The position numbers were made by a program, and so were the translations under genes. The notes under the pieces are model-generated. The model was given only the letters and a program-made list of their open reading frames with translations. It did no database searches and was not told the origin of the DNA. Shown one piece after another: positions 1 to 64,000 of a stretch of DNA of 64,000 nt (position 1 is its first letter; each line of letters starts with the position of its first letter). The DNA is from Cyanophyceae cyanobacterium (GTDB taxonomy: Bacteria > Cyanobacteriota > Cyanobacteriia > Cyanobacteriales > JBHJGN01), in assembly GCA_050331735.1 (NCBI GenBank), contig JBHJGN010000057.1, positions 15,432-79,431 of the forward strand, written 5' to 3'.

Positions 1-1088
1 ATGCCCCGGCGCAGTTCTGGTCCCTACTGCATTCAGGGAGATTTACCGGGAACGTCTGGGCCGTACCAGAAGGAACGGCCATTTTTGCCAATGAACCAAT
101 TTTACGAGTAGAAGCACCGCTATGGCAGGCCCAGGTCGTGGAAACCTTTGTGTTAAACGCGATCAACTACCAATCTCTAATTGCGACTAAAGCAGCTCGC
201 ATCCGCGATGCGGCTGGACCTGAGGCAACTCTACTAGAATTTGGTACGCGTCGGGCGTTTAGTCCTCAAGGAGCGGTGTGGGCGGCAAGAGCTGCTCTAG
301 CGGCAGGATTAAACGCGACTTCTAACGTTATTGCTGCTCTTAAGCTAGGGCAGTCACCAAAAGGAACCATGGCTCATTCTCTGGTGATGGGCATTGGGGC
401 TTTATCGGGAAGCGAAGATGAGGCGTTTGAGGCATTTCTGCGCTATTTTCCCGATGCCACGCTATTGATCGACACCTACGATACAATTGCTGCTGCTGAA
501 CGAATTGCAGAACGCATTAAAGCCGGGAAAAAAGTGACGGGAGTGCGGTTAGATTCGGGAGATTTAGTGGAGCTGTCTCAAAAAGTGCGCTCCTTACTGC
601 CAGAGATTAACATTGTTGCCAGCGGCGACCTCGACGAGGGGGAGATTAATCGACTGATCAAGGCAGGTGCGTCTATCGATGGCTACGGACTGGGAACCAA
701 GCTCGTTACCGGACACCCCGTCAATGGAGTTTATAAACTTGTAGAAATTGATGGTATTCCGACCATGAAGGAGTCGAGTAGTAAAGTAACCTATCCTGGA
801 CGCAAGCAAGTCTTTCGGTCCCAAAGCGACGCGCACATCCATCAAGATCGCTTAGCCCTAGCCGATGAATCTCCTCAGCAGGGCGAGCAAGGGGTATTAC
901 AGCTAGTGATGAAGCAAGGCGATCGCCAACAGCTCCCTGAAACGCTCGAAACGATTCGACAGCGTACAACAGCGACCGTTAAGCGGTTGCCGAGCCACAC
1001 CCGTCAGTTTACTGAACCGACTCCTCTAACTGTCGAAATTTCCGCTCCCTTAGACTCTCTGCGTCGCTCCGTTTCTTCTAAACAATAG
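1..1088 (+). CDS. pncB: Nicotinate phosphoribosyltransferase (5'-truncated by window edge)
   Basis: Frame is open from nt 3 (APAQFWSLL...VWAVPEGTAIFANEPILRVEAP) into ORF 138..1088. Motifs EFGTRR, GTMAHS, LIDTYDT, GVRLDSGD, ASGDLDE, VYKLVE. Confidence 0.95.
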   Translation, partial: APAQFWSLLHSGRFTGNVWAVPEGTAIFANEPILRVEAPLWQAQVVETFVLNAINYQSLIATKAARIRDAAGPEATLLEFGTRRAFSPQGAVWAARAALAAGLNATSNVIAALKLGQSPKGTMAHSLVMGIGALSGSEDEAFEAFLRYFPDATLLIDTYDTIAAAERIAERIKAGKKVTGVRLDSGDLVELSQKVRSLLPEINIVASGDLDEGEINRLIKAGASIDGYGLGTKLVTGHPVNGVYKLVEIDGIPTMKESSSKVTYPGRKQVFRSQSDAHIHQDRLALADESPQQGEQGVLQLVMKQGDRQQLPETLETIRQRTTATVKRLPSHTRQFTEPTPLTVEISAPLDSLRRSVSSKQ

Positions 1089-1110
1089 CCAGGTGAATCC
1101 CCAATAACTA

Positions 1111-1674
1111 ATGGAAAAAATTGCTCTCTTTGGCACCAGCGCCGATCCGCCAACGGCGGGTCATAAGGCGATTTTACAGTGGCTAGCCCAACACTACGAC
1201 CGAGTAGCGGTTTGGGTATCCGATAACCCGTTTAAAGAACATCGAACAGCTCGCCAAAACCGAGAAGCGATGTTGCGCCTCATTATCAATGAACTCTCCA
1301 ACTGTAGCCGCGTGAGTCTTCATGAGGAACTGAGCGATCGCCGCAGTCTTCATAGCGTCCAAAAAGCCCAAGAAATTTGGGGCGAGGAAGTCGAGTATGT
1401 CTTCGTGATTGGCTCGGATCTGGCCGGACAAATTCGCCAATGGTATCAGGTTGAACAGCTATTGCAGCAGGTGCGGCTGCTGATCGTTCCTCGTCCAGGG
1501 TCTCCTGTTCAGGAGAGCGATTTAAATGCCTTACGTCTTCTCGGGGCCAGTTATGAAGTTGCTAATATTGAGGTGCCAGCGGTATCTTCAACAGCGTATC
1601 GTGAAGAGGGAAACCAAGACGCTCTGACGCTATCTGTTCAAGACTATATTCGACAAGAGCAACTGTATTCATGA
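1111..1674 (+). CDS. nadD: Nicotinate-nucleotide adenylyltransferase
   Basis: GTSADPPTAGH (HxGH-like), IGSDL and VSSTAYR motifs; follows pncB. Confidence 0.93.
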   Translation: MEKIALFGTSADPPTAGHKAILQWLAQHYDRVAVWVSDNPFKEHRTARQNREAMLRLIINELSNCSRVSLHEELSDRRSLHSVQKAQEIWGEEVEYVFVIGSDLAGQIRQWYQVEQLLQQVRLLIVPRPGSPVQESDLNALRLLGASYEVANIEVPAVSSTAYREEGNQDALTLSVQDYIRQEQLYS

Positions 1675-2390
1675 GCAGCACCGGTATAGTCACTCACCAC
1701 ACGCCCAAACACCTCGCTAATTTTAAAGTTGGGGTTGATAACGTGATTTTTTCCGTTGATACTCAACACAATCAGCTTTTAGTCTTGCTGAGCCAGCGAC
1801 AGGATGAGCCTTGTTTCGGCTGGTGGAGTTTACCAGGAACCCTGGTTCGTCAGGGAGAATTGCTAGAAGCAGCGGCTCGTCGAATTTTGGCAGAGAAAAT
1901 TCAGGTGAGCAACCTTTACCTAGAACAGCTCTACACCTTCAGCGATCCGAATCATGCCTCCCCAGTCGAGAGTCGCTATTTGTCCATTAGCTACTTTGCC
2001 CTGGTGCGATACGAAGAAGCCCGGTTGTTATCAACCGTAGGGAAAACAGCCTGGTATACCCTCAGAGATGTACCCACCTTGAGCTTTAACCACAGCCAGA
2101 TCTTGGAGTACGGCTATCGCCGATTGCGCAACAAATTGGAATACAGTCCGATCGCCTTTGACGTTCTGCCAGACGTCTTCACCCTTAACGATATTTATCA
2201 GCTTTATACAACAGTACTGGGAGAGAATTTCTCAGATTACTCCAATTTCCGCGCTCGCTTGCTTAAGCTCGGCTTTTTAAGCGATACGGGGGATAAAGTG
2301 TCTCGGGGAGCAGGTCGTCCGGCTAGTCTCTATCGATTTGATGCGGAAGCTTTTGCTCCACTTAAGGATAAGCCGCTGGTATTTATTTAG
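1671..2390 (+). CDS. nrtR: NrtR-family NAD-metabolism regulator (Nudix-like plus wHTH)
   Basis: VDNVIF...WSLPG Nudix fold with degenerate box; C-terminal FTL..LY..VLG..DYSNFR..GAGRPASLYRF; ATGA overlap with nadD. Confidence 0.9.
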   Translation: MSSTGIVTHHTPKHLANFKVGVDNVIFSVDTQHNQLLVLLSQRQDEPCFGWWSLPGTLVRQGELLEAAARRILAEKIQVSNLYLEQLYTFSDPNHASPVESRYLSISYFALVRYEEARLLSTVGKTAWYTLRDVPTLSFNHSQILEYGYRRLRNKLEYSPIAFDVLPDVFTLNDIYQLYTTVLGENFSDYSNFRARLLKLGFLSDTGDKVSRGAGRPASLYRFDAEAFAPLKDKPLVFI

Positions 2391-2543
2391 CCGTTTTGTT
2401 GATGGCTAATTGTTCAGTGTCCCCGCGCTCATTGAGAACTGTGATTTAATAGCCGACTGCTCAAAAGGTGTTCTTAGCAACTGCTGACTTTGCTTGTTTT
2501 ACTTCTAATACAGTTAACCAGTGCCGACCGACTATCAATCACT

Positions 2544-4223
2544 ATGAAAATTGCGATCGCTCAACTCAATCCCACTATCGGAGATCTTCCTGGCAATGCC
2601 CAACAAATTCTAGAGGCGGCACAACAAGCCGCAGCTCAAGATGCTCGGTTGATGCTGACACCGGAACTGTCTCTGTGTGGCTATCCTCCGCGAGATTTAC
2701 TGCTCAACCCGGGCTTTGTTCAGTCGGTCGCTCGCTACCTCCAGCACCTAGCCCACCAACTGCCCCAGCAGCTAGCTGTATTAGTCGGTACGGTAACAGA
2801 AAATCCTCATGCTGGCGATGCTGGTCAAAAACCTCTGTATAATAGCATCGCCTTACTAGAAGGCGGCGAAGTCAAGCAGCTCTTTCACAAACGCCTGTTA
2901 CCCACCTACGACGTTTTTGACGAAGACCGCTACTTTGAGTCGGGATACCAGAGCAACGTCTTCTCCCTTAATTCTCTCAAAATCGGGGTCACAATTTGTG
3001 AAGACGTGTGGAACGAGAAGGAATTTTGGGGCAAGCGCAACTATGAAGACAATCCCACCGAAGAGCTAGCCAAATCTGCCGTTCAGCTCATTGTTAACCT
3101 TTCGGCCTCACCCTACAGCGTCGGTAAACAACAATTGAGAGAGGCCATGCTGCGCGATATTTCCAGTCGCTACCAGCAGCCGATTATTTATGTCAATCAG
3201 GTCGGAGCCAACGACGATCTGATTTTTGATGGCTGTAGCGTAGCGGTTGATCGCGGTGGAGAAGTTGTCTGTCGGGCCGAGGCGTATCGCAGCGATTTAG
3301 CTATCCTTGAGTACGATGAAGCCACCAACGATCTGCTCAGCGCCTCGATTGTTCCCCTGCCGGAAACGGCAGACGAGGAGATTTGGTTAGCGCTGGTGCT
3401 GGGAGTGAGGGATTACGCTCGCAAATGCGGTTTTTCTAAAATTGTGCTGGGCTTAAGTGGCGGGATTGACTCCTCGTTAGTGGCAGCGATCACCGCCGAG
3501 GCTGTTGGACCGGAAAACGTCTTGGGAGTGTTGATGCCGTCGCCCTACAGTTCGGATCATTCTCTCAAAGATGCTCAGGATCTAGTCCATAATTTGGGCA
3601 TCAATAGCGAGAAGCTGCCGATAGGAGACGTCATGAAGGCCTATGACGATGCCTTAGCCCCCCTGTTTGCTGGCACTGAGTTTGGCGTTGCCGAGGAAAA
3701 TATTCAGTCACGGATTCGGGGCAACTTGCTAATGGCGATCGCCAATAAGTTTGGCTATCTGCTCGTTTCCACCGGAAATAAATCAGAAATGGCGGTGGGA
3801 TACTGTACTCTTTACGGCGATATGAGCGGCGGACTGGCGGCGATCGCGGATGTTCCGAAAACCCGCGTTTTTTCTCTTTGTCGCTGGCTAAATCGCCATC
3901 AAGAAGTAATTCCTGACAACGTGATCGGAAAGCCGCCCAGCGCTGAGCTCAAGCCCGGTCAGATCGATCAGGACTCCTTGCCTTCCTACGATATTCTCGA
4001 CGGCATTTTAGAGCGGATGGTGCAGCAGCATCAATCTGCCGCTCAAATCACGGCAGCCGGATACGATGCCGAAGTCGTCGAGAAAGTGATGAAGCTAGTG
4101 GCCCGCGCCGAGTTCAAGCGCCGTCAGGCCCCCCCAGGATTAAAAATCACCGACCGCGCCTTCGGCACCGGGTGGCGCATGCCCATTGCTAGCCGCTGGT
4201 CGGTCCCAGAAAAAACGCATTAA
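2544..4223 (+). CDS. nadE: Glutamine-dependent NAD+ synthetase
   Basis: Start moved to the ATG of MKIAIAQLNP. Nitrilase-like triad (PEL, HKRLLP, ICED) plus synthetase motifs SGGIDS, TGNKSE, PPSAEL. Confidence 0.95.
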   Translation: MKIAIAQLNPTIGDLPGNAQQILEAAQQAAAQDARLMLTPELSLCGYPPRDLLLNPGFVQSVARYLQHLAHQLPQQLAVLVGTVTENPHAGDAGQKPLYNSIALLEGGEVKQLFHKRLLPTYDVFDEDRYFESGYQSNVFSLNSLKIGVTICEDVWNEKEFWGKRNYEDNPTEELAKSAVQLIVNLSASPYSVGKQQLREAMLRDISSRYQQPIIYVNQVGANDDLIFDGCSVAVDRGGEVVCRAEAYRSDLAILEYDEATNDLLSASIVPLPETADEEIWLALVLGVRDYARKCGFSKIVLGLSGGIDSSLVAAITAEAVGPENVLGVLMPSPYSSDHSLKDAQDLVHNLGINSEKLPIGDVMKAYDDALAPLFAGTEFGVAEENIQSRIRGNLLMAIANKFGYLLVSTGNKSEMAVGYCTLYGDMSGGLAAIADVPKTRVFSLCRWLNRHQEVIPDNVIGKPPSAELKPGQIDQDSLPSYDILDGILERMVQQHQSAAQITAAGYDAEVVEKVMKLVARAEFKRRQAPPGLKITDRAFGTGWRMPIASRWSVPEKTH

Positions 4224-4445
4224 GCGCTGTAGGCGCAGGGAAAATAGTTGCTGCGCAACGGGGAAAGGGGAAGCGCCGTAGGCGCAGGGGAAGGGGGAAA
4301 GGGAGGAATTGAATAGTCTTCAATCTCGGCCCGCTATTCTTTATTCGTCGCGGAGCGACTGATTTTCTTTTCCCCCTTCCCCGTCCCGGAGGGACAATTT
4401 CCCCCTTTCCCCATCGCGAAGCGATTTTCCCGTTCCGCAGGAACT
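4224..4445. repeat. Composite intergenic repeat A (G-rich arm, spacer, C-rich arm, seven 13-nt mini-hairpins)
   Basis: Hairpins at 4224, 4247, 4273, 4347, 4383, 4413 and 4432 embedded in GGGAAA and TTTCCC tracts between convergent nadE and ndhH. Confidence 0.85.
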
Positions 4446-4535
4446 ATCAACACTTCCTAACAAAATCGGCTGGAGCTCTTCCTCGATGGGGATGCTGGCC
4501 GCAGCCATTGTCGCTAGGCTACTAATAGCGTCTGA

Positions 4536-5717
4536 TTAGCGATCGACTGACCCCATAATGATGTCAATGCTGCCGAGGATAACGACGATATCAGCTACTT
4601 TGACTCCTTTGAGGAGAGTAGGCAGGATTTGAAGATTGTTGAAATCGGCAGAGCGAATTTTCCAGCGCCAGGGAAAGACAGTATTATTACCGAGGATAAA
4701 GATACCGAGTTCTCCTTTGCCACTCTCGATGCGGACGTAGTGTTCTCCCTGCGGAATTTTAAAAGTGGGAGCAATTTTTTTGCCCAGGAACTGATAGTCA
4801 AACGTATTCCACTCGGATTTGGGATCGTCTAGCCGCTTCGCTTCCAGGTTTTCTGTTGCACCGCCCGGAATCTGGGCGATCGCCTGACGAATAATTTTCA
4901 CCGACTCGCGCATTTCGCCCAGTCGGACTCGATATCTGGCCAGACAATCTCCGGTCGTTTCCCATTGCACCTGCCAATCAAACTCGTCGTAGCACTCGTA
5001 GGAATCTATTTTGCGGAGATCCCACCTGACCCCTGAAGCCCGCAACATGGGGCCAGAAAGACCCCAGTTTAGTGCTTCGGTACGAGAAATTGTCCCAATT
5101 CCTTCCACCCGCCGGCGAAAGATGGGGTTATCGGTAATTAGTCGTTCGTATTCGTTAATTCTCGCCTCAAAGTAGTCGCAGAAGTCGGCGCATTTATCCA
5201 GCCAGCCATAAGGTAAGTCTACCGCGACACCGCCGGGTCGCCAGTAATTGTTATTGACCAGGCGCGATCCGGTGGCTGCTTCCCAGAGATCGTAAATCAT
5301 CTCTCGTTCCCGAAAGATATAGAAGAAAGGAGTGCCTGCTCCCATGTCTAGCATGAATGGACCGAGCCACAGTAAATGATTGGCAATCCGGTTGAGTTCT
5401 AGCATAAGTACGCGGATGTAGCTAGCGCGTTTGGGAACCCGAAGATTAGCGAGTTGTTCTACGGCATTGACTGTCACCGCTTCGTTGAACATTCCGGCGG
5501 CGTAGTCCCAGCGGCTGACGTAGGGAATGTACATAATTGGGGTGCGATTTTCCGCAATTTTCTCCATTCCCCGATGTAGATAACCAATGACGGGTTCGCA
5601 ATCAACCACCTCTTCTCCATCTAGCGTCACGACTAGACGAAAACAGCCGTGCATAGATGGATGATGCGGTCCCATATTGAGAACCATTGGTTCTGTTTTC
5701 GTTTCAATAATTGCCAT
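4536..5717 (-). CDS. ndhH: NAD(P)H-quinone oxidoreductase (NDH-1) subunit H, divergent copy
   Basis: [38 protein letters not shown], and C-terminal [12 protein letters not shown]. Confidence 0.95.
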
Positions 5718-5876
5718 CGTCACCACCTCAATCGATGCTTTTGTCCCAACTAGTATCGAAAGTAGAGGCGCAAGAGTCTTGTCGATTCGTCCGATTTTTG
5801 GATATTCTTCCTACCAATTAATAATCAAGAAACCGTCAGCAACGAGCAAACGGCGAATCTTTACTAGGGAAGCCCT

Positions 5877-6794
5877 CTAACTGTTTTGTTGAAACTCTTT
5901 CGGTGTCACTCCAACTAAACGCTTGAAGTGACGATGCAAATGACTTTGATCGCTAAAACCAACTTCTGTCGCCACCTCAGAAATCGGTAGTTTCTTCAGC
6001 AGCACTTTGGCTCGTTCAATCCGGCAGCGAATGACATACTGGTGAGGTGTTACCCCTGTAGACTGTTTGAAAAGTTGAGAGAAGTAGTGAGGACTGATAC
6101 CAGTGACTGCCGCTAGCTCTCTTAAGCTTAAATCTTGGTCGAGATGAGCATTAATGTAGTCAACGACCTGCCGCAACTTCCCAGCCAATAAACCACCGGA
6201 ATAGGCTGGAAGTTGCGGCATCTGGGCGGAGTAGTGCTGCAACAGATGCACAATCAATGTGCTGGTCAGAGTATCTGCGTAAAGGCGACTTGCGGGACGA
6301 TAATTTGTTAATGCTCCTTTGAGGGCTAATCCAATCTGATGCACTAGCGGATCTGGAGTGGCAAAGTGAGGAACGAGTTCAGCAGAAATCTCAGCCTCGT
6401 CAGCAGATTGAATAAATTTTGCTGTTTCAAAACTGATTAATACAGCGCCTCCAGGGACATTCCATTCAGAGCGATTCCAGGTATGGGCCGGAATTACTAG
6501 GATGTCTCCCTCTGCAACTCTTTCACGCCGAAATTGACCATCGATCGAGCGTTCGGCTTGCGCTGGTGTGGGCAGATCGACCAAGATAGCAATACTGTGC
6601 TGCTTACTGCACACTTCTGGGGTGTATCCCGGCGGTAGGTAGTCGTAGGCAGCATAAATACCGTCCCAGCCGGTAGATAGACTGCTGAGCAGCGGTAGTT
6701 GGGAAAAAATGCGTCGGTATCCCGTTTCTTTCTCCTGAGCAAAGTCAACGGTAACTGATCGGTCTAACATAGCGATCGCGGGACTCTCTGCCAC
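5877..6794 (-). CDS. AraC-family transcriptional regulator
   Basis: C-terminal double HTH (ISPHYFSQLFKQSTGVTPHQYV...VGFSDQSHLHRHFKR). Confidence 0.93.
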   Translation of the reverse strand: MAESPAIAMLDRSVTVDFAQEKETGYRRIFSQLPLLSSLSTGWDGIYAAYDYLPPGYTPEVCSKQHSIAILVDLPTPAQAERSIDGQFRRERVAEGDILVIPAHTWNRSEWNVPGGAVLISFETAKFIQSADEAEISAELVPHFATPDPLVHQIGLALKGALTNYRPASRLYADTLTSTLIVHLLQHYSAQMPQLPAYSGGLLAGKLRQVVDYINAHLDQDLSLRELAAVTGISPHYFSQLFKQSTGVTPHQYVIRCRIERAKVLLKKLPISEVATEVGFSDQSHLHRHFKRLVGVTPKEFQQNS

Positions 6795-6944
6795 TAACCT
6801 ATCATGAACGGCTTGATACAGCCGTTCCGCTTAACGGCTCTTTTTGTTTTAATACTAGATGAAACAAAAGCTGAGTCAAGAGAAATTTACTTGCTGAGGG
6901 CGATCGCTTTTCTACAATAAAACTAGAGTTGGTAGGTTAGGGAT

Positions 6945-9900
6945 ATGGGGCGGATTGTACTGATTGCTGGGTTTGAATCGTTTAATGCCAACCTGTATCG
7001 AACGGGGGCACAGTTGGCAACGTCTCGGTGTCCTGGCTTAGAGGTGCAGGTGTTTAGCGATCGCTCTCTTACCGCCGCACCAGAACGGGTCGAAGCCGCC
7101 CTTCAGGAGGCCCAGGTCTTCTTTGCTAGCTTGGTGTTTGATTACGACCAGGTGGTGTGGCTGCGAGAACGAGTGCAGCATATTCCCATTCGCCTCATTT
7201 TTGAATCTGCCTTGGAATTGATGAGTTTGACGCAGCTTGGGAAGTTCGCCATCGGGGACAAACCGAAAGGGATGCCCAAACCGGTTAAATTCATCCTCAG
7301 CAAATTCTCCAACGGCGCTGAAGAAGACAAACTCGCAGGCTACATTAGCTTCCTGAAAACGGGACCAAAACTGCTGAAGTATATTCCGGCCAAAAAAGTT
7401 CAGGATCTCCGCAACTGGCTGATCATTTACGGCTACTGGAACGCTGGCGGGACAGAGAACTTTGCTGCGATGTGCTGGACCATTGCTGAGAAATACCTGG
7501 GGCTAGACGTTGGCACTATTCCTGCCCCCGTTGAAACCCCCAACATGGGACTGCTGCATCCCGATTACGAAGGCTTTTTTACCTCGCCGCGTCAGTATTT
7601 GGAGTGGTATCAGAGTCATTCAATCGAAATTCAAAATTCACAACCATGTGTTGGTATTCTGCTCTATCGCAAGCATGTGATTACTAAGCAGCCGTATATT
7701 GCTCAACTGATTCGGCATTTTGAAGCGGAGGGGTTGATGCCACTGCCAATCTTTTTGAATGGGGTTGAGGGTCATGTGGCGGTTCGAGACTGGATGACAA
7801 CAGCCCACGAAACCGAACAGCGACAGCAAGGGAATGTTGAAACTCCTTCCCTATCGCCTGATGCTGTCGCCGTGGATGCGATTGTATCAACGATTGGCTT
7901 TCCTCTCGTAGGCGGACCAGCGGGGTCGATGGAGGCGGGGCGACAGGTAGAAGTCGCTAAACGCATCTTAAAAGTGAAAAACGTCCCCTATCTAGTGGCA
8001 GCCCCGCTACTAATTCAAGACCTGCATTCCTGGACCCGGCAAGGAATCGGTGGACTGCAAAGCGTGGTCCTCTATTCCCTGCCGGAACTAGACGGGGCTA
8101 TTGATACAGTTCCTTTGGGTGGGTTAGTGGGTGAAGATATCTACCTGATTCCAGAACGCTTAAAGCGACTGACAGGGAGACTGAAAAGCTGGATGAAGCT
8201 GCGGCAAACGCCTCCGTCTGAGCGAAAAATTGCCGTAATCCTCTACGGGTTTCCGCCTGGGTACGGGGCGACGGGAACCGCTGCGCTGTTGAACGTACCG
8301 CGATCGCTAGTTAATTTCCTAGAAGCCCTCAAGCAGGCAGGCTATACGGTGGGAGAAGTCCCGGATGGGGAAGAACTGATTCAGCGGGTGAAAGAGGCGG
8401 ACGAGGCGACGACCCTAGCAGGACAACCGACGGTTAATGTCAAGACGTTAGAACAGTGGTTGGGTTATCTGCTCACCACTCGCATCGAAAAGCAGTGGCA
8501 AACTCTGACCGGAACGGGGATTAAAACGACTGGCGATCAGTTTCAGGTTGGGGGCGTACAGCTTGGTAACGTGTGGATTGGGGTGCAGCCTCCTTTAGGA
8601 ATTGCTGGCGACCCAATGCGGCTGATGTTTGAACGGGATCTGACCCCCCATCCGCAATACGCCGCGTTTTACCAGTGGCTACAGCACGAATTTTGTGCCG
8701 ATGCTGTGGTTCACTTCGGCATGCACGGAACGGTGGAGTGGCTGCCCGGATCGCCGTTGGGGAACACGGGCTACTCTTGGTCAGATGTTCTGCTGGGAAA
8801 TTTACCGAATTTGTATATCTATGCTGCTAATAACCCCTCGGAGTCAATTTTGGCAAAGCGCCGAGGCTACGGAGTGCTGGTGTCTCACAACGTTCCGCCC
8901 TACAGTCGGGCCGGGTTGTACAAAGAGCTAATGGCGCTGCGAGAGTTAATCAGCGAGTATCGGGAAGATCCCCAGAAGAACACGGCCCTGAGAGACGCAA
9001 TTTGCCAGAAGATCGTTGATACTGGTTTAGCCGCTGATTGTCCCTTTGCTGAAGCCAAAAAATCAGGCATGGCTTTTACAGTGGACAATGCCCGTCTGTT
9101 TAGCAACAATGCCCTCAACAGCTATTTTGTTGAGGTCTATGAGTACTTGCAGGTATTAGAACAGCGGCTATTCTCTTTAGGACTGCATGTATTCGGAGAA
9201 GTCCCTAACGAGGAGGAAATGCATTCATACCTAGAAGCTTATTTTGGGGAATCCTCCAATGGCCCAATCTCCCCCTCTCGCCGAGAAGAAGCGTCCCGGA
9301 TTCGCAATCTGCTTGAGCAAACAACCCAGGAGATTACAAACCTCTTACGGGGACTCAATGGGGAGTATATTCCCCCCGCCCCAGGAGGCGATCTCCTGCG
9401 GGATGGTCCGGGGGTGTTGCCGACAGGACGAAACATTCATGCCTTAGACCCCTATCGGATGCCCTCTCCCGCCGCCACTGCTAGAGGACGGGACATTGCT
9501 CGCAAGCTGATTGCCCAACACCTAGATGAACAGGGGACATACCCGGAAACGGTAGCGGTAATGCTGTGGGGACTAGATGCTATTAAAACGAAAGGCGAGT
9601 CTTTAGGGATTGTGCTGGAACTGGTGGGGGCAGAACCGCTGAAGGAAGGCACTGGAAGAATTGTCCGCTACGAGTTGAAGCCCGTTGCCGAAGTAGGTCA
9701 TCCTCGGATCGACGTGCTAGCTAATCTGTCGGGCATCTTCCGGGATAGCTTCGTCAACGTTATTGAATTGCTAGACGATCTCTTTAGTCGGGCAGCCCAG
9801 GCGGAGGAGTCGGAGGCAGAAAACTTTATTCGCAAGCATGCACTGATGCTCCAGGAGCAAGGAATAGAGAATGCTTCGGCCCGACTGTTTTCTAATCCCG

Positions 9901-10613
9901 CTGGAGATTTTGGCTCCCTAGTCAACGACCAGGTGGTAGACGGCAACTGGGAATCAGAAGCCGAACTCGCTGACACTTGGCAACGCCGCAACGGGTTTAG
10001 CTACGGACGCCAAGATCGAGGACAGGCCCGCCCGGAGGTATTGCAGCAGCTATTGCAGGGGTGCGATCGCATTGTGCAGGAAATTGATTCGGTAGAATAC
10101 GGCCTCACGGATATTCAGGAATACTACGCCAATACCGGAGCGCTCAAGCAGGCGGCTGAACGACAAAGTGGCAAAAAAGTCAATACTTCTTTCGTCGAGA
10201 GTTTTTCTCAGGATACGACTCCCCGCAAGCTAGAAGAGTTGCTGCGCCTAGAGTACCGGACTAAGTTGCTCAATCCAAAATGGGCAGAGGCAATGGCAGA
10301 TCAGGGTTCGGGCGGTGCTTACGAAATTTCTCAGCGGCTGACCGCCCTGATTGGCTGGGGCGGTACGGTTAACTTCAAGGATCGTTGGGTTTACGATCAG
10401 GCGGTAGATACCTATGCCCTCGATCCAAGAATGGCGCAGAAGCTGCAAGCAGCAAATCCAGAAGCGTTTCGCAACATTGTTGGACGCATGCTAGAGGCTC
10501 ACGGGCGCGGCTTTTGGGAGGCAGATTCAGAAAAGTTAGCCAAGCTGCGGGAACTGTATGCTTTAACGGATGAAGAACTCGAAGGTGTTAATGCGAGCGT
10601 CCTTGGTAGTTAG
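6945..10613 (+). CDS. Magnesium chelatase subunit H-like protein (CobN/ChlH/BchH family paralog)
   Basis: GFPLVGGPAG, HFGMHGTVEWLPG, YAANNPSE..AKRRG, LPTGRNIHALDP, SGIFRD, RTKLLNPKW; 1222 aa. Confidence 0.9.
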   Translation: MGRIVLIAGFESFNANLYRTGAQLATSRCPGLEVQVFSDRSLTAAPERVEAALQEAQVFFASLVFDYDQVVWLRERVQHIPIRLIFESALELMSLTQLGKFAIGDKPKGMPKPVKFILSKFSNGAEEDKLAGYISFLKTGPKLLKYIPAKKVQDLRNWLIIYGYWNAGGTENFAAMCWTIAEKYLGLDVGTIPAPVETPNMGLLHPDYEGFFTSPRQYLEWYQSHSIEIQNSQPCVGILLYRKHVITKQPYIAQLIRHFEAEGLMPLPIFLNGVEGHVAVRDWMTTAHETEQRQQGNVETPSLSPDAVAVDAIVSTIGFPLVGGPAGSMEAGRQVEVAKRILKVKNVPYLVAAPLLIQDLHSWTRQGIGGLQSVVLYSLPELDGAIDTVPLGGLVGEDIYLIPERLKRLTGRLKSWMKLRQTPPSERKIAVILYGFPPGYGATGTAALLNVPRSLVNFLEALKQAGYTVGEVPDGEELIQRVKEADEATTLAGQPTVNVKTLEQWLGYLLTTRIEKQWQTLTGTGIKTTGDQFQVGGVQLGNVWIGVQPPLGIAGDPMRLMFERDLTPHPQYAAFYQWLQHEFCADAVVHFGMHGTVEWLPGSPLGNTGYSWSDVLLGNLPNLYIYAANNPSESILAKRRGYGVLVSHNVPPYSRAGLYKELMALRELISEYREDPQKNTALRDAICQKIVDTGLAADCPFAEAKKSGMAFTVDNARLFSNNALNSYFVEVYEYLQVLEQRLFSLGLHVFGEVPNEEEMHSYLEAYFGESSNGPISPSRREEASRIRNLLEQTTQEITNLLRGLNGEYIPPAPGGDLLRDGPGVLPTGRNIHALDPYRMPSPAATARGRDIARKLIAQHLDEQGTYPETVAVMLWGLDAIKTKGESLGIVLELVGAEPLKEGTGRIVRYELKPVAEVGHPRIDVLANLSGIFRDSFVNVIELLDDLFSRAAQAEESEAENFIRKHALMLQEQGIENASARLFSNPAGDFGSLVNDQVVDGNWESEAELADTWQRRNGFSYGRQDRGQARPEVLQQLLQGCDRIVQEIDSVEYGLTDIQEYYANTGALKQAAERQSGKKVNTSFVESFSQDTTPRKLEELLRLEYRTKLLNPKWAEAMADQGSGGAYEISQRLTALIGWGGTVNFKDRWVYDQAVDTYALDPRMAQKLQAANPEAFRNIVGRMLEAHGRGFWEADSEKLAKLRELYALTDEELEGVNASVLGS

Positions 10614-10785
10614 TCCTTTGTCCGAAAACCCATGCTAGTCATTGAGGGCACTCTTGGCGGGGCGGCTCTCCTTCCTATACCCTAAATGAGTAGACTTCCC
10701 CGCCGCTTTGAATGACCGACCGAGGGGGTCGAGCTTGGGTTAGTGGTTTCCCTTGATAGTGACTAATATGAAATAGAAGAAAACA

Positions 10786-10839
10786 TGCTACAGATGCATT
10801 TTCTTTCCCTCTCCTGCCTCTTGACTACCATCTGTAGCA
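10786..10839. terminator. Inverted repeat between convergent genes
   Basis: TGCTACAGATG (10786-10796) pairs with CATCTGTAGCA (10829-10839). Confidence 0.5.
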
Positions 10840-10906
10840 AACATTAAGCAATTTCATATAACCACTAACTCTTGACTCGACGCTCTTAGCAGGGTCTGGT
10901 TCTTGT

Positions 10907-11635
10907 CTACACTTCGTCTCGCTTTCGCTGAGACGCTTTTTTCTTCAACAAGATGCCCAACCCTAAAGCTGTCCCTGTCCCGAGAATCGTCAGAGGCTCA
11001 GGGACCGGTTCCACTCGGTCTCGAGAAGTACCAACTTTGATCTGCGTAGCGAGTTGACTTCTGCCCACTGAATCAAAATCAGATAGAGTGACGTCTCCTG
11101 AGAGCGTAAATTGCTCAGAAAAATCAGAAATAATCGCGTAATTTGCCTGATTACCAACCGCGGTCAGCTCCGCACTGCTGCCGTCCTCATCGGCGAGAAC
11201 AACGTTATCAATAGCCAGATTGGTCAGCGAGATGGAAGATTCCCCCTGAGAGCGATTACGAAGATAAATGATATCCACCGGATCCCTAAAAAAATCGCTG
11301 GTTAAAGTCTGACCACCAAGCACATATTCAACAGTCTCTCCATCATAAGCAACAGTAAAAGGAACGGCTTGACCGCTCGTGTAGACCCGCTGACCTTCCG
11401 CGACGGGAGCTTCGTCAGGAGGCGCGGTGATGCCAAACTCTCTATCTCCGCTATTGCCGTTATTGCCAATACGAGCTTCAGCAACAAACACTGGATTAAA
11501 CTGACCGTTGCTAATGAGCTGGTTGTATTCGTCATCTGTAAGATCTGGCTTTTGAAAACTCGCGGCTATAGCGGTAGCCGGAATTGCTAGGGTTACTAGC
11601 GTTGCCAGAGTTGCTGAAAAAATCTGAATCCTCAT
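10907..11635 (-). CDS. PEP-CTERM sorting-domain surface protein (resembles choice-of-anchor W domain)
   Basis: Signal peptide; FVAEARIGNNG motif; C-terminal VPEPLTILG, TM helix, basic tail KKKASQRKR. Confidence 0.85.
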   Translation of the reverse strand: MRIQIFSATLATLVTLAIPATAIAASFQKPDLTDDEYNQLISNGQFNPVFVAEARIGNNGNSGDREFGITAPPDEAPVAEGQRVYTSGQAVPFTVAYDGETVEYVLGGQTLTSDFFRDPVDIIYLRNRSQGESSISLTNLAIDNVVLADEDGSSAELTAVGNQANYAIISDFSEQFTLSGDVTLSDFDSVGRSQLATQIKVGTSRDRVEPVPEPLTILGTGTALGLGILLKKKASQRKRDEV

Positions 11636-11998
11636 ACCTAAATCAAGCTTCCTCCGGGCTAAGTGGTTCTGATTTGACGTTTCGGCTGCATCATTTTAGC
11701 GAAGATCATATCAGGTATGCTCTCATAAATCAGAGAATAGAGGTCATTTAAGTCACATTTAACCGAATTGACGGCTTTTTTACTTGGGTTACCGAGATCC
11801 TGAAACGACAGTAGTGCGGCATCAGGGGCAAGATAGATTGAGGCTTGAGGCTTCGACTCAAATTGCTGTCGCGAGTCAAACTTTCCCTTGATGCGTCGAG
11901 CCCCGAGATTTTCAATCAGGGAATAGGCCAAAAAAAATAGGCAGGACTATTCCCACCTTTGAATGAGCGATTCGATGTCTCTCAACTGACTGTAGACT

Positions 11999-12520
11999 TT
12001 ACCGACGATGTCCTAGCCACTTACTAGCCACAACTCCCATAATGGCTCCTACTAAGGGGTTACTGAGAAATTTAATCAAGGCTGGCTGATCGGCCATCAC
12101 TTCCTGAAAGATATCGGGATGGCTATGGTAGGCAAAGCTTGCTAGTTTGCTCACGTCATCAGCGTCCATGCGTCTCGCATGATGAGTGGAAAGACCAAGC
12201 TGTTGCTCGAGCTGTTTTTCACTGAGTCCCCTTTCTTTGAGATGCTTAAAAAACTCTCTGGCAACATCATCTCTTTCATTGGGTTTGATTTGAGAAATGG
12301 CCTGACGCAGTTCCGGCTCCATTTGGCTAGTCGGAATTCGCTCTGGATGAAGTGAGCGACCAAACAGGCTTTTGCGTTCGTCGCGCGAGGAGCGCTGGGC
12401 AAAATCATCAAAATTCTCGTATTCTTGCTGAGGATTAGCGGGGGTACTGTCGAGCGACTCCACATTTCCCTGCGCTAGATCCTTCATAATTTCTCGCTTA
12501 TAGCGATCGCTACTGCTCAT
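11999..12520 (-). CDS. Conserved hypothetical protein (csbD-associated cluster)
   Basis: 173-aa ORF with an AAGGAG RBS upstream; co-oriented with csbD. Confidence 0.7.
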   Translation of the reverse strand: MSSSDRYKREIMKDLAQGNVESLDSTPANPQQEYENFDDFAQRSSRDERKSLFGRSLHPERIPTSQMEPELRQAISQIKPNERDDVAREFFKHLKERGLSEKQLEQQLGLSTHHARRMDADDVSKLASFAYHSHPDIFQEVMADQPALIKFLSNPLVGAIMGVVASKWLGHRR

Positions 12521-12570
12521 ATTATCTCCTTACTTTCTTCAATCCTTCTTGGCAGTCGAAGCTTAATCGG

Positions 12571-13005
12571 TTACTGATACTGAATCTGATTCGACTGCTG
12601 ATCGTACTGAGCAGTCAGAATCAATTTTTTATCGGGAGCGTACATTAACACGGTGAGGTCTTGACTGGGAAAGTTGCGATGAAAACCCTGGGCAAGCGAT
12701 CGCGCTAGCGGACGCACTTCGTTAGGCTCAACCTGAGGCGAAATCACCACCCCTAACTTATTGTTGTCCCGCACGTAGGCATCCTGAATCAAACCTTGGC
12801 TCGTCTGCACGACCCAATCTCCAAACTGCTGCCCCTGCGGGGTACTGCCACGCTCAATTTGCGAATACACCTGACCGTTGCTTCCTGGCGGTAGCTGTTC
12901 GATTCGCTGCGCCGTCGGCGCACTCGCACAGGCTGTGGCAATTGTTAACACTAAAGTCAAAGCAATCGCCGATAAAAACCGACGACTCTTACTCATAAAA
13001 TTCAC
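12571..13005 (-). CDS. Hypothetical lipoprotein
   Basis: Signal peptide ending in a lipobox-like IATAC. Confidence 0.7.
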   Translation of the reverse strand: MNFMSKSRRFLSAIALTLVLTIATACASAPTAQRIEQLPPGSNGQVYSQIERGSTPQGQQFGDWVVQTSQGLIQDAYVRDNNKLGVVISPQVEPNEVRPLARSLAQGFHRNFPSQDLTVLMYAPDKKLILTAQYDQQSNQIQYQ

Positions 13006-13068
13006 TTTTGTCCTCTCCCAAGTAGCTGATTAAAATAACTGCTGTTCCGAATATTTTTCCTGAGTAAG

Positions 13069-13094
13069 GGGAGATAGCAGTTTAGCTACCTCCC
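13069..13094. terminator. Stem-loop downstream of csbD
   Basis: GGGAGATAGC-AGTTTA-GCTACCTCCC. Confidence 0.45.
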
Positions 13095-13220
13095 ATTTCA
13101 TTCACTAAACCTTCACCCGGAAAAAGTGCCTCTTTCAAAGGAGCTGAGTCTTACGGACACGCGTTTGCGTTCGCTATCCGGGTGCGGCGTTTAGTAAGCT
13201 AAAAAGTGCCTATTCCAGGT

Positions 13221-13403
13221 CTAGTTGAGCTTTTCTTTGACGCTATCTTTAACATCCTCTTTAGCATGCTGCGCTTGAGCTTCGGTTTGCTTGGCTTGGC
13301 CTTCAGCTTTATCTTCCGGATCGCCTGTTACATTGCTCATCGCCTCTTGCGCTTTTCCTTCAATGTTTTTAGCGGTTGCTTTAGCTCTATCTTCTGTACT
13401 CAT
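13221..13403 (-). CDS. csbD: CsbD-family stress protein
   Basis: KATAKNIEGKAQEAMSNVTGD...KAEGQAKQ pattern; AGGAG RBS. Confidence 0.9.
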   Translation of the reverse strand: MSTEDRAKATAKNIEGKAQEAMSNVTGDPEDKAEGQAKQTEAQAQHAKEDVKDSVKEKLN

Positions 13404-13742
13404 TTATATTTCTCCTGATCTGTAATTCTGAACGTTATTATTCAAGATGAATTTAATAACTTTCTCAGTACAGTTATTAGTGTAGTAAAAACAACCATTC
13501 TTTATTTTCTTCCCAAAGGCATAATTGTTTGTGGATGGTTATTTTAATGACTACTTACTTTGAAAGAGAAGGTTCACCAAGACACTCCTGAGAGCAAGAA
13601 TTATTTGTGCCTCGAAATTTAATATTTCTTTGTAAAAAAATCAAAGCTAAAGAAGATTAAATTCCTCACAGTCAGCGCAAGCTGACATCATCAAAGCCTT
13701 CTCCCTAAAAAGTCGCTCTGGGAATTCGGTTGATCCCCTTCC

Positions 13743-14780
13743 TCAAGAAGTGGCTTTTTTGGCCCGGTTCCAGTTATTGAGGATATCTTTAACTAATAAC
13801 TCTCGTAGCCAAACTTGCAAAACAACCACAATCGGAAGAGCCAAGAATAAGCCGATTAAACCAAAAAACGTAGCAAAAGCGAGCTGAGAAAGTAACGTAA
13901 TGGCCGGTAACAAAGATACCTGTTGCTTCATGACCAGAGGCGTGAGAATATTACTTTCGATCTGCTGAATAGCGATATACAAAACAACCACGGCAAGTGT
14001 CTTCCAGGGAGTAACCGTAAAACCGAGGACCGCAGGGGGAATAACGCTGAGAGTAGGCCCTAGATTAGGAATATAGGTGAGTAACCCGGCCAAAATAGCA
14101 TTAGCAAGAGGAAGAGGCACTCCCAGAAGCCATAAACCAACTCCACTCAAAACGCTAATGACAGTCATATTAAACAAAATGCCAATAAACCAGCCGAAAA
14201 TCGCCTCCTCGCACTGAGAAAGAATTTCATCAATCCGCCGACGATAGAAAGCAGGAAATAGCACAATAAACACGCGGCGATAGCTGGCAGGATTGCTTAA
14301 GAACATGATGGTGACAACCGTCACTAGCAGTAGCTGAAGCAGAACCTGAATGGAGCTTCTAAAAATGTCAAAAACCCGACCAAACCAGCCAGAACCAGAA
14401 GTGGGAAGTTGTTGAAAAATATCTGTGAGGCTCTCAATTTCATTGAGTAATTGACCAGGGAGAAATCGGCGGACTTCGCCATACCACTCCTGTATTTGCT
14501 CGCTGATTCGAGGGAACTGCACGGAAAATTGTTGAAAATTCCCGGCAATAGAGGTAACGACCAGGGCAACCAGACCCGCGAGGATGGCAAGCACCGTCAA
14601 CACCGACAGGGCAACAGCAATTCCTCGCTGAATGTGGTAGTCTTGCAGCTTCTGAACCAAGCGGTTGAGCGCCGTCGCAAACACTACTGCTGTAAACGCC
14701 AGCAGCAACAGATGGTGTATCTGCCATAGGACGTAGAGAGCGATCGCAAACACAATCGAGCCAATAATCTTGCCAACCAC
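13743..14780 (-). CDS. AI-2E family transporter
   Basis: Multi-TM; YIPNLGP and IQQIESNILTPLVM motifs, GLIGLFLALP. Confidence 0.9.
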   Translation of the reverse strand: MVGKIIGSIVFAIALYVLWQIHHLLLLAFTAVVFATALNRLVQKLQDYHIQRGIAVALSVLTVLAILAGLVALVVTSIAGNFQQFSVQFPRISEQIQEWYGEVRRFLPGQLLNEIESLTDIFQQLPTSGSGWFGRVFDIFRSSIQVLLQLLLVTVVTIMFLSNPASYRRVFIVLFPAFYRRRIDEILSQCEEAIFGWFIGILFNMTVISVLSGVGLWLLGVPLPLANAILAGLLTYIPNLGPTLSVIPPAVLGFTVTPWKTLAVVVLYIAIQQIESNILTPLVMKQQVSLLPAITLLSQLAFATFFGLIGLFLALPIVVVLQVWLRELLVKDILNNWNRAKKATS

Positions 14781-14874
14781 AGTTCCTCCTGATTTCGGCC
14801 ATTGACAGCTATTATGCTCATTAGTAACGAAGTTTGATGGGGGTTGCGTCTTCCCTAAGAGTACTCATCGAACG

Positions 14875-16239
14875 CTAAAGCTGCTGGCAGAGTTGCCGAA
14901 AATGCTCGCCGCGATGCTCAAAGCTTTGATACTGGTCGAAGCTAGCGCACGCCGGGGACAGAAGCACAACCGAGGCCTGGTACTGCTGGGCTAGCGGCAG
15001 CGAGCGCTCGATTGCTGCCTCCATCGTCTCGACAATTTCGTACCGTTCGTAGCCAACGAGCTTTAATCGTTGAGCAAAAGTTGGCGCGGCTTCTCCAATC
15101 AGCAGCATGGCTGCGGCTCGCTCCTGAACTGTTTTCAGCCAGCCAGTATCGTCTCCTGTTTTGGCTTGGCCCCCCGCAATGACAATCGCTGGAGCCGTCA
15201 CCGACATTAAACCCACCTGGGCCGCCTCGTAATTGGTCGCCTTACTGTCGTTGATAAACTCTACATCGGCAAGGGTGCGAATCTTTTCCAAGCGATGGGG
15301 AACTCCGGCAAAAGCGGCCACTCCAGAAGCGATCGCCTCGCCATCAATTCCGGCTAACCGCGCCGCCGCCACTGCCAACAACAGATTTTGGAGATTATGG
15401 TCGCCCACCATCTTAAACTCGGTGGTCGGCAGCACTCGTTCGTCAAAAGCAACCACCCAGCCGTCCTCGATATAAATCGTCGGCGATCGCTCTGCGAGGG
15501 CTTTTCCTTTGATGCTCGTCCAGTACACATTCTGCCAATCCGTTGCGGACCTCAAGAACGGATCGTCTCCGTTAAAAACTCGCTGTTGGGAACGACGCAG
15601 CAACGACGCTTTGATGTAATAGTAATTTGCTAATGTTTGATGGCGACTGAGGTGATCGGCAGTAAACGTTGTCCATAGGCCGATTTGAGGAGCTAATGCT
15701 ATCGAAGATTCGATCTGATAGCTGCTAATTTCAGCAATAATCCAGTCTAGAGTTGGCGCTGGAGAGGAAGCAGACTTACTGTTTCGCTGATGCTGAAGAG
15801 CAATTTCGCAGGCCGCATAGCCAATATTGCCGCAGGCCGGAGCCACTAATCCGGCAGTCTTAAAGATAGCGGCGGTCAGCGCCGTTGTGGTGGTTTTCCC
15901 GTTGGTGCCGGTGATCCCAATCCACGGAACCGTCTGGAGATAGCGCCAGGCTAGCTCTAGTTCCCCGATGGTATCAATTCCTCGACTTCTGGCTTCCACT
16001 AAGACGGGAATATCCCAGGGAACGCCAGGACTCACCACAATCAGCTCGGAGGGGTCATCTAAGGTGAAAGTATGACCAAGCTGCACCTGAATGCCCTCTC
16101 CTTCCAGCTCTTGCTTCTGCTGATTCAGCTTTGGAGAGCAAGCGCGATCGCTTAACCTTACTTCCCAACCATCCTGTTTCAACAGCCGCGCAGCGGCGAT
16201 CCCAGATCTTCCCAGTCCAATAATGTCAGCCTTGGGCAT
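14875..16239 (-). CDS. murD: UDP-N-acetylmuramoyl-L-alanine--D-glutamate ligase
   Basis: [42 protein letters not shown]. Confidence 0.96.
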
Positions 16240-16400
16240 ATTTAACGTTGCAATTAATTAACAGCAACACTCATCATAATTAAAAAGGCAAAATTAAAAT
16301 GCCAAAAGTAACTACTAAGCAGTACGAAGTCATCGCAGCATCTGTTTCTGGCAGATAAACTGTAACCGCACACAAGGTTTTTTAATGGTGGCAGAGATGA

Positions 16401-17141
16401 CTACAGCGTTGGAAACTGAGTAATGTCCGCTGCTGCCTGAAGCGTAATTTTCCCCGCGTCTACCTGAAGCTGATGAATTCGTAAAGCCAATCCCTCTTTC
16501 TCAAAGTTACGCAGGTCTAGCATTTTGCTGGCTTTATCAAGAAAAGCGGCTGTCAGTTCTGCTGAGACTTCCTTCCCCGGGACGTATTCAATATTTTCCA
16601 GGAGGACTCCTCGTCCTCCTGGGGCGATTTTTGGGGTCGTTGTAAATGCTACCGTCTGCTGTTCTCCGCTCGGATGCAGCTCCACGACAGCCTCGACCGC
16701 CACGGTCCCATCCTCACGAAGCTGACACGTTTTTTCCGGAACCGTAAACTTCACGCTCCCGTTCTCTAAATAGGTATCTAGAACGCTAATCCGAGTTCTC
16801 AGTTCGGGGGAATTAAAGGCCCGATTAAGATCGTCTTCGGTTAACTCAATGCGAGCGGTTCCTTCCGTCGGCTGAGTCAGTTCAATATTGCCCGTTAACG
16901 CTTTCAGAGGACTAACAGCGATCGCCTGCATGAGGATTTCTAGCACCTGCACCCGCAAGTCGGTTTCGAGCACTAGTCCGGTTCCCAGAATCTCTAGGGC
17001 TTCCAGCTCACCATTCGTGAGCTTCTCTGGATCGGTTTTAACCCGCACGTCCAAACTGTCCGCCTCTTCTAGTTGACTCGATAGAGCAAGTTCGGCAATT
17101 TTGTTGAGGGCTTGTTCTCCAAGATTATCGGTTCCTAACAC
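16401..17141 (-). CDS. DUF2993/LmeA-like protein
   Basis: Cyanobacterial family pattern EQALNKIAELALSSQL...GNIELTQPT...LTEDDLNRAFNS. Confidence 0.7.
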   Translation of the reverse strand: MLGTDNLGEQALNKIAELALSSQLEEADSLDVRVKTDPEKLTNGELEALEILGTGLVLETDLRVQVLEILMQAIAVSPLKALTGNIELTQPTEGTARIELTEDDLNRAFNSPELRTRISVLDTYLENGSVKFTVPEKTCQLREDGTVAVEAVVELHPSGEQQTVAFTTTPKIAPGGRGVLLENIEYVPGKEVSAELTAAFLDKASKMLDLRNFEKEGLALRIHQLQVDAGKITLQAAADITQFPTL

Positions 17142-17230
17142 GCGATCGCTGCTCCCACTAAGACTTTCGTTCTTCTTAATTTTATTAAGAAACGTTAAGC
17201 CATATCTCTGCCAGATGACAGAATCGGGAT

Positions 17231-17470
17231 GTCCCTCCGGGAAAAGGGAAATCGCTGCGCGATGGGGAAAGGGGAAAGGGAAATCTGTCCCTGCGGGACG
17301 GGGAAAGGGAAAATCGCTGCGCGATGGGGAAAAGGGAAACAGTGACCAGTGACCAAACTAACTAGCTGATTTGAACACTGTTAACTAACAACTGTCAAGT
17401 TCTTCCCTTTCCCCTTTCCCCCTTGCCCTTTGCCCGTTGCGGAGCAACTTTCCCCTTCCCCTACGGCGCT
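17231..17470. repeat. Composite intergenic repeat B
   Basis: Hairpins at 17231, 17251, 17287, 17313 and 17436, plus a half hairpin at about 17460-17469, within GGGGAAA and TTTCCCC arms. Confidence 0.85.
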
Positions 17471-18363
17471 TCCTCTTCCCAAGTTCGTAACTGAACGTAG
17501 ACGAGAATCAAGGTGATGCCGAGTAACACGGTTGCCGCTGCGGCGGCATAGCCGAACTCAAAGCGAGAGAAAGCTTCCTGGTAAACATAGTAAACGAGCA
17601 GGTTTGTGGAGTTGAGTGGTCCTCCTCCAGTGATCACATACACTTGCTCAAAGCTGCGTAACGTAAAAATAGCGGTCGTCACTGTGGCAAAAACGAGCGT
17701 TGGTCGCAATCCCGGCAGCGTAATATACCAAAATTTAGCCCCGGCGTTGGCTCCATCGAGTTCAGCCGCTTCGTATCTCGATTGCGGGATGGCCTGGAGT
17801 CCAGCGAGAAAGACGACTAAATTGAAGCCTAACTGCTTCCAGATGCTCAGCAGGATAATCACGGGCATCGACCAAGTGGTGCTGCTTAACCAGGGAATAG
17901 GGTCGAGTCCGGCAGCGAGCAGCAGACCGTTAACAGGACCATCCGTTTGAAACAGCCAGCGAAACCCTAAGCCGACGGCAACTAGAGAAGTAATCGAGGG
18001 AATAAAATAAGCCGTTCGGAGCAATCCCCGCAGGGCTAGAGACTGATTGAGCAGCACTGCTAATCCGAGCGGAATCACCAGACTAGGAATTACGGTAGCA
18101 ATGGTGAAATAAGCCGTATTGCCCATCACCTGCCAAAAGTCAGGATCTGTCACCAGCCGCAGATAGTTGCGCACTCCAATCCAGTGAACGCCCTGGGTGG
18201 TAAAGCTGCCGCTGGTAAAGCTGAGATAAACCAAGTAGGTAATCGGCCCAAGCAAAAACACGCCGAGGAGGAGCAAAGCAGGCGCGAGAAACAGCCAGGC
18301 CGCAAAAGTGTCTCGATCGAGCCAAGACGTGAGATAGTGGGGGGATACGGGCAATTTGTTCAC
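17461..18363 (-). CDS. Carbohydrate ABC transporter permease
   Basis: EAA loop LAGLQAIPQSRYEAAELDGA; ITGGGP; GYAAA. Confidence 0.92.
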   Translation of the reverse strand: MNKLPVSPHYLTSWLDRDTFAAWLFLAPALLLLGVFLLGPITYLVYLSFTSGSFTTQGVHWIGVRNYLRLVTDPDFWQVMGNTAYFTIATVIPSLVIPLGLAVLLNQSLALRGLLRTAYFIPSITSLVAVGLGFRWLFQTDGPVNGLLLAAGLDPIPWLSSTTWSMPVIILLSIWKQLGFNLVVFLAGLQAIPQSRYEAAELDGANAGAKFWYITLPGLRPTLVFATVTTAIFTLRSFEQVYVITGGGPLNSTNLLVYYVYQEAFSRFEFGYAAAAATVLLGITLILVYVQLRTWEEEAP

Positions 18364-18369
18364 GGGCTA

Positions 18370-19029
18370 ATGAGTCAATTCTCTTCCACTGATTCTACCT
18401 CGACGTTGATTTCTCCCTCGCTGAAGCCGCCACTGTCGCTAGAGAACCCTACCAAACTAGGCATTATGGCCTCCGGCAGCGGCAGTAACTTTGAGGCGAT
18501 CGCCCAAGCCATCCAAGACAAGCAGCTCCCTGCTCACATTCAGGTTCTCATTTACAACAACCCAAAGGCCACCGTAAGAGCGCGAGCCCAGCGCTGGCAT
18601 GTGCCCGCCGTTTTGCTCAACCACCGCCAGTTTAAGCGCCGGGAAGACCTAGACCGCTCTATCGTGGACGTATTGCAGCAATATGAAGTGCAGTGGGTCG
18701 TGATGGCAGGCTGGATGCGCGTCGTAACGCCCGTTCTGCTCAAAGCATTTCCCCAGCGCATAATTAACATTCATCCCAGTCTGCTGCCTAGCTTTCGCGG
18801 CGTTCGCGCCGTCGAACAGGCTCTCCAGGCTGGAGTCAAAATTACTGGCTGCACTGCTCACTTCGTTGCTTTAGAGATAGACAGCGGCCAAATTATCATG
18901 CAGGCAGCCGTTCCCGTGTTGGCCAATGATACCGCTGACACTCTCCACGCCCGCATTCAGGTCCAGGAACATCGCATTCTGCCCCAGGCGATCGCTATAG
19001 CCAGTAGTCCCGTTGGGACGGGGAAATAG
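18370..19029 (+). CDS. purN: Phosphoribosylglycinamide formyltransferase
   Basis: Start moved to the ATG at 18370. ASGSGSN, MAGWMR, NIHPSLLP, TGCTAHFV, EHRILP. Confidence 0.95.
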   Translation: MSQFSSTDSTSTLISPSLKPPLSLENPTKLGIMASGSGSNFEAIAQAIQDKQLPAHIQVLIYNNPKATVRARAQRWHVPAVLLNHRQFKRREDLDRSIVDVLQQYEVQWVVMAGWMRVVTPVLLKAFPQRIINIHPSLLPSFRGVRAVEQALQAGVKITGCTAHFVALEIDSGQIIMQAAVPVLANDTADTLHARIQVQEHRILPQAIAIASSPVGTGK

Positions 19030-19170
19030 TTCCTGCGGAACGGGCAAAGGGCAAAGGGAAAGGGAGTAGTTGTCAAGTGGGTTCCTTGCTCCTGTATTCT
19101 TCTCCCGTCCCGGAGGGACAGATTTCCCTTTCCCCTTTCCCCCTTCCCCTTTTCCCCGCGCCGCAGGAGC
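19007..19170. repeat. Composite intergenic repeat C
   Basis: Hairpins at 19007, 19029, 19107 and 19158 with GGGCAAA and CCCTTT arms between convergent purN and the M16 gene. Confidence 0.85.
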
Positions 19171-20694
19171 TTACACCCCCGACTGCGGCAGCTCAACATC
19201 AAGCGTCGTTACTTCCGTCTCTAGGCTACTGAGCGGTGGCTGAATTTCATTCATGTTGCCCACAACTAAAGTGACGATTTTCTCCGGCTGGAGATGTTCC
19301 TGGGCCGCTCGCAGGACGTCTGCCACCGTTGTTGCCTGCACCGCCTCCCGATATTCAAAAATGAAGTTTTCTGGATAGCCAAAGTATTCGTAACGCATCA
19401 GCCGCTCTAAAACTTCGCTCGGTTGGTCGAAGTTGAAGACGAAAGAGTTGAGAATGGCCTCTTGCGCGCGTTCGAGTTCTGCTTCCTCAATCGGATTGGT
19501 GCGAAGTTCCTCAATTTCTGACATCACTGCGCGAATGAAGGGAACCGTGGCATCAGAGCGCGTTTGTCCGCCAGCAATAAAGAGGCCAGGGTAATCATAT
19601 CGAGGACTCCATACGCCGTATACCGAGTAGGCGAGTCCCTGGCGCGATCGCACTTCGTTAAATAGCCGTCCGCCGAATCCGTTGAGCACTTCATTTAAGA
19701 CACTCAAGACCGGATAATCCGGATGATCGAACTGACCGCCCAGATGACCGAGCAAAATATGACTCTGAGTTAACTGGGGCTGATTGACCACAAAAACGCC
19801 GCTTTCATAGTTCTGCTCCGCGGCGGGAACGGCGGCTTCGGTGGCGGCAGCAGGCTGCCAATCTCCAAAGTTTTCTTCAATCAGCTCTTTCATCTGCTCC
19901 GAGTCAAAATCGCCCACAATTCCCAGAATCATCCGCTCCGGACGAAAATTCTGTTGGTAATAGTCAACCAAATCCTCGCGGGTAATGTTGTCGAGCGTTT
20001 CGTACTCCACCGTTCGAGCATAGGGACTGCTCTCTCCATAGACAACCTTTTGATATTCCCGATTGGCAATGTCGCCCGGATCGTCATTGCGACGGGCAAT
20101 CTCCCCCCGTTTTTGAACTTTGGCCAGTTCCACTTTTTCGGGAGCAAAGGCCGGGGTGCGCAGCACCTCAGCAAATAAGCTAAACACCGTTTCTAAATCT
20201 GCACTGAGGGCATCAAAGCTGGCGCTGCCGAACGATTCGCCAATGCTAGTTTCTACCGTCGCGGCTCGCTGTTCGAGCATCTGGTTTAGTTCGTCAGCGG
20301 CATGCTGTTGTGTCCCGCCACTTCTCAAGACTGTGCCCGTCAGTTCTGCTAAACCTACCTGATTGTCAGGTTCAAGACGGGAACCAGCGCGAATGAGCGC
20401 ACTGCCGCTTACCAGAGGCAGGCGACGATCTTCGAGCAGATACACCACCATGCCGTTATCGAGTTCAAGGCGCTCGTACTCCGGTAGCTGAATTTCTGCT
20501 ATCGGAGGAAACTCTAAATCTGAGTAGCTTTGAGGAGTTCCAGCGACGGCACTGGGGCGAGAGCATAGCACCAGCAAAGCTGCCGTCATCATCAAACCGA
20601 ACCAGCGCAGAGCCGAGGGGAACCCTGCTGGCCGATGGCGTTTAAGTCGTTGTTGCATGTGCTGTTGATGGGTCATCGGGTAAATTGAGAGCAA
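19171..20694 (-). CDS. M16 peptidase family, non-catalytic partner subunit
   Basis: LDNGMVV start of fold; HxxEH absent (GLAELTG); RLFNEVRSRQGLAYSV R/Y motif. True start may be a downstream ATG. Confidence 0.88.
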   Translation of the reverse strand: MLSIYPMTHQQHMQQRLKRHRPAGFPSALRWFGLMMTAALLVLCSRPSAVAGTPQSYSDLEFPPIAEIQLPEYERLELDNGMVVYLLEDRRLPLVSGSALIRAGSRLEPDNQVGLAELTGTVLRSGGTQQHAADELNQMLEQRAATVETSIGESFGSASFDALSADLETVFSLFAEVLRTPAFAPEKVELAKVQKRGEIARRNDDPGDIANREYQKVVYGESSPYARTVEYETLDNITREDLVDYYQQNFRPERMILGIVGDFDSEQMKELIEENFGDWQPAAATEAAVPAAEQNYESGVFVVNQPQLTQSHILLGHLGGQFDHPDYPVLSVLNEVLNGFGGRLFNEVRSRQGLAYSVYGVWSPRYDYPGLFIAGGQTRSDATVPFIRAVMSEIEELRTNPIEEAELERAQEAILNSFVFNFDQPSEVLERLMRYEYFGYPENFIFEYREAVQATTVADVLRAAQEHLQPEKIVTLVVGNMNEIQPPLSSLETEVTTLDVELPQSGV

Positions 20695-20809
20695 AGCTGC
20701 TTTCAGGTAGGGAGGCGTAATTAGAATTAGATATAAACTTTAAAGACAGCCGGGGAAGAAGGAGCTAAAAGCTAATTGCAAAATTTTCAGTTTAATTCTA
20801 CCCAGCTAA

Positions 20810-22432
20810 TTAGTTATTGGTCGCCGCCGGCACTAATCGTCCAATGGTAAGATTGTCGGCGGTAAAAGTTTCTTGGGCGACTCGCTGAATGTCTTCTGGA
20901 GTGACGGCGGCGATCGCCTCTAGCTGCTCAAATACCGTCTGCCAACTGCCCGTTTTGGCTTCGTACTCGGCCAGCAGTCTAGCCATCCCGCTGTTGGAGT
21001 TGAGAGTGCGCAGTAAGCCTGCCTTGAGCTGATTCTTCACCCGCTCTAGTTCCTGCTCGGTCACGGGTTCGCTTTTGAGCCGCTCAATTTCGACTCTCAG
21101 CGCTGCGGCGACCTCTTCCAGGGTATGACCAGGAGCCGTCTGAGCATAAAACAGCATCAGGTTAGGATACTTTTCTCCGGGAAAGCCGCTGAATCCCTGC
21201 GCTGACAGCGCTACCTGCTGCTCTTCGACTAAAGATTGATAGAGACGACTCGTTCTGCCGCTGCTGAGGATGCCAGCAAGGACTTCATAAACGGCGTGAT
21301 CGGGATGGTTGAGCGAGGGACGATGATACCCTTCTAGATAGAGCGGTTGAGACTGAAACTCGACGGTAACTTCTCGCGTCTCGCTTTGGGTGGGTTCTAC
21401 GGTCGTCACCTCGGGCGGCGCGGGTTTGGCAGGATAACGGCCAAAGTAGGTCTGCGCTAACTGCTGCACTCGCTCTGGCTCGACATCTCCGACAATCGCA
21501 ATCGTCAAGTTGTCGGGCGTGTAGTAGGTTTCGTAGAACTGCTGTACATCCTCGCGGGTGAGGTTGCGAATGTCTTCTTCATAACCAATCACTGGACGCT
21601 TGTAAGGATGCTCAGTAAAGGCCGTGTCTAGAAAAGCCTCGATCATTTTTCCAACCGGGGAGTTGTCGGTGCGCAACCGCCGTTCTTCGAGAATGACCTC
21701 TTTTTCTTTATAGAATTCTCGAAAGACTGGCTCTAAAAATCTTTCTGACTCCAGCGCCATCCACAGCTCTAGCTTGTTAGCGGGCAAACTGTAGAAATAC
21801 GAGGTGTAGTCAGCAGAAGTAGCTGCGTTGAGCCCAACTCCTCCCGCCGTTTCTACGATTTGTCCCAGTTCGTTCTGTTTAACATACTCTTGGGCCTGCT
21901 CCTGCACCTGGATAAACTCAGCCTGGAGTTGAGTCGTCTGCGCCTCGTTCCCGGCTGCCTGGGCTGCCTGGAGCTGTTCTGCAATGACATCCAAGCGGTT
22001 GAGTAGTTCTGCTTCTGCTTGGTAGTCGGTCGTCCCAATTTCCTCGGTTCCTTTGAAAGCGAGGTGCTCTAGAAAATGAGCCACTCCAGTTTTCCCGACG
22101 GGTTCATCTGTGCCGCCAACGTCGGCGTAGGTGACAAAAGAGACAACGGGCGCTTCATGGTTTTCCAGAACAATAAACTTCATGCCGTTGTCTAGGGTAA
22201 ATTCACTGATGCTTTCGATCACCTGGTCTAAATACGGCTGGATCGAAGAGGCGACCGGCGACTGAGGGCGTTCGGCAACCTCTCTGTGGTGAATCTCTAC
22301 GCGACCGTAACGTTCAGCCGCCCCTCCTGCTAGCTGCGCCTGTGCTGCTGCCGGCATCATCCAAGTCGTTATTAATACAATACCGAGAATCAAGCCGCGA
22401 GCGCGGCGTGTTTTGGGTCGTTTGCTTACCAC
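20810..22432 (-). CDS. M16 (pitrilysin-family) zinc peptidase, catalytic subunit
   Basis: GVAHFLEHLAFKG (HxxEH), EKEVILEERR, HPYKRPVIG; signal peptide. Confidence 0.92.
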   Translation of the reverse strand: MVSKRPKTRRARGLILGIVLITTWMMPAAAQAQLAGGAAERYGRVEIHHREVAERPQSPVASSIQPYLDQVIESISEFTLDNGMKFIVLENHEAPVVSFVTYADVGGTDEPVGKTGVAHFLEHLAFKGTEEIGTTDYQAEAELLNRLDVIAEQLQAAQAAGNEAQTTQLQAEFIQVQEQAQEYVKQNELGQIVETAGGVGLNAATSADYTSYFYSLPANKLELWMALESERFLEPVFREFYKEKEVILEERRLRTDNSPVGKMIEAFLDTAFTEHPYKRPVIGYEEDIRNLTREDVQQFYETYYTPDNLTIAIVGDVEPERVQQLAQTYFGRYPAKPAPPEVTTVEPTQSETREVTVEFQSQPLYLEGYHRPSLNHPDHAVYEVLAGILSSGRTSRLYQSLVEEQQVALSAQGFSGFPGEKYPNLMLFYAQTAPGHTLEEVAAALRVEIERLKSEPVTEQELERVKNQLKAGLLRTLNSNSGMARLLAEYEAKTGSWQTVFEQLEAIAAVTPEDIQRVAQETFTADNLTIGRLVPAATNN

Positions 22433-22690
22433 AAGTCAAAAGCTCTCATCGCAAGAATAACTCCTCCAGAATAACGATTTCCTAAACCGATTAGTGGGTT
22501 CTTCAGTGAGCATTCGTTTTCAACCCGGCTTTCCTCCTGAGCACGAATGACGAATAACGATGCTGCATAGATAACAATCTATGAAGAAGAGGCGCAATTG
22601 CCGAGGGGAATAAGACAAAATAGCTCTACAGTACTGGTAATAAAATTCAAGGCGATCGCCCTTTAACCGACTTCTAAACACTCTAAAAAC

Positions 22691-23314
22691 ATGCAAATTC
22701 GTCAGCGATCCCCCGAGATGAGAACGACTCCTAGCGAGGAGACCCGCCGTCGGATCTTAAAAGCCGCCCTGCGCTTATTTGCTCGCAAAGGTTTTGACGC
22801 GACCACCACCAGAGATTTGGCCACTGCCGCCAACGTCGCTGAAGGCACTATATTTCGGCACTTCAACACCAAAAAAGCGATTTTAGTGGAGGTCGCTACG
22901 GCAGGCTGGGTGGAAATTCTCACCGATCTCCTCACCGAGCTGAGCGAAATGGGCAGCTATCGAGCGGTGGCACAAGTGATGCGGCGGCGGATGCTGCGCA
23001 TGCAGGAAAACAGCGCTCTGATGCGGGTATGCTTTTTTGAGGCTCAGTTTCATCCCGAATTACGAGATCGCATTCAGCTCGAGGTGATTGCCAAAATGAC
23101 CGATGTGGCCGAAGCGTTTTTCCAAACGGCAATGGAGAGAGGGATCTATCGCCCCATGAATCCCAAAGTGGTCGCGCAGGTTTTCTTGGGAATGTTTGCG
23201 ATCGCTGGATTCTCTGACCAAACGATTATCGATCCCCAAGCCTCTCCCCAAGCCCTTCAGGAGATGGCGGAAGGCATTGCCGATATTTTCTTAAACGGTG
23301 TTTTGGTGGATTGA
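22691..23314 (+). CDS. TetR/AcrR-family regulator
   Basis: N-terminal HTH ILKAALRLFARKGFDATTTRDLATAANVAEGTIFRHF. Confidence 0.93.
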   Translation: MQIRQRSPEMRTTPSEETRRRILKAALRLFARKGFDATTTRDLATAANVAEGTIFRHFNTKKAILVEVATAGWVEILTDLLTELSEMGSYRAVAQVMRRRMLRMQENSALMRVCFFEAQFHPELRDRIQLEVIAKMTDVAEAFFQTAMERGIYRPMNPKVVAQVFLGMFAIAGFSDQTIIDPQASPQALQEMAEGIADIFLNGVLVD

Positions 23315-23459
23315 CAAATTGAAACCGGGGAAAGGGCAAGGGGGAAATAACGAGTTGTCTGCCAAAACTTTTACCGTTGCCGCAGGAAAAGCGGAGGATG
23401 AAAGCCCTGATGGGAGAGATTTAATCTGACATATCATTCCGCACTCCACCGAATTTTCC

Positions 23460-24983
23460 ATGACTTTATCTAGAGACCTAGCGCGCAAACGAGTGAGAAG
23501 AACTGGACTGCCTCTGTGGTGGGATCGGGTGGTAGCCATCGCTGCTGCTCTCAATCTCCTCTTGGTGCTCTTCGATCTCACCTATATTCCGCTCCGAGAT
23601 TTTTGGCTTCAGGGAAGAGTGCGGCTGGGGTCGTTTTAAATTGGTCCATTAGAGTCGGAGGGCTACGAGGTCGAGGTGCTTCCGGCTGCTGTGACGAGCT
23701 TTGTTACTCAATACGACGCGATTAAAGGCATTGAACCCTATCGCGATACGTCTCAGTATTTAGATCGGGTGGAGGATCTTAGAGAAGAACTGGTCAACAG
23801 TAGCCTAGATTCCCCGGCTGTTGCCGCCATTCTTCGGGAGCTTCGTCAGCGCAGCGTCGAAATGATCGATACGAATCCTTTTGAGTTAGCGAATAAGACC
23901 GGGACGCTGGAGAAAATCAAAAACCGCCTCCGCGATCGCGTTCCTACTCCCCAGGATTCTTCTAAGCAGGCGTTTCGAGAATTTTGGAGTCAGGAGTATT
24001 TACAGGATCGAACGGTGGCAGAACTAGAGTTTTTCCAGCAGGAGGTCCGTCCGCTCCTCGAGAGAAACTACTATCGCCCCATAGGTGAAAATGGTGAATT
24101 TGTCAACTATTTTGGTCTAATTGATTTCCCCTTCTTCTGCTTATTTTTGCTCGATTTTCTTGTCCGGAGCTGGAACATCAGCCATCGCCGTGCTGGAGTA
24201 AGCTGGCTCGATGCCATGCTGTGGCGCTGGTACGATATTTTCTTGTTGATTCCGGTGTTTCGCTGGCTGCGGGTAGTTCCGGTGATTATTCGGCTGAACG
24301 AGGCCGATTTGGGCGTGAATCTTCAGCCAATTAAAAAGCAGGCCAGTCAGGGATTAGTGGCCGGGATCGCCGAAGATGTTACGGAAGTGGTTGTGGTGAG
24401 GGTGATTAATCAAATTCAAGACTCGATTCGACAAGGAGAAATCGCCAAACTTTTAGCCAGCCGAGATAGCAAGCAGTACATCGACATCAATCAGGTCGAT
24501 GAAACTTCGGAAATTGCCAAGCTGGTCACTCAGATTACGGTCGATAAAGTACTGCCCACCGTAAGACCCGATATCGAAGCGCTGCTACAGTACAATATCG
24601 AAAAGTTTTTACTGACGCTACCGCTGTATCAAGAACTGCGGCAGTTGCCGGGGATGGAAGGTCTAGAGCACGACCTGAGCGATCGCCTGGTCAAGCAGCT
24701 CTACCAAATTGTTTACGATACCTTAGAGGGCGCTCTTCAAGAAGATCCGGTAGCTGATAAGCTGTGGGGCAGCTTAGTCAACCACTTTAGCGAAGCTATT
24801 AGTGCAGAGATGGCAACCAAACAAAGCCTTGAAAGACTAGAATACTTGCTCAGTGACCTGCTCGAGGAAGTTAAAATTAACTATGTGGAGCGCCTAGAAG
24901 AAGAGGATGTCGAGGAAATTCTTGAGCAAACGCGGGCGTTGCGGCAAATTTCTAGTTCGTCCCGAATCAAGCCTGTGCGCTAA
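23460..24983 (+). pseudogene. Conserved cyanobacterial membrane protein interrupted by an in-frame TAA at 23637-23639
   Basis: ATG 23460 reads MTLSRD...WWDRVVAIAAALNLLLVLFDLTYIPLRDFWLQGRVRLGSF*IGPLESEGYEVEVLPAAV, in the same frame as ORF 23676..24983. Confidence 0.75.
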
Positions 24984-25276
24984 ACAACAGTGCTTTCTAG
25001 TATTAGTGATAGCGTTGCTTAATAGCTAACGACCAGAGTGGAGCGGAGCTAGTCGTTTACAGTCAATCGTCAATTCTAAACTGGTTTAGTCAAGGCTGCC
25101 GTTACACAATCAGCAAGACCTCAATTGTCTCAACTTAAAACTTGCCGTTCACCTCTTCTATTTCCCCGTCCCAGAGGGATGTTCCCCCAATCCGAGATTT
25201 TATTGGTATGATCTAATTATGACGACACCTAATCTCAAGGAGCCGTCACGTTTATGCTAGGGCTTAGCAAAGTTGC

Positions 25277-25300
25277 AAGTGGGGTCACCCCGCTTTTTTT
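25277..25300 (+). promoter_or_regulatory. rimP leader terminator/attenuator hairpin
   Basis: AAGTGGGG-TCA-CCCCGCTT followed by a T-run, just upstream of the rimP ATG; such leader hairpins are typical of rimP-nusA-infB operons. Confidence 0.7.
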
Positions 25301-25316
25301 GTTGCATTTTCAGGCG

Positions 25317-25781
25317 ATGTCTCACCCTCTGATACCACAAATTATTGATACAGCGACTCCGATTGCCCAAAAATTGGGATTAGAGGTAGTAGAAGTCGTT
25401 TTTCAAACCGATAAAAGACCGCCCGTCCTGAGAGTTGACGTCCGCAACTCTCAGGACGACACGAGGTTAGATGACTGTGAACGCATGAGTCGCGCTTTAG
25501 AGAAAAGGTTAGATGCCGCTGAAGTCATTCCCGGCTCCTATGTTCTAGAAGTTTCCAGTCCGGGGATTTCGCGTCGATTGGCAACAGACCGAGAATTTAT
25601 CTCGTTTAAAGGATTTGCCGTACTTGTAAAAACCTTTGCTGCCTATGAGAACCAAAAAGAATGGCGGGGAAAACTTCAGGGACGAGACCAAACAGCCGTT
25701 TATCTCAACCAAAAAGGCCGCACTGTTGCCATCCCCAGAGAGCTAGTCGCGCTCGTCCAGCTAGACGACGCTAGGGATTAG
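25317..25781 (+). CDS. rimP: Ribosome maturation factor RimP
   Basis: Start MSHPLIP; LDDCERMSR, YVLEVSSPG; precedes nusA. Confidence 0.94.
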   Translation: MSHPLIPQIIDTATPIAQKLGLEVVEVVFQTDKRPPVLRVDVRNSQDDTRLDDCERMSRALEKRLDAAEVIPGSYVLEVSSPGISRRLATDREFISFKGFAVLVKTFAAYENQKEWRGKLQGRDQTAVYLNQKGRTVAIPRELVALVQLDDARD

Positions 25782-25821
25782 CACTTGAAATTGTAAGAAC
25801 GAAGAGCAAGGAGATTTATTT

Positions 25822-27069
25822 ATGTCTATCGTCAGTTTGCCTGGCCTCAGCATGATGATTGAAGAAATTAGCCAGCGCCACAACTTACCTCAATCGGCGG
25901 TTCAAGAAGCCTTAAGAGAAGCTCTGCTCAAGGGATATGAACGGTATCGACGCTCACAAAGCCTAGATCGCTATCAGTATAGCGATGAGTACTTCGATAA
26001 TTTTGAAATCGAGCTTGACATCGAAGAAGAAGGATTTCGGATTCTATCGACAAAAATTATTGTCGAAGAAGTCGAAAGTGCTGATCACCATATTTCTCTA
26101 GAAGCCGTCCAGGAAGTAGCGGCTGAAGCCCAGGTTGGAGATGAAGTCGTTGTCGATGTCACCCCAGAACAGCGAGATTTCGGTCGGATGGCAGCCATTC
26201 AAACCAAGCAAGTGCTGCTTCAGAAACTGCGAGACCAGCAGCGCAAGCTGGTTCAGGAAGAATTTCAGGATTTAGAAAGTACGGTTTTGCAGGCGAGAGT
26301 GCTGCGGTTTGAACGGCAGTCGATTATTATGGCGGTTACTAGCGGATTTGGCCAACCTGAAGTTGAGGCAGAACTTCCCAAACGCGAACAGCTTCCCAAC
26401 GATAACTACCGAGCCAACGCCGCTTTTAAGGTGTATCTGAAAAAAGTTCGCGAAGGCTCTCACCGCGGTCCGCAACTGATCGTTTCAAGAGCTTCAGCGG
26501 GGCTGGTGGTTTATCTCTTCGCCAACGAGGTTCCAGAAATTGAGGAAGAAGTGGTGCGGATTGTAGCAGTTGCCAGAGAAGCCAATCCTCCTTCTCGCTA
26601 TGTCGGTCCTCGGACTAAAATTGCGGTCGATACCCTTGAGCGAGATGTCGATCCAGTTGGAGCCTGCATCGGTGCCAGAGGCTCGCGGATTCAGTCAGTT
26701 GTCAACGAACTGCGGGGCGAAAAAATCGACGTGATTCGCTGGTCTCCCGACCCCGCCACCTACATTGCTAACGCTTTGAGTCCGGCTCGGATCGATCAGG
26801 TTGTGTTGATCAACCCAGATGAACGACAGGCGCTTGTCTTGGTTGCTGAAGACCAGCTTAGCCTGGCTATTGGGAAAGAGGGACAGAATGTGCGGCTGGC
26901 TGCTCGTCTGACCGGGTGGAAGATCGATATCAAGGATACGGCTCGGTATCAAGAAGAAGCGCAAGCGGCTATAGACGCAGCTCCAGAAGCAGAGAGCGAA
27001 GACGTTGTAGAAGCAGCGGCTGACGAGACGGCGACTGTTTCTCCACCGCTGGTGGTAGAGGAGGGGTAA
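25822..27069 (+). CDS. nusA: Transcription factor NusA
   Basis: [49 protein letters not shown]. Confidence 0.97.
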
Positions 27070-27124
27070 GCCAGACACCTGGCGACAGCGTTAGCTTTAG
27101 CTCTGTGGAGGAGGCAATACGAAG

Positions 27125-27385
27125 ATGACCCCCAACTATCGGCGCTGTATTAGCTGCCGCAAAGTAGCCCCGAAAGAATCATTTTGGCGAGTTGTCCGAG
27201 ACTATCGGTCTCGACAGGTACAATTAGATCGGGGAGTGGGGCGTTCCGCCTATCTTTGTCCGCAAGCCAACTGCTTGGAGTCAGCCCAGCGCCGAAACCG
27301 CCTCGGGCGATCGCTGCAAGTCTCTGTACCGGAGTCGATTTATCAACGTCTATGGTCTCGATTAGCATCTACCACCCAAAGCTAA
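27125..27385 (+). CDS. ylxR: YlxR (DUF448) family RNA-binding protein
   Basis: RRCISCR...GRSAYLC; lies between nusA and infB. Confidence 0.92.
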   Translation: MTPNYRRCISCRKVAPKESFWRVVRDYRSRQVQLDRGVGRSAYLCPQANCLESAQRRNRLGRSLQVSVPESIYQRLWSRLASTTQS

Positions 27386-27791
27386 ACAAGGAGCAGCCAG
27401 CGCCGACCCCACTTTCTTCACGAGCGATCGCCGTTGGTTAGAGATTAAACCAGTTAGAGTCGCTAGCATATAAGTAAGCCCGTACCTTTAAACCTAAATT
27501 GCCAAAACTTAAGAGAATTAGCCAACCTTGTTGCTCGCTCAACCAACCTAGACAGCACTCCAGACTCTAGCGCCGATTTTTATGATTTGCGACCTTAACT
27601 TAATTTAACCTAATTGAGAATCAGTCATTGAGGAGGCGGTTATCTTCAGAGAACCTTAAACTAGTCACATCAAATCAAATAGTAGTCATGCTCAAATCGC
27701 AGCTCAGTAGAATTAAGCACCGACCCAAGCATTTGTAACCATCGGCAGATTGTGAGGGACATCACTGCTACGTAAGTAAGGGGAATAGTGG

Positions 27792-30710
27792 ATGAACAAC
27801 GGAAAAGTCAGAATTTACGAATTGTCAAAAGAATTGAACCTAGATAATAAAGAATTATTAGACGTTTGCGCTCGGCTTAACATTGCCGTCAAGAGTCACA
27901 GCAGCACCATTACAGAAACACAGGCACAACGCATTCGTCAAGCGGCTAAGACGGTCTCTGCCCAAGCAGGAACGAGTACCAGTGTTTCTGCTGGCAACGG
28001 TTCTGGAACCTCTCGAACTCCTAATCGTCCTAAAGGTAAGCGCAAGCAACAGATTTTAGCTCTTCACAAGCAACAGCGTTCCAATGCGCCTAGTGCAGAG
28101 GCATCAACCCCTGTCTTAGCAGCTCCCCCCCGTTCACCTGCAAGAGCAGAACCTCCCTCCTCGGCTCCCGTTGCTCAGCAAGCTGATGAATCAGTTCCTC
28201 AGCTCAAGGCTCCTCCTCAATCGCCAGCACCCGAACCAGCAGTAGATTCCCCCGCCGCCTCTCCCAAATCTTCAGAGCGATTGGAGCCGTCATCGCCCCA
28301 ACTCCTGAGACCTCCTGCTCGTCCTCAAGAGTCAAAACCAAAGCTGGAGCCGCCTAGCAAGCAAGAGTTGGAGACAACGGCCTCTCCCTCCAACGAAAGA
28401 CCGGTTTTGCTGGAGCCTCCTAAAGAGCAAAAAGAGGTGTCTAAGGAACAGCCAAAACTGAAAAAGCCGAAGCTGAAATCGACCGAAGAGGCAAAGTCCG
28501 AAGAGGAAGCTACACCCACAACAGAGGCGGGGGCTGTAGATGATTCGGTGGAAGAAGAGGTGCTCCTCAAGCCACCCACTCGACCCAAACAAAAGCTGAA
28601 GCGTCCGACAGAGCCGAATAGTTCTTCGTGGGAAGAAGAAGATGAAAAAGAGACGGAGAAGGCTGGCAAAGCTGGTAAAAGCGGCACCAAAACCAAGCGG
28701 CGACCGGTGGTCATCGATGACGACGACGAATTGGAATCGCTGTCAGACTCAAAGGCTACCCCTGCCGTTGTTAGTCTCTCTGTGGCTCGTCCTCCTAAAC
28801 CGAAAAATCTGACTGCGCCTGTCTCTGCTCAAGTAACTACCAAGAAAAAGCAAGCACCTTCTAGACCCGACAGCGCCTCGGCCAAACCGAAAGAACGGCG
28901 CAGCCGGAAAGAAGAAAGCCAACAGCGGCCAGAAGAAATCGTATTGTCTGGTAATCAGACCGTCAGAGAACTTTCCGAGCTGTTGAATACTTCAGAAACT
29001 GAGCTAATTACTAAACTCTTTTTAAGAGGAATTGCGGTTAATATCACGCAAACCCTAGATACCGATACCGCTCGCTTAGTTGCTGAGGAATTTGGCGTTC
29101 AGGTGAAGACGGCCCAGAAAAAATCCGCCGCTGCCAAAGACACCGACATGCTGGCTGTCGAAGATCTGGAAAATCTGCAGCGTCGCCCTCCTGTAGTCAC
29201 CATTATGGGTCACGTTGACCACGGGAAGACAACCCTGCTCGACTCCATTCGCAAAACTAAAGTGGCCCAGGGAGAAGCTGGCGGTATTACCCAGCACATT
29301 GGAGCCTACCACGTCGATGTAGAGCACAACGGCAAGACGGAGCAAGTGGTGTTTCTCGATACTCCTGGGCATGAAGCCTTTACGGCAATGCGGGCGAGGG
29401 GAACGCGCGTGACCGATATTGCTATTTTGGTAGTAGCCGCTGATGACGGGGTACAGCCTCAGACCAGAGAAGCCATTAGTCATGCCCGAGCCGCAGAAGT
29501 GCCCATCGTCGTTGCCGTTAATAAAATTGATAAGCCGGGTGCTGAACCAGACCGGGTTAAGCAAGAGCTGACGGAACTGAGTTTAGTTCCTGAAGAATGG
29601 GGCGGCGATACCATTACCGTACCGGTGAGCGCTCTCAGGGGCGACAATCTGGATACTTTGCTGGAAATGATTCTGCTGGTGGCAGAAATTGAAGAACTCT
29701 CTGCTAATCCTAACCGCTCAGCAAAAGGAACCGTAGTAGAAGCCAATCTTGACCGCGCCAGAGGTCCGGTAGCTACGCTACTGGTACAAAACGGTACGCT
29801 ACGAGTCGGCGATACAATTGTCGCTGGTTCAGTCCTGGGGAGGATTCGCGCGATGATCGACGACCGCGGCGAACGAGTAGAAGCGGCTACACCTTCTTTT
29901 GCCGTGGAGGTTTTAGGACTGAACGATGTTCCCGCCGCCGGAGATGAATTCGACGTGTACGAGAGCGAGAAAGAAGCCCGCGCCGTCGCTGACACCAGAG
30001 CCAACACGCAACGGCAAACGCGCCTACAGCAAGCGCTCTCTTCCCGCCGCGTCAGCCTCAGCAGCCTTTCTGCTCAAGCTCAAGAAGGAGAACTCAAAGA
30101 ACTCAACTTGCTCCTGAAAGCCGACGTTCAGGGGTCGGTGGAAGCCATTTTGGGCTCGCTGAATCAGCTCCCGCAGGATGAAGTTCAGATCCGCGTATTG
30201 CTCGCGGCTCCTGGAGAAGTGACCGAAACCGACGTGGATTTAGCGGCCGCTAGCGGCGCTGTGATTGTAGGTTTCAATACCACCTTAGCCAGTGGAGCGC
30301 GACAGGCTGCTGACCAGCAAGGGGTCGATATTCGAGAATATAACGTCATCTACAAACTTCTCGACGAGATTCAGGGGGCGATGGAAGGCCTCCTCGACCC
30401 CGAAGAGGTTGAAGAACCGCTGGGTTCTGCGGAAGTGCGGGCTGTTTTCCCAGTTGGTCGGGGGGCGGTAGCAGGCTGCTATGTTCAGTCTGGCAAGATC
30501 GTCCGAAACCGACTGCTGCGGGTTCGTCGCGGCGACCAGGTAGTTTACGAAGGTCCGATTGATTCGCTCAAGCGGATGAAAGATGATGTCAGAGAAGTGA
30601 ATGCTGGCTACGAGTGCGGCATTAACTCGACTAAATTTAATGACTGGCAGGAAGGAGATATCATTGAGGCCTATGAGATGGTGATGAAGCGTCGCACTTT
30701 ATCTACCTAG
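27792..30710 (+). CDS. infB: Translation initiation factor IF-2
   Basis: [35 protein letters not shown]; long low-complexity N-terminus. Confidence 0.97.
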
Positions 30711-30768
30711 TGGTGAGCAGTCCCAATTTGCCGCATCTTCACTGGTTTGAAAAAACAGTTAACTTCCC

Positions 30769-30834
30769 GTCCTAGCAGCGTTAGAGCTTGAGAGACTCCA
30801 GGTCTAACGAGTCTCTCGAACTCCGCTACTAGAC
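30769..30834 (+). terminator. Long imperfect stem-loop downstream of infB
   Basis: CTAGCAGCG..GAGCTTGAGAGACTC pairs with GAGTCTCTCGAACTC.CGCTACTAG. Confidence 0.5.
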
Positions 30835-30889
30835 AATTTTATGCTGCCGAATCGCCTTTTCTCCAATCGTCGTATTTAGCCCACTTTTT

Positions 30890-31090
30890 GCCGACTGTAC
30901 CAACTACCTAAAGTTATTGGCTCGAAAAGTATCTAGACGGTGGACTGAGTGGCTTAGTCCGCCGGATTCGTCATCAGAAGCCCAGTCGGTTGACCCCAGA
31001 GCAACAACAGCAACTCAAATTTCTATCGGCACAACAATGGCAAAAAACACTCACTTTCATCTTTTCACTTTCCTAACCTTTTTGGTGGGA
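30890..31090 (+). mobile_element. Degraded IS630-like transposase fragment
   Basis: Frame from 30918 reads WLEKYLDGGLSGLVRRIRHQKPSRLTPEQQQQLK, resembling the IS630 HTH linker; it is preceded by an in-frame TAA at 30909. Confidence 0.6.
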
Positions 31091-31105
31091 ATGGAGTAAT
31101 CAAGG

Positions 31106-32551
31106 CTAGCAATCGCTCTCTAAGCTAGCAAACAAACTGTTCCAGTCTGTTTCTCCGTTCTCTCCCTCTCGCACCTCAAAGGTTTTATCGCAGGCAGAAG
31201 AATGCTGGAGGGCCTCGATGCAAAGCTCCGCGATCGCCTCCCGACTCACCTGCCCCTTCATCGTATCACCTTGGTCAACCACTAATGCTTTATCCCCTGG
31301 TGCTTCAGTCAGTGCGCAGGGACGAACAATTGTATAAGACAGTCCGCTTTTCCGCACCGCCTCTTCTCCTCGCAGTTTCCAGGTCAGAATCCCGCCAAGC
31401 TGGTCGTTCATTCTCACAGCGGGCGGTTCTTCTTCTAAATCAAGATCCGGACGACCCGGACGAGTTACCCCCGCAGAACTCACCATCACAAACTGGGGCG
31501 TAGCTTGTCCGCCATAGGCTTTAATAGTCGCCACCTCTAGACGAAAAGCTCCCGGCTCAAAGCGAGGATTCAGGTCTCCATCGTATTCAAACTTACTGAG
31601 CATCAACTGCATCGAGCAAATGTGTTGAGGATTGAGCCTCGCCTCAGCTACCGTTTTGGCCCGGAACACCGGAATCAGATCGGCAAAAGGAACTTGAATC
31701 TTTATCCAGCTATTCTTAGTCGTATCAAAAGAATAACTATAGCCCACGCCGTCCCATTTATCCTCACAGCGGAGGATGAATTTGTAGCGCTTGCCATCTC
31801 CTCTCACCTGCAGTTCCACTCCTTGGTAAACAGATAGGTCTAGCGGAGACTGAAAGTTACGGGTCCGCACTGAGGCAAAGCCACCGTTGTTTTCAGTCGA
31901 GACAGTCCCGGAGAACGCGGCGCAGCCGTCTGTTTGGTAAATGCCGCTTTCGCTCACGCCACCCATGACGACATCATCAACAGCACCCCAGGTATCTTCA
32001 ACGCTTAGTAAAGTATCTGTAAAATCGCAGAGGAGCTTTTGCTGCGCCGATATTTTTAGATGCTGACGAACGGCCTGGACTAAATTCTGAATACCCTGAT
32101 AGTCCACTATTTCTGGACTATCAACCACTTCTGGCAGGTAAAACTTAACACCTTGATAATACTTTTCCCGTTTTGGCGTGTCGCCTTCTACTGGCTGTAC
32201 CTTCACGCCAGTGCAGCAAATCACGGCTTCCACCTGCTGCATCATCTGTAGTGTCAAGGTTTCGGGGATAGTGATATCGGCGGCAAATAGCTCAACGCGA
32301 TCGCCGAGAATTTTGTGCGCTCTTGATTTGTCTCTCACCAAAGCCCGGACACGATGACCGCGCTCAACTAAGCGGCGAACGACTCGCTGACCGACGCCTC
32401 CTGTTGCTCCAGCTACTAAAATGACCAACGGATTACCTCTTTCTGTTTGAGATGAACTGCCCGATAGCTGCGGTAGCCAGCTAAAGGGCCGATTGAAATA
32501 AACAAGAGTTTTGATAAATCTGCCTAGATTCCACTGCGGTTTACGGCTCAT
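31106..32551 (-). CDS. NAD(P)-binding atypical SDR with inserted CIA30 domain
   Basis: VAGATGGVG; WGAVDDVVMGGVSES, NNGGFASVR and LMLSKFEYDG (CIA30); YTIVRPCAL. Confidence 0.9.
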   Translation of the reverse strand: MSRKPQWNLGRFIKTLVYFNRPFSWLPQLSGSSSQTERGNPLVILVAGATGGVGQRVVRRLVERGHRVRALVRDKSRAHKILGDRVELFAADITIPETLTLQMMQQVEAVICCTGVKVQPVEGDTPKREKYYQGVKFYLPEVVDSPEIVDYQGIQNLVQAVRQHLKISAQQKLLCDFTDTLLSVEDTWGAVDDVVMGGVSESGIYQTDGCAAFSGTVSTENNGGFASVRTRNFQSPLDLSVYQGVELQVRGDGKRYKFILRCEDKWDGVGYSYSFDTTKNSWIKIQVPFADLIPVFRAKTVAEARLNPQHICSMQLMLSKFEYDGDLNPRFEPGAFRLEVATIKAYGGQATPQFVMVSSAGVTRPGRPDLDLEEEPPAVRMNDQLGGILTWKLRGEEAVRKSGLSYTIVRPCALTEAPGDKALVVDQGDTMKGQVSREAIAELCIEALQHSSACDKTFEVREGENGETDWNSLFASLESDC

Positions 32552-32596
32552 GTCTTCAGATGACTGTGAGTTTGGCGCTCATTCTTAACAACCAGC

Positions 32597-33673
32597 TTAG
32601 GGATAATCGCGATACGGAGCAAATCCGACCTGTTCTATTAATTGCTGCCCCTGAGTGCTTAAGAGAAGGTTAGCATAGGCGTTTCCCGCTTGTTCGTCTA
32701 CACTCCCGTCTCGTTTGACAACCACGTAAAGTTTTCTAGTCAGGGGATAAGAACCGTCGGCAAAAGCAGCCGTGTTCACTTCGGCGCTGGTAGCTGGAGA
32801 CACAAATTTACCGTTTTCCCCGGCGATAGCAATCGTTGCCACGGTTTCCTGTCCGACGACAACAGCAGCACTAGCGTAACCAATTCCTCCTGGGGTCTGG
32901 GCAACTTGGCGAATGGCCAACGTCGTATTTTCTACAATTTCTACCGTGGCTCCAAACTCCCCCGCCAGTACCGCTTCTTGCAAAATCGACGCTGTACCGC
33001 TGGTTGGCGGATTGAGGCTATAGGGAGTAATGGGCAGGTTAGGGCCGCCAAGTTCCTCCCAGTTGCTGACTTTTCCTGTATAAATTAGGCTGATTTGGGA
33101 GAGAGTGAGACCTGGAATCGAAAGTTCAGGATGAACGAAAAAAGCAATTCCATCCCAGGCAACGGGAATTTGTGCTAACTCAAACCCTTTCCTTTGGGCC
33201 GTCTTTTTTTCCGCCGCTCGTAGAGAACGGGAAGATTCGGCAAAGCTAATTTGGTCTGCCAACAGACGTTGAATTTCCCTCGCTGAGCCTAGCTGGTCGT
33301 CCATCGACTCAGTATATACAGGATAAAAGCGAGGATGAGCCTCATTGATAGCGGCGAGGATAACAGGGGAGCGCAGAGGAGCAAAGGTTGTTGCTCCTCC
33401 ATAAATAAAGACTCCCTGTGGAACATTTTGGACCTCCGTTAAGGTTGAATAAACAGGGTCTAGTTCTCGCTTGAGAGTAGTCCCCGCCGTATGAACAAGA
33501 CCGTAGATAGAGCCTGCAAAAGCTAAAGTGGAGGCAGCAATAGCGATTTTGAATGGCCCAGTGAATTTTTGAGGAACTAACACGACACTACGACAGTTAG
33601 GATTCGTTGAACGGTTGATGCTGAGATTGCCAGGATATCCGGTAGTCAAATCACCGCTAATTAGGTTCTTCAA
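32597..33673 (-). CDS. PstS-like substrate-binding-domain protein with N-terminal membrane anchor
   Basis: YGGATTFAPLR, FAESSRSL, VAWDGIAFFVHP, SGT, YPLTRKLYVV. Start uncertain. Confidence 0.85.
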   Translation of the reverse strand: MKNLISGDLTTGYPGNLSINRSTNPNCRSVVLVPQKFTGPFKIAIAASTLAFAGSIYGLVHTAGTTLKRELDPVYSTLTEVQNVPQGVFIYGGATTFAPLRSPVILAAINEAHPRFYPVYTESMDDQLGSAREIQRLLADQISFAESSRSLRAAEKKTAQRKGFELAQIPVAWDGIAFFVHPELSIPGLTLSQISLIYTGKVSNWEELGGPNLPITPYSLNPPTSGTASILQEAVLAGEFGATVEIVENTTLAIRQVAQTPGGIGYASAAVVVGQETVATIAIAGENGKFVSPATSAEVNTAAFADGSYPLTRKLYVVVKRDGSVDEQAGNAYANLLLSTQGQQLIEQVGFAPYRDYP

Positions 33674-33696
33674 GAGCTAATCCGACGGGTTTATGT

Positions 33697-35436
33697 TCAG
33701 GAATTCAAGCCGTTTTCCGTTGGTTTTAGGTAGCTCTGCGATCGCTCAGTCTGTTCGATCAAATTTACCTGGTCTACCGTAAATCCTACCTGAGTTGCTA
33801 GCTGACTAAACAGATCAATTTCTGCCTTTTGCCAATTGCGAGGCTCTGAACAGTGGTGCGCCATCATTAACCCCAGAAGCTGATTGTTTTTAAGAATCGG
33901 AGCAACCAACTGGGCTTTAACGGCAAACTGCTCTACGGTTCTGATATAGCATTCGCTCAAGCCTGGTTCCTGATAAATATCATCGATGGCTCGGACTCGC
34001 CCGTTTTTATACATCTCCACTAAACCGTTGCCTAAGCAGGGGTCGTCAATTTTAACTTTGAGCGTTTGCGGCCATCCAGAAGCAACCGATTCCGCAACGA
34101 CCACTCCTTCCCAATTAGTCGGATCGAGTCCATAAATCAGCACTCGGTCGGTATTAAGCGCACGACGGACCTCTTTAACAGCGACCTTGAGCAGCTCCTC
34201 CATGTGTTGAACTCGACGCAGGCGGAGAATAATTTCCGTAACGAGCTGGACTCGCTCAGCTTCCTCTTCTTGCTGTTCGAGGAAACTGACTTCTTCTATC
34301 GAAAAACCGATTTGGGTGGCTAGCTCAGAAAAGAGCTCGATCTCTGCCTTCTGCCAATTGCGGGGTTCTGAACAATGATGAGCAATCAGTAAGCCCAGCA
34401 GCTGTTTGTTTTTCATCACCGGAGCAATAATTTCTGCTTTGACGGCAAACTGTTCTAGCATTCTAATGTAGCAATCTCCTAACCCCGGTTCCTGATAGAC
34501 GTTTTCAATGACGCGCACCCGACCGTGTTTGTACATCTCAACATGAGAATCTCGAAAACAGGGATCGTCAATTCTAACCCGCAACGTTTTTGGCCATTCA
34601 GGCGCCACCGATTCCGCAACAACGAGTCCTTCCCAGTTAGTCGAATCTAAACCATAAATCAATACTCGGTCTGTTTTTAAAGCGCGACGCACTTCTTTAA
34701 CTGCGACTCTAAGCAGTTCCTCGAGATACTGTGTTCGCCGGAGGCGAAGGCTGATTTCTTGAACTATCTGTGCTAATTCGGCCGCTTCTTCCTGCTGCTC
34801 TAGTAATTTATCTGGCTCTGAACTGGTGTCAGCATAAGTCAGTAGCTTAGTCGAAAATGATTCAGGAGCTTCCTTGGGCAGAGTGGGGGCAGCAGCCATC
34901 GGTTCGCTCGCAGCCATTTGGGAATCGGGGGGAAACTCCTCTAGCTGAGCCGACAGCTCGCTAAATACATCTGGATCTTCGTCTACATGCTTATCTTTAT
35001 CCGGCTCGGATTTAACTTGCCGAATGCCCCGATAGGCGAGGAAAGTTGCCACCAGTCCAACAAGCAGCAAAGCGGCTACAACGGTCAGCACTCCCCAGAG
35101 AACAATCGGAGGTTGAATGAGATTTTCAGACTCAGCAGTAATTTCTGAGGATTCGGTTTGAGATTGTGCCAGCAGTGGTTCGTTGGTAAGCTGGGCGCTC
35201 GTTGGTCTAGCGAGAACCGACATGAAACTAGCCGCAAGCACCACTAGGGCTGTAGCAGTACGCCCGCTACGCCGACGACGAAATTGACCCCTGTCAACGT
35301 GGCGGCAATGATCACCACACTCCTGTCTACTTTGGGAGCTAGCATTCAACCAAGAGTCTACTGTCTGCGGTGCTGAATTGTTGAGTTCCTGCTGGCCAGA
35401 AAAGAGCTGCCCAAGAGAAGTTAAAACCTGAAACAT
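33697..35436 (-). CDS. Membrane-anchored tandem-GAF cyanobacteriochrome (DXCF-type)
   Basis: TM helix, then two GAF domains with DRVLIY, VVAESV, IDDPCF and IDDPCL, GDCY and SECY, HHCSEPRNW. Confidence 0.88.
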   Translation of the reverse strand: MFQVLTSLGQLFSGQQELNNSAPQTVDSWLNASSQSRQECGDHCRHVDRGQFRRRRSGRTATALVVLAASFMSVLARPTSAQLTNEPLLAQSQTESSEITAESENLIQPPIVLWGVLTVVAALLLVGLVATFLAYRGIRQVKSEPDKDKHVDEDPDVFSELSAQLEEFPPDSQMAASEPMAAAPTLPKEAPESFSTKLLTYADTSSEPDKLLEQQEEAAELAQIVQEISLRLRRTQYLEELLRVAVKEVRRALKTDRVLIYGLDSTNWEGLVVAESVAPEWPKTLRVRIDDPCFRDSHVEMYKHGRVRVIENVYQEPGLGDCYIRMLEQFAVKAEIIAPVMKNKQLLGLLIAHHCSEPRNWQKAEIELFSELATQIGFSIEEVSFLEQQEEEAERVQLVTEIILRLRRVQHMEELLKVAVKEVRRALNTDRVLIYGLDPTNWEGVVVAESVASGWPQTLKVKIDDPCLGNGLVEMYKNGRVRAIDDIYQEPGLSECYIRTVEQFAVKAQLVAPILKNNQLLGLMMAHHCSEPRNWQKAEIDLFSQLATQVGFTVDQVNLIEQTERSQSYLKPTENGLNS

Positions 35437-35728
35437 GTTTTGCTTAGTTACCGATTATCTTAGAATGCATGTTAAAACTACTTAACACAGGTATTTTAAA
35501 AGTAAAATCTCGGATTTTAGTGAACTAATCTGGCTACTGGCTTCCACAACACAGATGTTTTTGCTGACCGTACTCGGCTAAGCTTGATAGTCTGAGTCCT
35601 TAGAAAAGAGCATCTTGATAAATAAGCACTTTTCCTCTCTTCACCCCAGCAGAAACCAAGAGGACCAATAATTGCTACTTCAGCTATCGTTAATCTTCCC
35701 TGTCATCTTCCTAGCGACTAACCAGCGC

Positions 35729-36067
35729 TTAACCACCACTGATTTTGGCTTGATATCCGAGCTTCGCCAGGAGTGGCAGCAATTTTTGGGCGTGATCTCC
35801 CTGGACCTCGAGAAGATTTTCTTTAATTGTACCGCCGCTGCCGCACTGAATCTTGATCTGCTTGAGTAAATTAGCGAGGGTTTCTGAGGGACATTGAAAA
35901 CCAGAAATGATGGTGACTGTTTTGCCTTTACGCCCTTTTTTAGAAGTTTGGATACGCAAATGTTGCTGCTGGGGAGGAAGCTCCCGAACAGCTCTCGCTA
36001 CGGCAGATGAATGTGTCTTGCCAAACTCTTGGTAGACAACTCGCTTTTGACGGTACTGGGAAGACAT
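35729..36067 (-). CDS. yciH: SUI1/YciH translation initiation factor
   Basis: KKGRKGKTVTII, CGSGGT, EVQGDH. Confidence 0.92.
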   Translation of the reverse strand: MSSQYRQKRVVYQEFGKTHSSAVARAVRELPPQQQHLRIQTSKKGRKGKTVTIISGFQCPSETLANLLKQIKIQCGSGGTIKENLLEVQGDHAQKLLPLLAKLGYQAKISGG

Positions 36068-36339
36068 GATGGGAACTCAACCTACGATTCTTCTCTATAC
36101 TAAAAGACAATTCTTGAGATTTCCGTCCAAATTGAGCAAGATCGCCAAGATTTGCCAAGGAACTTTATTCAGCAGCTATCACGAGCTAGCGAGCTTCTCA
36201 TCGACTAAAAACTAACGTTGACTGTTTTGGGATTGACCGTCTGATACGGTCGGTCTACTATCAAGCTACTAGGATGCTGAGTCTTGAGGGAGAACAGCAT
36301 TAATAGAACGTGCTTCAAGAACGCTACGGACAAAATAGT

Positions 36340-36960
36340 ATGGAAAATTTCAAAATCTGCGATCGCGACTTAGACGAGGCGATTCTCTCTCGCTATTTGG
36401 CAGCGGAGGCCGTGGCGGTAGATACTGAAACGATGGGGCTAGTTCTCGGGCGCGATCGCCTCTGTTTAGTGCAGCTATGCGATTCAGAAGGCTACGTGAC
36501 GGCACTACGCGTTGCCAAAGGACAAACAGCAGCTCCTCTTCTCAAACATTTGCTAGAAGCCGATGTCACGAAGGTCTTTCATTTTGCGCGTTTCGATGTT
36601 GCTCAGCTTCAATACAGCTTGGGGATCAACACGCAGCCGATTTTCTGTACTAAAATTGCTAGTAAGCTCGCCCGCACCTATACTTCCAGCCACGGATTAA
36701 AGGCACTGGTTCAGGAGCTGGAGGGAGTAGAGCTTGATAAAAGTGCTCAAAGTTCCGACTGGGGCAATGTTGCCAGCCTCTCCACTAAGCAGCTTAGCTA
36801 TGCGGCTAATGATGTGCGCTACCTGCTCAGCATTCGGGAGAAGTTAACAAAGATGCTGAAGCGAGAGGAACGCTGGGAACTAGCGCATCAGTGTTTTCAG
36901 TGTATTCCCGTTCTGGTGGCTCTCGACGCCCAGCAATATCACAACGTCTTTGAACACTAG
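36340..36960 (+). CDS. Ribonuclease D-like 3'-5' exonuclease
   Basis: AVDTETMGL, HFARFD, CTKIASK, SSDWG, YAANDV (DEDDy); ATG at 36340. Confidence 0.9.
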   Translation: MENFKICDRDLDEAILSRYLAAEAVAVDTETMGLVLGRDRLCLVQLCDSEGYVTALRVAKGQTAAPLLKHLLEADVTKVFHFARFDVAQLQYSLGINTQPIFCTKIASKLARTYTSSHGLKALVQELEGVELDKSAQSSDWGNVASLSTKQLSYAANDVRYLLSIREKLTKMLKREERWELAHQCFQCIPVLVALDAQQYHNVFEH

Positions 36961-37017
36961 CAAAAATACCGATTTGGAAGCGCAGATGCCAGTCAATCTC
37001 AGCTCCTCGCTCTTGAC

Positions 37018-37488
37018 CTAGCTAAGTTCCGGTGAAGCGAGCAAAGCGCGTCGCCGGTCTAACCACTGCTGAAGAATAATGGCGGCTGCTTGACGGTCAA
37101 TGAGACCCTTGTTGTACGACGACAAGCGCTTTTGGGCTTTGAGCTGTTCTCGAGCTTCTACAGAGGTCAATCTTTCATCTACGTATTCAATTGGAAGCTG
37201 AAGGGCTGTTGCCACTCGGTTCGCCCACTTTTGCACCTGTCGCGCCTGAAAACCAAGGTTTCCATTCATCGAATAGGGAAGTCCGACTACCAGAATTTGT
37301 GCTTCTCGTTCTTGTACCAGCTCCCTTAGCTGAGCTAAATCCCGCTCGAAGCAAGACCGCTCAATGGTTGTCAGTCCGGTCGCAATCAGTCCGGTTCCGT
37401 CACATCCGGCTACTCCAACGCGCTTTTTGCCCACGTCTAAGCCGAGGGCAGATACTTTGAGGAGCTTTCGCCGAGAACTTTGTTGCAC
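37018..37488 (-). CDS. ruvX: YqgF/RuvX pre-16S rRNA nuclease
   Basis: LGLDVGKKRVGVA, VGLP, VDERLTS, IDRQAAAIILQ. Confidence 0.93.
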   Translation of the reverse strand: MQQSSRRKLLKVSALGLDVGKKRVGVAGCDGTGLIATGLTTIERSCFERDLAQLRELVQEREAQILVVGLPYSMNGNLGFQARQVQKWANRVATALQLPIEYVDERLTSVEAREQLKAQKRLSSYNKGLIDRQAAAIILQQWLDRRRALLASPELS

Positions 37489-37562
37489 AACAGCGCCAGA
37501 AATACGTTGACTAACTTAATCGTCACTATCCCAGAGGAGGAGTTTAGGTTTACTGCGGCCCA

Positions 37563-38786
37563 TCATTTCGAGCCATTTTCCGGCCCTTCTGCTCGCTCTT
37601 GAGCTAAAGATTCGTCTTGAGACAGCGAATCGGTCAGATTCTGAGAGCGAGCAGAAGGCCAAAACTTCAGGGCAGATATTCGCGTCGGGATCGGAGTCCG
37701 AACGGGTTGAAGTCCCTGTAAAACCTCGGTCCACTGAAGTTTTTCGAGGGGCTTCGACTCTCGCAGTTTATGCCATACCGACCTTGACATTAGTAACGTA
37801 TGGTCGACACGAATCGCCCCCAGGTTTTCAAGATATTCTTCGCGTTCCGGCTGATAATCAGCCGACGCTAACTCCAACGACTGAGGCGGGAGGTTTTGAA
37901 TCGTCTGCGCCATCTGAGCCAGTAATTTAGGGTAGAGCCACGTATATGCTGGATGAACCGTTAGCTGGGCGCGATGAGGTTCAGAAGCGTCTCGACAGAG
38001 CTCGAGCTTGAAGGTGCCGATCGCGGCTTTCCGCTGTGGTTCAAATACGTAGTAACTAACAACGGGTGTTTGTCCGAGCCACTGTCTGAGCTTCGTGAGC
38101 GAGGCACTCAAAAAATTGGTTTTGAAGTCTTGGGTATGACGGTCGAATACCTGACGCAGCAGCGGCGGCATAGAGACTGTGTCGAGCTGGTACAGCAAAG
38201 GCGCGTCCGCATTACTGACTGGTAGAAGATTGGGCAAATCCGGATCTTGTTGAGCAAGCTGTTCTAGCAAGTTGGGAGTCAGCGACCAATAGGTCATCTG
38301 TGCCAGAGGCTGAAAGCCATTTTGCCGATACAGGGCTAGCGTTTTTTTATGATTGATGTTGACTTCTAGAATCCAGGTTCTGGCTTCCCAAATTGTCTCA
38401 AAACAGTAGCGTAATAGCTGAGAACCAACGCCTTTAGACCTTGACACTAATTCTGGTTCGGTATCGGTATCGGTAGCTAACACCCAATCTACCCGCCAGG
38501 TACTGCGGGTTTGGTTGAATGGAGAAACCTGAATGAGACCTTGAAGCTGCTGTTCTGCTTGGGCCACATAAATGCGAAAGTGGCGCAGCAGAGGATTGGG
38601 AAATAACTTGAAAAACTTCAGCACCCCATACCAATTCCTAAATTGCTGTAGCTCTCTGCTTAAGGTAACCGAACAGCTATGCTGATTGTTCTGCAAACCA
38701 GCCGCTAGAGATTCTATGGCCTCTAGATCGCGATATTGTACTGAACGAATGACAATATTTGAGTTCTCAGTCGGAGATGAAGCCAT
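37563..38786 (-). CDS. Cyanobacterial GNAT-family N-acetyltransferase
   Basis: GVGSQLLRYC, LALYRQNGFQPLAQ; probable ATG at MASSPT; directly upstream of ruvX. Confidence 0.85.
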   Translation of the reverse strand: MASSPTENSNIVIRSVQYRDLEAIESLAAGLQNNQHSCSVTLSRELQQFRNWYGVLKFFKLFPNPLLRHFRIYVAQAEQQLQGLIQVSPFNQTRSTWRVDWVLATDTDTEPELVSRSKGVGSQLLRYCFETIWEARTWILEVNINHKKTLALYRQNGFQPLAQMTYWSLTPNLLEQLAQQDPDLPNLLPVSNADAPLLYQLDTVSMPPLLRQVFDRHTQDFKTNFLSASLTKLRQWLGQTPVVSYYVFEPQRKAAIGTFKLELCRDASEPHRAQLTVHPAYTWLYPKLLAQMAQTIQNLPPQSLELASADYQPEREEYLENLGAIRVDHTLLMSRSVWHKLRESKPLEKLQWTEVLQGLQPVRTPIPTRISALKFWPSARSQNLTDSLSQDESLAQERAEGPENGSK

Positions 38787-39411
38787 AAGCAAAGTATAAA
38801 GGGGGCGGCGGTCAGCACAGGTCGAGTCGGCAACCAATGCCGACTATTGCTATTTTAACGATTTTCTCAACATTAGTGGCGATCGCCACTAATCCTAGCG
38901 GAAAACGCTCCGAGTGGAGGTTGAGTTGATTGCTACTGTCTGTTCAGCGCTGCCTCGTGTCTTCATTTAGGCACTAAGCTTTAGCCATGAACTAGGCATG
39001 CTCAGAGTTGTAGCATGCTGTTTACTCCTCCACGCCTTGGTTTAACCTGGTATCGCTCAGCAAATTCCGGCTAATACTTTAGTCAATTTTCTGATTAAGC
39101 CTTTATAATTTTGAATTGCTGACTGTGTAGGATTGTCTGAACTGAGAGGAAGTATTCTCTAATTCTGTCGCTCCTGTGCGCTCTGACTTCAGTTCCCGGA
39201 GAAAATTCTGCTTTTATTCATCCAATCATTATAAAGTTTTGTAAACTACGTTTAATATTGTTCTGAGTGACTCCTGCCGCTTCGGGACGGCTTTTCTACC
39301 GACAGGCGATGAAGCCGCTACCGAGGAACATCTGGGAGTTTGAGGATTCACGGTGATTGTTACCCTGTCTCAATTTAGTAGACTAATCTTGGTTAGGAGG
39401 TTCTAATTTTA

Positions 39412-40320
39412 ATGAAACAACTCGTTACTGTCGAGCGCTCTTTTTTAATCGGTCATCTCTTGTCAATGGTTTTTGGCTTGGCAGGACTACTATTGGTTTT
39501 GCCAAATCCAGAGTTTATTGCTGATCTACCAGATTTTGGGAAAACCGCCTTTAGTTGGTCCATGGCAGGAGGCGGAGTTGTCTACATGATCTTTGGCGCA
39601 GTCGCTGTCGCCATTTATGCCTATCGAGCGTTGGGAGTCTGGCATTGGCTCACGTTTATGCTTCCTGCTCTGGTTTTGTCTCTCGGTAGCGAGCTGCTGG
39701 GGACGAGTACCGGGTTTCCTTTTGGTCACTATCGCTATTTAAGCGGGCTAGGCTACAAAATTGCCGGACTAGTCCCGTTTACGATTCCTCTCTCTTGGTT
39801 TTATGTTGGCTTGAGTGCCTACATCATTGCCCGCGTTGGTTTAGAGCATCGTCCAGGGTGGCTAAGAGCGTCAGGAGCCATTGGTATCGGGGCACTACTG
39901 TTGACCTCTTGGGATTTTGTTCTCGATCCGGCAATGAGTCAAACGGCTGTTCCTTTTTGGATTTGGGAGCAGCCTGGAGCCTTTTTTGGGATGCCCTATC
40001 AGAACTTCGCTGGCTGGCTGGGAACGGGAGCTTTATTTATGGGGGTTGCAGCTCTGCTGTGGCAGGTGAAGCCAATCGCCATTCCGAGAGCTGAACTGAA
40101 ATTGCCGTTGACTATCTACCTCAGTAACTTTGCTTTTGCTGCCGTCATGAGTCTGGCGGGTGGTTTTTACGTTCCAGTAATTTTAGGAACTCTCATCGGG
40201 GTACTGCCAATATTAGTTTTGTATTGGCTGTCTGCCGATATCTCTGCTAAATTTGGCCCAGAGCTCACCCAGAGGCAATCTGTGACCCCGATGGCTTCTT
40301 TAGGCCTGGGACGTAAGTAG
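39412..40320 (+). CDS. cruF: Carotenoid 1',2'-hydratase (myxoxanthophyll pathway)
   Basis: SELLGTSTGFPFGHY, VPFTIPLSW, WDFVLDPAM, GMPYQNFAGW; AGGAGG RBS. Confidence 0.9.
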   Translation: MKQLVTVERSFLIGHLLSMVFGLAGLLLVLPNPEFIADLPDFGKTAFSWSMAGGGVVYMIFGAVAVAIYAYRALGVWHWLTFMLPALVLSLGSELLGTSTGFPFGHYRYLSGLGYKIAGLVPFTIPLSWFYVGLSAYIIARVGLEHRPGWLRASGAIGIGALLLTSWDFVLDPAMSQTAVPFWIWEQPGAFFGMPYQNFAGWLGTGALFMGVAALLWQVKPIAIPRAELKLPLTIYLSNFAFAAVMSLAGGFYVPVILGTLIGVLPILVLYWLSADISAKFGPELTQRQSVTPMASLGLGRK

Positions 40321-40325
40321 AGCAG

Positions 40326-41525
40326 ATGGCAACCAGTGAAAGTATTGGCGCTATCTCCCTGGGACTGCTGTTGTTTCAGGGAGTAGCCTTCTTGATTCTG
40401 CTGTCGCGGCTTCTCAAAGGTCCGAGTCGTCTTCGTCCTCTGGAGCCGCAGTCTCCTGTCCCTCAACAGTTAGGGCTTGTCAGTATTGTGGTGCCGACGC
40501 TCAACGAAGTCGAGCGGATTGGTCCTTGTTTAGCGGGCCTAAGTCATCAAAGCTACGAGGTCCGAGAAATTATCGTGGTGGATAGTTGTTCCCAAGATGG
40601 CACGAGGAACAAAGTGCGAGAGGCTCAATGCCGAGATCCTCGCTTTCGATTAATCACTGACGATCCGCTGCCGTCTGGCTGGGTTGGTCGTCCTTGGGCT
40701 TTGCACACTGGTTTTATGAAGTCTTCGCCTAAAAGCCAGTGGATTCTGAATATTGATGCCGATACTCAGCCCCAGCCCGGATTAGTTTCCAGTTTAGTCA
40801 CCGCCGCTGATACCTACGGCTACGATCTGGTGTCGCTAGCTCCTCAATTTATTCTGAAGTCTCCTGGAGAATGGTGGCTACAGCCATCCCTGCTCATGAC
40901 TTTGATTTATCGCTTCGAGCCAGCCGGGTTGTCGGCACCGCCAGAAAGAGTGATGGCAAATGGACAGTGTTTTTTGTGTCGCCGCTCAGTTTTAGACAAG
41001 CTAGGAGGCTATATGCTTGCCGCCCGCTCTTTTTGCGACGATGTTACCTTAGCTCGTTCTGCGGCAGCTCAAGGCTTCCGCGTTGGCTTTCTCGATGGAG
41101 CTAAAGTTGTTCGAGTCCGTATGTACGAAGGAGCGGCTGAAACCTGGCGGGAATGGGGCAGATCCCTCGATCTTAAAGATGCTGCTTCACCGGGGCAGCT
41201 GGGGTTAGAGCTATGGCTGCTGCTGAGCGTTCAGGGACTTCCTCTGGTGCTGTCGCTGCTGGGAGCCTGGTTGCTGCCTCACTATTTCTCCCGGTTTTTG
41301 CTAGCGGCGTTCGGGCTGAATCTATTATTGCTGGTCATTCGCTTTGCGATGCTGTGGGCGATCGCCCCCTCTTATGCTCGCTCCCAACCGACTCTGGCTG
41401 CTTGGTTGTTTTGGCTGTCTCCTTTCTCCGACCCCCTTGCCGTTCTGCGCATTTTTCTGTCAGCAAGTCAAACGCCAAAACAGTGGCGCGGTCGAGTTTA
41501 CGACACTGATGGCACAACAGTCTAA
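40326..41525 (+). CDS. cruG: Carotenoid 2'-O-glycosyltransferase
   Basis: GT2 motifs VPTLNE, IDAD, MANGQCF, CDDVTLAR, WRGR; 5 nt after cruF. Confidence 0.88.
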   Translation: MATSESIGAISLGLLLFQGVAFLILLSRLLKGPSRLRPLEPQSPVPQQLGLVSIVVPTLNEVERIGPCLAGLSHQSYEVREIIVVDSCSQDGTRNKVREAQCRDPRFRLITDDPLPSGWVGRPWALHTGFMKSSPKSQWILNIDADTQPQPGLVSSLVTAADTYGYDLVSLAPQFILKSPGEWWLQPSLLMTLIYRFEPAGLSAPPERVMANGQCFLCRRSVLDKLGGYMLAARSFCDDVTLARSAAAQGFRVGFLDGAKVVRVRMYEGAAETWREWGRSLDLKDAASPGQLGLELWLLLSVQGLPLVLSLLGAWLLPHYFSRFLLAAFGLNLLLLVIRFAMLWAIAPSYARSQPTLAAWLFWLSPFSDPLAVLRIFLSASQTPKQWRGRVYDTDGTTV

Positions 41526-41577
41526 CTCGAGCAAACCAGGTTTGCTCAATCTTCAACAGAGCTGTTCTGCTATCCGC

Positions 41578-41850
41578 TTAATCTACCCGCTCTAGCTGCC
41601 ATAAAATTTGATTGCCTTCTCGCCGGACGCGCGATACCACCCAATTTCTCCACGACCAGTGATCCCCACGACTTGTAACAGCGCTCGCGTTAATATCCAT
41701 CAAATCCGCTAGTTCAGAACTGCTGATCAGGTAGCCTTGATTTGCTACCTCGTCAGCAATGCGCAGCGTTAAGATGAGATTGTTTAACTGGGCTACCCTG
41801 ACTTCCCGTGGTAGCTGCTGTTCTTCTGGTGGTACGGGGGACTCGTTCAT
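41578..41850 (-). CDS. Conserved cyanobacterial hypothetical protein
   Basis: LISSSELADLMDINASAVTSRG..WSWRNW pattern; probable ATG at MNES. Confidence 0.7.
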   Translation of the reverse strand: MNESPVPPEEQQLPREVRVAQLNNLILTLRIADEVANQGYLISSSELADLMDINASAVTSRGDHWSWRNWVVSRVRREGNQILWQLERVD

Positions 41851-42325
41851 AATTTGACTCTTCAATTTAAAGAGATTGATCTTTTTGGATGTCGTTGTCT
41901 GCTCAGACTCAGCTCATTATCTTGTTACCGTTGTATCAGGAACTGCTAACTTCAATCTGGCGTTGAGTAAGAGCTAGGAGAGCAAACCAGCGACGGTTGT
42001 TTGTTGGATTACCAGAGACCGACCATAAATCATGGTGATGCTGAGAAAATAGGGAAGACTTTGGACCCCCTTTTCCTCTGCTGAGACTGTAACGCTAGAC
42101 CCATTCTGCTTTTAATTCAACTACAATTAAAAGAGAGAAGCGTCAATTTACAGCAATAAAGCAGTTTTCTGATGAATTTTCGGCTTTTTTGACCACTAGG
42201 ACGGTAGCCTAATTCCTTTTATAGCACATTCCCCCCTAGCAACAAGATAATTAGGTAATCAATAGACCTGAATCAGACGCAAATAGGCTGACCGTTTGTT
42301 CGGCCTTGTTCAGCTTTGACTTGAT

Positions 42326-44227
42326 ATGTCCTATGAACCCCTTCATCACAAATATCGACCCCGAACTTTTGCGGAGCTCGTGGGTCAAGAAGCAATTGCT
42401 ACAGCGCTGACGAACGCGATTTCCAGCGGCAGAATCGTTCCAGCTTACTTATTGACGGGTCCGAGGGGAACGGGAAAAACTTCTTCTGCCCGCATTTTAG
42501 CGAAATCTCTTAACTGTCTCACCAGCGAACGGCCAACTTCAACTCCTTGTGGTCAATGCGAAGTTTGCCGAGCGATCGCGCGCGGTACAGCTCTAGACGT
42601 GATTGAAATTGATGCGGCCAGCAATACTGGAGTCGATCATATTCGCGAACTTATCGAGCGGGCTCAGTTTGCTCCGGTACAGTGCCGCTACAAAGTCTAC
42701 GTCATCGACGAATGCCACATGCTCAGTACAGCCGCGTTCAATGCGCTGCTCAAAACTTTGGAAGAACCGCCGCCGCGGGTGGTGTTTGTGCTAGCTACAA
42801 CCGATCCGCAGCGAGTTTTGCCTACAATCATCTCTCGCTGCCAACGATTTGACTACCGGCGCATTCCCACAGACGCTATGGTAATTCATCTGCGGAAGAT
42901 TGCCCAGGCCGAAAACATCAACATCAGCGATGAAGCCCTCTTTCTCGTCGCTCAAGTAGCCAACGGCGGCTTAAGAGATGCTCAAAGTTTGCTCGAGCAG
43001 CTCAGCTTGCTCTCAGGACTGGTGACCCCAGAAAGAATCTGGGATTTGGTGGGGTTTGTTCCCGAACAGGATTTGCTGGCGCTGCTAGCGGCGATCGCTC
43101 AACAAGACCCAGAAGGAATTTTAGCCCGATGCCGCAGTATTCTCAATCGCGGACGAGAACCGCTCGTCGTGCTGCAAAACCTAGCTAACTTCTACCTCAA
43201 CCTCCTGATTGCTAAAACAGCGCCTGGGCAAACGGAGCTCGTCACCGTCACTGAATCGACTTGGCAGCAGTTGTGCGCTCAGGCTGCTCTCTGGGAGTTT
43301 GAAGCCATTTTGCGCGGGCAACGGGTGCTCAAAGAAAGCGAAGCACAGCTTAAAAGCACGTCCCAGCCCCGCCTGTGGCTGGAAATCACCCTTTTGGAGC
43401 TATTATCTCCCTCAGTCATCTTGAGCGAGCCAAGTAGCTCCCCGTTGCTAGCGTCGACTCCTCCACCGGAACCCGACCAACCGCAAGCTGACGTCCCGCC
43501 CGAGCCTCAGCTAGCGCCTGTCACCCAGCCCTCTCCCTACTGCTCATCGCCACCCACCGCCGTTGCGACTTCTGAATTAAAATCGCTCTGGCAGCAGATG
43601 CTCGAACAGCTACATCCTCCCACGACTCAGGCACTGCTCAGTCAGCACTGCTATCTGCTCGAATTTGAAGGTGTTGTCGCTGTCATTGGAGCCAAGAACA
43701 AAGCGTTGCTCGGCATTGCTCAAAGTAAATTGACCAATATCGAAGCGGCTTTTGCAGCGGTTTGCCAGCACCCGATAACCGTCAAGCTGCGGGTCGCCGC
43801 TACATCAGAGGTTAGCTGGCAACCTAGTCAATCTCCAGCCGGAGACCCTCCCACTTCTGAGGTTAAGGGAGAGGCTCGCCTCCCCCAGAGCCAATTTAAC
43901 GCAACGATCCAGGCAAGCTCGTCAACGCCATCTGCTCCCCCGCTATCCTCGATGATTGAATCACCAACGCAGACTGCTGCGGAGGCGCCAGCAGCAGTAG
44001 CAGAAAGCGCAGACGAAGCCGATATCGATGAGGTCCGGCGAGCGGCTGAAAGTCTGGCTCAGTGTTTTGATGGCGAACTTGTCTCCCCAGATGAGCGAGC
44101 GTATTCCCAGCCCTCTCCCCTAGAAGCGGCTCAACGGAACCAGGGGACTGAGCGATCGCCTGCTCAGTCCCCTCTTATTTCGGGACGACCAGAGATCGCT
44201 GACTTAGACGATGACATTCCATTTTAA
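42326..44227 (+). CDS. dnaX: DNA polymerase III subunit gamma/tau
   Basis: KYRPRTF, GPRGTGKT, zinc Cys cluster, EIDAAS, DECHML, SRC; DDDIPF tail. Confidence 0.96.
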   Translation: MSYEPLHHKYRPRTFAELVGQEAIATALTNAISSGRIVPAYLLTGPRGTGKTSSARILAKSLNCLTSERPTSTPCGQCEVCRAIARGTALDVIEIDAASNTGVDHIRELIERAQFAPVQCRYKVYVIDECHMLSTAAFNALLKTLEEPPPRVVFVLATTDPQRVLPTIISRCQRFDYRRIPTDAMVIHLRKIAQAENINISDEALFLVAQVANGGLRDAQSLLEQLSLLSGLVTPERIWDLVGFVPEQDLLALLAAIAQQDPEGILARCRSILNRGREPLVVLQNLANFYLNLLIAKTAPGQTELVTVTESTWQQLCAQAALWEFEAILRGQRVLKESEAQLKSTSQPRLWLEITLLELLSPSVILSEPSSSPLLASTPPPEPDQPQADVPPEPQLAPVTQPSPYCSSPPTAVATSELKSLWQQMLEQLHPPTTQALLSQHCYLLEFEGVVAVIGAKNKALLGIAQSKLTNIEAAFAAVCQHPITVKLRVAATSEVSWQPSQSPAGDPPTSEVKGEARLPQSQFNATIQASSSTPSAPPLSSMIESPTQTAAEAPAAVAESADEADIDEVRRAAESLAQCFDGELVSPDERAYSQPSPLEAAQRNQGTERSPAQSPLISGRPEIADLDDDIPF

Positions 44228-44340
44228 TGAGGCTGCCTTCGCCCCGAACCCAACTTCTGCCATCATACCTAGCGATTGCTCTCTCAAATGACTTGGCTAC
44301 GCTCCGGCAAAACGAGGGGAAAGCGGGTCAAAGCAAACAA

Positions 44341-44366
44341 GAGCAGGACAGCCATTCGTCCTGCTC
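44341..44366. terminator. Hairpin between convergent dnaX and the GDSL/RTX gene
   Basis: GAGCAGGAC-8 nt-GTCCTGCTC, a perfect 9-bp stem. Confidence 0.6.
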
Positions 44367-44389
44367 CCCATTATGAACTCCAGTTGAGC

Positions 44390-46222
44390 TTAGCTGAAGG
44401 ATAAATCTGCCGTTGCTACGACAGCCCGATCGGCGTTGAACCTTACAAACTCGATATCGAGCAGAGTATCTCTACCGATACTGTCGCCCGCAGCAGTGAA
44501 GTTATCGGCACTTCCCATAAAGATATAGTCGCTCTGGGAGCCACTGTATTCGACGACATCAGCAGTCACCCGGTAGGTCTCACCATCGAGAGCCGTGAAG
44601 TGGGTCTGGCGATCGTCCCGTCCGACTTCGCCTTGACCGTCAAAAACATTATCACTGCCGTTGCCAATAAAGCGATCGTTGGTGCTGGTGCCAATGACGT
44701 TTTCGATGTGTCTGAGGGTATCGCTCCAGCGTAGCGAGTTATTTGTACTAGAGTGGACTGCTTTTTTCCGCTCTAGATTGACATCCAGTCCCGCTACTGA
44801 CCCAAAGACCCCCGCAAAACTTAAGTCAGAATAATCAGCAGTATCAGTGCCGTCCCCGCCATTTATAGTGTCATTGCCAACTCCTCCGTTGAGCAAGTCG
44901 TTTCCCCGATTGCCGCGCAGGCGATCATCCCCACTCTTGCCGAAAAGTACATCATCACCTCGTCCGCCTTTCAGCGTGTCGTTCTTCCGACCGCCATAGA
45001 TAATGTCGCTACCCCGACCGCCGCTAATAATGCTGACATCTCCATCGTAGTCATCAAAGCGGTCGATGCGGTCTGCTGCCAAAATATCGTTACCGCGACC
45101 GCCGCTAATGTCGTCCCCGCCACGTCCGCCGGTAATAATATCGTTGCCACGTCCACCGGTGATGGTGTCGTTGCCGTTGTCACCCACGATGCGATCGTTA
45201 CTGCGGCTGCCTTCGATGAAGTCATCGCCGCGACTGCCTCTAATATCGTTAATGGCAACATCCGGCTCAAAGTCTTCAAATAAGGTGTCCCCAACAGCAT
45301 TGTCAGCTAGGGTGTCAGCGACAGAATCTGCTAGTAAAGCGTAAGCATCCGTGGTGAGATGTCCATCGTCCCAAAATACATAGTTCTCCGGGCTACCCTC
45401 AGCAAATACGGGTTCTTGATTTGAGAAGGTTAAGTAGGGATCGGAGGAATTATCAAAACTAGCGATAAACTCATTTTCTAAAGAAAAGAGATCGTACTCA
45501 ACAATTTCGATACCCAGAGCTAATTCTAGATTGTTGAGGGTCATGGCCAAAGCATTATTATAGGCTACTGTTAGCGTAGTGAGAGCCCCTTCTCCTATAA
45601 TTTGTCCTCCTCCTGGCAGAGAGGCTAGAAAATTGCGGCCAGCTGGAAAGAACTCTAAATCTAGTGAATTTAGAACCAGAAACTGCTCCGCATTAGCCTT
45701 CTCATGAAGAGTTGTGATCGCTGTTGCTAAGTTACTAACTGCCGTTAAGACTGTATTTTCTATAAGGTTTTGTACCAGTAGGTTGAGTTCTTCAGGAGTC
45801 GCATCAGGGTTCTGCTCCAGTAAAGTAAGTAAGTCAGCTCCTAGGTTTATAACATCATTTCCTAGAGGGTTAGAGCTAATTACATAAAGGTCGTCAGAAG
45901 AATTAGGCTCTTGCCCGAATAGTTCAGCTCGGTCAATGTCTTTGACGTACTCATCTACCTGCATTAGTAGCCCTCTTTCCTGATCTCCCGTCTGAGCACC
46001 ACCAATGGCATAATTAACGTTCAGATGAGGGGCTACAGGAAAAGGAACTTCGGTCTGTGGTCTAAGATCCTCCACCAGATATTCTGTCCAAAGGGGTCCA
46101 TTGGAAAACCTACCATCGAAGTAAGGAGGACTGGGAGGAACACGTTGATCGGTAATATTGAACTCGTTCCCGTTATCTTCGGTGCTGGCTCCGAAGAAAT
46201 AGATCTGGTCAATACTTGTCAT
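44390..46222 (-). CDS. SGNH/GDSL hydrolase domain fused to RTX Ca2+-binding repeats
   Basis: FGASTEDNGN, GRFSNGPLW, NYAIGGA, GND, FWDDGH; then GGRGND nonapeptide repeats; no signal peptide. Confidence 0.85.
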   Translation of the reverse strand: MTSIDQIYFFGASTEDNGNEFNITDQRVPPSPPYFDGRFSNGPLWTEYLVEDLRPQTEVPFPVAPHLNVNYAIGGAQTGDQERGLLMQVDEYVKDIDRAELFGQEPNSSDDLYVISSNPLGNDVINLGADLLTLLEQNPDATPEELNLLVQNLIENTVLTAVSNLATAITTLHEKANAEQFLVLNSLDLEFFPAGRNFLASLPGGGQIIGEGALTTLTVAYNNALAMTLNNLELALGIEIVEYDLFSLENEFIASFDNSSDPYLTFSNQEPVFAEGSPENYVFWDDGHLTTDAYALLADSVADTLADNAVGDTLFEDFEPDVAINDIRGSRGDDFIEGSRSNDRIVGDNGNDTITGGRGNDIITGGRGGDDISGGRGNDILAADRIDRFDDYDGDVSIISGGRGSDIIYGGRKNDTLKGGRGDDVLFGKSGDDRLRGNRGNDLLNGGVGNDTINGGDGTDTADYSDLSFAGVFGSVAGLDVNLERKKAVHSSTNNSLRWSDTLRHIENVIGTSTNDRFIGNGSDNVFDGQGEVGRDDRQTHFTALDGETYRVTADVVEYSGSQSDYIFMGSADNFTAAGDSIGRDTLLDIEFVRFNADRAVVATADLSFS

Positions 46223-46402
46223 ACTTGCTTTGTTTGTAAATTTTTAAGATGAGCGAAAGCTGATTCGGGCTGTAAACTGCTCTATATTAGTCTTTGAGAG
46301 CTTTTTTGAGAAGCTTGTCGAGCAAGTAAAATGTAGGGAAAAAGTAAGTTTTTTAGTTTGAGGCGTTGATCTCCATTCCCTCACTATTGATAAAGCTCGC
46401 TC

Positions 46403-46443
46403 GACAAATCGCCCTTTCTGTAGGTAAGAAAAAGGGCGATGTC
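46403..46443. terminator. Stem-loop downstream of mgdA
   Basis: ATCGCCCTTT...AAAGGGCGAT. Confidence 0.55.
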
Positions 46444-46550
46444 AGTCACAAGCCCACTCATCAATTAAAGGGCTTTAATATTTACTGGTTGGCAATGCTC
46501 AGTATTAACTCATTCAAGAGTTCAGGAACCGCACTAAGACATGACTGGAT

Positions 46551-47972
46551 TTACACAAAGCTTTCCTCGCTACTGCCTTCATGAACAGTTTTGACCCACT
46601 TCAGGCGCTTGGGTCGCACAGACAGGCGAGCGGTGGTGCTAGCTATGACAAACAGCCAATGAAGCATATACACCATGCCTCGTAGCGTCTGTAAAGCAAT
46701 GACTACAAGAGTAGCAAAGCTAAGTCGTTCTCTCTGAGTGCGTCGCAGCCCGGTAAACATAGCCCAGCAGCACAAGGAAAGCAATAAACCAGACAAAGGA
46801 CTGAGCAGAGAAAGACGTTGGCGAGTAACGACCATCAGCAGGTCGGGAACAGCGGCTGTTGGTAAAAGATATTGCAACAGCATAAAAGAGAGTAAATCGA
46901 GAGTTTTGCTAAATCCCATGCGATTACTAGCAATTAAACGCCAGTAGTCTAAATAGCGCTGATAGCCTCCTTCTGCCCAGCGGCTGCGCTGATGCCATAA
47001 AGCGATCGCGTTTGTGACTCCTTCTTCTGCAACAGCCGGAAATTCGAGAAACCCAATCTTCCACCGGTCGAGATGAAGACGAATCGTTAAGTCCAGGTCG
47101 TCGGTGATAGTTTGCTCATTCCATCCCCCGCAGCGTTCCAACGCAGTACGACGCACAAACTGACCATTACCGCGCAGTTCACCGATGCCGCCAATGGCAA
47201 TACGATGCTGCTGAATGGTGCTGTCGAGAGCCATTTCTGCCATTTGCCCCAGGGTCCAGAAATTTTCAGGGGCGTTGGTGATGGCTTTTCTCGCCTGTAC
47301 GGCTCCGATTTCCGGCTCGCTAAACAGGGGGACAACTCGCCGCAGGATGTCTGCTGGCACTTGGGCATCGGCGTCGAATACGCCAACAATTTCACCTTTA
47401 GTAAGTGGCAGTACCTGATTTAAGGCTCCTGATTTACCCCCACTCGCACCAGCGGAACGGTGCAGCACTTGCAGTTGGGGATACTCCTGAACGAGCCGAT
47501 CGAGAATTTTGGGAGTTTCATCTGTACTGCGGTCGTCCACGATCCAGACCTCGTAGCGGTCGGCTGGATAGTCTAAGTGGCACAGATTTTTAACCAGATT
47601 CCCGATGACCGCTGCTTCGTTTTTGGCTGCCACAACTAAGGTAACAGCCGGAGCGCCAACGGAATCTTCAGCAAGCAGGACGCTGGCTGATTCAGGACAA
47701 GCTATCACGAAACGAATGGCCTGAATCGAGAGAAGGCTGGTCAAAGCGAGCACTACCCAAAACCCCCAAGATACAAGATAAAGAGCAATAGTGATGCTCC
47801 ATACCGCCATCAGCACAAAAGCCGCTTTCCGTCTGCGTCCTGACAACCCCTGAAAAAAGTCGCTTCTAAACTCTTCCTCTTCTTCTTCTGGATCAGACCA
47901 CTCCGACAGGAGAGAACTAATTGGGTCAAGGTCTCGCTCGGAGTCAGATTCTAGCCATTTTTTTTTAGACAT
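46551..47972 (-). CDS. mgdA: Monoglucosyldiacylglycerol synthase (GT2)
   Basis: AAKNE, DD.STD, GKSGALN, FDAD, ELRGNGQF, TDDLD, QRSRW; divergent from an mgdE-like gene. Confidence 0.85.
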   Translation of the reverse strand: MSKKKWLESDSERDLDPISSLLSEWSDPEEEEEEFRSDFFQGLSGRRRKAAFVLMAVWSITIALYLVSWGFWVVLALTSLLSIQAIRFVIACPESASVLLAEDSVGAPAVTLVVAAKNEAAVIGNLVKNLCHLDYPADRYEVWIVDDRSTDETPKILDRLVQEYPQLQVLHRSAGASGGKSGALNQVLPLTKGEIVGVFDADAQVPADILRRVVPLFSEPEIGAVQARKAITNAPENFWTLGQMAEMALDSTIQQHRIAIGGIGELRGNGQFVRRTALERCGGWNEQTITDDLDLTIRLHLDRWKIGFLEFPAVAEEGVTNAIALWHQRSRWAEGGYQRYLDYWRLIASNRMGFSKTLDLLSFMLLQYLLPTAAVPDLLMVVTRQRLSLLSPLSGLLLSLCCWAMFTGLRRTQRERLSFATLVVIALQTLRGMVYMLHWLFVIASTTARLSVRPKRLKWVKTVHEGSSEESFV

Positions 47973-48274
47973 ATTTAGCTGGTTTTGTCAAGGACAATAG
48001 ATAAATAAAGAGGGAGAATAGGACCGACTTATAGAGCCGAAACGTCGATATTAGCGACGTTATTGGTGATGGATAGGCTGGAAGGATTACCGTTTCATTG
48101 TATCTAAAATCGTTAAATTTCTTAGCAAAAAATTAATGGTGCCAGCCTCAGAGTCGATAAATTTTTCTATAGTTAGTCGTCAAGGACTACTTCTACTAGC
48201 GTCGATTTTCTCTTCCTGCCAAAAATTGATTAGACTTGAATTCTAGACATTGTTACGCTCCTATTAACGACTGA

Positions 48275-49531
48275 ATGGCAATCTCAACGGCGCTGCTGAA
48301 AATAGCAGAGAGTGGGCTAGTGGCCCTCAGTTCCATTGTGTGGGTAGAATCAGTGCGAGACGGCTACCATATCCTATCTCATCGCTGGAAGCCGCTCTAT
48401 CGTCTTCATTCATGGCATCACCGCGTTTTTCGCCCCGACCTAACGGCGGCTAGCGAGCAGATTTATCGGCAAGCCCATTGGTATAATGACGTACCGGAGT
48501 CCTTGGTGATGCTGCTGTTGAGCGTACTGTTTAGCTGGGTAGCGCTTGCGGTTTTCCCTTCTCACGGATGGTCAGCCTGGACTGGTTCTGTTTATACTCT
48601 GACTTTCCTCGCTAGTGCGATCGCTCGGGGATGCGGGGTTGCCTATGTTGACGAACTGACCGATCTGACTCATCGACCTGGAAAGTTTAACCAATTACCG
48701 GCTCGCTGGTTGGTCAATCGACCATATCACTGGCGACACCACTTTGACAATCAACAGGCTTACTACTGCGGAATATTGACATTGATAGATAAAATCATGG
48801 GAACGGCGCTGTCCCTTAAGGGAAAAACCATTGCCGTTACGGGAGCTTCGGGAACTCTAGGTCGCTCGCTGCTGAAGCATCTGCACCTTCGAGGAGCTAA
48901 GGTCATCGCCCTGTCTTCTTCCTCAGAGCCGGTGACGCTAGAGGACGGGAAACTGCTGCTCAAAACAGTGACGTGGCAAGTGGGTCAGGAAGAAGCCCTC
49001 GCATCACAATTAGAAGCAATCGATATTTTAGTAATTAATCACGGCGTCAACGTTCATCAGCGAAGAGATCGAGAGGCGATCGCCCTTTCCTATGAAGTCA
49101 ACGCTTGGTCTAGCTGGCGCTTACTCGAACTCTTCTTGCAAACTGTTCGCACCAACAAAGACAAAGCTTGTAAAGAAGTGTGGATCAATACGTCAGAAGC
49201 AGAAGTTAATCCGGCTTTTAGTCCTCTCTACGAACTGAGTAAACGTACGCTTGGAGATCTGGTGACTTTACGCCGTCTTGATGCTCCCTGTATTATCCGT
49301 AAGCTCATTCTTGGCCCTTTTAAAAGCAACCTCAATCCCATCGGAGTCATGTCGGCAGACTGGGTTGCTCGACAGATTGTGAATTTGGCCCAGCGAGACG
49401 TTCGCAACATAATCGTGACAATTAACCCGTTGACCTGGTTTGTTTTTCCAGTTAAGGAGCTTTTGGTTTCTACTTACTTCAAGCTATTCAGCACCAAAGC
49501 GAAAGCAGATCCTCAAGCGGTCAACCGCTGA
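48275..49531 (+). CDS. mgdE: Monoglucosyldiacylglycerol epimerase (hydroxylase-like plus SDR)
   Basis: His boxes HILSH, HSWHH and YHWRHH; TGASGTLG; NTSEAE, YELSK. Confidence 0.85.
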   Translation: MAISTALLKIAESGLVALSSIVWVESVRDGYHILSHRWKPLYRLHSWHHRVFRPDLTAASEQIYRQAHWYNDVPESLVMLLLSVLFSWVALAVFPSHGWSAWTGSVYTLTFLASAIARGCGVAYVDELTDLTHRPGKFNQLPARWLVNRPYHWRHHFDNQQAYYCGILTLIDKIMGTALSLKGKTIAVTGASGTLGRSLLKHLHLRGAKVIALSSSSEPVTLEDGKLLLKTVTWQVGQEEALASQLEAIDILVINHGVNVHQRRDREAIALSYEVNAWSSWRLLELFLQTVRTNKDKACKEVWINTSEAEVNPAFSPLYELSKRTLGDLVTLRRLDAPCIIRKLILGPFKSNLNPIGVMSADWVARQIVNLAQRDVRNIIVTINPLTWFVFPVKELLVSTYFKLFSTKAKADPQAVNR

Positions 49532-49537
49532 CAGAAT

Positions 49538-52500
49538 TTACTGTGGCCAGATTTTACGTTCAGGATAACCTCGATAGCGGCTTGGGGAAAGCAACAAATA
49601 AAGACAGGGAACGAAAAAGAGCGCGAGCAGAGTAGCACCACCAACTCCGCCAGCGACACAAATGGCTAGAGGAGACCAAAACTCTCCGCCGCTCAGCAAT
49701 AGGGGAATAAAGCCAGCCACTGTCGTGATGGTTGTGGTGAGGACGTGGCGCGTTGAATGAACAATGACCTCACGCATAGCCATCCGATTTCCCCCCCGCG
49801 CTCTCGGATCAGAACGCAAAGCTGCAAGCACAACAATCGAGTCGTTAATAGCAACACCCACTAGGCCGACAGTCCCAAGAATAGCCATAAATCCAAGGGG
49901 ATAATTGAAGATCCACAGAGAGGCTAGACCGAGCCCGACAGAGCTAATTCCGACGATGGCAATGATGCCAGCGGCTCGAAAAGAACCGAAGGTAAGCACA
50001 AGAGTCGACGCCATCAAAACGACAATGGCCCCGACGGCAGAAACTAAATTATCGACAGCTTGATTCCGTTCCGCAGATTCACCGCCAAATTCAAAAGAAT
50101 AGCCAGGAGGAAGCTGAAAATTACTCGCTTCAAGGTGCTGTTTAAACTGATTTAATACCTGCGAGGGAAGTACACCAGCCGTCACAAATCCTTGAACGGT
50201 ATTCACTCGTTGTCCGTTTCGTCTGGGAATTGCGGCTATTTCTGGAACTAACTGCATCTCGCCGATGGCAGAGAGCGGAACGCGAGAGGGCTCCTCAACG
50301 CTGGGCGGAAGCATCTCCAAAGAGGTGATTCGATCTAAATTGCCTCGACTGGCGTTGGAGAGGCGCACGCGCACTGGCAGTTCCTCCGTGCCCTCAAGAA
50401 CTGATCCCCCCAAGGCGCCTTCTAAATTGGCGTTGAGTTGCTCAGCGATCGCTGTCTTATCAAGTCCAGCGAGTTGCGCTTGTTCTTCATCAATCTGTAA
50501 GGCCAGTTTGGGCAGGGCTTCGGCTAAGCTAGCACTGGTATGGGTAATGTCAGCCATCTGCACGAGTTCTGCTCGCGCCTGATTGCCCAGTTCCCTCAGC
50601 AGCTCTAGGTCAGGACCGTACAGGTGTAGCTCAATGGGAGCCGCAATATCTGGTCCTTGCTCTAGTGCTCTAACCAGTACGCTCGCTGAAGGAAAAGTGC
50701 GATCAAGGTAGCTTTGCAGCGCTTCATTGAGAGCGGAGCTTCCCTTAGACTCAAGCTGAATGAGACCGCTAGCGATGTTCGCTGAATCTCGTCCGCCGCG
50801 AGGAAGATTATAGTAAAAAGCCGGAGCGTGGGTGCCAATAAACCAATGCACGTTGCTCACTTCGGCATATTGCTTAATGAGCTGGCTCGCTTCTACAGCA
50901 AGCGATCGCGTTTGTTCGAGAGAGGCTTGGGACTGTAGCCTTAACTCAATATACATTTGGTCTCGCTCTGCTGGAGGAAAAAACTGTTCCTCTAAGCTAG
51001 TCGCCATCACGAACCCAGCTACCGGCAGAATCAGTGCCAGGAAAACTCCCAGGAGAGGATAGGATAAAACGCTAGTGAGAAAGCGACGATATCCCCAGGT
51101 GAGGCTAGGACTAGAAAAACCAGATTCCCACCAGTTTGAAGAAGCAAACCTAATTGTTCTCCCTTCGAGCTGAATGGCCAGCGCTGCCTGATTTTCCTCC
51201 CGGCATAACTTGCCTGCCAGGGCTGGCACGATTGTCAGCGACAAAAACAAGGAACTGAGCAGAGCAACAATCACGCTGAGCGCAATAGTCCGTACAAATT
51301 CTCCGGTACTGCCCGGCAGCAAAACAATCGGCAGAAAGGCCAAGACGGTGGTTACAGTAGAAGCAAACAGCGGCAGCGACAAATATCGGACGCTGTTTGC
51401 AACGGCATCTCTCGGCTCTGTTCCTTGTTTGAGCAAAGACTGAACCTCATCGACGACGACAACAGCGTTATCGATTAATAAGCCTAATGCGATCACTAAT
51501 CCGGTAACCGACATTTGGTGCAGAGGAATGTTTAAGAGTCTCATGCCCCCAAACACCATGAGCATTGACAATGGCAGAGTTGAGCTCACGATCAGGGCTG
51601 ATTTCCAGCCCATCATCAACAAAGTTGTGCCAACAACACAGAGAGCGCCAAGAAACAAGTTTAGCAATAAACCATTGAGGCGTGTTTCGACATAACGACT
51701 CTGGTCAAAGAGCAGCGATAAGTCAATATCTGCCGGTAAGGTTGCCCGAAATTCTTCTATTACCCGATCAGCAGACTGTGCCCACCGATCAATCCGCTGT
51801 TCTGGCTCCATCAGCACCGCTAGAACTATGCCTAGATGACCATCGACAAGCGCTATTTCTGAAGGAGGGTCTTTGATTCCCTTGGTCACTCGGGCAATAT
51901 CTCCGAGGCGAACTAGATGGTCTGACTGACGATTGTTGATGGGAATTTGGCGGATGCGCTCGAGAGAATCTAGCTCAGCGCCCATCTCGATTAGGAGCTC
52001 GTCACTAGGGCTACGGAGCTGACCAGCCGATACTTTGGCATCGCTAAGCTGAATCTTTTGAGAGAGAGCTTGAGGCGTTAAACCTAGAGGGGTAAGATCC
52101 GCTGGACTAATCTCGACGACAATTTCCTCCTCAGGAGCACCGAACAGATCGACCTTGTCGGTTCCTCTCAAAATTTGGAACTGATCTGCTAACTTCTGGG
52201 CTAAGCGATGCAGAATCGCAGAGTTCGTAGGAGAATCAAGATTCCATTTGAGACCAATAAGCATTGTGTAAGCCCGCGTATCTATCTCCTGATACTGCGG
52301 CTCTGATGCTTCTTCAGGCAGTAGCGAGACGATATCGGCTAACTGATCGCGAACGCGAGACCAGACTTCTTCTACTGCTGATATCCGATCTTGTAAAACC
52401 ACGGAAACCGTCGAAAGACCAAGAGTTGAGGTAGAGTAAATGGTCTCAATTTCCTCAATTTCAAACAGCTTTTGCTCAATGACTTCAGTCACTAAAGATT

Positions 52501-52672
52501 CTACCCGCTCGGGACTTGCCCCTGGGAAGCGCGTGATCACAAAGGCTGAACGCTGCATAATTTGAGGATCTTCCATGCGAGGCAGCAGAAAGTAGGAGGA
52601 CAGTCCCCAAATCAATAGCAGACAGAGTGTCAATAGGAGTAAGCGGGTATGACGATAGAATAAATTCCCCAT
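49538..52672 (-). CDS. RND efflux permease (AcrB family)
   Basis: FPGASPERVES, ALGLLIDNAVVVVD, AINDSIV; 1044 aa multi-TM. Confidence 0.94.
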   Translation of the reverse strand: MGNLFYRHTRLLLLTLCLLLIWGLSSYFLLPRMEDPQIMQRSAFVITRFPGASPERVESLVTEVIEQKLFEIEEIETIYSTSTLGLSTVSVVLQDRISAVEEVWSRVRDQLADIVSLLPEEASEPQYQEIDTRAYTMLIGLKWNLDSPTNSAILHRLAQKLADQFQILRGTDKVDLFGAPEEEIVVEISPADLTPLGLTPQALSQKIQLSDAKVSAGQLRSPSDELLIEMGAELDSLERIRQIPINNRQSDHLVRLGDIARVTKGIKDPPSEIALVDGHLGIVLAVLMEPEQRIDRWAQSADRVIEEFRATLPADIDLSLLFDQSRYVETRLNGLLLNLFLGALCVVGTTLLMMGWKSALIVSSTLPLSMLMVFGGMRLLNIPLHQMSVTGLVIALGLLIDNAVVVVDEVQSLLKQGTEPRDAVANSVRYLSLPLFASTVTTVLAFLPIVLLPGSTGEFVRTIALSVIVALLSSLFLSLTIVPALAGKLCREENQAALAIQLEGRTIRFASSNWWESGFSSPSLTWGYRRFLTSVLSYPLLGVFLALILPVAGFVMATSLEEQFFPPAERDQMYIELRLQSQASLEQTRSLAVEASQLIKQYAEVSNVHWFIGTHAPAFYYNLPRGGRDSANIASGLIQLESKGSSALNEALQSYLDRTFPSASVLVRALEQGPDIAAPIELHLYGPDLELLRELGNQARAELVQMADITHTSASLAEALPKLALQIDEEQAQLAGLDKTAIAEQLNANLEGALGGSVLEGTEELPVRVRLSNASRGNLDRITSLEMLPPSVEEPSRVPLSAIGEMQLVPEIAAIPRRNGQRVNTVQGFVTAGVLPSQVLNQFKQHLEASNFQLPPGYSFEFGGESAERNQAVDNLVSAVGAIVVLMASTLVLTFGSFRAAGIIAIVGISSVGLGLASLWIFNYPLGFMAILGTVGLVGVAINDSIVVLAALRSDPRARGGNRMAMREVIVHSTRHVLTTTITTVAGFIPLLLSGGEFWSPLAICVAGGVGGATLLALFFVPCLYLLLSPSRYRGYPERKIWPQ

Positions 52673-52713
52673 GAGTAGTCAGTCAAAAAGGAGCAGAACC
52701 AGTGAGCTATTGT

Positions 52714-54204
52714 TCATAATCTATCGTTTTTAAGTCCACTAGAACGCACTATCTGACCAGGTATCAAGCGATGGATGCCGCTAGCAATGACGCGATCGCC
52801 TGATTGAAGTGTCCCGCGCACAAAGGCACGGACGGCTTTATCCCCGCCGGAAACATCGCTTTCGGTATGCAAAATTTCTACAGCTCGTCTTTCAATGCGA
52901 AAGGTAGGCCCGTTCTCATCTGATGGAATTGGTTCACCTAAAACGTAGCAGGACCATAAGCCTCGTTCCCCTTTCACGAGAGCTGTCACTGGCACCCAGT
53001 ATCCAGATTCAGTGACGGTATCAGACCACTCGAGCGCGACCGCCTGCCCGGGCCGCACAACCGCTGCGGCTGTCGGGTCGAGAGCAAGGACAGCGGTGAC
53101 AGTCGCTGTGCTGGAATCAACTTCTGGGAGAATCGAGGAGACTTTTGCTTGATAGCGGGTTTGGTTGATGATAAGCGACTGGTCACTCCCTGCTTTGAGC
53201 GCTTCCGCCTCTCTGACGGGTAGGCTAACCTGCGCTTCAAGATGATTGCTTTCTACAAGACGCACAATCGGCTGACTGGCAGCAACGACTCTGCCTTCAT
53301 CGACGTGACGAACGGCAATCGTCCCCGAAAAAGGAGCTTTGAGCAGGCTGTTTTCTTGCTCAATCTCAAGCTGGGCTAAACTGGCATCTATCTGAGCAAT
53401 GACTGCTTGTTGAGCGTCAATTTGTTCGGAGCGCGTCCCCGTCTTTAACTGATTCAAATGACTTTGAGCTTCGTCTAGGCGAGCTTGCAGGGCGCTGGCT
53501 TCATAGGCGGCCTGGTCGAGCTGTTCGCGGGCGATCGCTCCCTCGGCATAGAGATTTTCTCGGCGTTGGCTCTTCAACCGAGCTAGCTTGAGCTGTTCAT
53601 TAATATCCCTAACTACTGCTTGCGCTGCGCTAATCGTCTCCTGGCGAGGCCCCCTCTCCATTTCCTGCATCTGGGCAACAGCTTGGGCGCGCTGAGCCAG
53701 TAGCTTCTGCCGTTCGGCCTCCAGTTCTTGAGTATCTAGCAAGGCAAGAGACATGCCCACCTGGACGCGATCGCCCTCATCAACAAAAATGCGCTTCAGT
53801 TGACCGGTACGCTCAAATCCTAGTTCGCTGCTGCGACGAGCCACTAGAGTTCCTGTATAGGTCCGAGCTTCTCGATAAGAATCTACCGGCTGAATCGCGG
53901 TCGTTTCAACGAATACAGCCTGAGACGATGGTGGCATCTGCGCTGGCGCTGTTTTACTAACTTGGCGATTCAGCGATACGCTCGGTAGCCAATGGAGGCT
54001 CCACTGGCCAGCAAGTCCGCACAAGAACCCAATTCCCCACAATAGCCATTGCCGATTAAGCTTTTTAGAGCTAACGTTGCCATTTAAAGGGACTAGCAAT
54101 CTTTTTTCTGCCCCGTCATTAGGCAGTTTTTTCGGGTCAATGGCCTTTTCGGCTTGCTTACTTGCCTCTTCGTCGGGGAATCGATTACGATTCATGAATG
54201 CCAC
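52714..54204 (-). CDS. RND membrane-fusion (periplasmic adaptor) protein
   Basis: Lipoyl halves VDEGDRV and LKAPFSG flanking a long coiled coil; upstream of the permease. Confidence 0.92.
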   Translation of the reverse strand: MAFMNRNRFPDEEASKQAEKAIDPKKLPNDGAEKRLLVPLNGNVSSKKLNRQWLLWGIGFLCGLAGQWSLHWLPSVSLNRQVSKTAPAQMPPSSQAVFVETTAIQPVDSYREARTYTGTLVARRSSELGFERTGQLKRIFVDEGDRVQVGMSLALLDTQELEAERQKLLAQRAQAVAQMQEMERGPRQETISAAQAVVRDINEQLKLARLKSQRRENLYAEGAIAREQLDQAAYEASALQARLDEAQSHLNQLKTGTRSEQIDAQQAVIAQIDASLAQLEIEQENSLLKAPFSGTIAVRHVDEGRVVAASQPIVRLVESNHLEAQVSLPVREAEALKAGSDQSLIINQTRYQAKVSSILPEVDSSTATVTAVLALDPTAAAVVRPGQAVALEWSDTVTESGYWVPVTALVKGERGLWSCYVLGEPIPSDENGPTFRIERRAVEILHTESDVSGGDKAVRAFVRGTLQSGDRVIASGIHRLIPGQIVRSSGLKNDRL

Positions 54205-54432
54205 ACAATAAAGTCGATCACTGCTAAACTAGCAAAACCGATTTCTAATGAGTACGGGGCATCTACGGATGATTTTTCTGGGAAATCCCTAGCTCAAGGA
54301 GAAGTACCTAAGCAATTTTGACTAGTTATGTCAGCAGAGAATTCTGTTTGTATCAAGAGAATTATTGAAGCTGTCCAAGAAGCAAGTGAGCAGACTTTGC
54401 TGAGATAAACTGATTAGCCGCAAAGTTGGTTT

Positions 54433-54475
54433 TGTAGAAGTTAATACAGAAGTAAAGAACCAGTTAAATTAACCT
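54433..54475 (+). promoter_or_regulatory. Putative NtcA-activated promoter
   Basis: TGTA-GAAGTTAA-TACA (54433-54448), then 22 nt after TAC the hexamer TAACCT (54470-54475), matching GTA-N8-TAC-N22-TAN3T. Confidence 0.6.
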
Positions 54476-54657
54476 GAAATTTAAAGGCTTTCACCTCAAA
54501 TTTAAAGATTCAGTAAAGTTACCTAGAAACTGTTGCACTCGGGTTTTGGTGCAGCTATCTTGGTAGTGAGATAACAGCCGTCAGCGAACACGTAGTTTGT
54601 AATTTATTGAATTAATAGCCAGTACGGACTGAAGGAAATTAAGGAGAAATCTAAGGG

Positions 54658-55473
54658 ATGAAAAAAATTGTAAGTTTTGGGATTGCAGTCCCTGTAGCCA
54701 TAACAGCAGCTTTGGGGATAGCCAGCTCTGCATCTGCACAGCTCTTTAGCAACGGCGACCAGCTTAACGTTGACTTCGATGCTGTTCAATTCAATGCTGC
54801 TGGATTTCCAGGGCTTTTTCCTGCCCTGCCGACAGGAGAACCTAACGGTGGTGCAGATGGAGATATCGACGTTCTCTTTGGCGAGCTAGCTACCGACTAT
54901 CCCCTATCAGCCAGCAATAGAGTCTTCAACTATAGCCCTGGTGATGACGCTGAGATTGGAGAAGTCGGCGAATTTGGAGTGGGCAATAGTTCTGGAGCCT
55001 TTGCTGGTCTTGTTGGTGAAACCGGTACGATTACCAACGTTGATGGAGACGATTTTCCAGGTGGTTTTGACTTTGCTTCAGTCGGCAACTTTGAGTTCTC
55101 GTTTGAGTCCGTTGAAACTTTCGCCATTAATCCTTTCCAGGCAGGAGGGGTTCCTGGGTTTGGCTCTCTTCCCGGTATCGGCATTGATTCTGTTCCTGCT
55201 GGAACTCTTTTCTTGGAAGCGAGCGGCTTTGTTATAGATACGGTTAGTGGAGAAACAGCTCCAATCACCTACCAATTCACAGCTCAGGGAATTCGTGATG
55301 ATGGTTTAGCCGGAGATGCCGTTGCCAATGATGGGGTCACTAACGTCACCACTCAGTCAGCTTCAGGTCTAGTAACAGTTGAAGCTGTTCCTGAACCTAC
55401 AAGCGTAGTTAGCCTTGCCTTGTTGGGCTTGGGCTTCTTGGGGTCTAGAAAAAAACTGCTCAAAAAAAATTAA
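54658..55473 (+). CDS. PEP-CTERM sorting-domain surface protein
   Basis: Signal peptide ending ASA-Q; acidic Gly-rich body; VPEPTSVVSLALLGLGFLGSRKKLLKKN. Confidence 0.88.
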   Translation: MKKIVSFGIAVPVAITAALGIASSASAQLFSNGDQLNVDFDAVQFNAAGFPGLFPALPTGEPNGGADGDIDVLFGELATDYPLSASNRVFNYSPGDDAEIGEVGEFGVGNSSGAFAGLVGETGTITNVDGDDFPGGFDFASVGNFEFSFESVETFAINPFQAGGVPGFGSLPGIGIDSVPAGTLFLEASGFVIDTVSGETAPITYQFTAQGIRDDGLAGDAVANDGVTNVTTQSASGLVTVEAVPEPTSVVSLALLGLGFLGSRKKLLKKN

Positions 55474-55543
55474 TTTCTTTCTTTGCTCTGGGAACTCTTT
55501 AGTTCTAGCGAGGAATAGAGGTTAAAATATCGATTGGCTTAGT

Positions 55544-55582
55544 ATCATCGGGTTTGCCTAGCAAATTCGGTGATTGTTTTTT
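55544..55582 (+). terminator. Intrinsic terminator between convergent PEP-CTERM and MFS genes
   Basis: ATCATCGGGTTTGC-CTA-GCAAATTCGGTGAT followed by TGTTTTTT. Confidence 0.65.
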
Positions 55583-55583
55583 G

Positions 55584-56867
55584 CTAATCAGGAATTGCGT
55601 CCGGCAGCTCATCTTCTACTCGCCGCAAAGGACGATAACAATATGCCAGAATGGTTGTCATCATGGTCAACAGGCCGACAACGATAAAGAGAAGAGCAAT
55701 TCCTCGTCCTGAACCCACGCCGATGATCCGTCCGATGCTGGATGCCAAGAAACCATCAGGAGCCATGAGTGGCTCGAAGATGCGATCGGCAAGTGCGCCA
55801 GCCACTCCGTAGGCAAGAGGCAAAGCCGAAGCTGAAAACATTTGTTTGCAGGCAAAGATTCTTCCCTGGAGTTCTGGAGGAGATTTCTTTTGGAAAATCA
55901 CTTGACTAGCGGCACTCACAATCGGCCAGCCAGAAAAGCCGAGGAAGCTAGCCAGAGCAACCAGAGGAATTGAGGGACGTAATCCAGCAACAAAAATGCT
56001 CAGTCCGCCCAAAAACATAAAGCCTAGTAAAGTGTTGATGTAGCGAATTCCTCCTCTCCAGGTACTGAACGCCAAGCTAGCTAGCAACATCCCCGCACCG
56101 CTGACAGACATAATCGTGCCCAGAATAGTAGGGGGCGCTAAAGACAGTACTAAAGGCGTAATCAGGACAATGGCGATGCCAATAAAGAAATTACCGGCAG
56201 TCATATACAGGAGCAACCCTAGCAGCCCTGGTTTAGCAGAAATATAGAACCAACCATCGATAGTCCAGCGTAGCAGCGAGCCTGGTTGACGTTTGTCACT
56301 GGAGGAACTGACGTGAGGAAAACGGACGCTGAGAAGAGTGGTGAGAGCAAATAAAAAGGTCGTAAAGTCTACTAAGATAATGCCAGGCAGTTGAATACTG
56401 ACTAAAAACACCCCTGCTAAAGCCGGTGAGATTAGTCGGGCGATGGCTTCTCCTAGCTGAATCATGCCGCTGGCCCGCCCTAAGAACTGTTTCGGGACGA
56501 GGAGAGTAGTGGCAGAGGTGTAGGCAGGGCTTTGAAAGGCGTTACAGACCGAAATGATGGCAGTAGACAAATAAATATGCCAAATTTCCAGGTGGTTGCT
56601 AGCTAGGAGCAGAGCGATGGCTAAGGTGCTTAAACCAGCACAGGAGTCGCTAGTAATCAGGGTCCAACGACGGTTCCAGCGATCGACGATTGCACCAGCT
56701 AACGGAGAGACGACTACGTAGGGTGTAATAGCAAACAAAGAAATGAGAGCATATTGAGTCGTTGAACCCGTCCCCTGATACACCCAAATGCCCAAAGCAA
56801 AGCTGGTTAGGCCAGAGCCAAGCAGAGAAATCACTTGCCCTAGCCAAACGATAACGAAAGTTTTCAT
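55584..56867 (-). CDS. MFS exporter of the type found in NRPS/PKS clusters
   Basis: WLGQVISLLGSGLT.FALG.WVY, GAIVDRWNRR, QGRIFA; 26 nt downstream of the PKS. Confidence 0.9.
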   Translation of the reverse strand: MKTFVIVWLGQVISLLGSGLTSFALGIWVYQGTGSTTQYALISLFAITPYVVVSPLAGAIVDRWNRRWTLITSDSCAGLSTLAIALLLASNHLEIWHIYLSTAIISVCNAFQSPAYTSATTLLVPKQFLGRASGMIQLGEAIARLISPALAGVFLVSIQLPGIILVDFTTFLFALTTLLSVRFPHVSSSSDKRQPGSLLRWTIDGWFYISAKPGLLGLLLYMTAGNFFIGIAIVLITPLVLSLAPPTILGTIMSVSGAGMLLASLAFSTWRGGIRYINTLLGFMFLGGLSIFVAGLRPSIPLVALASFLGFSGWPIVSAASQVIFQKKSPPELQGRIFACKQMFSASALPLAYGVAGALADRIFEPLMAPDGFLASSIGRIIGVGSGRGIALLFIVVGLLTMMTTILAYCYRPLRRVEDELPDAIPD

Positions 56868-56893
56868 ACTGACTCCTGGTGACTGGGGTGGTT

Positions 56894-59800
56894 CTACTGC
56901 TGCACTGGCGTCATCTCGATGACCGTTGATAGCCGTTGCTGAGGATTAGCAACGATTCTCTCCAGGACAAGCCGGAGGCGGTCGCTCATGGAAGCGACCG
57001 TCCTTTCGTCGAATAGGTCGGTATTGTAGGCTAGAACCCCACTTAATCCTGCCGGAGTCTCCAACAAATGCAGCTCTAGGTCGCCGATATTGCTTTTTTT
57101 ATCGGGGATTGATGCCTTAACCTCTAAACCTGGTATGTCGACTTGAGCTGCCGTATTGACCTGCAGGTTGAGCGTAATCTGTTCTAGCGGATCGTAGCCA
57201 GAATTACTCTTCATCTGGAGCTCTTCAACTAGCTCTGCATAGGATAAATCTTGATTGGCATAGGCATCTTGAACAACCTGGCGTACATGCGCTAGGAATC
57301 CGCTAACAGTTAACTCTCCTGAAATAACAACACGGAGAGCCAGAAAGTTCGTGAAAAATCCAATGAGTCCTTCAATTTCAGAGCGATTACGGTTGGCAAT
57401 TGGACAGCGGAATACAATATCTTCCTGACGGCTATCGTGCCAGAGGAGGAGCGCAAACGCAGCCAGCAAAGTCATGTATAGCGTGACTTCTTTCTTCTGG
57501 CATAAGGCTTTCAGCCTGTTAGTGTACTCTTGAGATAGCTTAATAGGATAGAGTGCTGCTCGGTAGGTCCGCTTCGGAGGACGTGCTCTGTCAGTAGGCA
57601 ACTCCAGCAAAGCCGGTAATCCAGCCAACTGCTGTTTCCAGTAGTGAAGCTGAGAGGATAGAACATTGCTACACAGGTACTGGCGCTGCCAAGAGGCAAA
57701 ATCCGCATACTGGATGGATAGTTCGGGCAGGGGAGAAACCTCTCCGCGACTAAAAGCTTGATAGAGAATTGACAATTCCCGAAAGAAAATCTTCATCGAC
57801 CAGCCATCCGAAATGATGTGGTGCATGGTAAGCAAAAGAGTATGTTTTTCCTTAGCTAGCTTCACTAAGATAACCCGTAACAAGGGGCCCTCGGTCAAAT
57901 CAAACGGATATTGTGCCTCCTCGAGGGATAGCCGCTGTACTTCAGCCAACTGGTCTTGTTCTGGTAAATCCTGTAGATTTACTACGGGCAGCGTTATCTT
58001 CAGGCTCGGGTCGATCGCCTGCACCAGAGAATTGCCATCAACTGATGCAAAGGTGGTCCGTAAACTCTCGTGACGCTGAACAATTTTATTAATAGACTGC
58101 TCCAAAGGAGAGATATTAAGAAAGCCGTTCAGGTCCAGGACAATTGCCATATTGTCTGCAAACTTTCTTCCCTCAACCTGATCGAAGTCCCATAATTGTA
58201 TCTGGTTAAAAGACAAGGGCAGTGCTTGAGAGCGAGAGACTGGCTGAATAGCCGGAGCAGGAGACGCTGCTCCTAAAGTTTCATTGAGCTGCTCCGTTAG
58301 ATAGGTAGCTAACTTGGTAGCGCTCAGCCCTTCCATTAATTTAGAAATTGGCAGCTCAACTTCCAGGTCAGTTTTGATTTGATTTCTCAATTCCACCGCC
58401 ATCAGAGAGTCAAGTCCAACCTGACTTAAAGACTGTTCGACATCTAAATTTGCTGGATTCAACCCAAGAGCTTGGGCAACATGCTCTTGAAGATAGGTCG
58501 CGACTAGTGAGTAACACTGTTCAGGAGCTTCCTGCAGCTTTTGTAAAAACTTTGGCTCCGGTTGTGGTGCGGCTTGAGGCTCGGTGCTAATCAATTCAGA
58601 TAGGAACGGGTGTTGAAGGTTACCTAACTGCCGCGCGAAGGCTGGCCACTCAAACGGGAGAATTCCTACCTGCGCCACCGGAGAACCGAGCATCTGCACA
58701 AGTGCCTGTACGCCTAAGTCGGGAGGAATGGTACTAACGCCACGACTCGCCATTCGCTCTTGAGATTGACGATCTAAGCTCGCCGCCATCCCCACTGTTG
58801 CCCACGGTCCCCAGTTGATGCTGAGTCCTGGTAGTCCCTGCCTGCGACGGTAATGGGCTAAGGTATCGAGAAAAGCATTAGCGGTGGCATAGTTTCCTTG
58901 ACCTGGAGAACCCAGTAAGGAAGCCGCCGAGGAAAAGAGCACAAAAAAGTCTAACGGCTGTTTCTGAGTCAGCAGATGTAAATTCCATGCCCCCTGGACC
59001 TTTGGAAGCATCACCCGCTGGAAGCGCTCCCAGTTCTGCTCGAGCAGAATGCCATCATCGAGGACACCTGCTGCATGAATGACACCACCTAGAGGAGGAA
59101 GCGTTGCTTCTATATGGGCTAAGACTCTAGCCAGATCTTGTTGCAGAGTCACGTCGGCTTGAGCCACAACGATCTTGACTCCACCTTCTTCTAGACTGGC
59201 GATAATTTCTCGGGCTCGAACGGAGGCTTCCCGGCGACCGAGCAGGACGATATGACGTGCTCCCTGTTCTACCAGACCCTGAGCCACTTTTAAGCCCAAG
59301 GCTCCTAAACCGCCGGTAATCAGGTACGATCGCTCTGGGGATAAACCTCTTGGTAACTGTGGTAGTTGGTTGGCCACCAGACGAGCAACATATCGCGTTC
59401 CTCCTCGCCAAGCAATCTGCTCGCCTTGAGGAGTGCCTAATTCTGCGAGCATCAGTTCGGCTTCAGATGATGTTGCCTGAGCTTCTAAATCAATGAGTCC
59501 CCCCCATAGCTCTGGATGTTCTAAAGCAATCGTTTTACCCAGTCCCCAAATTGAAGCTTGAGCTAGAGCGAGAGACAGCGATTGGTGCCCGATGGGTTGA
59601 ACGCCTCTAGATGCTAACCATAGTCGAGGCTGACCTAGATGTCTCTGTTTACTGAGGCTTTGCACTAAGTACAAAACGCTTCTACAGCTAACGATTTGAG
59701 CCTGTTCTAGGGAGGAGCGATTTAGCTCACTGGAGGGAGCGGATAAACTCCAGAGGTGAAGAACTCCCTGGAGAGGCAGTGGGGAAATTTCTTGCCATAA

Positions 59801-62800
59801 ACGCTCAAAGTGCTCAGCATTCTCGGGATTAAGGCTCCAGGTATCGGCTTCTTGCTGGTAGCAGTCTCCGATATAAACTAAAAAACAGCATTGTCCCTGC
59901 TCCTGTAGATGTTTGGCTACGGCTTGTCCGAGACCGTCTCGGTCTGAGAAAATCAGCCAGTGTCCCAGGTCGTTCTGAGAAACTTCTGGGGGACGAGGCT
60001 GGGGCTGCCACTGAACTTCGTAGAGCCAGTCATCCAGAGTTGCTGCGGCGAGCTGCTGCTGGTGCTGCTTGACTAACCGCTCCATCAGCTTGGGCAGTAA
60101 TAACTTTTCGGCTTCTGAGAGTCCGGCTGCTAGCTGCTGGGTAAGTTGTTGACTATCACCTTGGTTGAGGAGAGCCGTAATGGATGTTTGGGTGCTAGTT
60201 TGCGGAAGCTGGGGATTATCGCTCTCAAACCAGTACTGCTGTCGCTGAAACGGATACGTTGGCAGGGCTACTCGTTGCTGCGGAGAGGGTTGATGAAAAC
60301 GGAACCAATCGATCGGAACTCCCCGGACGTAGAGTTCTCCAAGACTTTCGAGCATCTGTTGCCAATCTGACTGCCCTGGACGAAGACTGGGTAACCAGGC
60401 AGCCTCGGCTGCGGGCAGACAGGAACGCCCCATCCCTAGTAAAGTTGGCTTGGGTCCGATTTCTAGAAAGATCTTATACCCCTGCTGGTGCAGCAGACTG
60501 AGACTGTCGGAGAACCGGACTGGTTGGCGAATATGTTGGCACCAGTACTGGGGCGTGGCGATTTCGTCGGTGGCTAGCTCGCCAGTCACGTTAGAGATAA
60601 GAGGAATTTTAGGGAGAGAATAGCTGATGGCTTGAGCAACCTGCTCAAACTCTGCCAGCATTGGCTCCATGAGCGGAGAGTGAAAGGCATGGGAAACCTT
60701 GAGTGCTTTGGTTTTGATGCCCTCTGCTTTAAGCGCGGCGGACACGGCTCTAACGGCCTGACGTTCTCCAGAAACAACGAGACTTTGAGGACCATTCACG
60801 GCGGCGATCGCCACCTGCTCCCAGCCTTGGATAGCTCGGCAGACCTGCTCCTCGGAAGCTAACACGGCCAGCATTTCCCCATCCTGCGGCAGTGCCTGCA
60901 TCAATTTTGCTCGGGCAGCCACCAGCTTCAAGCCATCTTCTAAGCTAAAGACTCCGGCAACGCAGGCAGCAACGTATTCCCCGACGCTGTGTCCCAAGAC
61001 TGCCTTTGGTCTGATGCCCCAAGTTTTCCAAAGGGTAAACAGGGCATACTCGATCGCAAACAGGGCAGGTTGAGTATAAGCCGTTTCGTGGAGGAGAGCA
61101 GTCGTCGCGACTTCCTCCGAATACAGAACTTCCAGTAGAGGGCGCTCCAGGAGAGGCTGAAGAATTTGGGCGCAGCACTCGAGAGCGGCACGAAAGTCTG
61201 GCTGGGTGTCGTAGAGCCGTCTTCCCATGTTTTCATACTGGGAGCCTTGGCCAGTAAATAAACAGGCTAGCCGACGCTGCTTACTGCCGAGTTCTTTTCC
61301 TTGAATCGCTTTGCCTGCGGATACTCCTGAAAGCTGCTGAAGAAGCTGTTCCGTCGATTGCGCGACAATTGCCAAGCGGTGAGGGAAATGCGTCCGTCCT
61401 GTATTCGTCGTAAAACAAGCATCTGCCAGAGAGAGGGCATGACAGCGCAAAAACGTCTCATACTGATGGGCATATGCTAGAAGAGCCGGTTCGCTCTGAG
61501 CGGATAGAGTGAGCACATGGGCCGGGCGACCGCCGCCGGGCTCCGCCTTTGATGGTGGAATGGGGGCGGCTTCGACAATCACATGACAATTAGTGCCGCC
61601 AAACCCAAAAGAGCTGACTCCGGCGATCTGTTTGTCAGTTGACCAAGGCTGACTTTCCGTTGGAATTATAAAGGTGGTTCCTTCTAGAGAAATATAAGGA
61701 TTAAGCTGCTTGAGGTGTAGATGAGGCGGGATTTCCCGATGCTGCATTGCTAGCACCACTTTGATTAAACCCGCAATGCCAGCGGCTGACTCTAAATGAC
61801 CGATATTGGTTTTCACCGAACCCAGCCAGCAAGTCTGTTCTGAGGAGCGCTCCTTCATGAGAACTGCTTTTAAAGACTTAAACTCGATGGGATCTCCTAA
61901 CGCCGTGCCGGTCCCGTGGGCTTCAATATAGCTGACCTGAGCTGGCGTGACTGCTGCGTTTTCTAAAGCTTGTCGAATCACGGCTCTTTGAGAGGGACCA
62001 TTAGGAGCCGTTAGTCCGTTAGTCAGTCCGTCTTGGTTAATAGCCGAGCCTCGAATCACGGCTTGAATGCGGTTTCTATTGGCAACTGCTTCTGTCTGAC
62101 GTTTCAGGACAACAATACCGCATCCTTCTCCCCGAACGTAGCCATCTGCCCTGGCATCGAAAGTCTTACAGCGACCGTCAGCCGCCATCATCCGGGCCTG
62201 AGAGAAAGTGATGTGCCCTTCTGGAGACAAGATTAAATTAACGCCGCCTACTAAAGCTAAGTCTGACTCGCCAGATTGCAGGCTTTGGCAGGCTAAATGA
62301 ACCGCCACTAAGGAGGAAGAACAGGCGGTATCGATAGCTAGGCTCGGACCTTTGAGGTCGAGGACATAGGAGAGACGGTTAGCCGCAACGCAGAAGCCTG
62401 TACCAGTACTGTTGTAGGCACTCAACTCAGGAAAACCGTGATATAGTCTTCGGCTGTAGTCGCTGTTGCTAATACCGATGAAGACACCCGTGCGACTACC
62501 TGCTAGCTCTGCTGGCACAAGGCCCGCATTTTCTAGTGCTTCCCAAGCAACCTCCAGCAGCAGTCGTTGTTGGGGGTCCATGCGCTCAGCTTCGCGGGGA
62601 GAAATGCCAAAGAAGCTCGGCTCAAATTGGTCTACTTGCTTCAAAAATCCGCCCCAGCGCGTATACATTTTGCCCGGCTGCACTGGCTCTGGATCGTAGA
62701 ATGAGCTGACATCCCATCTCTGCGCTGGAATTTCACGAATTGCATCTGTTCCACTCTGTAAGAGCTGCCAAAACGTTTCCGGGTTGCTAGCACCGGGAAA

Positions 62801-62836
62801 TCTACAGCCAACGCCAATTATGGCTATCGGGTGCAT
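56894..62836 (-). CDS. Type I PKS module with terminal condensation domain (KS-AT-KR-ACP-C)
   Basis: KS: DTACSSS, HGTGT, NIGHLE. AT: GQGSQ, GHSVG, HAFH. KR: TGGLGALG, LDD, GQGNY. ACP: GLDSL. C: HHIISDGWS. GGAGG RBS. Confidence 0.95.
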   Translation of the reverse strand: MHPIAIIGVGCRFPGASNPETFWQLLQSGTDAIREIPAQRWDVSSFYDPEPVQPGKMYTRWGGFLKQVDQFEPSFFGISPREAERMDPQQRLLLEVAWEALENAGLVPAELAGSRTGVFIGISNSDYSRRLYHGFPELSAYNSTGTGFCVAANRLSYVLDLKGPSLAIDTACSSSLVAVHLACQSLQSGESDLALVGGVNLILSPEGHITFSQARMMAADGRCKTFDARADGYVRGEGCGIVVLKRQTEAVANRNRIQAVIRGSAINQDGLTNGLTAPNGPSQRAVIRQALENAAVTPAQVSYIEAHGTGTALGDPIEFKSLKAVLMKERSSEQTCWLGSVKTNIGHLESAAGIAGLIKVVLAMQHREIPPHLHLKQLNPYISLEGTTFIIPTESQPWSTDKQIAGVSSFGFGGTNCHVIVEAAPIPPSKAEPGGGRPAHVLTLSAQSEPALLAYAHQYETFLRCHALSLADACFTTNTGRTHFPHRLAIVAQSTEQLLQQLSGVSAGKAIQGKELGSKQRRLACLFTGQGSQYENMGRRLYDTQPDFRAALECCAQILQPLLERPLLEVLYSEEVATTALLHETAYTQPALFAIEYALFTLWKTWGIRPKAVLGHSVGEYVAACVAGVFSLEDGLKLVAARAKLMQALPQDGEMLAVLASEEQVCRAIQGWEQVAIAAVNGPQSLVVSGERQAVRAVSAALKAEGIKTKALKVSHAFHSPLMEPMLAEFEQVAQAISYSLPKIPLISNVTGELATDEIATPQYWCQHIRQPVRFSDSLSLLHQQGYKIFLEIGPKPTLLGMGRSCLPAAEAAWLPSLRPGQSDWQQMLESLGELYVRGVPIDWFRFHQPSPQQRVALPTYPFQRQQYWFESDNPQLPQTSTQTSITALLNQGDSQQLTQQLAAGLSEAEKLLLPKLMERLVKQHQQQLAAATLDDWLYEVQWQPQPRPPEVSQNDLGHWLIFSDRDGLGQAVAKHLQEQGQCCFLVYIGDCYQQEADTWSLNPENAEHFERLWQEISPLPLQGVLHLWSLSAPSSELNRSSLEQAQIVSCRSVLYLVQSLSKQRHLGQPRLWLASRGVQPIGHQSLSLALAQASIWGLGKTIALEHPELWGGLIDLEAQATSSEAELMLAELGTPQGEQIAWRGGTRYVARLVANQLPQLPRGLSPERSYLITGGLGALGLKVAQGLVEQGARHIVLLGRREASVRAREIIASLEEGGVKIVVAQADVTLQQDLARVLAHIEATLPPLGGVIHAAGVLDDGILLEQNWERFQRVMLPKVQGAWNLHLLTQKQPLDFFVLFSSAASLLGSPGQGNYATANAFLDTLAHYRRRQGLPGLSINWGPWATVGMAASLDRQSQERMASRGVSTIPPDLGVQALVQMLGSPVAQVGILPFEWPAFARQLGNLQHPFLSELISTEPQAAPQPEPKFLQKLQEAPEQCYSLVATYLQEHVAQALGLNPANLDVEQSLSQVGLDSLMAVELRNQIKTDLEVELPISKLMEGLSATKLATYLTEQLNETLGAASPAPAIQPVSRSQALPLSFNQIQLWDFDQVEGRKFADNMAIVLDLNGFLNISPLEQSINKIVQRHESLRTTFASVDGNSLVQAIDPSLKITLPVVNLQDLPEQDQLAEVQRLSLEEAQYPFDLTEGPLLRVILVKLAKEKHTLLLTMHHIISDGWSMKIFFRELSILYQAFSRGEVSPLPELSIQYADFASWQRQYLCSNVLSSQLHYWKQQLAGLPALLELPTDRARPPKRTYRAALYPIKLSQEYTNRLKALCQKKEVTLYMTLLAAFALLLWHDSRQEDIVFRCPIANRNRSEIEGLIGFFTNFLALRVVISGELTVSGFLAHVRQVVQDAYANQDLSYAELVEELQMKSNSGYDPLEQITLNLQVNTAAQVDIPGLEVKASIPDKKSNIGDLELHLLETPAGLSGVLAYNTDLFDERTVASMSDRLRLVLERIVANPQQRLSTVIEMTPVQQ

Positions 62837-63035
62837 TCCTAGCCTCCTTTCTAAATCAAGCCACTGAGTGCTGGTTATGCTGATATTTCTATGCTTCCCA
62901 AGAAGCGACTAAAAATAGCAGACTCGGCGTAAAGAGCTGGTGCTAACGACGCGAAATCTGCTCAGGGAAAACAGTCTGAAACTGCTGCCAATTGATTAAA
63001 TGAAGTTGAGGGAATCTCTTAACCAGATAGAGACA

Positions 63036-63356
63036 TTAAACCGACTCTCCCTCTGCTAGATGCTGAACTAGCGCTTCAACCGTTGGATAATCATACAGTA
63101 AGGTTGGATCTAAATCATACCCCAGTAGCTCTTGAAGATCTCCGCTTAGAATGATGGCATCCTCAGAACTAATGCCATAGCGCTCAAAAGGAATAGTGAC
63201 GTTCACATCTTCTGGCTCGATATTAATCAAATCAGCCACATACGAGACCAGCCATGTCTGTAGCTCCGGGGCAGATATTGGCGCTTTGGACGTAACCGGC
63301 CCAGAAAAACTGTTTGATGTGGTAGAGGCTGAAGTAGATTGAATTGAATTTTCCAT
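63036..63356 (-). CDS. Stand-alone acyl carrier protein
   Basis: LQTWLVSYVA...FERYGISS...LDPTLLYDYPTVEALVQHL. Confidence 0.88.
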   Translation of the reverse strand: MENSIQSTSASTTSNSFSGPVTSKAPISAPELQTWLVSYVADLINIEPEDVNVTIPFERYGISSEDAIILSGDLQELLGYDLDPTLLYDYPTVEALVQHLAEGESV

Positions 63357-63622
63357 TTTATAAACTTTGTTATGCAGGTGATCAAAAGAGTCGAGAGGCT
63401 CAACTGCTTAATAAAATAACCCACAAAACAGGTTTGGTCAGTCTAGTTTTTACGGAGGCGATTGACCTGGCTCTGGAATAGACAGCTTCGGATCGCTGCA
63501 AACACCAGTAATTCTACTATACCTGGTCGCAGCGATCTAGCTTAGTAGAAACCTGGGGCATTGAACGGTCGGCTTAATCGCTGTGAGCACCACATCAGCC
63601 CTCTTTTTCTAAAGAAGAGCGC

Positions 63623-64000
63623 TCAAGATATCCCCGCGTATTCTCTCGCTTCTGTGCCTTGCTTACCAGTGACGACAGCTAAAGATTTCTGCAAAAAGCG
63701 ATCGCGGCAGGTGGAGCGTCGAATCTTACCGCTAGAAGTTTTCGGAATGCTGCCAGTTTTTAATAACGCTACGGCATGAACCTGGAGGCCGTGGTGTGCT
63801 GTGATGGCCTGACGAATATTAGCGACTACTTGCTCAGTCCTTAGATGCCGTAAATGGTTTCGCTCAACTTCAGCGGCGACCACAAGGCGTTCGCGGCCCT
63901 CAACTTCCAGAGCAAACGCCGCACTACAGCTCGGACGAAGGGCTGCATGGCACTGCTCGACCGTCGCTTCAATATCTTGCGGGTAGTGGTTGCGACCGCG
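63623..64000 (-). CDS. Fatty acyl-AMP ligase, C-terminal part (runs off window)
   Basis: Reading from nt 64000 gives RGRNHYPQDIEATVE...ERLVVAAEVER...GSIPKTSSGKIRR, typical of FAALs. Confidence 0.88.
   Translation of the reverse strand, partial: RGRNHYPQDIEATVEQCHAALRPSCSAAFALEVEGRERLVVAAEVERNHLRHLRTEQVVANIRQAITAHHGLQVHAVALLKTGSIPKTSSGKIRRSTCRDRFLQKSLAVVTGKQGTEAREYAGIS

Follow-up and report, generated by a model that had tools for sequence, protein, structure and literature searches.

Three intergenic elements, designated E1, E2 and E3, lie in the window (the whole 64,000-nt stretch of cyanobacterial DNA that was analyzed). E1 begins 0 nt after the TAA codon (4221-4223) of a NadE-like gene and lies 91 nt from the stop of an NdhH-like gene at 4536. 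The stop codon of an ABC-permease gene (17461-17463, - strand) falls inside a degenerate terminal GCGCC-GTA remnant of E2, and the next gene starts at 17141, 90 nt from the element. E3 takes up all of the space separating a PurN-like gene from an M16 peptidase gene (stop 19171-19173), and the last codons and TAG stop (19027-19029) of the PurN-like gene lie inside its first module. The elements and their hairpins are as follows.

4224-4445, no strand: E1, with purine arm 4224-4307, centre 4308-4346 and pyrimidine arm 4347-4445
4224-4236, + strand: terminal class B (GCGCC-type) hairpin of E1, GCGCT-GTA-GGCGC, with a T.G closing pair
4247-4259, - strand: E1 hairpin GTTGC-GCA-GCAAC, GNA when read on the - strand
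4273-4285, + strand: E1 class B hairpin GCGCC-GTA-GGCGC, GNA on the purine-rich strand
4347-4444, + strand: four E1 class A hairpins, GTCGC-GGA (4347), GTCCC-GGA (4383), ATCGC-GAA (4413) and GTTCC-GCA (4432), with TTTCCCC-type tracts between them
17231-17476, no strand: E2, with purine arm 17231-17339, centre 17340-17399 (a long variant that begins with two copies of CAGTGAC) and pyrimidine arm 17400-17476
17231: four-pair hairpin copy of E2
17251-17325, - strand: three E2 class A hairpins, ATCGC-GCA (17251), GTCCC-GCA (17287) and ATCGC-GCA (17313)
17436-17448, + strand: E2 hairpin GTTGC-GGA-GCAAC
19007-19170, no strand: E3, with purine arm 19007-19065, core 19066-19096 (canonical, ...GGTTCCTTGCTCCTGTA, then TTCTTCTCCC) and pyrimidine arm 19097-19170
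19007 (within 19007-19041), - strand: E3 hairpin GTCCC-GTT-GGGAC, with a non-GNA loop
19029-19041, - strand: E3 hairpin GTTCC-GCA-GGAAC
19107 (within 19107-19170), + strand: E3 hairpin GTCCC-GGA-GGGAC, 10 nt past the core
19158 (to 19170), + strand: terminal four-pair hairpin of E3, GCGCC-GCA-GGAGC
23327-23385, no strand: degenerate trace, a GGGGAAAGGGCAAGGGGGAAA G-tract and a decayed hairpin
25160-25190, + strand: solitary decayed module TATTTCCCC-GTCCC-AGA-GGGAT-GTTCCCCC, the module proper being 25160-25180

The mini-hairpin family reported for the window in the original prediction is confirmed. All 12 hairpins named with their sequences lie exactly where they were placed (offset 0), the exceptions at 4224 (T.G closure) and 19007 (GTT loop) are as described, the total of about 16 in three elements becomes about 16-17 if the copies with four of five pairs (17231 and 19158) are included, and both degenerate traces are genuine. 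The statement that the hairpins are not conserved in sequence was too strong: few stems are used, the consensus is GTYSC-GNA-GSRAC, and 8 of the 13 positions are near-invariant.

Hairpin abundance in the genome is far above chance. Among 6477 perfect hairpins with a 5-bp stem and a 3-nt loop, 637 carry a C-GNA-G triloop, compared with a mean of 174 in eight order-3 Markov simulations, and the six commonest combinations of closing pair and loop are all C-GNA-G or its complement. The stems of these 637 are mostly GTCCC (101), GTCGC (79), GTTGC (76), GCGCC (75) and GTTCC (59), followed by GCAGC (24) and ATCGC (18). When the pyrimidine flank was used as the sole anchor, the 3437 13-mers following it were bimodal, with 336 perfect hairpins, 95 with four pairs and 148 with three.

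The stems are held as perfect hairpins, and the loops and flanks drift. Both variable positions were paired in 315 of 347 matches to GTYSCGNAGSRAC (about 25% expected from column frequencies). At 272 sites ascertained independently of the outer stem, all four outer pairs were Watson-Crick in 220, against 46.6 +/- 6.1 (maximum 66) in 1000 shuffles, and each outer pair occurred as two or three pair types. In 118 alignments of homologous elements, differing sites made up 6.8% of stems, 16.0% of flanks and 27.7% of loops; 25 of 33 ungapped hairpins with a changed stem remained perfect and 8 were broken. The description of a structure-selected modular repeat is thus supported by stems that pair far more often than in shuffles and are steadier than flanks and loops. 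The GNA rule held for one class of hairpins and failed for the other. Class A loops have G at position 1 in 211 of 243 (87%) and A at position 3 in 221 (91%), with a free middle base; GCGCC (class B) loops do not keep to GNA and are hypervariable (GCA 31, ACA 15, GTC 12, TGC 12, GTA 10 and others, n=135). Loop frequencies (GGA > GCA > GAA > GTA) disagree with the order of GNA mini-hairpin stability by middle base as given in PMC13037366 (A > G > C > T). According to the same source the stability advantage is a property of DNA and is much weaker in RNA, which suggests that class A loops are selected at the level of DNA, not of RNA.

The hairpins are the units from which a non-coding, lineage-restricted mosaic repeat is built. 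They do form a genuine family, as originally claimed, but they belong to a bigger composite element and do not stand alone. This repeat occupies about 283 loci (clusters; median length 126 nt), in total 36,427 nt or 0.65% of the genome, and these clusters contain 480 of the 637 GNA hairpins; a search of 400 genomes from the same order did not find the repeat. On either strand, a full element reads from a purine arm (GGGGAAA-type tracts, hairpins mostly GCGCC and GTTGC) through a polar core of about 27-30 nt (consensus T.AAT.AGCTTGTTCCTTAG..CTGTG) to a pyrimidine arm (TTTCCCC tracts, hairpins mostly GTCCC, GTCGC and GTTCC, with GNA loops on that strand). In the cluster census the arms follow this order 96 times and the reverse order 16 times, and junctions within clusters run from purine to pyrimidine in 167 cases versus 16. 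One BLAST component takes in 102 of 132 centres, 40 centres were aligned, and nhmmer returned 75 matches at E<=1. The hairpin nearest the core is GTCCC (20), GTCGC (15) or GTTCC (10) on the C side and GCGCC (26) or GTTGC (16) on the G side. This arm grammar is statistical, and E3 and E2 depart from it.

The repeating cassette consists of the 13-nt hairpin and 2 nt (15 nt in all) and sits in phase within tandem TTTCCCC/GGGGAAA heptamers: 54 of 98 spacings between hairpins of the same orientation equal 15+7n, with peaks at 22 (10), 29 (27) and 36 (15). Local tandem duplication accounts for part of the growth of arrays, and complete elements are also found as dispersed copies. Adjacent hairpins are identical in 21 of 149 cases, rare variants among them, compared with 5.0 +/- 2.1 in shuffles, and a copy of E1 with unrelated flanks (G000:C18:23113-23310) is 90-93% identical. 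Compared with their best partner (at least 100 nt), copies have a median identity of 79%, and none of 138 reaches 95%.

Elements directly follow stop codons and shun divergent (promoter) gaps. With contexts taken from crude longest-ORF gene calls, they occur in 152 tandem, 69 convergent and 27 divergent gaps, against 2507, 738 and 734 such gaps genome-wide, and the distance from element to stop codon has a median of 4-13 nt. In tandem gaps the residual distance amounts to 13 and 4 nt on the side of the upstream stop and to 54 and 115 nt on the side of the next start. In convergent gaps with an element (n=51) the residuals are 9 and 9 nt; those without one have a median length of 108 nt. Neither core polarity (15 vs 13 in '++' gaps, 8 vs 9 in '--' gaps) nor the orientation of single arms (12 vs 12) was related to gene direction. 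Predicted RNA folds on both strands range from -73 to -118 kcal/mol (E2 -104 to -107, E3 -73 to -79), and the predicted single-stranded DNA fold of E1 (-64.8 kcal/mol, z -7.5) was equaled by 0 of 200 shuffles. A simple terminator pattern of a hairpin and a T-rich tail is matched by single class A modules (4347+, 4259-, 17263- and 17325-). The arms have no classical U-run ending, T runs being only 3-4 long and inside the long stem, and the genome (99.98% complete) yielded no Rho RNA-binding domain.

These features point to structures at the 3' ends of genes. Since the two arms have complementary compositions, any transcript or single strand would fold into a single long hairpin with mini-hairpins branching from its sides, and in convergent gaps the element is nearly the sole sequence present; it is because of this fold and this near-exclusive occupancy that we infer a 3'-end role. 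Most likely the element serves, or is tolerated for serving, in either orientation alike, to terminate transcription from both sides and/or to hold off 3' exonucleases. Transcription termination and mRNA stabilization are among the roles that PMC3733652 lists as proposed for REPs and MITEs. Against such a role stand the lack of a U-run at the arm ends and an orientation unrelated to the genes; against action at the RNA level, class A loop selection points to DNA, the GNA advantage being weaker in RNA as presented in PMC13037366. Orientation independence fits a symmetric hairpin and fits a functionless insertion equally well, and the proximity to stop codons might result from nothing more than purging from promoters and coding DNA, or from a target preference.

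A rather less probable explanation, though the strongest of the alternatives, is that the repeat has no host function and is either selfish or neutral, a by-product of heptamer slippage and hairpin cassettes, its stems being kept by intrastrand template switching, quasipalindrome correction or gene conversion between modules instead of selection. Tandem duplication that expands arrays, spacing quantized by heptamers, reuse of a small set of stems, random orientation relative to genes and loops changing faster than flanks all agree with this explanation. So do the reverse-complement loop pairs (GCA 31, TGC 12), as loop inversion in a palindrome would yield, and the changed stems, which mostly swap among existing types as module exchange could make them do. 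However, stem correction alone cannot explain why class A loops keep G and A around a free middle base; moreover, elements substitute for the normal spacer in convergent gaps, and the 283 loci persist beside housekeeping genes despite about 21% divergence.

It is unlikely that these are REPIN-type elements whose mini-hairpins were recognized on single-stranded DNA by a RAYT/HUH enzyme, the gene being lost or unassembled and the copies decaying relics. The elements form two-arm inverted hairpins, as in REPINs; the family appears old and inactive, with no pair of copies at least 95% identical; and the GNA advantage is, by the account in PMC13037366, specific to single-stranded DNA. In two genomes of Planctomycetota, GTTGC-GGA-GCAAC and GTCGC-GGA-GCGAC are highly repeated (278 vs 18 and 211 vs 46 control matches), and in both these 13-mers lie on both sides of RAYT-like ORFs with an HUH motif; because of these identical flanking 13-mers, a RAYT link may still be regarded as a reasonable lead. 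Yet the two genomes were chosen from 185,579 species by the same pattern, and the likeness may be convergence on a favored hairpin tip. The suggested spread by an HUH/RAYT-like enzyme found no support in this genome, 99.98% complete by markers: the best match to the RAYT model scored 24.7 bits (cut-off 80 bits), tblastn with the planctomycete RAYT-like proteins gave a best E of 0.12, and the stems carry no adjacent GTAG or CGTC tag. Of eight Y1_Tnp matches, all six proteins tested are IS200/IS605 TnpA, and five of the eight genes adjoin ORFs of about 380-460 aa, a size fitting candidate TnpB. Nor are elements enriched near the Y1 genes: an element occurs within 3 kb of 2 of the 8, against 24% of the genome. 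The maker or spreader of the cassettes is not a detectable RAYT.

Least probable is a non-B element in DNA, with the arms as putative G-quadruplexes or i-motifs that hold the mini-hairpins as structured loops, or with the whole element as a cruciform, which would act in replication priming, SSB exclusion, supercoil absorption or recombination and not through RNA. It would predict the observed orientation independence, and the elements hold 195 of the 477 canonical G4 motifs in 0.65% of the genome. Published accounts describe a quadruplex Tm of about 76-86 C, above that of the duplex, for a (GGGGAAA)-type oligonucleotide (PMC12678523), G4 formation in vitro by Nostoc G-rich heptamer repeats (PMC4692102), and GNA triloops as the only ones giving an extra-stable DNA mini-hairpin, occurring in the origins of ssDNA phages and in N4 promoters (PMC13037366). 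However, the complementary arm competes for pairing, the predicted long-hairpin fold is very stable, and closeness to stop codons is not predicted.

Several known repeats resemble this one. STRR heptamer repeats were reportedly described by Mazel et al. in 1990, and the source organism is not known to belong to the groups for which they were described. Small dispersed repeats (SDR), known from Nostoc punctiforme (Elhai et al. 2008, Genome Res 18:1484), are said to be embedded in tandem heptamers and to share a common hairpin fold. By description, the repeat here differs from SDR in its 15-nt cassette, which is part of a larger element of a core and two arms, and in its lineage. SDR of Nostoc punctiforme are, as portrayed in PMC4390886 and PMC13756078, likewise very small and proposed to be mobile, the 21-nt SDR5 inserting precisely inside HIP1. 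STRR and the Nostoc GGGGA(C/T)T repeats are likewise tandem G-rich/C-rich intergenic heptamers with quadruplex potential in the description of PMC4692102; here the unit is instead GGGGAAA/TTTCCCC, and runs of 1-3 units are broken in phase by hairpin cassettes. REP/BIME of enterobacteria and REPIN doublets, as characterized by Bertels & Rainey 2011 (PMC3116915) and Di Nocera et al. 2013 (PMC3733652), share with it hundreds of short extragenic palindromes, complementary stem changes within a family, mosaics formed by alternating orientation and linker motifs, a position adjoining gene ends and predicted long hairpins in ssDNA or mRNA. In contrast to them, it has only a 5-bp stem, no GTAG/CGTC tag, no RAYT gene found, hairpins within heptamer tracts and, between the arms, a polar core of 27-30 nt; the comparison with catalogued REP families is one of descriptions. 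The mini-hairpin DNA d(GCGNAGC), treated by Kimoto & Hirao 2026 (PMC13037366) as a biophysical motif and not a repeat family, has the same C-GNA-G closure with G and A kept and the middle free, but GGA is commonest here although GAA is most stable, and class B ignores the rule. Bacterial MITEs (Nezha, ERIC, RUP, NEMIS) are, in the terms of PMC3733652, likewise non-coding, 100-250 nt long, beside coding sequences and folded into robust hairpins. Unlike MITEs, the elements have ragged ends, because modules are added and lost, and no defined terminal inverted repeats, target-site duplication or parent IS were found in them.

We read the family as a lineage-specific variant of known intergenic repeats, REP/BIME- and STRR/SDR-like. 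It would be a repeat of these kinds that is non-autonomous, old and by now slow to evolve, and the explanation that we favor, with about an even chance of being right, is a lineage-restricted mosaic that most likely serves at the 3' ends of genes.

The window carries three repeat elements, E1 (4224..4445), E2 (17231..17476) and E3 (19007..19170), in which the original prediction had placed about 16 hairpins with a 5-bp stem and a 3-nt loop. All 12 hairpins that it gave with sequence lie at exactly the coordinates named (script check), the two exceptions it declared, a T.G closure at 4224 and a GTT loop at 19007, are right, and we counted about 16-17 hairpins, including copies with four of five pairs at 17231 and 19158. 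The degenerate traces are also present, as a G-tract with a decayed hairpin (23327-23385) and a lone decayed module, i.e., a hairpin plus tract unit (25160-25190).

The source genome (5.57 Mb, 99 contigs, 49.5% G+C) contains 6477 perfect hairpins with a 5-bp stem and a 3-nt loop. When these are sorted by closing pair and loop, each of the six largest classes is C-GNA-G or the complementary form (GGA 121+129, GCA 107+88, GAA 58+55), and the best class outside these has 54 members; the proposed genome-wide enrichment of GNA over other triloops is thus real. C-GNA-G hairpins number 637, compared with a mean of 174 (85.0 + 89.1) in eight order-3 Markov simulations. We also collected 13-mers anchored only by the pyrimidine flank [CT]4TTYCCC (n=3437). 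Those with 5, 4, 3, 2, 1 and 0 pairs numbered 336, 95, 148, 549, 1134 and 1175, a bimodal distribution, and the 336 perfect hairpins included 223 with a GNA loop and 331 with a C-G closing pair.

These hairpins belong to a mosaic repeat composed of a purine arm (GGGGAAA tracts), a core of about 27-30 nt and a pyrimidine arm (TTTCCCC tracts). Clustering of tracts and hairpins yielded 283 loci, which cover 36,427 nt (0.65% of the genome) and contain 480 of the 637 hairpins. Across these clusters, a purine arm is followed by a pyrimidine arm 96 times and the reverse order occurs 16 times; the former order reads alike on either strand. The centres between the arms are conserved: of the 132 that span 25 nt or more, 102 fall in a single BLAST component. 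Forty aligned short centres gave the core consensus T.AAT.AGCTTGTTCCTTAG..CTGTG, an HMM of which finds 75 sites at E<=1, and this conserved core gives the element polarity. The hairpins fall into two classes:

Class A, pyrimidine-rich strand: stems GTYSC and ATCGC, in the arrangement ...TTTCCCCTTTCCCC-[hairpin, GNA]-T(t)tTTCCCC
Class B, GNA, if present, on the purine-rich strand: stems GCGCC and GCAGC, in the arrangement (G)AA-[hairpin]-(A/G)GGGAAAAGGGG

The first hairpin after ...CTGTG-TTCTTTCCCC has the stem GTCCC (20 cases), GTCGC (15) or GTTCC (10), the first on the opposite side of the core has GCGCC (26) or GTTGC (16), and class B hairpins often occupy the outer end of an arm. This arm grammar is statistical: E1 conforms to it, E3 combines a canonical core with class A stems on either side, and the centre of E2 is a long variant. 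The E2 centre opens with two tandem CAGTGAC heptamers (17340-17353), a second STRR-like unit that is unlike GGGGAAA; STRRs are reportedly tandem heptamers of cyanobacteria, described by Mazel and colleagues in 1990.

Spacings between neighbouring hairpins of the same orientation peak at 22 nt (10 pairs), 29 nt (27) and 36 nt (15), and 54 of 98 such pairs fit 15+7n, where 14 are expected. The heptamer tract consensus is TTTCCCC, and the spacings indicate that the repeat unit is a cassette of 15 nt, made up of the hairpin and 2 further nt, in phase with these heptamers. The genome also has 4852 copies of GCGATCGC, the octamer known as the HIP1 palindrome of cyanobacteria (PMC4390886), and HIP1 halves make up stems such as ATCGC...GCGAT.

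The view that the stems covary under selection for structure is supported by the pairing: 315 of 347 matches to GTYSCGNAGSRAC pair at both variable positions. In a search that fixed the flank and C-GNA-G alone and left the outer four pairs free, full pairing was found at 220 of 272 sites, whereas 1000 shuffles gave 46.6 +/- 6.1. Two or three Watson-Crick types occur at every pair (pair 3: CG 127, TA 101, GC 19; pair 4: CG 136, GC 114). In 118 unique best-partner alignments, divergence is 6.8% in stems (123/1817), 16.0% at other sites (2005/12,523) and 27.7% in loops (145/523), i.e., stems change 0.4 times and loops 1.7 times as much as their surroundings. Of 168 query hairpins, themselves selected as perfect but with an unbiased partner state, 95 have a partner with an identical stem, 25 one with a changed stem that still pairs perfectly, 8 one whose changed stem is broken and 40 one with a gap, so that three quarters of the changed stems are still paired. 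Some of the changed stems may have arisen by exchange of one existing stem type for another and not by point mutation. Structure is conserved, with limits; since 8 of the 13 positions are near-invariant, the phrase "conserved in structure but not in sequence" is too strong.

Class A loops begin with G in 211 of 243 cases and end with A in 221, and their middle base varies freely. Among the 64 triloops, only GNA is reported to give an extra-stable DNA mini-hairpin, with a Tm that is highest for A in the middle (76 C), followed by G (73 C), C (71 C) and T (70 C), and with a far weaker RNA form (PMC13037366); the class A pattern is the rule for this DNA mini-hairpin. The claim that the GNA loop is kept therefore stands for class A. 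It does not extend to class B, whose stems are perfect in 135 cases and have one mismatch in 46 and two in 50, and whose loops are scattered (GCA 31, ACA 15, GTC 12, TGC 12, GTA 10, others), and non-GNA loops occur in 75 of 390 perfect GTYSC hairpins. Moreover, the loop frequencies (GGA 192 > GCA 68 > GAA 30 > GTA 25) depart from the stability order. Together, these observations argue against a simple view in which GNA is selected. The nearest-neighbour DNA model assigns the same energies to GNA and TNC loops and is therefore blind to any GNA advantage.

The three elements in the window have the following positions relative to genes:

E1, left end: 0 nt from the stop of a NadE-like gene
E1, right end: 91 nt from the stop of an NdhH-like gene
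E2, 17460-17469: last, degenerate terminal GCGCC-GTA hairpin, which contains the stop of an ABC-permease gene (minus strand)
E2, left end: 90 nt from the start of the next gene (17141)
E3, left end: last codons and TAG stop of a PurN-like gene, supplied by the first module
E3, right end: followed directly by the stop of an M16-peptidase gene

The PurN-like ORF extends 11 residues beyond its Pfam domain (18994-19029). Genome-wide, with crude longest-ORF gene calls (4078 ORFs, 81% of the genome), 251 of the 283 clusters lie outside ORFs; 152 are in tandem gaps, 69 in convergent gaps, 27 in divergent gaps, 32 inside ORFs and 3 at contig edges. Set against all gaps of the genome (2507 tandem, 738 convergent, 734 divergent), the clusters are, by our arithmetic, enriched about 1.5-fold in convergent gaps and reduced to about 0.6-fold in divergent ones. 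In tandem gaps, the median distance from the element end to the upstream stop is 13 or 4 nt and that to the next start is 54 or 115 nt. Residual sequence in 51 convergent gaps amounts to 9 + 9 nt, the whole gap being 188 nt versus 108 nt in gaps that lack elements, and many convergent gaps consist of the element and almost no other sequence. Transcription-coupled polarity was considered and rejected: core polarity and the orientation of single arms are independent of gene direction.

As RNA, E1-E3 are predicted to fold from either strand into one long imperfect hairpin (-73 to -118 kcal/mol), in which G-tracts would pair with C/U-tracts and the mini-hairpins would form side branches. The predicted single-stranded DNA fold of E1 (-64.8 kcal/mol, z -7.5) was equalled by none of 200 shuffles. 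We favour a function as an orientation-independent 3'-end hairpin: in either orientation, the element would end transcription, hold off exonucleases at the transcript 3' end, or both. Roles of this sort, in transcription termination and mRNA stabilisation, have been proposed for REPs and MITEs (PMC3733652). A loose hairpin-plus-T-rich terminator pattern matches four single class A modules in E1 and E2, although the 24 sites counted over the whole region do not exceed the number in shuffles (20.5 +/- 4.8). A search of the genome for a Rho RNA-binding domain found none. The descriptive picture, that of a lineage-restricted mosaic repeat with polarity, heptamer phase, kept stems and proximity to stop codons, is well supported.

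A main rival to the 3'-end function is a functionless repeat whose palindromes are kept by a mechanism, and the manner in which the arrays grow bears on it. Of 149 neighbouring pairs within an arm, 21 consist of identical hairpins, where shuffling gives 5.0 +/- 2.1 (at most 13 in 2000 rounds), and among these pairs are rare variants such as GTCCC-AGA and GTCCC-GCC; the arrays thus grow partly by local tandem duplication. Whole elements are dispersed as well: a copy of E1 on another contig (C18) is 90-93% identical and has unrelated flanks and ragged ends. Of the 183 elements that are 100 nt or longer, 138 align with a partner over 100 nt or more; the median identity is 79%, 6 reach 90% and none 95%. 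The family is not young. The T-rich bases past terminal hairpins belong to the module's own spacer (TT), so we rejected them as a target or target-site-duplication (TSD) signal. Among the sequencing runs listed as containing this DNA there is no RNA run; one DNA run contains it and may be the source sample, and two more runs come from that study. In the contig sets of these three runs, short-read contigs end at the elements (4204, 4378, 17278, 19121), which makes the family probably one cause of the fragmentation into 99 contigs; read depth at elements is 560-777 versus about 50, inflated by other copies, and the contig joints are other family members.

Another rival assigns the elements a role as non-B structure at the DNA level. 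The GNA advantage is DNA-specific (PMC13037366), and this keeps DNA-level readings alive. In addition, 195 of the 477 canonical G-quadruplex motifs (loops 1-7) of the genome fall in the elements, which make up 0.65% of it. A more elaborate proposal strikes us as improbable. According to it, the 15-nt cassette would be a transposase-independent or non-RAYT "very small mobile element" entering CCCC|TTT heptamer junctions; the resulting arms, with hairpins set in G-tracts, would give rise to a long palindrome and to hybrids of quadruplex-duplex and i-motif type; and a Rho-less cyanobacterium would have adopted them as orientation-independent gene-end signals, with DNA or RNA shape, not protein-binding sequence, being selected and maintained through compensatory change.

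A further rival, relics of a lost RAYT system, draws on comparison with known repeats. As in REP/REPIN-RAYT systems, these are highly repeated short extragenic palindromes, and the REPIN feature of inverted doublets folding into one hairpin is found in the arm order and in the long predicted folds of both strands. With 5 bp, the stem is as short as any in the range given for REPs, 5-13 bp (PMC3733652), whereas the GTAG/CGTC tag beside the stem is absent from the flank consensus of both classes, and a RAYT gene flanked by repeats was not found in this genome. The family resembles BIMEs in being a mosaic of opposed palindromes with conserved linkers at gene 3' ends, but the stems and linkers appear to be of a lineage-specific kind, different from the PU/REP Y and Z sequences of BIMEs, which are also marked by binding of IHF, gyrase or Pol I. 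With regard to MITEs, which have terminal inverted repeats, target-site duplications and a related autonomous IS, the arms are complementary in composition and not in sequence, and homologous copies are ragged-ended; insertion sequences with matching ends were looked for at the Y1 loci, and no parent IS was found. Tandem heptanucleotides in intergenic DNA, the hallmark of STRRs, are present. SDR1-8 are said to be 21-27 nt long and to lie in heptamer repeats, as Elhai and colleagues reportedly described in 2008. SDR5 has 21 nt and inserts in HIP1 (PMC4390886, PMC13756078). Rfam gave sub-threshold matches alone and no catalogued match (MIR2118, 25-30 bits vs a cut-off of 85, was rejected as a long-hairpin artefact), BLAST against plasmids gave no match, and a full-text literature search with exact repeat strings found no microbial repeat paper. 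The family appears to be a variant of known repeat kinds with no match in these searches, although it may correspond to one of the SDR families.

The repeat is confined to a narrow lineage. CCCGTYSCGNAGSRAC occurs 307 times in its own genome (control 1); across 400 genomes from that order, each has at most two copies, a count that does not exceed the reversed control, and an exact 20-mer is present in 0 of 40 relatives. The genome set contains no other species of the family. An orthologue of the window's CobN/ChlH-like gene, a neighbour of the elements, is present at 76 metagenome loci (70-82% identical), which contain no modules in 1.07 Mb and have no synteny with the window genes. Inside the CobN/ChlH-like gene of the window, an Rfam match to Transposase-1 RNA (8473-8511, minus strand; 24.1 bits vs a cut-off of 42.8) is probably due to chance. 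A two-module pattern with 51 matches in its own genome was searched in one genome per species for 185,579 species, the own genome excluded. Among the 80 loci listed, none is cyanobacterial by title; 29 belong to a single MAG that bears the label Candidatus Kuenenia stuttgartiensis, and several belong to MAGs of Pirellula and Roseimaritima. The planctomycete loci include:

L010, L023, L067, L071 and L188: loci in the Ca. Kuenenia stuttgartiensis-labelled MAG
L029 and L186: loci in a Pirellula sp. MAG
L036: locus in a Roseimaritima MAG

Their 13-mers (GTTGC-GGA-GCAAC, GTCGC-GGA-GCGAC and GTCCC-GAA-GGGAC) are tips of tandem REP-like units, partly GTAG-tagged, and the 13-mer pattern is enriched in two such genomes (278 vs 18 and 211 vs 46). 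In L186 and L188, RAYT-like ORFs (224 and 278 aa, with an HUH motif) are flanked on both sides by 13-mer copies; they match the RAYT model with E values of 1e-11 to 5e-15, below the cut-off.

The cyanobacterium itself presents a different situation. The original prediction had suggested that an HUH/RAYT-like enzyme encoded elsewhere might recognise or spread the hairpins, and had proposed a test for enrichment near Y1/RAYT genes. The genome has eight Y1_Tnp matches; all six tested are IS200/IS605 TnpA, the two others carry an in-frame stop (TAG at C37:74716-75069 and TGA at C15:47718-48071, on two further contigs), and five of the eight genes adjoin ORFs of about 380-460 aa, a size that would fit TnpB. 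Two of eight Y1 genes lie within 3 kb of an element, versus 24% of the genome, the best score for the RAYT model NF047646 is 24.7 bits against a cut-off of 80, and tblastn with the planctomycete RAYT-like proteins gave a best E of 0.12 in the cyanobacterial genome. The enzyme idea is accordingly a fair analogy that is not supported for this genome.

The family is an unusually clean natural example of non-coding DNA maintained as hairpins. One element unites GNA mini-hairpin DNA, G4-prone heptamers and REP/BIME-like mosaics, which are usually studied separately, and the presence of the same 13-mers beside RAYT-like genes in Planctomycetota raises the question of whether hairpin tips of this kind represent an optimum, reached by convergence, for enzymes that act on ssDNA hairpins. 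These elements fill the space just after stop codons in an organism in which no Rho domain was detected. If they end or protect transcripts, they would be of use in the engineering of cyanobacteria, as compact insulators that work in both directions; if not, they would offer a test bed for palindrome upkeep without RAYT.
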